A DNA stretch of 64,000 bases, taken from positions 23,744,709 through 23,808,708 of the forward strand of contig OZ316894.1 of NCBI GenBank assembly GCA_973895155.1. Reading direction: 5' to 3'. This document shows positions 1-64,000 of this stretch, piece after piece (position 1 is the stretch's first letter; every line of letters begins with the position of its first letter). Position numbers and translations under genes: made by a program. The notes under the pieces were generated by a model. It ran no database searches, was not told the origin of the DNA, and saw nothing but the letters and a program-made list of their open reading frames with translations. The stretch comes from Marsupella aquatica. Its lineage: Eukaryota; Plantae; Marchantiophyta.

Positions 1-3000
1 AATGATCAATCACTTGAAGAGGTAATCCTAAGAGAAGTCTCTATCCAATGGCTCTAATCTCTCAACCCTTGATCCATTCTTCCATCTGAAAGTCCTGCAT
101 GCGCATTGGTTCTTGGAATTTGCAATTTTCCCATTTCCTCAGTTTTTTTCATATCACTCATTCCAAATTCATTTCTTGGATCCACAGCTGCTTGGATCCA
201 CAGCTAGCTGAGCGTGTGACTATATTGTTCAATCTGTCAATGTTTCATAATTATTCCCAAGGGTTGAGTAGGATTGAACTCCTCTCAAAATCTCTATTCT
301 GAGGAAATTCTCCAAAAAAGTATTTCACCCAATTGAACAATCCTTAGTTGTATCTTCTTTTGCACTGACTAGGACTCCAAGAAGCTTGGGTGAGCTGTTT
401 GACTCACATCCATCTCTCTGCACCTTCAATTGCTTTATGTGTGGGTGAGGCATCGGATATCCAAAGAGAAAATGGGCTGTTCAAGAGATACAACAAGCAA
501 GTAGGGCCAGTAGCGGTTGCAACAAAACAAACAAACAACACACTCCCAACTTCCAATTTGATAGAGGCGGCCAGAGTAATATTCATCAAAGTATATACCG
601 GAGAAGAATGTCTTGTGGCACAAGGAAGGGGGAAGGAAGGAAACCAAAGCAAAAGCCATAGGAGCAGTCTCATCAAAGGATGCAAATTAGGTGAGATTAT
701 TTTGGAGTTAAAATTATTTGACAGTAGTATAGAGTATTGCGTGAAATAACTCCTATACCTGATAAGAGGACATACATATATAGTTGAATGTACTGCCACT
801 AGAAGATAAAAATAACCTATATATAATTAATGTTAGGCTTGTCCAGGCAGGGTGAAAGAGTTAGGGTCCTTTCAAATTTTGATTAGTCTACTTTTCATAT
901 TTACAAGGGGCTTACACCACCATTGAAGTTATTTTAATTTGATGTTACAAATAAAGGCATAATTTTGAGCTTTTTCCTTGAATTAATTTAATAATACCCT
1001 TGCTATATTATCTCAGAAAGTTAGGCTCCCATGATTGAGGTGAGATGCAAGCAACTTTTCCTAGTTAGAAATCCGTATGGAATGTCAAGAGTTTTATGTA
1101 AAATACAAGGTCTGATAAAGAATATATAAATAATAGGACCCTCTCATACTCTTCTATCTATATATTTTGGATGATTCTATTTCATGGCAGAAGTCCTACT
1201 ATAATGTAATTACAAATATATACCTCTGGTTTCTTCCAAACTAGGATCAAGACTAGATATAACTGTCAGGGGTGAAAAATTAAATTAGCTTAGATGGTCC
1301 TCTACTTTAATCTATCAAACTAAGTCACCAACTTTGATGTATCAAGTCCAATCTATCCTGATGGGAGAGAAACCTCTGACTATCAACTATTTGCTTATGG
1401 ACATGCTCATATTAATCAAAGAGAGCTGCAGAAACCAATGCAATGAATGTGTGGCTCCTCTAAACAGGTGCTTAATATATACAACTTTGTTTTGTCTCAC
1501 TCATTTTATGATTCATAGAAATATCCCCTCAGTTGCTTTTACTAATATATCTCTGATTGAGTGTTTGTGACTATTTACAAGACTATTTAAGCAGCATTGT
1601 GACATTTTGATTTTGAATCCAATCCAACGTCTTGAAAGCTACTTTCCATTTCTGAAAGAATTCTAGTGTAGCAATCAACTAAGAATGTGATTTTGGATTT
1701 TAGCTGATTATTTTCAGCATTATCTCTGGTTGATCCCAAAAATTCAATTGCTAGCTCATAGTGATGGACATTCATCAACATTCTTATCATAATTTCTTAT
1801 TTGTAGTTTCATGCATAACAACGGGCATAACAATTCTTAAAGTGCATCAATATCTAGCATTTTCCAACAAGTAGCTATTGATGTTTTCAAAGTCTAGGCT
1901 GAATGTATGCTCTAGCGGTACCAGTAGGTTTGGCTGGGGTAAATTTCAATGTTCCCATTATTATTCAATTCAATGTTTTTAAGTACAAGGTACATTGCAT
2001 AGACTAGTTTTCCATTGCTTGAGAAACACAAACTGAATTCTCTGCCAAGGAGAATCATATATAGTAGAAAGTCAGTAGTTATTTTCTCTCACCAGATATA
2101 ACAAAACCAATGTAGCTTTAGTGGTTATAATAATATAATATTCATCATAATTAAACAAAAATGGAGGAAGAGAGTAAGTGGACAATGTAGCTAAATTTTA
2201 AACTTGATATACAAATATCTTAATAATCACTGCCTTAGGAAATCACAAAGAACCTCAAACTATAAATTTGACTTGTTAAGCAACACTTTCTTGGAATCTG
2301 CTGGCCTAAGATTGAGTGTTCAAAAGCCAACATTATTAGAAAAAAACTTTTTTTGTGTGTATTAGAAAAAGAACTTTGAGAACTGAATTTCAATTTGCTA
2401 AGATTCTTTTGCCATTTCATGGGTCAATTACTGTCGGTGACAGATAAAAATTCATTTTTATGCATAAACGTCTGGAAAGTGAACTCAGGAAGGCAATCAA
2501 TCAGTTTGTCTTGATTACATAAGAATAGTTATCTTAGAGTACTATCATTGCTAACCCAACTTTCTGCCCTAACTAGTCCAACCCCGAGTCCAGCGTATCG
2601 TCTTTGCTAGTGCAACGCTGCCTTGCCCGCAAGTTTCCTCATACTTAGTCTCCACTAGATGGCCATCCCAGGGGCCTGGACCATGAGCGAGACCATGAGG
2701 AGCTTGACATCAGAGTCAGCAACGCCGGAGTTAAGTAGGGTAGTCAAGTTCCTCGAATGTTACTTTTTGAGTTACTTATGTGCGTCTTGCATTCCTGCAA
2801 CGATGCAATGTAGCAAACATCAGGTTTCATGTGTCAGCGCCCAATTTATCAGGGTTTGCATTGACTTAGGAAAAAACAGAATTGGGCTACATGAGAAGTG
2901 TGTCTCACTTCTTGGTCAGTCCAAAATTTTGTTTTAAGGAATTTTTGGGCATATATTTGCAAAATTGAAAACAAAGGCAAACATGTTTAAGTTTCCTGAC

Positions 3001-4536
3001 AAGCATACATAAGTAGAGCATCCACAAACTAATTACTTAGGTTTCCACTCAGTGCCCCTTCATTTATTTGTGATTGAATTTGAATAGAAAACATTTTTGG
3101 CCTTTTCAACAAACCAGTTTATTTTTTCATGCTTTCACTCCAAGTCAGAGTCAAATTTCTTGGTTCATTGGTTGCCAATCAAAATTATATCTTAAAACAG
3201 AAGGATTATTTTTTCTGGAATTTTACCTTTTATTTGTTGATCTGGTACGGTATGGTAAAGCTAGGTACAGATGTACCACATGTACCATCATATATTTATG
3301 CATTGACTTATCAAGAAACTACAATACAAGGTTACGCTATTCAAATTTGGCGTCGGTGGTCTTTTGGATGGGAAAAACTGGAAAAAGTGGAAGGAAGAAA
3401 CCAAAAAGGGAATTCTTTTAGTGGGAATGAAAAAGTGAATACATGATTTTCCAAACAAGAATAAAAAGGTTTACAACACCAAGATCAAGACAGAGGTAGT
3501 CGGGGAGGTAGTTATATATGTGGCCTTCCATTTCAAATGAATGTCAACAATTATGTATATTAACCTTGAGTACGTGTTCAAAACAGTAGTGTACTACTTT
3601 GACTATTAATACCTGTAAGGCAAATATGAATTTCTAATGTCTACCCTTTGTCTCTCATGCAAGTATTGTTTTATAATGATGCAAATACTAAACTAATTCA
3701 AGTATGGTAACGAAGTGTGCCTCTTTAACACTCATATACCGAGTCACTCACTTTATCTAGTTAAGCCATCAATCTACACTTATCAAGAATTAGTCATGGA
3801 TTGTGAACACAAACAAACCCGAGTCTTAACTATGCACTCAAAGATAGAGGACGGTATGGTCATTAAAAACAATGATAACATAGTCTAGGTATAGGTGAAG
3901 TCGGTAGTCAAGTCAGGACTATGTCATAAATAGGAAAAGTAAAAGTCATTGTAACAAACAGCAAGAGACCTAATGTACATGTGTTGTTGTAGTTCATTCT
4001 GCATTTAAAGCTGCAACACAATGCTTACATTGACATGAGGCAAGTAATGATGAGACTAAGCAGAGGGCAGAAACAATTGAAAGGTATAGTTGGAAAACAG
4101 TACATTATTTGAGTGTTGGCAATCAAATGATAGTAGTCACATTTAGAAGCCACCGGTAGTAATAGGCATACATTGAGAGATTAGTATCGCTTGGAAAGAG
4201 TGCTTTCCCGGTTGAAGCCAGGACATCTATGTGGTGCATCAAAACAGCTAGTCATGCTATGTGAGGTGGACCATCAACTAGCATCAGGATGCAAGAGACA
4301 TAGTCTGCATCACAGACCCCAACGTAGTCGTTCAGGCCCCCATCCTTGGGGCGGGATAAAAAATCAATTGCATTCAATCCTTGGTTCATGTTTCTGCTAT
4401 TTATAGTCGCGGCAGTAACGGAGAGACATGAACCAACACTAGGCTAGCCAACATCTTCTAGCTAATGTAAAAATCGTCAAACAATCATGCAAAAAAAAGT
4501 GGTAAAATGATGTCTACAGTTTGCACATACCTCTCC

Positions 4537-4881
4537 TGTTGAGCATCGACGACAATTGCAACGGCAAGCCCATGAACCATCCAACACACAAGAGTCGACA
4601 CAGAGAGATACGTGGTTCACCTCCACATGAGGCTACGTCCACGGGAACACACAAGAGCTTTACTGCACTCTAGGCCGACCGGCCATACCAAGCATCCACA
4701 GCACAAGCTCTCTCTATCTCTCAACTAGCTCCGTAAGAATGAGCCTGAGTTCCACCTCTCCAAGCAAACACCACTTGGTTATAGAGTGTGCACAGCATGA
4801 CTAACCTAACCAAGTTTGCAACTAAGGTTAGCCTTAACTACGGTACAATCGTAACTTTAGACCTAAGAGGAAATCCTAACA
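4537..4881 (-). repeat. 3' LTR of the copia element
   Basis: TGTTGAGCATCG...AATCCTAACA; direct repeat of 10388-10731 with about 10 differences counted by eye. Confidence 0.96.
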
Positions 4882-4892
4882 ATCTCCCCCTT
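4882..4892 (-). other. Polypurine tract
   Basis: Minus strand AAGGGGGAGAT directly before the 3' LTR. Confidence 0.9.
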
Positions 4893-5071
4893 GACTCTGG
4901 TCTAGGGAGGGTAAAGACTGCACCCTATATGATTGCTCAGCGGGAAGTTCTGGAAAGAAAAACCAAACTGGTTTTTCCCTCTTTATACGAGACTAGACCA
5001 GAACTAAGTCGTAGCCTATACAATGAATGAGCAATAGCATATCTCAGTATCTACACAAATGTTAAGTAACC

Positions 5072-8000
5072 CTACTTGTGAGGCAATTGCAAAACCTGCA
5101 ACGCATCACGATGTCTAGAAAAACTCTCCAGAGGAATCACTTTGGTAAAAGCGTCAGCCGGGTTGAGTTTACCGTCAATCTTGACTAGCTCAAACTGATT
5201 ATCAGACACAGCCTGCTTGATAAAATGGTACCTGACATCGATGTGCTTCACTCTGCTGTCCATTACCTGGTTCACAGCAAGATGGAGCGCACTCTGACTA
5301 TCATAATGGAGCTTCACATTCCCTTGTGGCAATCCCATCTCAGTGATAAGTCTATCCAATCAAATTGCTTCCTTTGCTGCTTCCATTGCTGCAACATACT
5401 CCACTTCTGTAGTAGACTGAGCAATACACTTCTGCAGAGTAGACCTCCAACTTATGCATCCACCTCCTAATGTGAACACATAACCTGTTGTTGACCTCCT
5501 CCAATCCAGATCCTGTGCATAGTCAGCATCTACATAGCCCATCAATGATCTAGCATTATCAGCATGTGCATCAAACAATAGACCATGATCCACGGTACCC
5601 TTCAAGTACCGAATAATCCACTTCACTGCTTCCCAGTGTACCTTCCCTGGATTCAACATGTACTTGCTCACCTTGCCCATAGCCATGGCAAGATCAGGTC
5701 TAGTGCAAGTCCCCGGCAAGTCATCAAATACATGAGACTCCCCACTGCCTTGTCATAAGGAATCTTTGACATCAGCCCCTTCTCTGTCTCATCCGTAGGA
5801 CAGAAAGCTCATGACAACTTGAAGTGTGGAGCCAACGGGGTACTCACTGGCTTACTATCCCCCATGTTGAACCTTGCAATTACCTTCCTCGCATAACTGC
5901 TCTACGTCAACCATAGCTTACCAGCCTCCAAGTCCCTAGTGATCTCCATACCCAAAATCCTCTTAGCTGGCCCTAAGTCATTTATCTTAAACTCTGCACT
6001 TAGCAGTGCCTTGAACTTAACAATCTCAGACCTATCATTGGCCGCAATAAACATGTCATCCACATAAAGTACTAAAACAATGAACCCGAAGACAACATTC
6101 TTCACCGATTTAAGATACACACAAGGGTCAAACACACTCATGTGAAAGCCTTGTGCACAAATCCAATCATCAAACCGCTTATTCCACTGTCTTGGTGACT
6201 GCTTCAACCCGTACAAGGATCTCAGCAATCTGCAAACCAAATCCTCTTGCCCTCTCTTCACAAAACCTAGCGGCTGTCTCATGAAGATCACCTTTTCCAA
6301 GGTGCCATAGAGAAAGGCTGTGACAACATCCATCTGATCTAGCAGCAGACCAAACATTACAACAAGCACACACAATATCCGTATTGTTGAGTACTTAGCA
6401 ACTGGTGAGAAGACCTCATTGTAATCCACACCTTTTTCCTATATAAATCCCTTGGATACCAACCTAGCCTTGTAGACCTTCGATCCACCTCCCGTGGATT
6501 GATCCTTCAGCTTGTATATCCACTTGTTGTCCACCACTTGCTGTCCCTCAGGCAGCTTGACAAGCTCCCAAGTTTTGTTGTCCTTCAGTGACTGCATCTC
6601 CGTTTGCATTGCTGCAGTCCACTCCTGCTTCTCCTTAGAAGCACTTGCCTCATGAAATGAAGAAGGTTCCCCTTCTTCTAGTATTAACGCATCACCCTCA
6701 TCTTCAGTAACAAAATCCTCCTCTTGCAACTAAGATGAATCAACCCACTATCCATACCTTGGTGGAGCGCGTACAGTGCGACCAAATGTTCTTCTAGCCG
6801 ATGACTCCGGTTGATCTGCGTTAGCTGGTACAATTTGAAGCTCAGCAGCATCCACTTGCTGCTCAGCAGCATCAACAAACTCCTCTGGTTCCTCTAGCAC
6901 AGGAACCAGCTCCATAATTGGAGCAACTCCTTCTCTCCGGTCATGCACCTCATGACCAATCTCCCCTCAATGAGATCCAGGATAGGAGATTTTCCTTTGT
7001 CAGTACGAGAGACCTGAGTATTCTCCCCCTCCTTCAATAATCTGGATTCATTGAAGGAAACATCCCTACTAACAACCAGCTTATAGGCAATAGGATCCCA
7101 TAGCCTATAGGCTTTCACACCACTCTGGTACCCAAGAAAAACACATTTCTTGGAGGTAGGATCCAACTTGGTCTTATTCTGCTTTGGTGTGAGAGCATAT
7201 GCATCACTTCCAAAAACTACCAAGCCATGATAGTCTACTTGTCGCTTATAGCGCATCTCAAACGGCGTTTTGAAATTGATAGCACTAGAAGGAGAAAGAT
7301 TTACCAAATAAGCTGCGGTATTAATAGCTTCTGCCCAAAATTCTTGTAGTAAACCGGATTGGCTCAACATACTCCGTGACCGCTCCAATAGTGTCTAATT
7401 GAGCCGCTCAGCGACACCATTATGCTGTGGAGTATAAATTGTGGTGAGATGGCGAGTTATCCCCTATTCTAAACAATACTCTTCAAATTCCACTGAAGTG
7501 TACTCCCCGCCGTTGTCTGACCTCAGACTCTTCACCCTTGTATCCAAACACTGACCATGTTTCTAGTCTGATTCTCCATCTAGGCCTTCCACTTCTTAAA
7601 AATGGATAAGACATCAGACTTATGCGTCATGAAATAAATTCACACAAATCTTGAATAATCGTCAAAATGATACATAGTATAACTTTCCAGAGTGTGAGTG
7701 AGTCGGGGATGGACCCCACACGTCACTATGTATGTACTCAAGAACCGCCTTGGAACGATGTGTTCCAACACCAAAAGCACGACAATGCTGATTTCCAAGA
7801 ATGTAATGCTCACAAAACTCTAATTTACAAGATTGCAAATTAGAAATGAGTCCATTTTTCCGTAAGATAGCCAAACCCTTCTCACTCATGTGGCCTAGCC
7901 GTGAATGCCACAGATGAGTCATCTCCTCGTGAGACTTGGTTACATTGGCCTCTCCACATACAGTATTGCCTTCAACACATACAAATTCTTCTGTCTACTC

Positions 8001-9391
8001 CCCTTCAAGATCACTATCTCTCCCGACTTGACTTGAAGTTCACCATCAATAACGCTCCATTGATGACCATTTGAATCCAACCCACCCAGTGAAATCAGAT
8101 TCTTACGCATGTCAGGTACATACCTGACTTCAGACACTATGCGCACAGTGCCATCAAACATTTGAATCTTCATAGAACCAATACCCTCAATTTGACAGGA
8201 GTGATTATTTCCTATCAGAACTGAACCGTTTGAAACAGAGTAAGAACTGAAAAACTCTCGAATGTAACAAATGTGAAAAGAGCAAGCACAATCAAGAATC
8301 CACACATCATCTGCTCTCCTAGATGACATGCACAGGGCATACCCCCGGCTTCATAATACATACTCATCATTGAGTAAATCAACATCTCCATCAGCCTTAG
8401 CCACATTTGCCGATGAAGTTTCCGTTGCCTTTCCCTTACAGTCTCGCTTGAAGTGTCCAACTTGGTTGCACTTCCAGCATGTCACCTGCCTTCTCTAAGG
8501 GGATTTGCCTCTGGACTTAGATCTAGATTTAGATCTAAACTGGGTTCTATGGTCCCCAGTTGGTCGCTGCATACTCCTCCCACGGTTAACATTGAGGGCA
8601 GCACCAGAGGATGAAGGCTGTGACGTGATGTGCATCTTCTGCTGAAGATCATCACAAAGCAGAGAACTTACCACGTCATTGTATGAAATGGTATCCCTAT
8701 CACGATGCAACAACACCCGTGATAGGGATTGGTAAGATGGAGGCAATGAACTGAGAAGTTGCAGAGCCTTCGTCTCATCATTCAAAGTCTCCCCAAGGTT
8801 TTTCAAGTCAACAACCATGTCGTTGAAAGCATCCACATGGTCCTGCAACTTTGTATTGGATTCCTTCATCCTGAAACTCATCAGTTTGTAGGAAGTATAG
8901 AGCCGGTTTGACAACTCCTTGCGGTGATACTTGCTCTGCAATTTCGCAAATAAGAACATACAGTCCTTATGTGCACCCAACTACTTGATGATGGGAGGCA
9001 TGAGATAGAGTGTAACACACCACACTCCCTGCTCCTGCATGCGGTCCCATTGTTTCTCATCAACATTGTCTTCACAAGGGCTTAGCAGTTGGCCCATCCC
9101 TGAAGCATAGAGCACTCCCTTCACCTGCTTCTCCCAAAGCAAGTAGTCAGAGCGCCCATCATACTTTGTCACTTCATACTTGGGTCCCCCAAGCTTGAAT
9201 GTACCCATCTTCTTCTTTGGCACTACCGTGAGCTCCGGTAGTAGAACAACTTCCTCCACCACTCGTCGCACCGGTGATGGTATCGGTGTCACGTGCTCTT
9301 CCTCCTGCTCCTCTCTCTCCACCTCAAACCACCGCGGTGATCCTCGTGCTTCAAGTTCCACGTCTTCAAAAATCTCCTCTGAATCACTCAT
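5072..9391 (-). pseudogene. Copia gag-pol polyprotein broken by stops and frameshifts
   Basis: Gag (KYEVTKYDG), Zn knuckle CWKCNQVGHFKRDC (~8440-8480), protease WILDCACSFH, GAG-pre-integrase LWHSRLGHMS, integrase HSDVWGP and FWAEAINTA, RT LYVDDM, RNase H GYVDAD...KHIDVRYHF. Split across many ORF fragments. Confidence 0.95.
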
Positions 9392-10373
9392 ATGAGAAAA
9401 TCACGAAAAAATGACGTTTTTCACAACTTCTCAAAAAACTTAAAACTAATCACCGTCGTGTAGATCACGAGGCTAGGAGTCCACGAGGCTTCCCCTGGTC
9501 ACTCCGGGTCGCTCTTGGAGCGAGGCGCCCTCGGGTCACTCCAGGTCTCCCTAGAAACCCTGTTGCTACGAAAATCCCGCCGCAATTCCCGGACAAAGTT
9601 ACTGTTCACTAATTTTGTCGTTTTCCTTGTGCCCTAGGTCGCCGCCGCACCTCACCTCTCCGCGGTGCGCTAAATTGCCATAGGAAACACAATTTGCCAA
9701 CATCCAACGTTGCTTGCCGCCGCCAATTCCACGAGTAAAAATGATGACCGCCGACGGGGAAATGTTGCCAAATTGCATAGGCACAATCTGCGAGCTCAGC
9801 AGAGAAAAAATCTTTCATCGTGTCACACTCACTCCACGTCAAGTGCCAATCCCAGACTCAAAATGACCATCTTGACGCGATCAAAACATTGAGCCATAGC
9901 ACTTTGCGTTTCTTCTTCCAAGATGGACGTGACAACGAGTAACCCGGTTCAAATGAAAACAAGCTCCATAGCCTGTGAAAAAATCTGAACGTCTCCTTCA
10001 CTCGTCACGATGCACTCGGTAACCACTCAATAGCAACTCAACTACCAAAATGAACAGCTCGCTTTAACCTCCAACATGAGCTATAACATGCGACGCCTCC
10101 CGCACCGCATAACTCAAACCGTTGAAAAAACGATCTCTGGTTTCTTCCCTGAAATACCGTCAAACACGAAAAAACTCCAGATCGACACAAACTTCGATTC
10201 CTCCGCACCACGGATACCGATCAGCGAGTTCTAACCACCGTTAGAAAGCCCTCTCACTAATCTATCCGTTCAGCCACACACATTCAAGTTTCATGCGACG
10301 AAACTCTGAATGTAACAACGATAATGAACGCTGGAAAACCGTCACAAAAAAGACCTTGTCTCCTCCCAGGCAT

Positions 10374-10385
10374 GCTCTGATACCA
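10374..10385 (-). other. Primer binding site (tRNA-iMet)
   Basis: Minus strand reads TGGTATCAGAGC 2 nt inside the 5' LTR, the canonical plant copia iMet PBS. Confidence 0.93.
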
Positions 10386-10387
10386 AT

Positions 10388-10731
10388 TGTTGAGCATCGA
10401 TGACAATTGCAACGGCAAGCCCATGAACCATCCAACGCACAAGAGTCGACACAGAGAGATACGTGGTTCACCTCCACATGAGGCTACGTCATGTGAACAC
10501 ACAAGAGCTTTACTGCACTCTAGACCGACCGGCCATACCAAGCATCCACAGCACAAGCTCTCTCTATCTCTCAACTAGCTCCGTAAGAATGAGCCTAAGT
10601 TCCACCTCTCCAAGCAAACACCACTTGGTTATAGAGTGTGCACAGCATGACTAACCTAACCAAGTTTGCAACTAAGGTTAGCCTTAACTACGGTACAGTC
10701 GTAACTCTAGACCTAAGAGTAAATCCTAACA
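10388..10731 (-). repeat. 5' LTR of the copia element
   Basis: Matches 4537-4881 and lies next to the PBS. Confidence 0.96.
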
Positions 10732-11242
10732 TGTCCTGCACGAGCCATGTTGGGAGTTGTTTCGATGTTGTAGTGGGAAATCTGTGCCTATTGTCATAAT
10801 GGTTTGCACTGGTGTAGCTGCCACAATCCTCTGACTAACATGTAGCTGGAGCATGCTACTCGTACTGCAAAACATACTCTGGAGATGCAGTCAGCAGCAT
10901 GTAATAAAAAATGTGGGCAAGATTGAGTGTTCAATTTGGGGTAGAGGCGTTAGGTAGAGGGCATGCAGTAGAGGATGGAGTTAGTTAGAGTTGCCGCCAG
11001 TGGAGCTTGCACTAAGTAAAATTGGAATGCCCTATCTTGGGTATTGTGATCGTAAGGTGTTGGTGCATCACACGTGGTTCAGACAAAAATGCATGTGGAC
11101 CATACATTGGCGTTACATGTATAATGTGTAAAGCGTTATAACTGTGGGTGTTACAAATGTCGGAGAACTTCAATGGTGTTCTAGGGATTTCATATCACTA
11201 GTCAAACTCATACTTACTTATTTATATAATGTCCCTACTTAT

Positions 11243-11243
<1 letters not shown>

Positions 11244-11281
<38 letters not shown>

Positions 11282-11505
11282 ATGGGTGCCATTATCTGCT
11301 AGTGCAGTTGCCAGAGAGAGAGAGGCAGAGAGAGCTTGTGTCCGTGCCATTATCTGCTAGTGTAGTTGCTGGAGAGAGAGGCCGAGAGAGTGCTGGTGCC
11401 ATTATCTGCTTGTGCAGTTGCCATGAGAAAAAAATCCAGAGAATGAGCTTGTGTTCCTGCCATTACCTGCAAGTGCAGTTGAGAGAGAGAGAGAGAGAGA
11501 GAGAG
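11244..11505. repeat. (GA)n microsatellites with short interspersed GTGCCATTATCTGCT repeats
   Basis: GA runs at 11244-11280 and 11481-11505; GCCATTATCTGCT-like unit recurs about 4 times between them. Confidence 0.85.
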
Positions 11506-11739
11506 TGCAATTACCAGATTGAAGGAGAGTGAGAAGTTATTTTAATTTGGAAACAAATATTTTCTTGTTTGCAGCACACCATGATGACGTGCCGCGCTAT
11601 GGAGTCTGAAATTTTGGAAAGGACCTCTAATGGGGTCTGTAACAAAGAGAACAAATGTGCTGATGGAAATAGGAAGACTTGTGATTTGGGTAAGTCAGCT
11701 TGGGTGGCCTTATAAATTTGCGTGAATTATGGGGAGTAT

Positions 11740-12270
11740 TAAGGTCTATGAAGGTCAATCAACGGTCTGGATCACTCAAGTGTCCTATCAAAACACTTTC
11801 CATTTTGGAGTCACATCAAGCAAATACTTTTATCTGCAGATAAATGCAAATTCCAAGTGTTTACAATTATGGGATAGTGCACAACCTTGTTAAGTGCACA
11901 GGGATTTTAGGTACATTGATTCAAGATCTATCAAGGTCAATCAATGGTGTGGATCAATCAAGGGTCCTGTCAAGTAAAACTTTTCATTTTGGGGTCCCAT
12001 CAAGCAAATACCTCTATCTACTTATTAATGCAAATTCCAAATGTTGCAATCTTGCTATTTAAGTGCACATAGATTTTGGGTATGTTGATTCAAGGTCTAT
12101 CAAGGTCAATCATGTGTATCACTCAAGTGTCCTCTCAAGTAGCACTTTGATTTGGGGTATGGATCACTCAAGGCTCCTATCAAGTAGCACTTTTCATTTT
12201 GGGGTCTCATCAAACATTATACCCATAGAAGCAAATTCCAAGTAGATGCAAATTCCAAGTGTTTGTGAGT
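11740..12270. repeat. Degenerate tandem repeat (~180-bp unit, about 3 copies)
   Basis: AAGGTCAATCA...GGATCACTCAAG...TTTCATTTTGGGGTC...TGCAAATTCCAA recurs near 11751, 11933 and 12102-12260. Confidence 0.7.
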
Positions 12271-12760
12271 ATGAGGTAGTGCACAATCTCGTTAAGTGCA
12301 CAACCTCGTTAAGTGCACAGCGGTTGCTTCTTATACAATGTTTCCAGGCCGCTACGAAAAATTGATTGATTGGCTCTGCACTGCTGCACCTCTTTGTCAA
12401 TCTGTGGCTGGCCGCGTTTGTTTTGGCGGGAGGGGTTCATCCTTCGAATGCAACAGAGATCAAAGTCCGATGGAACAGAGACCCACAGTTTGATCGAACT
12501 TTGCGAGGAGTATAATCACTAACGGAGCGGAATCGTCGATAACAACAGGCTAAATGTTCATATGGGCTCCTGGATGATGTGCTCCTCGCCGTTAGGTGTC
12601 ACTTTCTTCGGATCTGCTACGATTGCAATTGCGCAGATCTGTCCAGTGTCGATTGTCATCGACATTTCGGTTCCAGCGAATATGTAGGCGGCTGCTGTTC
12701 GACTCGGAGTCGTGAGGTGTAGTGTAGTGTAGTGTAGAGTAGTGTGGATGTGGTGGCAGG

Positions 12761-15700
12761 ATGGCGTTCAAGGGTCAGAGAGTGATGCTCTCACGGACGC
12801 TGGTGCCGCCAGATATTTTCGATATGCTACAAGGAGTGCTGAAGGTCAATGGAGCAGAGGTCTACCTCTGTTGCAATCCGGAGTTTAATTTGAGCACCGA
12901 CTTCCACGTTCTGCCTTCTGGCGAGAGTGTATGTCCATCTGCCTTTTTGTTGTTGTTTCAAATTGAAGTTCATTTCTCGACTACGGTAAATAATCCACAA
13001 TCCATGCTAGCTGGAACAGAGTTTTGGAATGGTTTATACATTTCATTCGTGTCACTCGTTTTACTCAATTATTCTTTCACTGGTCTGATTCTATTGAGGT
13101 ACTACTACTCCTCCACCTTCTTCACTGAACATGTGGAACTAGAACATTCAGATAACCTCCTTCTGATTTGATTGTGCAGGAAAAGTTCGCAGAGTTACAG
13201 GCACGGGGTTGCCAAATTGTAGGTGAGGTTAAGGTCCTCCCGTTTCCTCCTTTTGATTGTTCCTGACTAGTAGAGGCCCTGCGAGTAGGAGAATTTCGAG
13301 CTCGGCACTGAGGAACTCCATTCTTCGGTTTAGAAGTTGAGCTGAGGTTCAATGTAGTGGCTTCTTTTTGTTTCCGCTCAGTAGCAAGTTCTACATATAG
13401 TCGATTACTGACCGAAATTCCCTCAAGAACTTCTGTTTTACGTTTCCGCTGAGGAGGAATTCGTTGGGAGAGTCAATAGAGGCACGAAATTCCCGCAGGA
13501 GGAGGACTGAGAATGCTACTGCGTTGGTCATTCATTTTGGAAATCAGAGAGTAAAGAAAATTATATGTAAAAAGCGAACAGAATACTTAGCCCACGGGGA
13601 CGACTAGAACGACGAGAGGGATCCCTTTACAAAACGGATGGAAATGACGACCTTTGTTACGAGAATTTATGAAGAGACGAATCTTGATGACGGGCATTCG
13701 ATCACTTGACAGTCCTCTGCATCGTGTTAAAAAAGATCGCCATCTCAGCAAGAGATGAACACTCGAAGAGAATTGGAAGTTCAGGGTCACTCTCAATGGG
13801 CCTAAGATACAGAGAGGAACGAATTCATGCATTTGAAAATCCAAGTCACCAGTTTGAAACGAGAAAGAGGCGTTTAAGTCAATGATGTAGGACAGGATCC
13901 AAAGAAATGTCTAGTAGCGAACAAACGCTTTCCAAGAGTTGAAATATTCAAGATCCAGAGGTCCAACCTTAATTTTATGTTGAGGTTATAATTGCATTGC
14001 AGGTCCGGAGTGCATTCTTCGATGTGCTAAGGAGCGAAGAGGATTCCCGTCTTCACCTTACACATGCTGCTTGACATTTGACGGGATAAGAATCCTTTCA
14101 ACGGGATTTGAAGGGCCGGACAAGGTTATAGATTTGTTTTGTTGCATTTCTCTAGAGTAGAAACCTATTGCAGGCGAGATATTGGTGTGAAGCTCATATT
14201 CCTGCAACACGGACTGTATCTCATCACCTGTCTGAGCTTGGCACTGAGCCACAAGAAACTCCCGTCTTATGCTTTACATGTCGCTACAGTTACTCACGTC
14301 TTTTTTTTTGAGTCAATGTATGATCAGAAAAATTCCTTGGCATATATTTATCACGAGCCTATCGTTTACACCTCTGTCTAGGTCGGCTTCTTGTCATAGA
14401 ACTCGCTTCGCAGGCGCTCTACCAAGCTGCTAGTTTTCCTCCCGGGACGGTAGGGCTTAGTGTCCCTTCCACAATTGTCTTGACCTCGAAATATTCGTTC
14501 GTTCGAGTTCATCCATTCATAGCGAGTAAGTTAATCTGCTTTGTATTCTTGTGGCTGGCTCTCACCAAAACGCGTTGAAATGTTATTGTCCAGGCTCGCG
14601 TCCACCAACTGGTTATTGCAATGGGTGGGGAGTTTTGCACCAAAGCGTCTATGGATGTGGACTTCGTAATTGCAAAGGACGTTCTGGCTCCGAAATACAA
14701 GGTCCGAAATTACCTCCAAATCCAAGTTCATTGCTGACAATGGGTGCTGGTGACTCTACCGATGTGACAGGTTTTCTTCCTTCACGGGTTCACAGGAGAA
14801 ATTTGGTACCTTCTTAGTAGCTGGCCGTGATGTCAAATTTGATACATGGCCGGATATTGTATGCAAGATCGTAGACTGCTAGGCTAATAATGTTCTACTA
14901 TTTAACGATTTTTCATCAGAAGTGCTTGCTGGCAAGAATGTGCTGTTTGTCGCTTGAAATCGTTTTTTTGCATGATCATCGATCAGTTAACTTTGCACAC
15001 GTTATCTTTTCCCAACGCTTAGCCCTTACCTTAGTTCAAGGCGAGTGAAGTTGCTATCTGTAGGTGATGTTGCCTGTTATAACTAGGTTGCCCATTCCCT
15101 TCCGTGTAGCTTTTACCGATCAATCAATATCTTGGCCTCCAATAATAACGAAAGCAATATCTGTTTGCGGTAATGATCAGTGGGCAGCATTTACATTGCG
15201 GAAACCCATTCTCAACGTTCAGTGGCTATGGCATTGTTCTCGTGAACATCGGCGTGTTCCTCTTGAGCCCTACAGGCTGCCTATATTTACAGGCATCATA
15301 ATATGCACCAGTGGAATATTACTGGGTAAGTTTCTTAAATACTTTCTGTTTGTGAAATATGTCATTCATTTTATGGTCGAGGCCATCGCATACAGTACGA
15401 GTTGTGTCGATTGTGGCTCGTTTTAAGTACACTTTTCCTTACTTGGGGAAGAGCATGTCGTGTCCGTCCATGTGAATGCCGACTTTCATGTGCAATCAGA
15501 TGATTTCGTCTCAAGATTGAGTATTGATGTTCGACTGTCTGGAAACCTTATGCTCTTTTTGACCCTGGATCAGAGCAGTGGAATAGGATTGCTGAACTTG
15601 TCAAGCAGAACGGGGGCACTTTCAGGGCAAACCTCACAAGAGAGTGCACGCATTTGATTGCCAAAATATCCTCCCTTCAAAATAATTCGTTTGCTTTTGC

Positions 15701-18700
15701 CATTTGTATCAAGAATCGGCACTGGCGTAGCGTTTTGGTAGCAGTTTGCTGTTGCAATGGACTTTACTCTCCTACAAATGGTGGCACTTCCTTAAGTGGA
15801 TTCACTCGGCAGAAAGCGACAAATTCAAGGTGGTGAAGCTGCACTGGTGCCACGTTAAGTGCGTGAATGAAGATTGGTTCTGGAACAGTCTGTCAGAGAA
15901 GGGTACTTTCATTCCCATCCTGTTTAATTAACTGTCTTTCAATTGCGTGTTTGTGTCGGTGTACTGCCCGTATGCTGCCCAGTTTGCAAGTGGGAATTCA
16001 ATTCTTCATATCAAACAGATTGCAGTCTGGAATCCTTACCATTTCTTCACGGACTGCCTGAGAATATCGTTTGGAAATTGGAAGTCCCTCACCAGAAAAA
16101 CTGTCGAGAGAGAATCCAGCAGAGCATTCTGCTTGTCTGGAGGAGGCATCCTCTGTTGGACTTGAAACTAAAACTATAAATTTTCGGCCATTGCTCAAAG
16201 CTTGTAAAACGCATCCCGACCTCCTAAACGAAGCCCTCGTGCCTTTATTTAGAACAATTCCCTTCTGGGAGGTCTTCAACTTACACAATGTCTTTACTTT
16301 TTTTGTGAGGGGAATCAAGCGTTACTTCTTATTGTCTGTTGGTATTTCCACACTTCAATCTATTCTCATCTTTCGAAACAGTGTCTCTGATTACTGCTAT
16401 TTGTCGGATGGACCACGATGGATCTCCTCTTTATGAAGACTTTGAGTCTTTATTTCTGGTGTAGTCCATATCTATATCCAAGTGTCTTGGTATCCCGTTA
16501 ACATCAAGCATTTTCAGTATTGGACGGTGTCCATATTTCGTCTAATGGAGAGCTCTTGGTCTCTGCAGTTTGCCTTGACGAAAGCTCTTATGCTGTCCAA
16601 GGCACCGGTACAAGTCATGTCTCAAAGGTTAATCCGGTCCCATTTGGACGACCACCCTTCCAAGACGAATTGAAACAAAATGCCATACTTTCTGCTCCGG
16701 TCCCTACTGCTGTAGTATGTTCTGATACTACAGCAGTAGAACGTTGCCTACTGTCGACTTCTGTAGAACATTGCTTTCTAATAGACGGAGACACTCACGG
16801 TCAGCAAGGCGAGCAACTGGCAGCTTCCGGTGAAGGAGAGCAAATGTATATGTCGGGCTGTCGATTATATTTGGCAGGCTTTGCGTCGGATGAGATGCGA
16901 AGGCTGCTGCATATGGTCTTGAGTGGTGGTGGCACTAGATACATGGAATGCAATGATAGAGTTACCCATGTGGTCCTCGGAAAGCCTTCGGACAGGTGAG
17001 GGGTACTTTTTAATGTCCTACTATAAGCTCATCAACAAATCATTTACGATTAGAGTACGATATTCGAGTGCAAGATACAAATCCATTGCTAAAGTACTTT
17101 GTGATTCAGATTTGTGAGCTTCGGTGGACATCTGCAGTTGATTGAGCTTGCTGGAAGTGCCATGAATATCCATCTAGAGGTGGACCAGAGGAACAGAATA
17201 GTCTTGGCACTATGACAGGAACTTGGGTTTCGGGAGAAACAACGTGGATCAGATTTTCTTATTTGTTTTTCGTTTCTAGTGAGTTGAAGGCCGTCCGACA
17301 ACACGCTTTGTGGGGTGCAGTTCATATTGTTATGCCAACATGGTTGGAAGAATGCACACGTTATAGAAGGGAAGTGGCTGTGAGTGCACAGTTCATTGTA
17401 CCACAAGCTCTTCTTTCGCGCGACTCCCACTGGAAAGCAGGTATCGCATTCTTTACTCTATCCAAGTTCTAAGCTCTTACAAAATTCGAATACGATGTGT
17501 TCCGGTCGCTTCTAGAATGAAAGCCTTCCAATTATCGGTTGTCCATTGAATAACACATGCTGTGAGTATATTGAGGACCAGGTCAACCCAGTCTCCCTTA
17601 CCCATAGATTGCCAAGGAGTCGTATTCTGTGGCTTTTTTCAAGTTGAACTTTGTCGAGGAGGTGGATTGGATCGACTATTATGATTTTTACGGACCTGCC
17701 TAAGCCCCCCAATATGATAGGTCCGTAAAGGTCGTGGTACTCAGTCCAATCCACTTCCTCTAGAAGATCTAACTTGACAAAAGCTAGAGAATAAGACTCC
17801 TCGTCCTCCTCGGCAATCCATGCGAGACTGGACTTTGAAAGATGACCTGATCCTCAACGAACTCACTACGACACCAGACCAAATCAAAACTCCACAGCTC
17901 TGCTGATTGGTCTCGAAATCAAAAAGAACTCTTCCGCACTAAGGGAGCATCCCTTCCCTGTCTCATGCCTAGGAATTTTTTAATAGTTCGGCTCTTTTTT
18001 AATAGTTACTTACTGAGAACTCCATTCAGAGAAACAGCATATAACGGAGGGAGCCCAAAAGAGGATGGCGCCCGAGGCGGGCGAAAGGTCGAAGTCCTAC
18101 GCATAACCTGATTATGTCAGTGAAAACTAATGACATCTTTCTCGTTGAATGTTATTACAGGTCGAAACAAGACAATACTGGTCGATGAGAAGAAGTCAGC
18201 GATAGACAGTAGGGGAGCAAGTGTATTGCCAAAAACGTTTTGCGATGATTCTGAGGCACAACCAGATTCTGGCCAAGAATTTACAACTTCTCAAAGTAAA
18301 GACGCTTCACAACAACAATTGAACACGTTGGCATCAAACCCTGCTAGTCACCCACGGCGAGGTAGTGCCAATGAAAAACAACATCACACCTGTATTCAAT
18401 TTCCTATTAAGCAACTGTTATTTTTCATAAGCAGCCAAATGCTAGATCAGATTTTATTCTTGCCAACGAAACTGGTTCTCAGGAACCTATGGTGAATCTT
18501 GATATTAGATGTTCGTGATTAGAAATCAGGTTCCCTCACAAGCCCTCAAACTTCAAATCCGGGACTCTTAGCTCCCGTGATAAGAACAGGACATCTGCCT
18601 CAAGAGCTAATGAAGCATGACATGACAAGTAGTGCAGGTTGTGAAGATACGGGATATGAGCCAAGTAAGACAACTAGTTCTTTACATATGAGTTCTGAAG

Positions 18701-21700
18701 GGAAGGACGGGGTATTTCAAGGACTTGTCTTTGCATTTTCTCCCTCTTTTGAAGCTTGCATGGTAAGTTTGATATGATTTGTGCTAAATCAAGGCCAACT
18801 TTCAGTAACTTCAAGTTTACAATGTATGTTCCGATCTTTTGAACGGTGGTCTCTCCCGAGGATTCATGTTGACTTTCATTTCCTGAAACTTTCATCTGAA
18901 ATGATAACCTGACGCAACCTATGCAGCAGCAAGGCTTGTTGAGTGTTGGACTATGTTCTTACCTTTATTGAATAAGAACTTGTTCTATGCCCTGTATTTG
19001 TCCGCCATACAGAGAGCAGAAGTTGTCGAATGGGTGTTGGAAGGTGGAGGTGTATTAAGGGGAAGAGACGACAAAAGTATACTGGATGGAATACTGAGTG
19101 CAGAGTTCGTGATTTCTCCACACGGATTAACGAGAGATCCTCGTTTCAAGTCAAATTTTAGAAGTGTAACTACTCAATGGATCAAGTATTGTCTAGAGGT
19201 AGGAGCACTCGGAATTTCTAATTCCTCTATCGCAGTTCGTGTTCGATGTTTGACTAATGGTACTGTCTGACACATTCGCAAGCTTTCTCTGAAGTACCTT
19301 TGATCCCGTGGTTCCGTTGTTATATATTTGCCGATTGACCAAAACAATTACCTGATACTGGATACCTCCTGTTGTGTTGTAATAGGAGGGTACGCTACTT
19401 GACATCAACAGCCATATACTCTTTCAGCCCCTAAGCTGTGAAGTTCCCTTGCCTGGATTTCAGACCTTGAGGTTTGCCGCTACACAATATGCGGACAGGG
19501 AAAGAATATTGCTCTACAATCTCTGCCATGTACTAGGGGCTAAGTATCAGGAGAAGGTAATGAACAGAAGAGCAACGCACCTCTTGTGCAAGGTCTGCGA
19601 CGGAGAGAAGTATGAAGCTGCATTACAATGGGGTGTTGAAATTGTCACCGCAGAATGGCTGTATGCCTGTGTGGCTCAAGTAAGTAGCTTTTCTGTTTCA
19701 TTGCCATGATAGCTTCAACGTCGGTAGTGACGACTTTCGTGCCGAGAAAGCAGTGGGAGGACAATTGGCGAAAATGTAGACTTCTAGTGAATAGCTTTGT
19801 AGTTGTGATGCATTTGGCTAATCGCTTAATAGGATTGACAAGAGTAAAGCTTTTTGCTGAACAAGCGTCAGACGAAGAGCCCTATGCAGTAAGAAATTGT
19901 AATAGGGTGGGATGCTATGTGAATGGGTAATATCTTATCCTTCCTACACTTATCCTCTCTTCTCGCACTCGCTGGTGCTCACATTGCTGTTCTACAGAAC
20001 ATGGTTGTAGCTGCAGAACCTTACCGACCAGAGAAGTTGACTGCAGCAGGAAAGGAGGCTGGATTGGCAATACCAACACAATACTCTCGTCAGTTGACGT
20101 CCCATGACAGTAGCTTTCCAGACATTGAGAGATGCTTAGCGGAAAGTAATGCAAAAGTTCCCTTATCTGCCAAAGAAAACGAAATTGGGAGAGTTGAGAC
20201 GAAAGGTAGAGTCAAATGAACTTTCTCTTGAAGTTTTCTTTGAAAATGGGATTGTTCGTGTAGCAGGTGGCGAGGGAAGAAGTATATACGATGATGGATT
20301 CATTATTACTTCAGTGCCTTACTTTACAAAATGTCGGATCATCGTAATTGATAAACAGGAAAGACGGGAAACCTCAAGAAGAAGTCAAGTTTACGAGGAA
20401 GGTTGCAGGCCCTTCAATGCAACAGACCTTGTTTGACTTCACAAAATGGCGGTAACCTTGACCCATGGGATGAATTAACAGCCTCTTGGAAAAACGGCGG
20501 TGCGACAAGGGGACCCGCTACAAGATCTAAAAAAAAAGCAGTCACTTCTGTAAAAGTGTTGTCTAATGTGCCAGATGACTCAGGACTCGCTAAGACACAG
20601 CGAGATTTCCATAATACTATGCAAGAAGGAGACAGACCCACTGATGGAAGTCAAGGCACTGAACATCATCGGCATGTCCAGATTTCATTAGAACAGGAAA
20701 ATTCAGCTGATCCGATTGGATTCGAGAATGAGGAGGATGAGTCTGGCAGAGACGTTGCTGCTGCTATTGAGGGACTTCTTGCACAAACAAGCAAGGTACG
20801 GATGACTTTCTATTTCTCATCGTCACTGCAGATTTTTTGTCTTCTGGTATCCTCTGTTTTTCACATTTGGCACTGCCATCGTAACCTGTGGCTTGCATTG
20901 CAGGTCCAAAGTGAGGATGCTTCCAGAAATCCTGAAGGAGATCGAGATGTATCCTCGTTTTCATTGCATGAAGTTATAGAAAGCATGAGCAACAAGAGAC
21001 AGAGACAATCTTAGAGTTTCATTTTATTTGCATGAGCAACTTCTTAATTTACATTCCAAACTTGCTAGTCACGATTTAGTACTTCAGAAGAACAATGCAA
21101 CGTTGGTCTTTGACGGTAAATACAGCTTCTCTCACATGATACTGTAAACCTGGGTCGGAGGAATGTGGGGGAAATGCGTGAAGTAGTTAATTCCAAACGG
21201 CCAAAGCATGTGACTGACAGGTCTGGTACAAGGTCAAAATTCCATTTCCCCAGTATCCAGGGTCTCCGGCTCCACTCATGGCTCTTGTCTGAGTTTTATG
21301 TCTTCCCTGGTGAACCTCTTTAGTTCCAATATCACGTTCATCACAGTTTCTTGGTTACTTCGTGTTGCGTTACGGAATTAAACCCAGGCATCTAAAACAG
21401 TTTGGTTAGAGATGCCTTCAAACAAGCTTCTCTCAGCCTTTCTCTCCCACCTTGTAGCAACCTGACAATGGGCTTTTTAATTTCAGATCTATTGACAGTG
21501 GTGAGCAGCCCGTGCAATCTTCTTCTCCGCCGGACGATAATCATGAGAATTTCGACGAGTCGCAAATGGACTCTCAGGTATGGTACCATTTGCTTCTGTA
21601 ATATTGTGTTTGTTTCCTCTGACTTAGTATTTTGTGACTAGACGTCTATGTGATCGCCACCTGCCTTCAATGTGGCCTTCAGATAATTCTGTGTGTCAAG

Positions 21701-22215
21701 CGTTGATGGTAAGGGTGACAAATGTGTGAATAATTTGAGATCCATAACTGTGTTCATAAAGATCAAAGACATCTTCTGAAGCTTAGTTTGCTAGCACAAA
21801 GGAAAGCCCAAGCATTCTCCTCGAGCATATAATCACTGACCTTGCTATGGAGCACTTCCGAAATCTCAGAAGGATTGAACTTCTCGACTCAAATCTTTAA
21901 TTATTGATTTCCCATAGATGCTCCGTGATCTATCATAGAAGTCTCGTTATTCTTAACAGTACCAACAGCTTATTGCATCTCTGATAAGCTGCTCACTCAT
22001 TCCTCTGTGTGAGCGGATCGCATAAATTCAACGTGTGTGCTTCACAGGTTGCTTACGATGAAGATCACTCTGAGAAACAAAAGATCATCGAGCGAGTGCG
22101 GACAAGGAGTATGGCAACTCGCTCTGGCTTTGGAGAAAACGTGCAACGGAAAGACATGTCCTGGAATACCCTCGAGTTAAATCGCCTGTTGAAAGCAGCT
22201 GATGCAAATAAGTAA
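12761..22215 (+). CDS. MEI1: BRCT-repeat DNA replication/checkpoint scaffold, TOPBP1/MEI1 homolog
   Basis: N-terminus FKGQRVMLSRTLVPPDIFD...LCCNP and C-terminus ESQMDSQVAYDED...IIERVRTRS resemble plant MEI1/TOPBP1. Phase-consistent exons: 12761-12928, 13180-13222, 14003-14124, 14594-14701, 15181-15325, 15574-15665, 15806-15902, 16569-16995, 17280-17440, 18161-18361, 18530-18762, 19013-19198, 19386-19679, 19998-20205, 20359-20795, 20904-20948, 21126-21220, 21487-21577, 22048-22215. Boundaries in the low-complexity middle are less certain. BRCT motifs include THLIA, THVVLG, THLLC...W. Confidence 0.92.
15666..15805 (+). other. U12-type AT-AC intron in MEI1/TOPBP1
   Basis: 5' site ATATCCTC, branch TTCCTTAAG (15788-15796), 3' end TTCAC. 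Removal joins CTHLIAK to SAESDKFKVV in frame. Confidence 0.88.
20949..21125 (+). other. Probable U12-type GT-AG intron in MEI1/TOPBP1
   Basis: 5' site GTATCCTC; branch-like GTCTTTGAC (21106-21114) 11 nt before the acceptor; no polypyrimidine tract; phase 0 fits both neighbouring exons. Confidence 0.7.
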
Positions 22216-23496
22216 CTTGTTGTAAATATGATGGACATTCATTAAAGCACAGGTAGGAAATTTTCTGAATTCATTTTTTACAATTAAGGGTTTCATTCTT
22301 CTTAGCCATTTTGTACACATTGTGATGACACCCCAAAATCAGGAGTAGAGGTAACCCTTTCTGATACCCCAAAAATTAGAAATACAGTGTAAGCCCTTTC
22401 CCACACTAAGGAATACGTTTGGCCATTCTGGTTCACCCATGACTTGTACTTAATATTAGTAGATGGTATTCAAGGAAACTGGCCAAAATGTTCTCCTGGG
22501 TATTTTTTGCTTTTTAACAGGAGTACACTGAAATGTCAGTGGTTACATCTGCATCACAATGTTTTGTCATTGTCTCACAAGCATCTCAAAATATTGTCTT
22601 TCAGGTCCAAAATCTTAATAACCTTTATACCTTTCCAGAATATAGTGCAGTGTCATGTAAATGAATTCTCCAAATTTCTCCAAATATTAAAAAATGTGTA
22701 TCCTTACAAAATAAACCACAACAATCTAAGCAAGCGTACGTATGCAATAGCTTCGAAACATTTTAAACGGGAATGGGATGTGAAAAGCCGTCTATCTCCT
22801 TTACCATAGTGTTGACTCCATCTCTATTTTCATTATAAAGAGGAATGGATGTGCAAAGCTTGGGATTTCTTCAGCATGGTGTTTACTGAATGAGAGCTAC
22901 GGGTTACCCGTAGCCCTTTATAGAGGTGTGGTTTAAGGGAAAGAGACTATCGCAATCATCCTAGTTGAAGTGACAGATTTCAGAATTCCACCCACGGCAA
23001 AGTCAATTCTCTGGGAAAGAACTACACCACCTGGGGAAGGCAACTTCTCCTGCAACTTCTCCCGCTACCAAAGGATACCAACATCGTATCCATTAAACAA
23101 CAAGTAACCATAATGAAGTTCAAAGATGAAAAATCCAAGCGATCTAAACTTCCTTAACAGCATCCGCAACGACATTCTTGCTTGAGTAAGATCCCGGTAA
23201 CATAAACTCTTTATATTACCCCGTTAATCCAGTCGTCCCACAACCTTAGGATTGACATCTGCAGCCAAAGGCAACCTACGTACCGCAACGCACATACGCA
23301 AGCACTACCCTGTAGAGCTTAATCGGAAAGATCTCTCCATTCATCGAAGAGCTATACATCTCAACGATCAGGTCCATCCGGGAGTCTATATGTCTCAGTT
23401 ATCAGAGTTCAACATACTGCTCTGTGCGATTACGGATCGATAGTAGAAGTCTCAAAATGTGTTACAAATTTTTTGTCAAAACCCGCACTGACTGAA

Positions 23497-23730
23497 GCAC
23501 CACTTTTTCGAATAGGTTCAGCGTTAGAGTAATCGGCCCGAATCATTGGATCATTATATACAAGCCAACTCATGGAAAACGTATTAAGATGAGCAATTTG
23601 CAAGCACGCCGCACCACTTTTGTGAATAGGTTCAGCGTTAGAGTAATCATTGCCCCGAACCATTGGATCATTATATGCAAGTCAACTCATGGAAAATGTA
23701 TTAAGATGAGCAATTTGCAAGTACGCCGTA
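23497..23730. repeat. Tandem duplication, ~113-bp unit x2
   Basis: CACCACTTTT..GAATAGGTTCAGCGTTAGAGTAATC...AAGATGAGCAATTTGCAAG occurs twice. Confidence 0.85.
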
Positions 23731-23889
23731 TCATTGAAAGGGAAACTATGCTTGAAAGGCAGAGTCCAGGAACGTGCTCCGAGTTTTCAAGCTTGGGAAA
23801 ACCCTGGCAGTAAACTGTATATAAAGAATAATGAATGTATGTACATGAGGCCCTATCTATGTTATGGTCGGGCTTCCACACATGATGGG

Positions 23890-24200
23890 GAAAGTTGGTT
23901 GACCTGGTATTTATCCTCTGTCCATCAAGAAGTTAGTCTTCAAGTGAGCAAAACACATGGCAGGAAAGTTGGTCGCCTTGTCATCCTGGTTCAATCCTCT
24001 CTTGAGCAAAGTTGGTTGATTTGTGAACCTGGTATTTATCCTTTGTCCATCAAGAAGTTAGTCTTCAAGTGAGCAAAACACATGACAAGAAAGTTGGTCG
24101 CCTTGTCATCCTGGTTCAATCCTCTCTTGAGCACTTGAGCGGTCCACTGAGCAAAACACATGACTGAAAAGTTGATCGCCTTGTGACCCTGGTTTAATTC
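23890..24200. repeat. Tandem repeat, ~126-bp unit x~2.5
   Basis: AAAGTTGGTTGA...CCATCAAGAAGTTAGTCTTCAAGTGAGCAAAACACATG...CCTGGTTCAATCCTCTCTTGAGC is repeated. Confidence 0.85.
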
Positions 24201-25236
24201 TCTGCCCCTCCGATACTGGATCTACTGGGTAAGTGGACTACTGTACCTGACAGAATTGCATACCCCTATGATAATCATCTAGGATGGATAGATCTCCTTT
24301 CGGTTCAAGGGAAAGAAAAGTCCAGCTGCTGATTTCATATCTTTCGTTTTATTAACTGTGTGTACAACAAGTACACTGAAAACCAGTGATTCACATGTGT
24401 GATGCATTCCATTCTCGCCGAAACTCTGAGAGATTATTCTCGCTTTGACCAACTCGGCTGAAAACCCACAAAGGAGGTGATTCGTACAGCTGATGGCTTC
24501 CATTCTCACTGCAACTCTCAAAGATTATCCTCTTTGTCCGATTAGGCTGAAAATCGACCAGGCAGGTGGTTCATACGGTTGATGTATTCGACTCTCTCAA
24601 TGAAAGTCTGAGAGATCGATCGAGTCAGCGAACGCCATAATGAAAGAGGCTTTGTATGACTGCATTCCTCGTTGACTGGAGTGGCTCAGAAGTGCTTGCT
24701 TTCATTTTGGTGCAGAAAGTCCTTCATTGATGCACTCGATAGGCAACGAGACCGAAAATGAAGACCATGTGTTGGGGGAAGGGAATGTTAATAGAGAGCC
24801 TCTTGTCTCGGTGTCTGTGAAGAACTCGCTTCTGGACGGTAGTGTGCAAAAACATGAAAATCTGTCACGCAGAAACATGTGATCGTAAGCTTGCTTTCAT
24901 CCTGCCCCAGATAAGCTACATCACAAGAGGTACTCCTCACAGGAGGAAAATAGCAATGTTGACGACCAAGAATGAATGGATGCTAGGTTTTAATTGTAGG
25001 AAATTTAACAATACAATGGAAGTAACTCATATCTCATCATCTCATCGGACAGTCGGCCATCCTTGGTATGGGAAACTACTTTTAATCCTCTCAAATGTAG
25101 AGAGAATTGCAGACTTCTCAAATCCCAGCTGTGAACCACTCACTCCTCTGTACTCGTTGTCTGATCGCCACAGGTCATCGAAGGTTTGCTCACACTTCCT
25201 TAAAGCCCTGCTGCTCCCTTTGCCAGGAAGGCACCA

Positions 25237-28200
25237 TTAGTAATCCCAACCACTGAACGCTGTATCAGATCTCTCTTCGGCATTTATGGGCCAGCGGTAT
25301 TGAGATACCAGTGGGTTCGGAGTGGATATGAACAGCTGGACCTTATCATCTGAAGGATTGCTGTTGGCGGCATGTACTGCTTTCAAAAAACTAGCCCTCT
25401 CAATAGACCTCCGTTGTTTAGAAAGAGGCGACTTGTGAAGGAGTCGGAAGAGGCCCACTTGCTGATCTCCTTGGGAGCCTCCAGGATCGCCATTGACCAG
25501 GAAGAGGTGCACCAATCTGAACAACAGGAGATGACAACCGCATGATCTTGTCAGCCACTGAAGTCATTCCGAACGGTCAAGATTCTACTTAGAGCGCCAA
25601 ATTGCAAATATCCTTGCTCTCGAAAATAGAAAAGAACACCTTTGCTTTGTAAATTTCAAAAAGTGAGGTCCTTCAAAAGCAATCGAATGAGCAACATCAA
25701 CGCACAAACCCAGTCAAGGCCCTCTCGCAGACTCCTTCTAAAGGCCCGGTGTATCAAAGTACCGGTGTGGGCTAGAGTACGCTTGGTGACAAACTAGACG
25801 CCTTTCAATCCATGTATCAATCCAAGCACTTCAAGTCCAGGTGTATGCCAGAGTACAAGTGTCTACTGTTTGCCAAGTGCCTACAAACTCCTAAGTCAAA
25901 TCAGCTACCAAGCGGACAGAAACCTAATAACCCATGTGATGATGTTCACCACGGGGAACAAGTTCTGAAGTGCATGGTAAGATAGCACCCTTACTTGCTG
26001 AACTGAGACTGCACTGAGTGGCGCAACTTATCCCAGGATAACATGCCCTTTAAGAATAGACAAAAAAGTGAGACAAGTCAATTTCATACCAACAAACAGC
26101 AGCGGTGCAAACAACTTCAAGCAAGGACAGTGGAAACGACGTGCTACTGCAACCTTCCAATCTAACTTATGATGTCCAGGGCCGAGATTTAGAAGCCCCA
26201 TTTGGGGAAACACCCACGTACGGATTGCATCATTAAGGAATATATGAACAAATTCAATGCAGGGAGCAAATAGGAAGACAGCAATGATCCCATACGATCA
26301 ATTACGACATATATCATCCCAGGGGCTAACTGGCTAAGTCAGATAATCAGTAAATTTATTTTAACCCCACCTGAATGCATAAATATACATTCATATTATA
26401 CAGAAAATCATATACACACTGTGGTGCACACGAAATTGCCACTTAATTAAAATTCAGCCCTTGTTTATTGCGCACTAGAGTGCTGCCCTTTGGGTATTCC
26501 GGTGAATCTCCAGGGTGCAATTTGCGGAGCGTCCTGGCTTTCGATCCGAGAGAATTTCGAAAGCCAACCTTGGACAACTCAATACAATTCTTATGGCCTA
26601 AACCCTAAACATGGTCTAAAATCTCGATATGGCTAGACATAGTGTTCTCTCCCTTTGCAAAAATCTCTGCTGCAATATTCGGTGAACGGCATTCTTCTTC
26701 CACTTATCTACAATTATTAGTGCTTTCTGAGTCCATGCAACCTCATGATCACAATCGAGTCTCAGGATATAGCAAACTTGAGACACAATCAGCAGCTCTT
26801 TACATTATATTGAGTAAAGACAAAAATAGGACGAATGCGGTAGTTTCCAAGCGTGGGCTTCATGAACAGCTATTGATACTAAGGATAGAAACGAAGACAG
26901 GGAAAAACACCCACGCTGCGTAAAGGTCTTTCCAATTACATATATACAGACAGACAGCATGCCAGTAAAGCATGTCCTGAGCCGGGTGCTCACCAGATAT
27001 TAGAAAAGAAGGATGAATGAAAGCCACAATACCTTGACGGAGGAAACAAATCCGGGATCATCTGCTGACCACATGTTCGTGTTGGTCTCTGCTGTCTGCT
27101 CAATCCCTTGCAATTCCCTTCGCTGCTGAGAGATATCTTGAAGAATCTTTGTTTCACCATTCCCCCTTTGCAACGAGGCGATAGTATCCTGCAATATTTG
27201 TCTGTCTGTTTCCAGAGTTTTCAATCTGGTTGTCAGCTGTTGGACGACGTCTTGCATCTGCGTTCTGGGGGAATCCATGACCACACTATAAGGCGATTGA
27301 AAGGCACACCCATCTGATTCTCGTAATAATGCCCCGTACTCTCCTGGTAGTAATTCAGCAGCTTGCGTGCACATTTCAGGCTCCTTCAAGGAATGTTTAA
27401 CACTGCCTGTTGAACAATACTGATCCGGTCTTCCCTTGCCGTTCGCTTCATGTTCTTCTAGTGCGACAAAGTCTAGTCCTTCGTCATCAAATAAATATTG
27501 TTCTACTGCAGTTTCATTGGAATCTACGAACTGCCCAGTGACAAGCTCGGTCACCGTTGAGGAAACGTACTTCTTGATATCGAGATTAAATCGTTTATCC
27601 TCTCTATGGTGGGAGGAAGAGTTCTCCGTGACAGTTTCGCGCGGATCTTGTTGAACTTCGTAGACATCATGGACAACGGAAGACCCGGCTTGATTATTGT
27701 CCTCAAAATCCGGACTCTTGTCGAATCTGGCAACTGAGTTTCTCGTAGCTTTCTCACTAGATGGAAACCCTTCTCCTCTCACTACACAGCGATCGCTCTC
27801 GGCATCTGGAGTGGCATTCCTTAGATCAGCAGCTCTGCGTTTGCGTAGTCGCGTCTTGGTGGGAATTATCGGTCTGTCCCCCCCGAAAGTGGAGTTTTTG
27901 CTCGAATCCATGAATTCCGAGGACGCTCCATTTGATTCCGAGGCAGACTCCGCTACAAATTCGACGAGAGGAGACAAACCTGATTTTGTAGGCTGGATGG
28001 GTGGCTTCTTGTTGCCAAGCTGGTGAAGTTGCTCTTCGAATTTCGACACGTACTCCAGAACGGAGATTCTCTTCTCTCCTATTGATCTATCTGCATCAAC
28101 AGCAATGTCGGTAACCTCAGAATGATGATGACTACTATCGCTAGAGTTAGCAGGTTCAACAGCGCTGGTCGGACTCTGCCTCGCCTCTGCTTCTGCTTCT

Positions 28201-30530
28201 ACAGCGCATGCTTCAGAGTACTCAGGCTCATCGCTTTCAAAACTTCTCAGAATGTTTTTCCAGATTTGTCTCAGTTCATCTCCACTTCTTCTAATCTCCC
28301 CCTGGCTGCTTTGCCTGCGGAACTTCTCCTCGATCTTCTTCAGCGTCTCCAAAGATTCTTCGTCCTTCAGGCTAGGCTCTTGCCTCAAAGATTCCATCAT
28401 GCCACGAAACGATTCATAGCCTGCACCACTTTCCCTAGTGTTGGTTCCAACTTCGTCATTTGTAGTCCGCTCGCTGTGTGCTTCATGCTCTTCGTTTGTA
28501 AGTGTATCTCTCTGTGCTTCAAATTCTATATTTACAATGCCAACCCTCTGAATGTCTTCGCTATCAACACTCCCATCATGTTGAGGAACGGCGGCGGAGC
28601 TAAATGACTCAAACAAATTTCTCTTCCCATTCCCGGGGAGTAAACGATTAATATTATCGGAGAGTTTCGGAAAATTCCTGCGGAGGACAGTCAACTCCTC
28701 CATTTCCTCACGGGGTACAATTGCTTTCTCACTGGCTTCGTGCAACCAATCCTTAATCTCTGCGAGTAGTTTCTCGTCTCGTCTATCCATTCTAATCTTC
28801 CAATCCTGGCTGCCCTCTAGTAACAGAGTCTCCCGTTCTATGAGCAGAACATCGCCACTCCTCGGACTTCCAATCCTCTCTCTGCCCCCGGTGCTCCGGT
28901 CCATCAGCTCATCCATGCCCAACGCAAGAAATCTCTTTCTGTACTTGTTAACCTCTTCCTCTAAGGCATACAGCTCCTCGTCTCTTTTTACGAGAATTTC
29001 TTGCAGCATAGCCATAGACTCCTGATCATACTCATGCTTCTCTTCAGCCATTCTCTGGTACTGCCGTGCTTCCATTTGGATCCCTGCCTTCTCTTCCTGT
29101 AGTCGAGTTATCATTGCCATCGCCTCGTGCGCCGCACTGCTTGCCGCACTCCGCTCCTCCTCCAACTCCAGGTACAGTGCTGCAAGAGCCTCCTGCTCTT
29201 CGTGAAGCGCTTCTCTGAGCTCCATCACGAAAACCTCAGGATCCTGTTCATGATGCACAGTGCTCCATGTCTCCGTGAGGTCCTCCTCCATATCCAGCTC
29301 CATCGCCTTTTTGTTGCGAACAGCAGGGGAAGGCGAAAAAGAAGCCAAATTCCGGCACCATTCCGGAGTGCTGCTTTCACCGGCCAGAAAATCCGAATCT
29401 ATTGACAACTTCAACCTATTTCTGGACACATCAGCATAACGTGAAGAAGAGGCTTTGTGTGAAGAACGGCTTCTGGCGTTGCTGTACGAGAAGCTCTCTT
29501 GAGAAGAGTCCCTTGCAGAATTTTCGACGTCCACTGTAAGGTTCTGAGTTGCGCCACCGTCTGACAGAGAACGATTCCATGAGCCGTCTTTGCGCATGAG
29601 CTGCAGGCCATCGTCATTGGAATCTCCCACACTCTCCCTAATTTCGGAAGGCCCTCCTTCGCTGATGATCAAAGACACGCTATCGGCAAAAACGTTCGGC
29701 GAATGGTGACCGCAGGAGCACGATGCGCAGAAGCCCTCGTCGCCCCTTGCCATATTACTATTGTCGTTAGGGGAAACCTTGGCGAATTTCCTCTTCAGAA
29801 TCCTACTTGTGCCCCGCTTTGAGAGTGGCGAACAGCCTCCAGCCGAAGGAATTCCCATGCACCTCTGGCACTCACACCCGTCCGCGGAAGCAACACTAGT
29901 TCTGTTAACTACAGTGGGCTCACTGCTCCCGTTATCGAAGCTAGACTCGATGTTCTGGAGCGATCTTCTGCAGCTCCACCCTCGCCGTTGCGTTCGTCGA
30001 TAGCTGTCGGTGGTGTCGTCGTCCGTAGCCCAGATTATGGTGTGGTCGGAGCCGCAGTAGTTGACAGAGTTATTGTTACCAATAAATTTATCGCCTTTCA
30101 CACCATGACAGCGAAATTTCCCGGGACCACTGTCATCAGCCGAGCCCCGTTTCAAATTGCACACACAATCCGAGAGAAAGTGAGTGCAATCCTCGTCAAT
30201 AATGTTCATGACACTAGTAGGAGCCCCCCCGTACCTACCACCAAAGTTGCTGTGAGTCCCCGGCAGAACACAGGAATCCGCAAGTTTCTGGTAGCCCTTC
30301 AAGTCGGTACCCTGCCTCCTGTGCTTGTGGTGATGATCGCATGAGGCGCAAGATTGGTTGAACAGTCCTGACGACTTAATCAGCCAGGTCGTCGTCATGT
30401 ACATTATCGCGCAGAGAAAAATGCACAGAGCCAAAATTAACTCGAAGAAGGCCCGCATCAGTGAAGAAACCCTCCACGGATCCGAAACGTGGTGGAGGAT
30501 ATGCTCGTCATTTGCCCTAGATGCCATCAT
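25237..30530 (-). CDS. Myosin-binding protein (MyoB family; DUF593/GTD-binding/zein-binding coiled coil)
   Basis: N-terminal hydrophobic segment; DUF593 signature LYLELEEERSAASSAAHEAMAMITRLQEEKAGIQMEARQYQRMAEEK; C-terminal coiled coil RLKTLETDR. Exons 30530-27033, 26047-25995 and 25516-25237 have GT-AG sites in compatible phases. Confidence 0.9.
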
Positions 30531-33500
30531 CTCGCCTTCTGGACGACGAAATACTATTGGAATTCCAACTCCGACCCTGACCTTCTCGTAGACAAAGACG
30601 AACGCCTCACAAACGGACGAGAGGCATGCTGCATCCGGTAGCGAGGCCGTTCAGGATGATAACGACGACGATGTTCATTCTTCCAGACTTCGAGCAACAT
30701 CCCTTTAAAATGCATGGCTGATCTGGGGTGGTTGACGGCGGTACATTGAATGACAGATGCACAGTTGTCCCTTCAGTTAGCCATTTCATCCGCTTTCACG
30801 ACTGCAAAACCACGATCAGAATTGGGTCAGCACACTTGAAACATGGTTGAGGCAGCACTGTCTTGCAGGCACAGGCAGACATTGTAAGCAAACTCGAAGC
30901 GGAGTCCGCAAACAATTTGTTGAAGCTCCAAACGTGAACGACGGGTGATACGACTGTCATACGAAAGCCTATCTATCGAGCTACCCTTCCAATTGAGAAA
31001 ACTTAGGAAGGCCGACCCGATTGCCGTTTGAAGCGAGGAAATTTAAATCCAACCCCATCACATGTGGTTACGGCTTAAGGTAGCTACCGTGTACAGTGCA
31101 GGGGTTATGACGTAAGATAAGGGCATTTGCATGCGTAACAGCCAAAATTAGATTACTAGTGAATGTCCGTTGGCAACTTCGCACCTCGGCCTCAAACACT
31201 AACGATCCTCACTCCTTCCACTCGCAACTTTAGCGCATGAAGATCGTATCTTTGACTGTTCGTAAAGATCAGCTCTCGGCTTACTGCACGTAACAGGCTT
31301 TGATAGACCTACCGCATTTATAGCACTCTTTCAGTGTCATCACGGCCATCAAAGACATGAGGAAATTCCCTTTCTCTAGCTCTCCCAAAATTAACTAATC
31401 ATTCACACTCGCTCGCAATCCCGTCGAAATCTCCTGTAGGCTTTACGAGTGCGTTTCTGTTTCCCACCTTGTGCTGGTTTGGTCTGAAGACTGCACGTCG
31501 AGTCACTCCCTCGTTCAGCAATAAGTAGGATCAGTTTCAGAACGAAGACAAACTGAAATCATCTACGATCCAATTGATAGAAAGGGATCATGGATAGACG
31601 TAAGAACCAAGTTCTCAACACCAAAGAGAACTTAAGCTGACATGCAACACCGATTGCTACAGCTGCCAGTCAAGCCCAGGCCTTTTCGACATTAATTAAC
31701 AAGCGCTCAATCGAGAACCCCATAGATAGCTCTACAGCACGCAATCACGCCCAAAACCAAAAGCCCAGGCCCGCGACAAAACTGAACCGACGGAGTTCAC
31801 CATCCCTACACTCAGCCAAATTCTAAGGAAATCGAAGCAACGCTCAAATACAATGTTTCAGACAGCCTGCACCAAGAACAGAAGGAATCCTCAATCCTCA
31901 ATCTTACGACTCCTTCTTGTGCTCCAGCTCTCGTCCACACACTTCCGAGAAAAATCAAATATCCCAACCTCAGCCCTGCTATTAACGCGACACGCGTCGT
32001 ACACCATTCAACTCTAATTAAAAGTTTTGAATTTTCTTCACCTTCTCGTCGCTCTGCTCTGAGGTTCAATCTCATCAAGGTGCAGACAAAATCATTGGGC
32101 TAGAAAATGGGCTTCATGAGACAGACCAATTGTTTCGGTCAAACACTCCAAATGCTCACCTTTCGGAAATCCATGCAATCGGAATAGACATCGAACGCAG
32201 AATCAGCTCCACATCTCCGTTCGGTGAAATTCTTTCATCATCACAGCCGATTCCTAATAATCGAACGATTCCAACGAGCCAGCGACCATCCTTTCAACCC
32301 TAACGAACATGTCCCACCCGCGGCGGTCACCTGAGCAGCAAATGGATTCGAGAGGCCGCCAATCAGCGCCGAATTCTCCCGCCCCCGGCCGCCCCCTCCC
32401 CCCCCAACATTCCCCGATCGAAACACCTCTCCGGAAACTGCTGTAACGAGAATTCTTCGGAGCCTTCTCGTTACCCACCAAGCGAGAGATTCCTCTGCCT
32501 CTGCGTTTCGCAATTTCGCGTCAGAAAATTGAGGGCGACGAAATGAACACTAAACTTGAAAACTATGAACAATCTTGTCGAACTGCTGCGAAGGGATGCT
32601 GCAAATGCAGCTTACCAAGAGACAGAAGTGATCCGACGCATGCATCAACTGCTGCAAACGTGTCGAATTTCTTCGACCAGGTCTTTCAGAGAGTTGTACT
32701 GTATGTATTGACCTCCCTTTCTTTCTCCTACTTTTCTTTCCCGTAGTGTGTTCGCTCTTGACGCTCTACAGTACCGTATCCCTTCGTGCCGTGTACATTA
32801 CTACCACAGTACAAATCGTGTAACCACGTAAGCTCATCGATGACTGCGCAGTAGGTGTCCTGCCCTGGGTGTCGTGGGATGTGAATACCATACGGACGTT
32901 TATCCATGCAGAAATAGTTTTCCATCTTTGGGTGCCTTAATTTACCCTACTGCTATTTCAAGAAATTAGTTCGTGTACCCCCCTGGTTACATTTCTTTTG
33001 CCTTGTTTGAGAGTAAAAAGAATGTATGTAATATTAGCTTTAACTCAAGTTGTGAGAGGCTATTGTGGTCCAAAATGCTATGGTATCACAGATTATTCTG
33101 ATGAGATAGTTTTACAAATTTTAGTGAAAGTATAGGAGAAATTAATTACCTCATCCAAATGTGATTTTGCAATCTTCTTCATAATGAAGAGGAAAATAAG
33201 GGCCTTTAGTTTGCATTTTGAGAGGCTAATGTGGTCCATATGCTCTGTTAGCATACATTAAAATATTTAAGATCTATGAGATATTTTCACTAATTTTAGA
33301 GCATTAATTAATAAACCCAAGGCACAATGTTTTCCGTTAGTCAATTTAGGCATTAAATGACACTATATTTGACCACTTAAGTGCTCTGGGCACTCAATTT
33401 GAGTTGAGAATACTACTTTCTCAAGATCAATTGAGAAATTTGCTTTTCTCAACAAGGAACCCTAAGGTTTCAAGTAGCTGAGTCCTCTTTAGAATATTTG

Positions 33501-34981
33501 TCCCCCGATTTGTCAATGTATTTTCAAATAATTGGAAATCTAGGAGATTTCACTGAAGTTTGAATTTGACAAGTTTTGAATTAGAGGTTAATAGACTCAT
33601 GACCTTGACGCAACTATTCACCAAATGGAGAAGGGCAAAGCTTAAGCTTTCAGAAGATAGAAGTCGACAGCGTGATAATCATAAGCAATTGTCAAAATGA
33701 GGCTTTTTCGCCTCATGCAACCAAATTCTCAACCTAAGAGAGTCAATAGTCAATTCGTGGCAAGTCCATTTGAAACCAGATCAAACCAGATCAATGTCTG
33801 ATCAAATGAATTGTATCAATTCATTGAATTCAAGTTCCGACCATAGCTGGCAGTTTGCCTGAATTGCAAAAGGCTAGAAATCTTAATCCATGTGCTAGTT
33901 ACCCTTTAACAAGGAAGTTATCAAGTTAGTTATTAGTCATTGTTTATTATATGAAAAATATGTACTTTTCAAATTTTTGAATTTAATTTTTAAAATTGGA
34001 TACGTAACTAAAACGGTTACATAGTGACAATTTTACCCGTCTTGCTCTTTGCATTTCTAAATTTTTACATTTCTTTTTACGGCATGGCGTCCCAAAATTT
34101 ACACACAAATTGGCGCAAACACGAATGAAAACTGTAAGTTTGATTCACAAAACTGACTGGTCTTGTTTGTTGCGGTTGTTGTTAACGTGACACGCTCTGG
34201 TGCCAGGAATTTTGGAAGGGACCTCTCATGGGGTCCGTAAACAGATTTTGCTACGTTTAAGGTCGTCATGATGGACCCAAATATTTTAGTAATGTGATGG
34301 ACCCAAGAATGGACCCAAAATAGTGTAGTGTGTTGTGGATAATCGTACTATTGTCACAAACCTCATTGTTGAGCGTATTGGCACCACATAGCATTGATCA
34401 CGGGCCAGTTTATTTTCTTGTGCCCAACTCACATACTAAAAATTATTCACTTTTGCACCCTATCTTGGATGTGGACTAGTTTAACCAGACTACACTAACC
34501 CAAGATCCCACTCAATTGGTTGGGGGACACATGGAGGCTCATAACTTGCTCCATGCTAGCCACCTTCAACCATAAAAATGGGAAAATGAGTGGGACCAAA
34601 TGCCAATAGTTTTGCTTGTCCCACTTATTGGATTAGCATAGTAAAGTAAACTATTGTGGTTAGCATAGTAAAATTAAGCCAATCAATACAGAATGGGGCT
34701 GATAATTAAATAAGTATTGGAGTCAGGTTAGTAATTCTGACCAGTTTTGGAATAAAGTAATAAAAAGGATTGAAGAAAATGATGTTCCCGTGGGCAGAGC
34801 CAGTGAACCATGCAACCCCCATGGATTGTGACACATTTTACTCTTTCACTTGAGAGAGTTGTGAATTTCTAAAGACAAACCTGAATGCCCATCCCTTGAA
34901 TGTTAGTAGAAGCCATGTCAAAAATCATCATGCATATCATCATGTTAATATAAATAACATCTTACGTTTCTTTTCATCCAC

Positions 34982-35043
34982 CTAAAATTTGGTGGGGCCC
35001 TAGAAAATTTGGTGGGGCCCTAGAAAATTTGGTGGGGCCCTAG
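34982..35043. repeat. 20-bp minisatellite x3
   Basis: AAAATTTGGTGGGGCCCTAG repeated three times. Confidence 0.9.
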
Positions 35044-37100
35044 AGTCAGGGTCTAGAGACTTCACTCTAGATATATATACCCTAGTTCTAGTTTCTCAAC
35101 ACCATTTATTAGTAAGATTATCACTCAGTGTCCACACTCTTTTCCATAGGTTTTGAGCAGCTAAATTTATTAAGGTTGAATGACACTATGGAGGCTCATT
35201 AATGAGCCTCACATGCTACCTGCTCCTTCCTTATCCGCTGCCCATGAAAAGGGACGATTGCATAATTCTTATCCGTTGCCCACTAAAAGGGATGATTGCA
35301 TAATTTTTAAGTGTCAAAGCCAGTGAATGAACCCCACTTTTGGGTGGGGTTTGTTACAAAAAGCTTGTTTGGGGCAGGAATCAAGCCCCATCACCAGCCG
35401 GGCCCAACTCTGCTGGTCTGCTGATATAGCTTTTATCATTACTACGGTCGGGCAATGGCAAGGGGGGCAGCGATCGATCTCCCTTGTTGTCAGTACCAGA
35501 TTTGACATTAATACGCATCCATACTCTCAATTGCGCTAAATCTAAATTTGACCTCCCTTTGAATCAAATGAGATCATTTTCTTTCGTGTTGCAAACTTCT
35601 TGGAGTAATCTTTCCAATCAGAATCAAATTTTATTGAGAATTGTGCTTCCTAAAAATCTCCCAAAATGTACCCCTGTCTCAGTTTCTTGCCGCATTTCCC
35701 TCGTCATAGTGATGTAAATTATGTGAGCAGATAAAAAAAAGTGAGGAAAAGAGTGTTTCACTGCAGTCCATCTGGCTTGCAAAATTCTATCTGATCATTT
35801 TGGCAAATGTGGAGGTTCATCCTGGCTTCAATTTTGCTATTTAAATCCTCGCAATAAATAAAAGACTACCAAATAAAATGAATCAATTGTTTTGGAATTC
35901 AGTGAGGGGCAAGCAAATAGAACAAAATTGTTGAAGTGACTCAATTCATTTTAAACCTTTTAGTACAAAAATACCTCTGTTCGTTGTAAATATAGTATCA
36001 TAGATATGTTCAGATAGTTGGATCATCAATTTGACAAGCTAGTTTAGAATATAACTCAAATGTGTTCATGCACAGGCTGGTTTGGCCATAGCACCATTCT
36101 TTAGAGGTGGCAGACTGAATAGAACACTTTCTAAGACAAATCTCCATCGCCTACAAAGGAGGCAAGCCCAACAATTCATCTATTGTAGGGCTCTAGAACT
36201 TCCATTCAACCAATTCACCTCATCATGGGCTTGCTTTAATTTGCCACTAGATATCCATGCTCCCTTCCTCACGTAATCACAACGTACACCATATGTGACC
36301 ACAATTTCTTTATTCACTGTTCGTTGATTGTAATGTTCAAGGTTTCTTTGATCACTTTGATTATGTTCTCCTTCAGTCTATATTTTGTCTTTGTAGGCCA
36401 CTTATTGAGTAAAGTGATTGATCATGGGAAATCGACAAATGTTTCAAAAACCTGTAGACCACAAACCTCTTGACTGTGTTAGAATGGCAAGTTTGGGAAG
36501 CACATAGTTGCCCATAATGTTTAAATTAAGTATTTGGTTCCACAAGAACGTCATTCATCCACACATGAAATTCCCCAAATCTGCAAATATGTTGTTGTGC
36601 TTAGGAGGAACTGTTCTCGAGTTGTGCAAGCCAATGCTTGCTTGCTATTATGTTGGAGCTGAATAATGATGGACAAGGGACCCCGCAAGGGACTGACTCA
36701 CTAGCAAGTTTTGTCAAGACTTGTGGGAGTTAATGTTCCGCGTATTCGGTGGGGGTGTGTTGTTTCGTGAATGTTCACTTGTGCAAGCAATCACTTGCTT
36801 GCTGCTTAGTTCAAGCATAGTAATGATGGATGAGGGACTGAAGATATTTGCCAAGCTTTGTAGGAGATATGTCTTCTGTTCTCAGCAGTGTTGTTTCTTC
36901 ACATATGTATTTAGAGTTGTTTTGGAAGGGAATTCTTGTCAAATGGTGAGGACCAGAACTACTCATTTGTGATGATGCTGATGAGAGAAGAAGAACAAGA
37001 ACAATAAGGAATGGTGGTGATTCTCATCTGGTAAAGATCGATGAAGGCATGATTTTGAATATGGACACCCAGAAAGGGTAGCAAAGTCCAAAAATCTCTC

Positions 37101-37622
37101 ATGGCTGCCCCTCCCTATCCTGCTCCAATTGCTCGTCGTACTACCCCTCTTGAAGTTGATTTAGGATTTTGCTGTCTTGCCCTGCTCTTCATTCTTGTTT
37201 TTGGCTCTTTAGTAGCTTTCTTCTTGAGGGATCGGATCAATTGGACAGAGTATTTGCCATTTCTGAAACGTTTTAAAAGGCAACCACAAGTCATATTTGG
37301 AGCTCCAGTTGAGTTGAGTTTACCAAGTCCACCAAGCGATCCAAGTGGTCCTGATGATTCAAGCCCCTCACGTCCACCACGTGTCAACACAGCAAAAGCT
37401 CCTGGTGACTCGAGAGCAAAAGCACCTGATGGCTCAAGTGCTCCAAGTCCACCAGGTGTTAAGAAAGTAGATAATCTACCACCAAAGAGCCCAAAAGCTG
37501 GTAACAAGGCCACAAAGAAAGGCAAAAAGAAACAGAAACCAAAACCAAAACCAGGGAAGCCAACCCCGAAGCCAACAAGTCCCCTAAGTATAGATAAATT
37601 GCCAGAGGATCGACAGCCGTGA
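37101..37622 (+). CDS. Putative small single-pass membrane protein with a Pro/Lys-rich tail (unknown function)
   Basis: 173-aa ATG ORF with hydrophobic segment LGFCCLALLFILVFGSLVAFFL, then a Pro/Ser-rich and KPKPKP basic tail. No family recognised. Confidence 0.4.
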   Translation: MAAPPYPAPIARRTTPLEVDLGFCCLALLFILVFGSLVAFFLRDRINWTEYLPFLKRFKRQPQVIFGAPVELSLPSPPSDPSGPDDSSPSRPPRVNTAKAPGDSRAKAPDGSSAPSPPGVKKVDNLPPKSPKAGNKATKKGKKKQKPKPKPGKPTPKPTSPLSIDKLPEDRQP

Positions 37623-39055
37623 ATTCAGTTTGGATCTATTTGGCAGCTTCTGTCAATTGAGGATGATTGTATCCAAGCAAGGATGAAAGTATCTGGGCAA
37701 GAGTGAGTTCTTTGGATAGGGATAACTATTGGCTGAATGAATGTGTCATTTTCCCTTCAACTTAAGTTTGGCAGGCAGTGGACACTAATAGGGTTTGTGT
37801 CCTATTTTGCTATTGCTCAAATTTCTCATTCATCTGTTCCTCCACATTCTCCTCCAGGAGATTCTCTGCAAATCATTGGCAAATTGCAGCACTTCGTGAT
37901 AGCCCTATCACGCTGGAGGAGAAATGATCTTGCCAAGAAACCAATCAGGTCTGCTTCCCCTATGTCAAGAGGGATAGGGGGAAGTTGCATGGGGGAGGGA
38001 CGGAGGGAGGGAAGTTGGAACATGAACAGATGCATACAGCCCAGTCCTGAATATGGATAGGGCAAACATTGTCCATCCTTGAAAAATTGTCATCTTCTTA
38101 AGATTGAACCCCCATTCCAAATATAAAAGTAAAAACAATCATCTTCTAAGATTGCTTTTTTCTACTGATGTGCAGTTATCCAGTTGATTGATTGGATTTT
38201 TTTCATCATGGCGTTTGCATTATAAGGCTTTACCATGAGTCACACAAGTTCCTTTCACTAAGATGCTGGGCAGTGGCCAAAAGCTTCAGGCACAGTAGGA
38301 CCACTTAATTTCAAATTGCAATGCATTCCCTCTCAATTCTAATCTTGAGGCTCTTGATTTCAAACATTTTATCAACAAAGGAAGTAAACGGCAGGAGCAC
38401 TGGGGATGAGAGAATAGTATTAAAGCAGATAGTGTGAGGAATCTGTGCTGCAACGGATGGTCTTGCGATTTCCAATTAACACCCCTGTTTCATCCAACAG
38501 TCTATGCTGCTACTACCAAATGCTTTGTGCTTTTTGTAGTAATTGTGCTTGTTCTCTTATGCGTGTGCTCGTGCTTCAACGTACAACTACTTATTCACAT
38601 GTGGTTCACTTGTGGTTGCAGTCTCATTCAAAGTAGGAGCAGTTTAGTTCTTTTGGTTTGCTTCAAGTGATATTGTCCAGCCTTTAATGATGAGTCATGA
38701 CAAACATGTGACACATTTCAATCTGGAGTGATTCTACATTGTTAGAGTGAATTTAGCAAAAAGTACAGGGTGGATTTCACCTTCCTTTTTTGATTTTGTA
38801 TTCAATGTACTTCAAGTTCTCAGAAAAATCCTACAGTGGATTCGGGATTTCCATCTCCTAGTTATCCCATTAGAATAGCTAAATCTTTGGTTGCAGATCA
38901 ATAGATTTGTATTTATGAAAAAATGTAATGTAATGAAAGCAAGAAGCAAAGCACTTATTTATCAAGAAAAATGGTAACAGGGTGACCAAATTTGTTGGGA
39001 TGAACCATAATGTGTAACCATGCAACTTGGATGCACCTAGCGCTTAAGAAACTCA

Positions 39056-39215
39056 AACATGTCACCATCTAACTATGTCATTATGCTCTTAAGCTACTCT
39101 TTCAGGGGGTATAGTCTAGAGTGCTTGTAGACTGTAACATGTCACCATCTAACTATGTCATTATGCTCTTAAGCTACTCTTTCAGGGGGTATAGTCTAGA
39201 GTGCTTGTAGACTGT
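39056..39215. repeat. Perfect 80-bp tandem duplication
   Basis: AACATGTCACCATCTAACTATG...CTTGTAGACTGT at 39056-39135 and 39136-39215. Confidence 0.92.
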
Positions 39216-40479
39216 AACCCTGTGGGCGTAATTGAAACTGGGGGTGCAAGTGGAACAGGAGTTGGGGGCAGGGTGAGTCCCTGAAAAAGGTGCAAAGGCT
39301 CGAGTGTCCTGAACTATTCATGTTCAAAGACAGGGCAGTCAGACTAGTTCCTATAAAACAAAATTCTAAAATGATTTTTAATGGTATACCGGGGTTGTAG
39401 TGGTTTGGACTGATTAGTTTGTCCGACATCCTGATCAATCTCAAGAAAAAGTGTAGAAAGGTGATTGAAAATAATATGTGGAGAGCCACACTACATAGAC
39501 CCAGCCAGACATATGGTTACGCTGCCTTATTTTGGAATTTGAATATCACAGTGTCATCTGTAGTTAGGCTGGCATATTTTGAAATTTCACACTGTAGTGC
39601 CATCCTGGTTTGCGCAGGACATGTGCAAAATGCTTATTATTTTTCATTTTGGTAACTAATGCAAGTTAGAATATTATTTTCCTGTTTCAAATTTAGATTC
39701 TGAAAACAGTGTATATATTGAAAATTCATGCTCACCCAGAATGCAGAATCTTCTTAAAATTTACATGGAGAAGTACATTTGAGATTTCATGAGCACTCTA
39801 AAGTATTTTGTCACTAAGGTCTAAAATTCTAATAATTATTCACTTTTAGTGCAAACTGGGAGCACTACTGTCCGGGCATTGTGTTCGAATGATGTTGTGT
39901 TTGAATAAAAAATACACATTCTTATAAAGACACTGTCCGGGCAAAATACACATTCTTATAAAGACACTGTCCGGGCATTGTGTTCGAATTTGCGTTGTGT
40001 TTGAGTTGGACATTGTGTTTGAGATTTGACCCTAATCTGTTCTACATTGGGCACAAATAGTAAAAAATTCAAGAATCACATGACAATATTAATATTCAAA
40101 CACTGTAAATATTTGAACACAACCACCTGAAAATACAAAAAATGAAAAAAAAAACATACTCAAAACATGAACACAATGTCCCAGTCGCACTATTTGAATA
40201 GAGCACCCCATTGCCCATTATTCAAATACAAGGCCATGACATTGTTTTAAGGGACTATGGTAGGGTACTTGCCATAGTTATACCAGTGTTTCCTTTTTGT
40301 GTGAATGTTATCACAATTGCTACTAGACGTGGCTTGCAAAAGACGATATTATTCACTTTTTGCTAAGTGGAGACATGCTAGCTGGGCAGAGGTGTCACTT
40401 GTGCAAAATAAAAGACCCTGGATTATATACCATCCCATGCCCGTCACTCTGAAACTTTACTAAAGTTATCAATCTTTTG

Positions 40480-40900
40480 CCATTATGGAAGGTGGTGTTT
40501 GATTTGCATTTTCCTCCACCACAACAATTACACATTGATCTTACCATGGTTGGTGTACTTTGGCTAATGTTGTGGTGACCACCCCTTTGTGCAAATACAT
40601 CATAGGGATAGCGGCTAATGTGGCAGGGGTAGCAACAACAACAGAAGAGACAAAATATGCTACATGCGCTTCATCAGATAGTTTTCTCTCCTTTGCCTTT
40701 GATAAATTTAGGCAACTCCATCATCAATTGATAGGTTTTTTTGATAGGCAGCTTGCATTGTTCATGGAGGGAAGGGTTCCATTGGGCCACAACAATATGT
40801 TTTCACCAGGCACTTCCATCAGCCAATTTTCAGTGTCATTAGAACCTGCTCAAACTCAAGCCATGAATCTCTTATCATGGGTTCTATTGTGCCTCTTTTG
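40480..40900 (+). mobile_element. Remnant of a restriction-like endonuclease (RLE) domain from a CRE/R2-type non-LTR retrotransposon
   Basis: TLANVVVTTP...GIAANVA...EETKY...FLSFAFDKFRQLH...FSVSLEPAQ follows the RLE pattern D-V-V-P...G-AA...K-KY...F-PFA-E-FG...ISVALQR. Heavily decayed. Confidence 0.45.
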
Positions 40901-42866
40901 AGACTTACTCTTTTAAAAGACCACTCTTTCCACTTGTAGATATACAGTACTTGAAACACCACCGTATATGTACATCGTTTGCTATTGGCACTTTTGCAGT
41001 AGATGTAGACCATCTGCTGGTTTTTCCTCTTTTGTTCCTTTTTCCACTTCCTCAGTTTTCGGGGTTGCATTTGTCAGTGTTTGGTGTTTCTCATGACCAG
41101 TTTTGCCTTCATTTTGTAATAATTATGGTTTTGATTCCAATTTGTAACTTTGCCGTTATGAGACCACTGGGATTTTTTTTGTTAGTTAGCTTTCTAGAAC
41201 TTTTTGTTTTTTGTCAGTTATATACACATGGTATGACCATACTATAATATGATGATTTGGGAATACTTTTATTGTAGATTCCATCCCGCCGTTGACATCC
41301 GAAATTCTCCGTATCGCAGTGTAGCCCTGTGGAATTCGACTCGCGTACTGCACCATCCGAGCAGTGGCACTGGGGCCAATCCAACGAACCGCCGAACCTG
41401 CGGAAAGGCAAAAGTTCATACTCCGGAATAGAATCCCGGGGACACGTATCCGGCGAGAAAGACAATGTCTGCATGGCACTGGCAGAAGTTACGTCTGCCT
41501 GCCACGTGGGGCCCGTCAGCGGACGATCGACATTTGACGAAGCACCGGAGACCGGACTGGGAGTCTGGGACAACTTGGTCGCTGCCGAACAGTCGCTCGC
41601 TGCTACAGTATCCGTGCGCAGTCCGCTACTTTGCATTGACTTTGACTGCAGTGCATGGCGAAACCGCGCACTAACTAACTTATTTGTTAATTTTTGCGGA
41701 TTTACAGTGGAAACCCATTTTCTGGTAACAAGGCCAAACTATGTTATTTTATCTAGGGCTGTGGGGAATGCCGGGATTCTAATCGTGTTCGAGAGGAGCT
41801 CACCAAACATCACAACTCTTTGCAAGTCTAGACACTAAGTAGAGTGAAGAGTCTAATTGCTGACTCAATTTCTCTCAGAGCCAACATGCATCAATCCTCC
41901 CTCGACACCCGTTGAGTGCTGAGGGTATGTGTAGTTGGGTTATAGTGGTTTTTCCTCGGCCCCTGGCTGGTAGCCTGGTAGCTTTGGGGTTTGGGTTCAA
42001 CCTTCTCTCGTGACTGGTAGGGGTCTTGTCAGATCCTTGGGTGTAGTCTCGGCTACTCTATAGTGGTGTAGGCTCCAAAATAGAAAGTCTATCCTCTGTA
42101 ATTGGTCTGCTTTCAAATTTAAAGCAAAAAAAACATGTTTCGATGCACTACAGAAATATATCTCATCTCATCATCTCACGGTATGAGACCAACATATCTT
42201 CTGCTGTAGACTTTGAGATGGTGAGGGAGTCTTTGAACCTGTCAATTCCTGCGCGCGTTGTGATGCCATGGTTTAGGATTGGGTGCGTGCTTCTCAACCA
42301 ATGCTCTGTATCTGTTTACAGTACACTTGATGAAAGGTACTCAAGGAACGTTGGATCATAGAGTAGTAGAACCGTCGCCTGTAACGTACAGTATGTCGTC
42401 ATCCTTTGAAAGACATACGTATAATATAGTAACTGCGCGGTGAGACCGTGGTTCTTCACGTAGTCACGCACGAGGACGATTAATGACCGTGGGAAGCAGT
42501 TAGCTGACTTCTTAGTGGAATTATTAGTGAACGCAGTAATAGTACAGAGGTGATGCAGGTTACCGTGGTGGCCACGATTTTCCCCGTGAAGGCCCGATAA
42601 CCCTGGTCCCTAATTAATTTGTCCCATCTTACTACTTGGGATTTGGGATTTGGGACTCGGGAGTCGGGACGTAGGGTAATGAAGTTACCGGTATTAGTGG
42701 CTGTAGGTAATGTTCTCATTCTAGGTGCTGTGTCACCGACGTACCTTACGAGGCATTGGCTCCCAGGTCACAAGACCTGTACTCAAGCCCTGTACAACTG
42801 GGCTTGCAGGGTTATGACATCTGGATCAGTGGCCGTGCAGACGACTTCTGTGTGGCTGTGCCAACT

Positions 42867-43090
42867 GCCAACCAAAGTGTGGAACAGAGGCAGGATCAGA
42901 AAGAGTTTTCAAAAAATGACAAGTATCTGTAGAGACATCTTTAGTGCCAACAAAAGTGTGGAACAGAGTCAAAATGAAAGAGATTTTAAAATGAGAAATA
43001 TCGTCAGCGACAGCTTAGTGCCAACAAAAGTGTGGAACGGAGTCAGCACAAAAAAAATAGTTTTTAAAGTGAAAAGTGTCTTTAGAGACA
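42867..43090. repeat. ~75-bp tandem repeat x3
   Basis: TGCCAAC.AAAGTGTGGAAC.GAG.CA...GAGACA starts near 42867, 42944 and 43019. Confidence 0.75.
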
Positions 43091-46000
43091 AAAGTCAATA
43101 ACTGGCTTTTGGTACAGTGAGTCGATTTGAACGTAATTATGAGCAGATCTAGGTACAGATCATCGCTTTGAATCACTATGAACAGAGTTGCACCACACAA
43201 CCCAATGGCATTCATTTGAGTACTTCTCTAATTTATTACAACTACTCAATAGGGCAACTCAAAGTAAAGGCAGACTTGCAGTAAGGAAAAGTTAGGGACA
43301 TCAACTGTGCCCATACAATATCTTATGACAGACTTTATGGACCACTAGTTGCAAGGAAGATACATTGACCGGTGCCATAATGGATGACTTATGGATACTC
43401 CCTATCAGAGTATCAGACCTTAGATGATCTGTACCTAGACCTTAGATGATCTGTACCTTAGACCTCCTCTTGAGATCATGTCACTTTTTTATGGAATCTA
43501 ATTTTGGCATCTGCAACTTTTGTGGCCCACAACTCAATCCTTATGGCCATCTCGTAACTACAGTAGTTACGGCCATGCTTTGAGACACCCTAATAATTAC
43601 ACTTATCTTATTTCTATGATACTAACCAAGATACCAGATAGTCAGACCCACTTAGTTTGGGGTTGTAAATATTGTCTTGTCATTTGGTTTGCTGTAAATA
43701 TCTTGTCTTGGTTAGTGTTTGGATTTTCAATGCCCAGTTTTACTAGGCTGTCAATTTTATTTTCAGTTGGTAATTGTTCAATGGGGGCAGGGAGTAGAGG
43801 GGAGATTGGTGACTTGGGAGATTTGGTTAGATCTGAACATAGACTCACATGCACTGCTCAGTGAAATGGGAGTGAGAGAGGAGAGAGGTTTGCAAATCTT
43901 GGCCTTTGTATGTGAGAGCTTGTGAGTGACATTTCAACTCACCTCTCCCCAGGTACACAGCAAGAAGAACTGTTTGAGTGAGAGATTTTCCAGATTTTGA
44001 AGATGTCTTCTATAGAATTGTTTTTTTTCATGGTTTCTCTGTTGAATTTGTTCATAGTTATACAGAGAGATGTTTGTCCACTCACAGTAAGCCTGGCATA
44101 ATGCAGTACTATAAAAAGATGCAGGAGGAGGAGAATGGGGATGGCATCAGACAAAAGGGCCCTCCATGTGGACAGGACTGCCAAATTCCTTCCCGGCCCT
44201 TCCAAAATGGTTTTCAAGAAACCTGTGGGGGAAGTCTTCTTTCAAAAGGCTAGTAGACAAGGCACTAATATGATTGTTACAATCCCCCTATTCAGAGGGA
44301 AAGACCAGTGAGGAAAGGGAGGAAGAGGTAAAACAAAGGGAAAGGGCCCGGGATCTCTGAGAGGGTGAACAACAATTAGTTTGCCTTCAGCTTATCATGC
44401 CGATTGAGGAAACCATGAGAGAGTAACAGTTGTCCTAGAAAACTGCTTGACAGCTGGATGCAAGGTTCAAAGGCCCAGGAATGTGAATCAAGTACAAAAA
44501 AACTCAGTGAGTCCACCACCACTGGGTAGATTGTGAATCGGACAGGAAAGGACTTAACCAGGCCCCTTGAGCATGTTCTGGACTTGACGAACAGCAAAGA
44601 TGGATCTGCACTTGACCCGATGCTTTGCACTGTCGGCCGAGAAATCCTAAAAATGCAGTAACTCCGTAGCAGTCTTCATTGGGTCCACCTTTGCTATGCA
44701 GGGGTGCCACAAAACCTACAGCAAATTGGTTCTGATAAACTTCTATACTTTATTTTGTTGTGAGTCTCACAGAGTCCTGTCCAACTCACTCCTGTCTGAA
44801 GTATTATAAAGTTGTGACCAAAGGCTCAAGTGTAAACCCACTTTGGGTGAGGGTTGTGTCAAAAGTGAATTGGGGCAGTTGGTGGGTTTCAACCCAACCA
44901 TCTACGTATTAACATTGACAGGAACATTTACTATGCTCTGGACTTTGAGAGACCAGATTCATCCCTCACTGGTACTTATAATTGAAATTTGATTAGAATT
45001 TCTCGAGCAGAGGGCTGCTGTCCAGAGGACAGGGTGAGTTAAAACAGCATAAGTTTGCCTAGGTCGTGCTTTTAGTCCTTAATAGATGGAAGAGGAGCTC
45101 ATGAACAAGATGAAATTACTGAGAGAGAAAAGCTTCTCTGAGAAGTCTGCTCATACAACTCATGAAAGCATTCGTGTTTTTGAAAAATCCAAAAGTTGCA
45201 CTTGTAATCTCCAATCTTGTTTTCTAGGTGGGTACCTTCATGCAATTCACTTCTTCCATGGAAACCACTTTAAGAGAAAAAGAGAAAAAGTACGAGAATT
45301 GATAATTCAAAGCACAAGAGTGGATAGATTCCAACCGTTTCACAATTATTTTAGTAGGGGATTCTCTTGCACAGTAGTTTCCTAGTAATCAGTGCCTGTC
45401 ATGTGAATGGTGCATCTGTGAATTTTGTATTTCGAAGAGGTCATGCGTATAGTACTTGAAGAGCAAAAAGCTCCATACAAGGAGACAGGATCATAAAGGG
45501 GGGTCATCAATATACTCCAAAGACCGTCAGGTTTCGTACAGTTAAATTTGAACCATGAAATATTTGGGAAATGTTTGTTTTTTCCTTTGTATAATTCGCA
45601 CCATTCTCCCCAGTTGGTTTTGGCCAAAACCTGCCAATCAAACTTTTGTTGTTCTCTTATGCAGTCCTTTCATAGTAAGTGTCATTTTCAGACATCATGT
45701 CTGCAGACATTTGCTTATTTGACTTGGATCTTCACTACTAATGTTATTCATGGAAAGGCACAAAAGGCCATAATTCCACTAACAAAGAGGAGAAGCTCTA
45801 AAAGTACATCAGCGATAAGGCAGGAAAAGAGGCGCGAAAGGGCATATGGAAAAGTTATCTGTCAAAGAAATCCTAAATCCAACAAAGATGACCATAAGAG
45901 CAAGGAATTTTGCTAAAAAGAATCAAACAAAGTACAGTGAACTTAAACATATGTATCACATTACCAAAAATACAAAAATACCAAACGGGGAGACAGGATC

Positions 46001-46743
46001 CCACAGGGAAACAAACCCAATAGAGGGAGGAAAGAGAAAGACCCCAAGAAGGCAAAAGAGGCCCAATAAACTAAGGAGCCCCCACAACAAACAAATAGTC
46101 CCCTTAGAAGCAAACAAAGAATTAGTACCCTATTTGAAGGAAAATTGAGAAGTCTGATAGAACTCCAGAGTAAATCTCATAGGAGGGTCAGGAAATCTTT
46201 CTAGAGGCCCTAAAACCCTGTATTTACAAGCAAAAAAGGACAAGGAAGAACGAGCGAAAGAGATCCAAAGAGAGAAACACTCAAAGGAAACGAACAGCCA
46301 GACAAGACAATTTACTAGAAAGCGCCCAAACAAAGTACTTTGTCAAAACTGATAGGTTGGTGACTTTTGCAGTACAGGTCAGTTAAGACAGAACTCCATG
46401 TTGGGTCACTAAGAGACCGTATTTTCAGGTCACATAAGTATCTCATGAAGATGTGGCATAAGTTGGGGGACCATAATTAGCTAAGAAGCGGTGAATGACA
46501 TCTGTTTGCTGGAATAAACCAGGTCTGAGTTGTGTTCATATCCAGTTGTGACACACATTGCTGTATCATGTTGAGGTGGCACTCTGGAGCATAAACATCA
46601 GGAGGTCCACATAAACAAAGACAGATATTATGTTTGGATGGTGTGGGGTAAGGGATCTTTAGTGGGGTGTGGCAAACGGAATCGAGTACATTAAACTGCC
46701 TCTCCTCATGCAAAAGAGAGGTGGCCTTATCTCCGAGTAGCTG

Positions 46744-46747
<4 letters not shown>

Positions 46748-46782
<35 letters not shown>
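46748..46782. repeat. (TA)n microsatellite
   Basis: Visible TA run. Confidence 0.95.
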
Positions 46783-46787
<5 letters not shown>

Positions 46788-47204
46788 CCTGACTTGACAA
46801 ATAACGACATATAGGACGGTGGTGACCCGTCCCAGTCCTCTGAGTGGGCTCTTGCTGGGCCGACACAGAGTTGTGCAATAGAATTGTACTTTTTGCATTC
46901 CTTTCCATAATGGATCAAGCCATCAAGGGTACAGATAAGGATCGCTGAACCTATAATGGGCCCGGGTCCGCCATGGAACCTCCTGGCTTCCGCTCGGGAA
47001 GCGGGCAGAGCCCCACTTTTACGATGCGCTCACAATGTGGACATGCTATCCTACCTGATGCACATTTGTGCATAGGACCTAGAAAAAATTAGCTGGGAAG
47101 TGGGTCCATGCACAGGAAGGACTCATTGTAGCCCATGTTTGTACTTATTCACAAGCATAATCTAAATACCAAAATTTTCTGTTACAAGAGAAATTATGGT
47201 CCGA

Positions 47205-47475
47205 ACCAACTGTTTGGGGTCAGTTGGCCATGGGATGAGCCTAGAACCAAGAGGTCCCAGGTTCAATCCCCCCACGATCCACATGCAAGGGTTGTGGAGA
47301 GTGAATGTGTGTGAGGGTGGGTGTAATGGTGAGAGTCTTGGTTTCTTTTGAGCCCTGGCTGGTCTGCCCAACCCTCTCTCCCTCCTGGTCCTGGGTATGA
47401 CCCCGCTTGTGGGCTACCCTACAGAGGTGCATGCTTCGGAGTTGATAGTCTGTCCTCTGTTGGACTCTACAATTT
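47205..47475 (+). mobile_element. tRNA-derived SINE-like element (3' end uncertain)
   Basis: A-box-like TGGGGTCAGTTGG (47215-47227) and T-arm/B-box GAGGTCCCAGGTTCAATCCC (47251-47270) at tRNA spacing; no intact cloverleaf. Confidence 0.55.
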
Positions 47476-48229
47476 CACATTACTCAATGGATCATGAATG
47501 GTAGATATCTATCTTGAGTTGTAATGTAGATAGGTGATAGCAATTAGGATGTAACCACTACTAGTATTTGTAAATAATGAGTATTATAACATGATTAGTC
47601 TTGCCAGCATCAATTGTGTGTGGCTATCTTCTGGGCCTGAGATAACATTCATCAAGGTACAATATTATAGAACACTCTAATTAGTGTCACCGCTAGAGTC
47701 TAATCATTTTAGGGTAAATTGATTGAACAGGAGATGCCAGGAAGATAATTCTGCAGAGTTATGGGATTGACTAGTTTAATGTTTAAGGATTTGACACGAG
47801 GGTGCAAATGCTGATTCAACATGGCGAGCAGAGCATAGGCAAAGACCAGAAACCCCCTGGTGAAACTTTCTTACCTGATGGGACCCCTAAAACATTTTTT
47901 ACCAAGTAGGACCCCTCTTAATGACCCGTACAACCTGTTCTTGTGTGATGCCTACTGTGTATAATTAGTCAACCACAACCAGTGCCTCGTAGTGCACTGC
48001 TTCCACGGCCCAGTCCACCATGCTCGTTGTTGTAGTCTTCCGCGGTTCATCAAAACGGGCAACAATGCAATGTACCACAGGAGTCGACGGGTTTATTCAT
48101 GAAGACAAAATGAATTATGTCTTCATGTGTTTCAAGGGTTTGGGGTTGTCGACGGTACCCGGACACGTTTGGGTCTCCCTATCATTCTTTGTGCTTTTCT
48201 GTTTAGGGTTTAGGGTCGCTTGAGCCACT

Positions 48230-50405
48230 TGACCAACAAGTATTTGACGATGGCAAACAGGGTTATTGTCTCAAGCATGTGCTGAGGACTATCCCCACGT
48301 ACCACCTAATGACAATGGAGTTGCACAAAAACGGGTACCAGGAGATGGAGAAGGTATGTAGAGGATTTATGTGGGGTAAGGCTAACAACCATGGTAACAA
48401 GAAAGCCCTTCTTGCGTGGCAGGTGCTATATAGTCACGTACTCTATGGAGGGTCATACATTGCGTGCGACATTTTAGGGTTTGACCCCCTAACTTATAAA
48501 AGATTTTGCTTTTGGAAAACCCTATTTTTCTTTGAATTTTTGCCATTTTTTACTTAAAAACCTTAAAAACCTTTAAAGAAAATATTTTTAATATTAAATG
48601 GGCCTATTTGTTCTTTAAAGCCTACCAATCAATAAAATATGCCCTATTTGTTTATCCACAAAAAATTGGAAGTCTTCCACCATACCCATTCCTCTACTTC
48701 ACTGCATGTGATGTGCCACTTTAGTGGAAGTGATCGCCCTGAGCTCACCAAGTCCAAAGGCAAAGGGGGACTTGGGCTACAATCCTTTGAAGCATAGGCA
48801 CAATTGCTCAAGATGTGACATGTCTCCAAAATCTTTACTAATACAGAAAGAGAAAATGGGTTTGAATGTCAAAAGAAATGATCAAAAATGGTTTGAATTC
48901 ATGAACTGGGAAAAATAAACAAAGGAGATGGACAGCTAGAAGCTCTTCTGTTGAGCCCATCTTATAATCAAGAATCCCCAGCATCAATGTTGAACTAAGA
49001 CGTCATTCGCAACGACCATACAACCATGATTCATTCCATGCACACGTAGTCGACACAATCTCTACGTGGTTCACCTCTTCTCCAAGGCTATGTCCACATG
49101 AACACTCAAGCTTTTACTTCAAGAGTAAACGAACACACATGCTCTCCCTCTTCCTCAAGTTGCTCCGTTACAATCAGTAAGCACCACACACCAGCGGCTT
49201 ACACTAGCCCTGGTATATACAAGGTCACACACGACTAACCTAACCTCAGCTAAGATCCTAACTGTGGTTAGCCTAAGTGCCGTAACCTATGAGTCACAAG
49301 ACTAAGAGCAATCCTTAACAATCAAGAGGCCTGATCAAAAGCTGGTTTGAACTGAGGGGCTCCCTGAAGTTTCATTTTGGAGAAGGCAAGCTCCCCATAA
49401 ACCTCTCCATTGAGCAAATTGTGCTTTTGTATCTTTGTAATGTAGAGATTTCTGAACAACAGGGAGTGAATTTAAGACATTTCACGGCCAACTAAGCAAT
49501 CAAGAATGTACGGGACCTCATAAACCTGCAGGGCGACTGGATCTCGGTTGATGATCTCAATCAGAGAGTTTGGAGCAATTGGTGGATTGGGGACACTGAG
49601 TTTGAACTATTTTACAGGCAACTGCGGCAGGGTACTGGACAATCTCCTCCAACTCTACAAAATTGTGCGGGCTGGCAGTGGAACTGGAAGAGCAGGAACA
49701 GAGGGTGGACCTTCCCAATCAAAACCTGGAGCCAGTGCAGGCCGCAGTGTCCATGCGATCACACAAAATTTAACCAAAGATTGGGACAAAATAGAACTGC
49801 GATATAGTGGCAACAAATCTGGAAACGTATCTAGGGTGGATGGTCTTTATTAAGGTGAGATTCTGCTTGTGGAAACTATCAAACCAGGTTTTTTTTACCA
49901 ATGGTAGAGCTCTCCATGGGGAGTTTTGGACGGTATTTGCGAGCGTTGTAAGATTCAGATGGAACACACTGAATATTTGTTCTTCAGCTGTAGCACTGTT
50001 GCGACGAGATGGAGGGAAGTTTGCTCGATGCTGCAAGGGTCTGATGCAATGTCGGTTGCTACCGGAACCCTTTTTGAACCATTGATGATGGCTATCAAGA
50101 TGCAGAAGAGAAAACCAGGATTGCCAGTGTTGATGGCTGAGATGTGTATATGGAAGGATAGAAATGATGCGGCGTAGTCTCAGTTCCTCGGAAAACTTCC
50201 AGGTTGGGTGGTGCTCAGACAGACGGGAAAGTACCTCCAAACGATGCTTGATGTCACACATTCTGAGAAAAGAAGAAGCCAAATTAACAAAGTGATTAAC
50301 CAGATCCAAGTGGTGGAAACTCTGGGAGAATATATAGCTAGTCCACTTTCTCGTAAAGAGCCAATCATGACAAAAACCTGGTTCCACATACTTCACCATT
50401 TTTAG
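48230..50405 (+). mobile_element. 5'-truncated L1/LINE ORF2 remnant (post-RT region and zf-RVT), interrupted by insertions
   Basis: HVLRTIPTYHLM...VCRGFMWG...KKALLAWQ, then ELTKSKGKGGLG; zf-RVT-like CERC...EHTEYLFFSC...W and IWKDRN. Many stops. Confidence 0.8.
48988..49320. mobile_element. Solo LTR of a related copia family, with perfect 5-bp TSD
   Basis: TGTTGAAC...CCTTAACA (333 bp) flanked by ATCAA (48983-48987 and 49321-49325). Shares AGTCGACACA, TACGTGGTTCACCTC and GACTAACCTAACC blocks with the LTRs at 4537 and 10388. Confidence 0.9.
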
Positions 50406-51271
50406 TATTTTTCCTGAAATTATGGAGCAAAGTCTCATAGTAGAGAAGAGAAATGTGAAAAATGCCACCGGTGGTTTAACATTGATGGCAGTGCATGATG
50501 AGTGAGAACATCCACTACTCATTAGGGAGAACAACTTTTTATCAACCTTTCCGGGTATAGCAGTGGAGACAGGAAACAGGAAACAATTTTCCTGTTACCA
50601 GGTAATTTCTCCTGGTAACAGGAAATTGTTATTGTAAAGGTGTACTATTTGGCAAAGTTTTTCAAAAATTCACGTAAGGAACAACCACATACTTAAGCTA
50701 AAAATATTCCTACTGGCATAAGACACGACGTCAGATATAAGGGAAAAGTGTGCTCACAGTTTCTCAGAGAGGTTCCAATCCATTGTCACTTGCTCAGATT
50801 ATAGATAAAAAAGGGTTGTCATTCAATTCACTGCTGTTTATATACAGCAACATTTCTAAACAGTCCACTTTTAAATGCTTCATTTAGTTCATATACTTCA
50901 TTAGTGTGGTTAAAAAACGGCTAACCATAATACCCATGGAGGAATGGAGTAAGCTCAGGCGGGACCCACCACAAATCCAGTTGTGGACTGAATTATGTTA
51001 TCGGAAACATAGGGGTCTGTCAGGCAGAGTGTGAAACTAGCGCCAGGCGCTAACAAAGGATTAAGTACGCAGAATAATGGGACGATAATAAAAGCTTATG
51101 GAACCATCCAATGGCACTAACCACAAAAAACAAAATTTTATAAATAAGTTAGTGACCAGCGCCCGACGCTAACCAAACCACATAAAAAACTAGAGTAATA
51201 TCCGTTGACTAAAGACAAAACAACATAGTATCCGTTATGGAATACGACAGTTAAGGATAAATCGAGTCCCT

Positions 51272-54200
51272 CTATAAACCATTTGCGTTGTGCCTCTGCA
51301 ACACAAGTCTGACTTCTCCAACTGTCAAAATCGGCTGGCTACACAGGGTAGACTCCTCTACATGAAACTTGAAGACATTTATGAACACCCAGTACAAATG
51401 TTTACAGGGCATATACGGCTTGCCGCGGGAATGACGACGGAAGAAATCCTCACAGGAACAAGTAGGGAAGATGCACATTTGGACAAAGTAAGTGTTTGGC
51501 GATTGAAGGTTCTCGTGAGTCCGTATTCTGAATTGTTTCCCATAAGCAATTCCACTAATCACATCCCACTCTCCATCCAGAGTCATAGCTTCTTTTCGAG
51601 CCGACTCCATTCGTTTACTATGAGCCACAGTTAGATTAGAGCGAGGTCTAGAGTTCCTCCCATTCCTGCTACGAAGGCGCACGTTGGGCTCCGCAAAATT
51701 GATTTTCTCTGGAAATGTGTTAACATTGATTCTCAAGTCGAATGCAAATGGTGCAGTTCGAGTTCGAGAGGGCGCAGCTGTTTGGACCATAGAGACTCCC
51801 TGCGCTTGAAGGTACTCTATCTCGCCAGGCGAGAGGTTTGTTCCTTTCACAACTGGCAGGATGTCCGGCACAGGAGGAAGGCGTTCAACACCACGACGCG
51901 GGCGGCTCTTGTAGCATGTGCTGTTTGGGCAGAACCATATCATTTCGGCAATGGGAGTTCCTCTGAAAATGCAATGTCCGCTGACAACAATGCCGACAAC
52001 ACCGGCAGCAGAATGGAACCCTATTTTCTTGACACGATTTCGACACTCATCTCTGTCAGAATTTCCATGCAAGGTCCCATTACACTGTGGCCCTGCCCCA
52101 TATTTGGCCGTCCGTCTCAAATGCCAGCTTCCTCTTGGAACGTCCATTTCCAATGGAGCTGATTCTGTCGGCAAACGTTGAACCACAGCGGGGGCACTGC
52201 GTGGTTGTTGAGATGATGTTGTTTCCCTTGTGGCTTCAGGGGTGTTCGCAAGGGAATCGCTTTCACTTGTTGAAGTGTCACTCCCGCAGAGGTCTACTAC
52301 ATGATCTACTACATTGGCGGGAATGGAAGTGAACTCAATCTTGTTGAGATTCTTCCATTTGAATCCTCGAGTATTTGGGGTAGTGATGAGAATGGTGTCA
52401 TGCCGATGGGAGTCTTGTGGCGAGACAATCCCAGTTGCAAGTCCCTTCCTCTTAACCGATTTGGTGACAATATCTCCATTCAGAGGAGAATTCCTACCCA
52501 GATCAAAATCGGCAGAGTTGGAAAGAATCATGTTAGTGGCTTCTTCGAATAACTTGGGTGAACCTGCTTGGTCTGCCGAACGGAATGCCAATTCCCAGAT
52601 AGTTGGCCCCTTCCCTCTATTGAGTCCTTTCCGATATGCACCGTAACCTGCAACTTGAGATATAGCCCGATTTTGATCAACTTCGCATGCTTCGAAGAGG
52701 CCCACCATTTTTTTGGTTGCCCATGCTTTCATTGAAGCGTGCCTTGACTCAGAACCTGTACAGTTTGGAATGAGGGCACCTTCTTCTGCGCTTTTGCTCT
52801 GCAATGAAGTGGATCCAGACCAACTTTAGTCAATTTGTTTAAGCAGTGCCAGGCGCTAGCAATGTATATAATATACATTAATGTAATGTTGGTATTATCA
52901 AGTGTTCATAAGTCATGAATGTGGCAAAGTTCTCTGTACAGTTTAAAGTAGCGCCAGGCGCTAGCATTGTGTATGATGTAATAATATAATGTTGGCCAGG
53001 CGCTAGTAAAAAACATGGCAAAGTGACTATTGTAAGCATTGATAAAACTTACCACGCGAATGAAATTCCCCCACTGACGCCATCGAACGACCCACCATGA
53101 TATCCAACTCTGCAACATCATCAATTTTCTTGGAACACAGTTGCCTGCTTGCCACCATAACACAATCTCCCTAGAAACTCGGTACGCAGCAACAAATGAT
53201 ATATGGAGCATTTCGCAATTTCTCCCACAGTCTTAGATGTTCAGGTTGCCTACCCTCGAGTACTCCCTCTATGGAATGTCGATGGAAAGACTGGTAAAAG
53301 TGGAATGCATCGGAACGTTCACGTTTAGGGTCTGGGTGACCCCCAAAAAAGACATTGCGAACGGCAATCCATCCAGCCTAAGCATTGTCGGCCATAAAAC
53401 CTTGAATGGTAACCTCATGTAACCCATTTTCCTTACAAACCTCTATCATAATTCTCCATGCCTTCTCAAAGGACTCTGTGTCTTCAGCTTTTAGTTCGCA
53501 TGTGAATATTGTACAAAGAGCTCGAAAGTTGTGATCGTAAACGTGTGCGCTAAAAGTAAACCAGTCGGTTGTCACTCGCTTCATGACATCAAAACTCACC
53601 CAAGCCCCTTCCAGTCTTCCGCCAGGTTGCATCTGACGTAAAAGATCTACACCAGATCCATGACCCTTGACTGACATTTTGAATATGTGGGGACAATCTG
53701 CTAAACAACGCTGACCCAGAAGAAGATACCTTCAGAGAAAAGAAATATTATTTGACCGTTGCATTCGAGCTAGGAAATCTAACTCACCACGACCAGCCTG
53801 GTCCATTAGAACGCTGCGACAAAGGGACGCAAATTTCTGAGGAGTAGATAGAACCATGAGAGACTTCCAAATTTTGGTTTCTTCAATATCTACGATGTCG
53901 TCAACGTTCTCGCAAAGAGCTTTCACAAGCGAACCAGTCGCCGAATTCAAAATCCCAGCCGGTTTTGCAAGAGGATTGGCTTCGTGATTTCTTTTTATTA
54001 AGTCCTCAGCCATCTTTTCAGCACTCCTGGAGAAAACTTTTCTACTCGGATGATTATGTTCACCTATATGTACCGCGAGCCGAGACATGTGACTACAGGT
54101 TTCTGTATCAAGTAGGACCTGTGGATACATATAGAACAAGCGAGCAGGGCAAGAGTCCACACAAAAAGGAATCTTTTCACAGTAGTGACATACTATACCA

Positions 54201-55079
54201 CCCTCTTCAATGAGCGAACCCACCACATGCTGGCCACTAAGCTTAGGGGTACCAGCCCACGCTTTAGAATTGCATCTCTTCTTTCGCAAAAAATATTCAC
54301 AGGACTTGTTCCTGCACTCGACGAACCCAGTACAACTGACTTTACCAAACTCCCAGTGTTTTTTTGGTTGCACGTTTGCGGTCGTCGGAAAAATCCTGGT
54401 CCAAATGTAACAATCTTTGGCACGGTCCATGTCACGAAGTCTAGATCCTTTGGACTGCATTCCCACAATGGGAGGCAATTCAAATACAATATTTCCGTTG
54501 TACTTGTTTGGCAAACAAGGAACTTGATCATGTCGAAAGTCCCCTGCCGAGATAAATCTTGACAATTCACTATGGCCTGTGGCCTTGAGTAAGGCGTCCA
54601 TTGCACTCCGCGCGGTAAACCTTCTGGACATCTCCGGAAGTGGCCACCGGTTCACTCTTAAGGCAACTAGAGCTTGGAGCTTTGTGCTTCTCAGGAGGAT
54701 TGGGCGCAACTTCCTCATCTTCACTCTCAGATATTTCAACAACCTGGGGCGGAATGTCCTGAACAACCGATTGAAGAGGAGTAGGTCTGACATGAAGCAT
54801 GTAATGAAGTCCTACATTCATGTGCCAGAAACGTATTCCGTCATCCACATCAAATGCCGCAGCTGGTTCATGTCCTCCACTCGATGACTCCTCAGGAACA
54901 ATCGATAGAATGTCATTGATTCTCAAATCGAATCTCCCACACAGATAGTTCTCGCTTACTTGCCTGTAAGTATCAGAAACCTGCACGGGAACTTTGATGA
55001 CTTCCCGGGTACAAGCACGTGTAATAACAATTGAGCACGACATTGTAGACGAAAGAAGTTTAGGCCAGAAGTAATTCAT
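51272..55079 (-). pseudogene. MULE-type transposase (WRKY/GCM1-like Zn finger, DDE core, C-terminal SWIM), disrupted
   Basis: SCTGFVEC...CHYC...C...HIGEHNHP; candidate catalytic residues in VSFDVMKR, FMADNA and TGSESRHASMK; SWIM CSCEDF...PCKHLYWV. GT-AG intron 53052-52799; in-frame stops at 53732-53734 and 53378-53380; frameshifts near 54640 and 53200. Confidence 0.82.
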
Positions 55080-55969
55080 GCAATAGCCCAATCCCAACCG
55101 TATTTCTTGTGCTTATAACACCCCTTCAAGGACCACCGGCCGTTGAAAGAGACGTTTCAATATGACATAGAACACGCACAACTTTGCGTCCGTTGAAATC
55201 ATAAATGATACATTTGTCGTTTTTGCCCGTCAAGTGCGGGTGTCAGGAATATTTATTACATGAATACGACTAGATAGTAGTCTATACAAGTGCTTCCATT
55301 TCATTAGCGTAGGGCGCTACCTAAAAGCCATTGGAATAACAATGACATAATATGAAAAGTATTCTGACTAGCGCCTGGCGCTAGCATAATTACACACGAA
55401 ATATTGATGCAAATATAGTAAATTTTTACTAGCGCCAGGCGCTAGTATTGATACAATAAACTTAATCTCATAATATTAAGTAAAGTTTGGTTACTACAGG
55501 TGAAACAGGTACATTTAGGAGTTTGTTGACAATATCTATTTCTTAAAAAGAACGTTAATCAAATTGTTCAAATGGCTAGCGCCGGGCGCTAGCATTTGTT
55601 CACCAATAAGTTCTTCAATTTGGTAGTCTCTTATTCGTTAGCGCCCGGTGCTGGCATTGCATGTTTGTCTGCAAGGTGCTGAGACAACGGTAACTTTTAA
55701 CGGTAACTAATGTTCAGCGTGATTATCACGCAAACATTTTAGCGTAGTTCACATTAATACTTATCGCAATTTCTAAGTTGTCGCTTTCCGTCACTGATAA
55801 ATTAAATTGAATCTTGTCGTTCACAATGAGTAACGTCTCTCCAACCGATTACAAAGAGGGGAATAGCGCTCATTGATCGGATATAATACGGACGCAACTG
55901 TTAATATGGTACGAAGAACTGGTAATTAGTCGTGAGGATTCCGTTCGTACACCTTTCATCGTAAAGACG

Positions 55970-58900
55970 ATGGATGCAATCCCCTCCTCGTCGAGGGGGT
56001 ATAGTGTGGTTGGGGATCAGGATCGTGGGTATTGCGAGTCTTCTGAGTCTTCATTCTCTGGTTCAATGTATACGCGTCGAGTAACGAGGTCCACCGCATC
56101 GCTTGTTCCAATCTCAAGTATTTCGTTTGCCAAACTAGCGAGAAAGAAGATGGAGAATCTTGACACATTTGCGATTCAAGATGTTTCATTTTCCAAGATG
56201 GATCTTATTTCGAAACATGTCATGTCGTTTGGGAAGGATTTCAGAGGGTTTGACAAAGAGCCTCCACAAATTCCACTATGTCGATTGGTGCATATGGAGG
56301 TTGTCCGAACTCTACAGAAAGACAGTTCTTCCATCGACAAGCTAAAAGACTCTTTCCGTAGCATGGGATACAATTCTTCGATTGGAATGAGGTTTTACGT
56401 TCAGCCTACCGATGCTGAGGGAGCGCTTCTCACCTGTACTCAAGAAACTCGTGAGAGTTGGGATCCAATATGGACATCTGAGAACGAGAAATTCGAGGAA
56501 GAATGTGCTGCCGACCCAGATTTTCTAGTTTTGAAGGATAGAATGTTCTCAGTTTTTGACGGGAACCATAGGCTTTACTCGTGGACTCTTGTCACTCAAG
56601 AGAGTCCCGAAAACCCAAAGTACCACCCGCGTGTGCTTTGTACTGTTTTCAATGGCGACAAGGGTTCGTTGATAGAAATCAAAGCGGCTATGCACACCGT
56701 TAACCAGTAAGATACCCTTTTGTGCAGAACTTCGTGAGTCATTATGAATTGTTCATTCTTTCTAGCATAACTTTCCGAGGCCATGTTTTGCGAGCGCCCG
56801 GCGCTGCTTATATGTTCTCATTTCATTCTTTTATTTCAGGCTAGGACAAGCAGTTGTGGAACCCTCCTGGATCCTAGATGCCGATCGAATTAAGCGGATC
56901 TTGATGCACGACCTGGAGTACTATAGTAAGCTCATCGACCCTGCAAATTACAAGAAGTTTGAGCAGATCAGGGTGAAGACGCGAAAAGGATCCTGGTACA
57001 CAAAGAAGATACCTCAGGAGGCTCTTTTGTACATTCTATGTCAGGATAAGATTGTCGTATTCGAACCAGTTCAAGATTGACATGGAGTCCGCTGCGGCCC
57101 TCGGTACCCCTTGGTCGGTCGAGGAGGTTTCTAGAAGGCATGCCATTATGATGAAGGAAGCAACCAAGGAATGGGTAGTTAAGACCTCGAAAATCACTCC
57201 TTTGTTGAGTCCAGAGTTTGAGGACTTTCTATCTATGTGCACAGAGATGTATGCTGTCACTGAGAGGAATAAGCGAGAGAAGAAGCCAGATACCGTGTTG
57301 TGTACCATGGACCGGGCCAGGCTTTTTACAGCTGTTTCGGCTCTTGACGCCAAGCTACGAAGTACTTTGCTTGTAGCACATTGCAATCCGGAGCTCCGGA
57401 GACAATTCTTCCATCCGAATAGCGTCAATGATGATCCAGTCAAACAGTGGTGTCACACTTGGATTACATGGAATAATGTAGAAGGGATTGCGGTGGGGAT
57501 GTTGCAATGTGCTCTACGAGAGGTCCAACAAACCATTCCCGTGAATCGCTTACAAGATTGGGCATGTGAATCATTCGAATCTCTCATTGAAATAGTTACG
57601 AATGATTTTAGGAAATATGGTGACTCTGTCAAGGGTAAGTTTTTTAATACAATGTGGCCCTCGAAGTATCCTGACAAAGAGGATTACTCTTTGAAGAACC
57701 AGAAGCGAGCAAAACGGTATCTCTACCGTTTTTACATCCACATGGAGGCTACCAATCCTGATTACTTCTGGGCGTATCCCGCCGCCTTCCTCAAGTGGAC
57801 TGTCTTACCGGAGAGTAATTCTTTAGTTGAATTGTATTCTATGTATCCTACCGAGGGAATTTTCCCAGCAAGACCTTTGAGTGAATGGGAGAGAACCCAT
57901 TGTCCATGGTACCTGGATACAGATAGATGGGACTCGCCCTTTGATCACAGAGAAAAGGATGCTTTCCATAAGCTGTCTAAGTCCCAGATCCCAGTCAACG
58001 TTGTTTCTGACATGAAGCAGGGGCTTCCGGATGATGTGGATCAATCCACAACAGAATTGCAAATAATATGCGAGACAACAATTGTTCATGTTGACCGAAG
58101 CAGGAAGCCTCGCGCCAAAGCAAAAGCAGATCTACGGCCCCAAGTGAATCAACAAGATCTGGGAAAAAACGTAAGTATAATTTGTTTCCTTTGGTTAGCG
58201 CCCGGCGCTGCTATGGCAATCAATATCTGTCACATTGTTAGCGCCCGGCGCTGCTATGGCAGTCAATATCTGTCACATTGTTAGCGCCCGGCGCTGCTAT
58301 GGGAGTCCAAATCTGTTACATTGTTAGTGCCAGGCGTTGTTATGAGAGTCAACATTTTAGAAACTGAATTGGTATTTATTACTCGGAAAGATGTATATTT
58401 AAGGCCAAGTCTTATGATAGTTTGGCCAGCGCTGGGCGTTAGCATTGTCGTTGTCTCTTTATTGACGGATATCACGTCGACATCCATTTGAACAGGAAGA
58501 AAGTCGGACGCCGTGGTGAGCGGAGATACAAAGATAGATGCCACCCCAGAGGCTTCAGAAGCCAATACCGGAGCACCATCCGATCCAATTACTCCCATCG
58601 ACAAAGGGAAGGCGATCGCGCCGGTGGATGCTACCAGTACAAGGAAGAAGAGAAAAAGGACCATTGAAGGTGGATCTTCTTCTCGAGAAAGTGCTGCTGC
58701 TGTAGGTCTTCAACGCGAAGTCGGGGACTTCAAGAGTAGACTTTCAAGGCATTGCCTTGTTGAATCTAGCATCTCAGAATTCTACGACTCAACGTTTAAC
58801 AAAGGGGAGAAGCCTGACTGGGTGAATGGTGTAGAGAAGTGGGGAAAGGATCTCATGAAGTCTGGCTTTCGAGAGAAGGGCATTGTGCGTGGTGGAAAGG

Positions 58901-59855
58901 AGAGATCGTTTGGGGTCCACGCGGGTTTCATCTACCTTCCAACAGGACTTAAACCATCTCTGCTAGACAGAAAAGTTCCTAAATGAAATGTCCCTGACCA
59001 CACTTTGTCCACATCTTTCTTTCGTGGAATGGACCCATTTTTATCTGATGACGGAATGCTGGCCATTTTACATAACGGGGAATACGATCCGATGTCTCAG
59101 GTTATATTGGCTTGTCAAGATTCAAAGAAGTTTCATTGCATCTCGTCGCACAATGTTGTCATGTCAGTTCCAATATACGCGCCGAAGACTGATCGATAGG
59201 TAAATTTCTCATCGTGACATCTGGTTTGCCGTTAAAAAATTGTCTACAAATGCATCCATTGACATACCTTGCTTGGGTTATATTACAGATCTTCACGCTG
59301 AGGCTGGACGTCTTCTCTCGAGTGTCTGAAAAAGGGAAGGTGCCAAAAGACTCGAGGTTTAGACCTCTGTCTGCCACCGAAGATCCCTCAATAACAAATT
59401 TAATTGGACTTCCCTCTCTCAAAGTCGATCCAACACCTGAGATGGAATTTGCTGGAAATGCCCGATTGTCTGTTGGATTCATGCAATCTGTGATTGAGCT
59501 CATCACTCATCCTAGGGATATTTTCATGGATTGGATAGTGGGGTCGGGCAGCTCTTTTGTAGCTAGAGACTATTCTAGGAGGTTTGTAATTGGAGTGGAG
59601 AATAGGAAAGATTTCGTTGAGACTGGTTCCAAGGTGTTCTTAGATCTACTTTCTCCAAAGGAAGTCGAAACTTTGCCATCCCCAATTCAGCCACCCGAAA
59701 AGAAAAAGAGGGACAAGCTCCGTTCTGTACTCAATTTTGACTCTGATGATGAGTCAAGTGGTGGTACAGCAGACGAAGATGAGGATGGCACACCTGAGGG
59801 GAAGGGTCAGGAACAATCCGCTGGCCAGAGTGACAGCGATGACTCTTCCGAGTAA
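55970..59855 (+). pseudogene. Transposon cargo gene: ParB/Srx-like N-terminal domain plus C-terminal N4C/N6A (beta-class) DNA methyltransferase-like domain, disrupted
   Basis: IPLCRLVHMEVVRTL...IDKLKDSFRSMGY and VFDGNHRL (56558-56572) fit ParB-N. FMQSVIELITHPRDIFMDWIVGSGSS...SRRFVIGVE (59478-59600) fits N6_N4_Mtase motifs X/I/II. Introns at about 56707-56839, 58171-58495 and 59200-59288; frameshift ~57060; stops at 58984 and 59197. Confidence 0.72.
58196..58345. repeat. 43-bp tandem repeat (x3-4) carrying the palindrome, inside a cargo-gene intron
   Basis: TAGCGCCCGGCGCTGCTATGGCAATCAATATCTGTCACATTGT unit at 58196, 58239, 58282 and (degenerate) 58325. Confidence 0.9.
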
Positions 59856-60668
59856 TGTTATGAAACTCGTAAGCTTCTTTCTCCTTTCCAGTTCCTTCAT
59901 GCCTTTGTGATATCCATTCATACAATCGGTTGACGAACTTCTGTTCTCACCCAGGTCCGAATGGAATACGAGAAGACGCTTCAAACTCAGAAGAAAGGTA
60001 GCTCGTTTTGAAATTGTCACTCCGGAGAAACCATTTGTGTTACCCTCTTACGCTGAGAATGCTGCAAGAATGGAAGACAATCAGAGGACTCTTTGTTGGG
60101 AAAACAAAGGTCTCCGGCTACGAAGAGAAGTTGATAGAAAATTTGTCCGAAATCCTTATGTAGACGACATTTGTAGGAGCAAGTATGTAGATGACGAGGC
60201 GGTCTCTACCGAGAGGTCACAGAGCTCCGAATCGGAATCGTCCGATTCTTAAAGATTTTTTTCGGCTTACATTTTACCAGCGCCGGGCGCTGTTATCTTA
60301 ATCCATTTATTTATCATATTAGATATGATTTGTTTACATTACATTGATAATAAAATGGATTAAATTCCTCATTTCCCTTACTAGCGCCGGGCGCTCCCCA
60401 AACGTCTATTTTTCTACTTGCGAATTTTGAATCCTCCGTCCGTTCCTTGGCCCCGCATATTTTGTCGCTATCGGAATAGTCGTCTCTTTCTCAACGGTCC
60501 TTTTTGCGTTGAACCTTTCTGTGATACGTTTTTTCTGATCTCCGAACCTAAACTCTCCATTGGGTCACTCTTGCAAGTTATTTCAAACACAACCTCTCTC
60601 GAAGTCGAGTCATTTCAACACCACCGGTCTTGTCATTACCCTCGATTGCGTTTATCAGTGCCCACCAG

Positions 60669-61139
60669 ATGGAGAAGAAGGAGATCATGTCTTTGGAGGA
60701 GATGCTTGCCTTCTTTGCTCCTTCCAGAGTTCGACCGGACGAGAGTCACTTTAGCTCCTTCGAGTCCATTCATGGTGACACATCCAGCGAGACCTCGACC
60801 TTCCGGAATCATTTTTCTCTTCCTTATGATGAGGCGATTAGTCCTGGGGAGAGGAACTTACCTTGGATTAACGACCGGGACACTCCGCTCGCAGTGGTTG
60901 ATCATTTTTTGTTTCATTCTCTCGTTCCTGCTGATGGTATTCAGCCTATTGAGCTACGAGTACAAGAGCGACTGGGATGTGTTGACTTCCTAGATACAAA
61001 TGTTCCAGACCCCGGGAATCAGAGTTCAGAGTTTTGGCGCCCCTTGTCTCCTTATGTGCGTCTCAGGGGTCTAGGTTTCAAGCAAAACCACAGACGTGCT
61101 AGGGCGGGCATCGACGACGACTGCCAATTGCAGAGCTAA
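60669..61139 (+). CDS. Third ORF inside the MULE, unknown product (~156 aa)
   Basis: Uninterrupted ATG ORF MEKKEIMSLEEMLAFF..., bracketed by palindrome clusters and free of the motif itself. Confidence 0.4.
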   Translation: MEKKEIMSLEEMLAFFAPSRVRPDESHFSSFESIHGDTSSETSTFRNHFSLPYDEAISPGERNLPWINDRDTPLAVVDHFLFHSLVPADGIQPIELRVQERLGCVDFLDTNVPDPGNQSSEFWRPLSPYVRLRGLGFKQNHRRARAGIDDDCQLQS

Positions 61140-64000
61140 AGTTAATCACGACGGAGATGGTTTCAGTGACACAAGCTTCAGTGGCCATAGGCTTTCCATT
61201 TAAGCTAGCGCCAAGCGCTGCTTTTGTTTGTCTTGGACCGTGGGATTTCTTCTATGGGTGATTCTAAGTTCATGTATTTCCGGCTCCATCTTTGGCCCAT
61301 TTTGGATCAGCGGCCCTGTTATGTGCGGCTCAGGTCGAGATAAAGCACATACGGGCCAGGGCGGGCTACATTTAAGATAGCTAGATTTTAGCTAGCGCCG
61401 AGCGCTGCTTATGTTCATGTTATGCCGTGGGTTGATTTGAAGATGATCTGCGGATGGTGTAATACCGGTTATATGTTTTGACCAATTTTGGAATTAAGGA
61501 ATGCACTTTTGGATCGGCTCTCTTGTTCTTTCATGGTCATTCATTGATTCCTAGATTTGAGCTAGCGCCGAGCGCTGCCTATGGTCATTGTGTTCCGTGT
61601 TTAGACGTTGATTTCTTGAGGTCCGACATTTAATGTAGCGCCCATCGCTGAAAATATTCAACGTCTGCCATTGCCTCTCTTTGTTGGAAATGCTTCAAAT
61701 TGAGTTTCCTGTGTTCACTTCTCGATTGATGTGACGGACAATCTCTTCCAGCATACTAGTGCTGGGCGCTGCTAATATCCGCATGTTTTGGCAACGCCTT
61801 TTTCTAATGGTCGTTAAGTTTACTGTTCTCTTCTCGATTGACGTTACGTAGAATCTCCATCTTAGTCGTTATTTTATGAATACCTAAATTTTTGCCCTTC
61901 CCTGCCGGCATGCTATCGTTGTGCGATGGCCATCACCGGTTTTTGGCAACACCTTTATTCTAATGGCCCCTACTTTCCTTGACAATTGGATGGTGGTATT
62001 GAAAACGACTGAAAATGGGGTTTATTGATGGTGTTTTTTTAACTTCTTGACCAAATAATGGAGCTCAATCCCATGTTCTTTTTTCCATTTCTCCTGGTAA
62101 CAGTAACTGTTTGCTGTTACTGTTTCCTGGTTCCCGTCGTTTGTAAATACCCCAACCTTTCCCCCTAACTTGCCAAAATCTCTAAGGTGTCCCCCAAAAG
62201 AATGTACTTGCTTCCTTGCCCCCATACCCTATCGTTGGGTCCCCACTGCCAGATGTCAATCTTGACGTGATTGGCCCAGACTAACCCGCCCCGAGTTAAT
62301 TAAGCTCCCCCCTCCCTATGGCAGCCTGTTTTGGAATTGCGACATTTTTTCTTTGTAAAAAACAGCGCAAGAAAATGCAGGGAAAATGATGTGCAGAGTG
62401 ACAACTTTGTTGTGTCTCTGTGTGTAAACCCTAGGGGCGAAGGTTACAGCTGCTCAAAGGTTGAGAGTGAAGGTATGACACTACTGCAAGTGGGGAGGCA
62501 AATGTGTAAACATTTGCGACAATGTTTCCTTTGTAAAAACAGGGCTAGGAAGTCGATGCTGCATACTCTGGCTGGGCTTCCTCCCGGGTCTGAAGCAAAG
62601 TGAAGCCCACTTTCAAAACTGGCTGCCACAGGGAGCGGGAAGCTGAACTCAGGTGGGGTAGTCCAGGCCATCACTCCTTGACACCTGGCATCAAGAACCC
62701 AAAGTTGGGTTAGTACTAACCCACATATGGTATGGAGGGCAGGGAAGCAAATAAATTTGTTTGGGGGACAGGTTGATAAAAAGCTGTTAGGGAGAATTCA
62801 CAAGAACTGTGATTGGCTGTTGGCCCTATCTCGATGAGACTGGGTAAGTTGAATCAAAGTACTTACCAGCAGCATAGCAATAGAACTAGACAGGGCATGG
62901 ATGAGTCCAAATACTTTGAGAAATCCAGTGAGTGGAGAAGACTATGTGTTGATAGGAAGCAGGACAGTCAGTACAGACCAACCCTCTCAAGGGACAGTGA
63001 GGGTGTAGGGCGCGGGCTCTCAAGGGCCTTGGCCTGATTTGTGTGCTATTTTTTTTAGGTCTCTTGACCATGGTCATTGGTCTCATCGGTTTCTATCTGG
63101 TGTGGCTTTTGTCCCCTTGCGTGTTTTTGACGGCTTTGTGCCCTTTAAAATAAATAAATAACGATATCTACTACTTACCAATATGTTAAGATAGGGATAT
63201 CTTAGATTGTCAACACATTAAGCCCACATGGTCATGACACTTGAAAAGAATGACACTTTTTTTGCATTGTCCAAAGACTTGAACAATGTGTAATATCACA
63301 ATGAAAAACATGTTTTCCCTAGAAGTTAATTCCATGAGAAGGGGTTGTGGTGACCCCCCAATTTTGTGGCTGGGCGGTAGGTCAGTCGGTCAGTCGGTTG
63401 TGAGGGCCTCATGGGCCAGCTTTGACACCCTCTAATAGTACAAAAAAACACTTGACCACCAACCATGATTCATAGGCTATGGTAGGCATCCCACCACAGA
63501 CAAAATAACAACCCCCTCGATAGGGCTCTCAAACCTCATAGTCCACAAAAAGTCCCAAACAGATGCTTGTGGCATTTTCAGATAAATTTTGCTCTCAAAC
63601 CTCATTACTCACAAAAAGTCCCAAGCAGATGCCCATGGAATTTCAGATGGAACTCTGACATGGGTCACACTTTCCCACACGGGCTGCCCGATAGGTTTGT
63701 TGTTTGAATGGGATCATGGGATCCCCTTTTGCCATAATAGCCCATGCCAGCAAGTTCAATTAGGTTCCCAGAGAAAAAGAATGGCCCTTGTTAGAGGTGG
63801 CCGACCATTTTGGGGCTGGGGTCCGGCCCGCGTCCTTTAGTAGGGGGTCTCAGCTATGATCCGCGAGCACTCTCATGGTAATCCGGGTTGAGGTTTGGAT
63901 GGACATGGCTGAACAATGTGCGGGGCTCCCAGAGCCTAGCTCGCACACTTTTGTTGTGGGATTTGTTTGGTTCCCATTGATCACTTCTGGTTGTTACAAA

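What the first reader, a model, noticed from the sequence alone, without database searches (positions are those of the whole stretch)
50553..62152. Plant Mutator-like transposon carrying a ParB-methyltransferase gene and its own array of palindromic sites: candidate self-targeted epigenetic system
Seen: one TSD-bounded element holds a MULE transposase, a divergent spliced ParB-like/amino-MTase-like gene, a third unknown ORF, and about 20 copies of one palindrome confined to its introns and spacers. Known: Arabidopsis VANDAL MULEs have degenerate TIRs and encode VANC anti-silencing proteins that bind short motifs amplified in the element's non-coding DNA; bacterial ParB loads at ~16-bp palindromic parS sites and spreads. 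Inference: the cargo protein may recognise the palindromes and mark or protect its own family against host silencing, using prokaryote-type domains rather than VANC. I do not recognise this architecture from described plant MULEs, but novelty needs a search.
Basis: partly seen in the sequence, partly recalled or inferred. Interest (0 to 1): 0.93.

Follow-up and report, generated by a model that had tools for sequence, protein, structure and literature searches.

The report
Plant transposon with ParB self-address tags
This is a broken copy of a repeated plant jumping gene that carries a second gene predicted to join a bacterial-type ParB fold to a likely inactive DNA-methylase domain, plus 22 copies of one palindrome found only in its non-coding DNA, which the protein likely binds so the element can recognise and keep active its own family, an idea already proposed for seaweed transposons.

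Summary
Observation confirmed. An 11.6-kb element (50553-62152) sits between 10-bp target duplications. It holds a broken transposase-like gene, a divergent five-exon ParB/amino-methyltransferase-like gene, a third ORF, and 22 palindromes (AGCGCCNGGCGCT), all non-coding, none elsewhere in the window. The whole unit, cargo included, is repeated in related DNA runs; named homologues come from a liverwort and a fern. Corrections: both main genes are broken in this copy, and its private changes are mostly C-to-T at CG/CHG, a host-methylation scar. The methylase keeps its SAM-binding motif but not the catalytic one (phage DLPY, Riccia DLPT, here YLPT), so mark-writing is unlikely. The design is in print for algae (Ectocarpus Sola1; Bostrychia Plavaka with inverted-repeat arrays), and this scan found it many times on other DNA, same genome included. 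I found no land-plant description. New here: two distant homologues carry a different inverted repeat in the same intron, and the element keeps far more CpG than a neighbouring Copia. Best reading (0.45): a non-catalytic, ParB-type self-recognition factor. New variant of a known kind; binding untested.

The parts
50543..50552 (.). left target-site duplication CAACCTTTCC
62153..62162 (.). right target-site duplication CAACCTTTCC
50553..50622 (.). left end: GGGTAT plus degenerate terminal repeat with two exact CCTGGTAACAG copies (50592, 50611)
62085..62152 (.). right end: one exact CCTGGTAACAG (62093), ends ATACCC
53053..55202 (-). transposase-like gene, exon 1 (Cys/His-rich region; candidate catalytic D in SFDV and D in FMADN, read by eye); stops at about 55113, 53732, 53378; frameshifts near 54612 and 53200
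   Evidence: no Pfam or NCBIfam match
52799..53052 (-). transposase intron with 2 palindromes (plus one weaker copy at 52991)
51272..52798 (-). transposase-like gene, exon 2 (candidate catalytic E in GSESRH; C-terminal SWIM-like zinc finger)
   Evidence: SWIM E 0.031, below cut-off
55203..55825 (.). divergent intergenic region with 5 palindromes (55305-55653)
55826..56706 (+). cargo exon 1: ParB/Srx-like domain with DGNHR; premature stop at 55874
56840..58170 (+). cargo exon 2: helical region; frameshifts near 57053 and 58131; intron 1 (56707-56839) before it holds 1 palindrome
58171..58495 (+). cargo intron 2 with 5 palindromes, 4 of them in a 43-bp tandem array (58194-58352)
58496..59199 (+). 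cargo exon 3: start of the beta-class methyltransferase-like domain, motif IV position reads YLPTG (58933-58947); stops at 58984 and 59197
59289..59851 (+). cargo exon 4: SAM-binding motif I region
   Evidence: Pfam N6_N4_Mtase E 4.9e-4; PDB DpnA-type E 1.5e-5; PHROG 3008 E 2.4e-5
59955..60252 (+). cargo exon 5; resembles the C-terminus of Riccia P0018 (LPxYAxE...RNPYVDDI), seen by eye
60669..61139 (+). third ORF, 156 aa, no assigned family; may not be a gene
   Evidence: region repeated like the rest
51038..61771 (.). 22 palindromes, consensus TAGCGCCNGGCGCT(A/G): 2 after the transposase, 2 in its intron, 5 in the divergent spacer, 1 and 5 in cargo introns 1 and 2, 2 before and 5 after ORF3

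Best explanation
The element is a broken copy of a repeated, likely Mutator-type DNA transposon whose cargo protein likely binds the element's own palindromes through its predicted ParB-type half and likely keeps the family transcribed or shielded from host methylation without methylating DNA itself. Shown: boundaries, gene layout, palindromes confined to non-coding DNA, repetition of the whole unit, degenerate catalytic motif, and CG/CHG scars on this copy. Predicted: ParB/Srx fold (from a Riccia homologue) with an intact GxxR nucleotide motif, and a retained SAM pocket. Inferred: a dimer loads at the palindromes (five flank the shared divergent promoter), may spread from them as ParB clamps do, and excludes or counteracts CG/CHG methylation; the methylase fold is kept as a DNA- or SAM-binding module; each cargo lineage reads its own palindrome, which limits the effect to its family, as VANC does for VANDAL.
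For: 22 of 22 sites non-coding, none outside the element. All 24 depth bins from 50871 to 61838 are deeply covered in three runs, e.g. X1 975-5062 against 65 on the unique flank. 19 of 33 cargo codons that differ among copies are synonymous, P 0.003 against an assumed one third. Fold model of a Riccia homologue (pLDDT 82.6): best VIA matches KorB (Z 7.9, rmsd 6.9, 191 aligned) and PadC (Z 7.3, rmsd 3.1, 97 aligned); 14 of the 17 rows listed down to Foldseek rank 20 are ParB, Noc or sulfiredoxin; Atlas gives DUF3723 0.95 and ParB_N 0.92 for the window's own exon. [DE]GNHR in 105 of 150 listed homologues. Motif IV: phage DLPYG aligns with Riccia DLPTG and window YLPTG; 19 of 21 motifs found among 33 homologous proteins read D[LM]P[ST]G. 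Two distant homologues carry a different inverted repeat in the same intron 1, sharing 11 exact bases (16 of 2000 shuffles). CpG at codon junctions: element 97 observed/134 expected, Copia 12/42, P 5e-4. Ends carry a different repeat, 3 exact copies, all within 70 bp of the termini. Precedents: VANC, BisD.
Against: No binding, expression or methylation data. This copy was apparently methylated despite its 22 sites: 18 of 20 private C-to-T/G-to-A changes are in CG or CHG, so any protection lapsed or never applied here. No fold match reaches E 0.001 or Z 8, and a helix-turn-helix was not demonstrated. The fold is from a homologue, not from the window's protein. The CpG contrast rests on one Copia of unknown age. 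The intron comparison is two short contigs with no transposase in view; L004's intron 1 has no such repeat and L001's is cut off. The motif IV aspartate and proline are conserved in 21 of 21 motifs found in homologues, which catalysis would also explain.
Confidence: 0.45

Rival explanations
1. The cargo binds the palindromes but works as a transposition aid: ParB-type loading and bridging would compact the 11.6-kb element and bring its poorly matched ends together for the transposase, with no effect on silencing.
For: Terminal repeats are degenerate beyond 6 bp; sites are spread along the whole length; ParB proteins bridge and condense DNA (abstract start of 10.1101/2024.05.08.592561); BisD is proposed to clamp ICE DNA.
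Against: No palindrome lies within about 480 bp of the left end or 380 bp of the right end; five cluster in the divergent promoter region; CpG retention points to less methylation.
Confidence: 0.2
2. The cargo is an active amino-methyltransferase that writes 4mC or 6mA at or near the palindromes, blocking host 5mC readers or writers.
For: SAM-binding motif I is kept in the window and in most homologues; D-x-P is invariant in the 21 homologue motifs found and one fern protein has DVPF; phage enzymes carry DLPY at this site; the palindrome core is CCNGG, and CCSGG is a known N4C target (PMC8885841).
Against: The base-stacking aromatic (Tyr of SPPY, PMC10406627) is T or S in 19 of 21 homologue motifs; the window has Tyr in place of the Asp, and the change counts leave no room for a majority Asp allele in 3 of 4 runs, with one unassigned T-to-G change in the fourth.
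Confidence: 0.15
3. The palindromes are sites for the transposase's own Cys/His-rich DNA-binding region or for a host transcription factor, and the cargo does something else.
For: Nothing here measures which protein binds; the transposase has an N-terminal Cys/His-rich region; four copies spread by plain tandem duplication.
Against: The ends have their own repeat; other inverted repeats sit in the same cargo intron in another cargo lineage; algal ParB cargo genes also have adjacent inverted-repeat arrays on an unrelated transposase.
Confidence: 0.15
4. The cargo is a passenger without a role for the element, and the palindromes are decayed local duplications.
For: This copy's cargo has 3 stops and 2 frameshifts.
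Against: Synonymous excess among copies; 209 homologues at E up to 0.001 in a 50%-clustered library; 13-bp cores conserved in unlike flanks.
Confidence: 0.05

Closest known systems
Sola1-1_Ec32 of Ectocarpus (PMC12477816; passages; supplement rows)
   Same: DNA transposon with an accessory gene on the strand opposite the transposase, encoding ParB-like plus N4C/N6A methyltransferase domains (1104 aa; here about 1260 aa); authors propose self-binding and self-modification.
   Different: Sola transposase, 4-bp TSD, 282-bp TIR, brown alga; no palindrome array or motif degeneration in the passages seen. Sequence homology to this protein was not tested.
Plavaka and Chondrus Mutator elements with PAG1-3 (bioRxiv 10.1101/2025.02.11.637652; passages; supplements not seen)
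   Same: Three accessory genes move between transposon superfamilies, Mutator included; the ParB-like PAG3 has adjacent inverted-repeat arrays proposed as its target; PAG2 has a PF01555 methylase.
   Different: ParB is fused to a 2OG oxygenase and the methylase to a SET domain, in separate genes; arrays are tandem beside one gene, not spread over the element; red algae.
VANDAL/VANC anti-silencing system of Arabidopsis (PMC5735166; passages; PMC6446971 passages)
   Same: MULE with degenerate or absent TIRs; short motif enriched in introns, spacers and tandem repeats; motif differs between families.
   Different: VANC motifs are 8-9 nt and not palindromic; binding and hypomethylation are shown for VANC and untested here; the cargo has ParB and methylase folds.
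Phage ParB-N6N4 methyltransferase fusions; KorB and BisD clamps of bacterial mobile elements (PMC12704722 passages; PMC12409273 abstract; KorB search listing)
   Same: Same domain pair occurs in phages; GxxR P motif present; KorB is the top fold match; BisD activates its own element from parS-like sites.
   Different: Spliced eukaryotic gene with a long helical insert and degenerate catalytic motif; nucleotide binding and sliding untested.
Marchantia MpDN4MT1 and bdelloid N4CMT (10.1101/2021.02.12.428880 and PMC8885841; passages)
   Same: Beta-class amino-methyltransferases of bacterial origin in eukaryotes, one in a liverwort.
   Different: Host genes with shown 4mC activity (SPPY in N4CMT), no ParB term in either text; homology to the cargo not tested.

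Membership tests
Mutator-like element (MULE) | 8-11 bp target-site duplication | tested here: met
   10 bp; range from PMC6446971
Mutator-like element (MULE) | long TIRs, or degenerate/absent TIRs in non-TIR families | tested here: inconclusive
   6-bp perfect ends and a gapped match of about 60 bp; fits the degenerate type only
Mutator-like element (MULE) | MULE-type DDE transposase | tested here: inconclusive
   no Pfam or NCBIfam match, also with stops read as X; candidate D, D, E and an xxFH motif read by eye from recalled MULE patterns
Mutator-like element (MULE) | zinc finger (SWIM) on the transposase | tested here: inconclusive
   SWIM E 0.031, 14.3 bits against a 19.6 cut-off
VANDAL/VANC | short motif enriched in non-coding element DNA | tested here: met
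VANDAL/VANC | VANC-family protein | not tested
   no VANC sequence was compared; the cargo's domains are ParB-like and methylase-like
VANDAL/VANC | accessory protein binds the motif and lowers methylation in trans | not testable with these tools
   needs binding and methylome data
ParB-CTPase fold | ParB/Srx N-terminal fold | tested here: met
   Riccia homologue model residues 1-160 match PadC, Srx, Pnob8 ParB, SerK, SbnI, Z 5.3-7.3; Atlas on the window exon; each score is modest, the family agreement carries it
ParB-CTPase fold | GxxR P motif (Box II) | tested here: met
   DGNHR in the window; [DE]GNHR in 105 of 150 homologues; definition in PMC12704722
ParB-CTPase fold | helix-turn-helix DNA-binding domain of parS-binding ParB | tested here: inconclusive
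   KorB alignment runs into the helical region (model 2-366) but at rmsd 6.9
ParB-CTPase fold | NTP binding, clamp closing and sliding | not testable with these tools
   sequence does not predict the nucleotide (PMC12704722)
beta-class N4C/N6A DNA methyltransferase | motif IV before SAM-binding motif I | tested here: met
beta-class N4C/N6A DNA methyltransferase | SAM-binding motif I | tested here: met
   DWIVGSG in the window, DFAGGWG in Riccia
beta-class N4C/N6A DNA methyltransferase | catalytic (D/N/S)-x-P-(Y/F) | tested here: not met
   YLPT in the window; 20 of 21 homologue motifs lack the aromatic, 1 fern protein has DVPF
algal ParB-methyltransferase transposon accessory genes | ParB plus N4/N6 methylase gene opposite a transposase inside one DNA transposon | tested here: met
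algal ParB-methyltransferase transposon accessory genes | sequence homology to the Ectocarpus or red-algal proteins | not tested

The most novel reading that the evidence does not exclude
Land-plant transposons run a eukaryotic ParB-parS system: a nucleotide-gated clamp with a dead methylase loads at family-specific palindromes, slides over the element and keeps it free of CG/CHG methylation, and the clamp gene with its address has been swapped between transposon superfamilies, each lineage evolving its own palindrome.
Probability: 0.25. Interest if true: 0.85.

Novelty: new variant of a known kind. Interest (0 to 1): 0.5.

Why it matters
VANC is described as the only shown case of a transposon binding and modifying its own sequence (Bostrychia preprint). 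Algal ParB-methylase cargo is a prediction without a defined target. Here the candidate target is a sharp 13-15 bp palindrome and near-full-length homologues exist in a liverwort, so the idea becomes directly testable. If true it gives a second, independently derived anti-silencing system, possibly a sliding ParB clamp on eukaryotic chromatin, and a sequence-addressed tool for keeping loci unmethylated. The score is held down because the concept is published for algae, this copy is dead, and the scan has reported the same family many times.

Tried and rejected
No genome is held for this window, so copies could not be collected. Word-index homologue searches for longer proteins with cargo exon 1 and exon 2 found nothing; the full HMMER search did. 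No relative of the transposase in metagenome or prokaryote genome contigs, none of the ParB exon in viral contigs, none of the DDE core in plasmids or of cargo exon 4 in phages at E 0.01. Single-sequence fold of the window's ParB exon failed (pLDDT 34.5) and was not used. Profile searches of the ParB alignment against PDB sequences and Pfam gave no ParB match. Homodimer prediction gave no verdict. No RNA holder was listed. ORF3 found no family (Pfam DUF5030 E 0.0028 below cut-off; PHROGs none; Atlas none; earlier findings none). Weak Pfam rows (TRAPP, PyrI_C, Anthrax_toxA E 0.21, CopB) are below cut-off and treated as chance. In alignment A6 the two window exon-2 rows were misplaced onto the ParB region, so they add nothing to the model. 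The window's palindrome was not found in L001-L004 at up to 3 mismatches. Ten paper searches showed no land-plant description; Repbase and Dfam could not be searched, Iyer 2011 (cited by the Ectocarpus paper) was not read, and the Bostrychia supplements, which list curated elements, could not be seen.
Full report
Observation. The element runs from 50553 to 62152 between two copies of CAACCTTTCC, with ends GGGTAT and ATACCC and only a loose match beyond. The left and right flanks together align to one arm of an inverted repeat at 62704-62788, apart from a 30-nt gap, so they were adjacent before insertion. The pattern AGCGCCNGGCGCT has 22 matches with up to 2 mismatches in the 64-kb window, all inside the element, against a shuffle mean of 0.55. 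With a 15-mer and up to 3 mismatches, 22 of 22 sites fall in the 34% of the element that is non-coding (exon limits there were approximate, and the final limits move no site). A different motif, CCTGGTAACAG, has 3 exact copies in the window, all within 70 bp of the two ends.

Genes. The minus strand holds a two-exon transposase-like gene (about 55202-53053 and 52798-51272) with at least three stops and two frameshifts. No Pfam or NCBIfam transposase model matches it; SWIM matches below cut-off. The Mutator label therefore rests on the 10-bp TSD (8-11 bp in PMC6446971), the SWIM-like finger and candidate D, D, E residues that I read by eye from recalled patterns. The plus strand holds a five-exon gene of 3777 coding bases with GT..AG introns, three premature stops and two frameshifts. 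A 156-aa third ORF has no assigned family. Host genes were not tested; the nearest named cargo homologues are from the liverwort Riccia sorocarpa and the fern Adiantum nelumboides, so a liverwort-like host is an inference.

Family. No genome was held. Contigs of four public runs were laid on the region. In X1, X2 and X4 all 24 bins from 50871 to 61838 are deeply covered (X1 975-5062, X2 399-1303, X4 1680-12022) against 65, 33 and 47 on the unique left flank; X5 has little. Depth here is no copy number, and X1 and X2 match the flank without differences, so they are not independent of the source. Still, cargo and ORF3 are repeated along with the transposase. Among the 36 coding sites shown (40 of 53 rows shown; 4 intronic rows left out), 19 of 33 changed codons are synonymous, and the two stops in that stretch are minority states.

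ParB domain. HMMER found 209 homologues of exon 1 at E up to 0.001, among them near-full-length Riccia proteins of 1191 and 1207 aa whose ParB and helical parts match the window's exons 1 and 2 in order. A 523-residue stretch of Riccia P0031 folded well (pLDDT 82.6). No match passed E 0.001 or Z 8, but the ParB/Srx family dominates the N-terminal matches: KorB Z 7.9, PadC 7.3, sulfiredoxin 6.3, Pnob8 ParB 6.0; 14 of 17 listed rows to rank 20 in Foldseek; best viral match a Spo0J-like protein at E 0.004. The Atlas independently placed the window's exon with DUF3723 and ParB_N. The GxxR motif (PMC12704722) is present as DGNHR, and [DE]GNHR occurs in 105 of the 150 listed homologues. A helix-turn-helix was not shown.

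Methyltransferase domain. Exon 4 matches N6_N4_Mtase (E 4.9e-4), DpnA-type structures (E 1.5e-5) and PHROG 3008. The order is beta-class. A Rhizobium phage enzyme, itself matching M.RsrI, aligns DLPYG with Riccia DLPTG and with YLPTG in the window. Among 33 homologous proteins scanned, 21 motifs were found: 19 D[LM]P[ST]G, 1 DVPFG, 1 DFPIG. The aromatic that stacks the target base (PMC10406627) is thus lost in liverwort versions, and this family appears to have lost the aspartate too: the per-run change counts leave no majority restoring allele in X1, X2 and X4, with one unassigned change of that kind in X3. Motif I is kept. Earlier scan notes had flagged a missing motif; my test agrees, with the caveat that D-x-P is invariant in homologues and a fern version may be active.

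Methylation history. Of 36 sites where most other copies differ from this one (taken from the rows shown, 40 of 1938 and 40 of 53; one site at 79% was included and one qualifying site, 61494, was missed, both transversions), 20 are C-to-T or G-to-A towards this copy and 6 the reverse; 18 of the 20 are in CG or CHG, against 35% of cytosines (P 6e-7). This copy was therefore likely host-methylated after insertion. Over the longer term the family kept CpG: 97 observed of 134 expected at codon junctions, against 12 of 42 in the Copia ORFs at 5360-9400 and 97 of 103 in a host-like ORF. This fits anti-silencing but is one comparison between different transposon classes.

Co-variation. Four metagenome contigs carry the ParB exon with the same first intron position. 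L002 and L003 (54% identical to each other, 39-41% to the window) carry a different inverted repeat, CTCGGC-N7-GCCGAG-like, in intron 1: two copies in L002, one in L003, sharing 11 exact bases (16 of 2000 shuffles). L004 has none there and L001 is cut off. None has the window's motif. This is a hint, from two contigs without visible transposase, that the address changes with the cargo.

Mechanism. Best reading (0.45): the ParB-type half likely binds the palindromes, may load and spread, and keeps the divergent promoter and the element active without catalysis. Rivals: transposition aid by bridging (0.2), active 4mC/6mA writer (0.15), sites for the transposase or a host factor (0.15), passenger (0.05).

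Known systems and novelty. Ectocarpus Sola1-1_Ec32 has the same gene pair and the same proposal. The Bostrychia preprint describes ParB-like accessory genes with inverted-repeat arrays and notes homologues on Chondrus Mutator elements. Phages fuse ParB to N6N4 methylases (also PMC4738411 passages), and BisD activates its own mobile element from parS-like sites. A 2026 review of plant transposon gene capture has no ParB or methyltransferase term, and ten searches found no land-plant case, with Repbase, Dfam, Iyer 2011 and the Bostrychia supplements unseen. The scan has noted this family or its cargo repeatedly in the same genome and in others; those notes are not independent support. Verdict: real, new variant of a known kind, interest 0.5.

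Noticed in passing
window 50530-50552 with 62163-62238, and 62704-62788: The element inserted into one arm of an older inverted-repeat element; several runs join 62186-62238 to 62704-62727 on opposite strands.
   Followed up: partly
L002 882-902 and 977-997; L003 743-763: A different inverted repeat with a 7-nt spacer in intron 1 of a distant cargo lineage.
   Followed up: partly
window 50592-50621, 62093-62103: Subterminal repeat CCTGGTAACAG, a candidate transposase site distinct from the internal palindrome.
   Followed up: partly
window 49770-50462: Another repeat just left of the element: raised depth and 76 contigs with loose ends at 50462 in X1; the ORF text resembles a LINE zinc-finger fragment (recalled, not tested).
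   Followed up: no
window 5360-9400 (-): Decayed Copia-like retrotransposon ORFs (identified by eye), strongly CpG-depleted.
   Followed up: partly
window 12743-21014 (+) and 27000-30650 (-): Host-like genes: a multi-exon gene resembling TOPBP1-type BRCT proteins and a 1216-aa ORF resembling myosin-binding proteins (both recalled, not tested).
   Followed up: no
proteins P0025, P0130: P0025 has the ParB domain followed by a short tail without helical or methylase parts; P0130 joins a retrotransposon gag to a ParB piece, perhaps a gene-model artefact.
   Followed up: no
window palindromes 51038-61771: The core is CCNGG with the centre base G 8, C 7, A 6, T 1, and 14 of 16 mismatches in the 13-bp core are C-to-T or G-to-A (counted).
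   Followed up: partly
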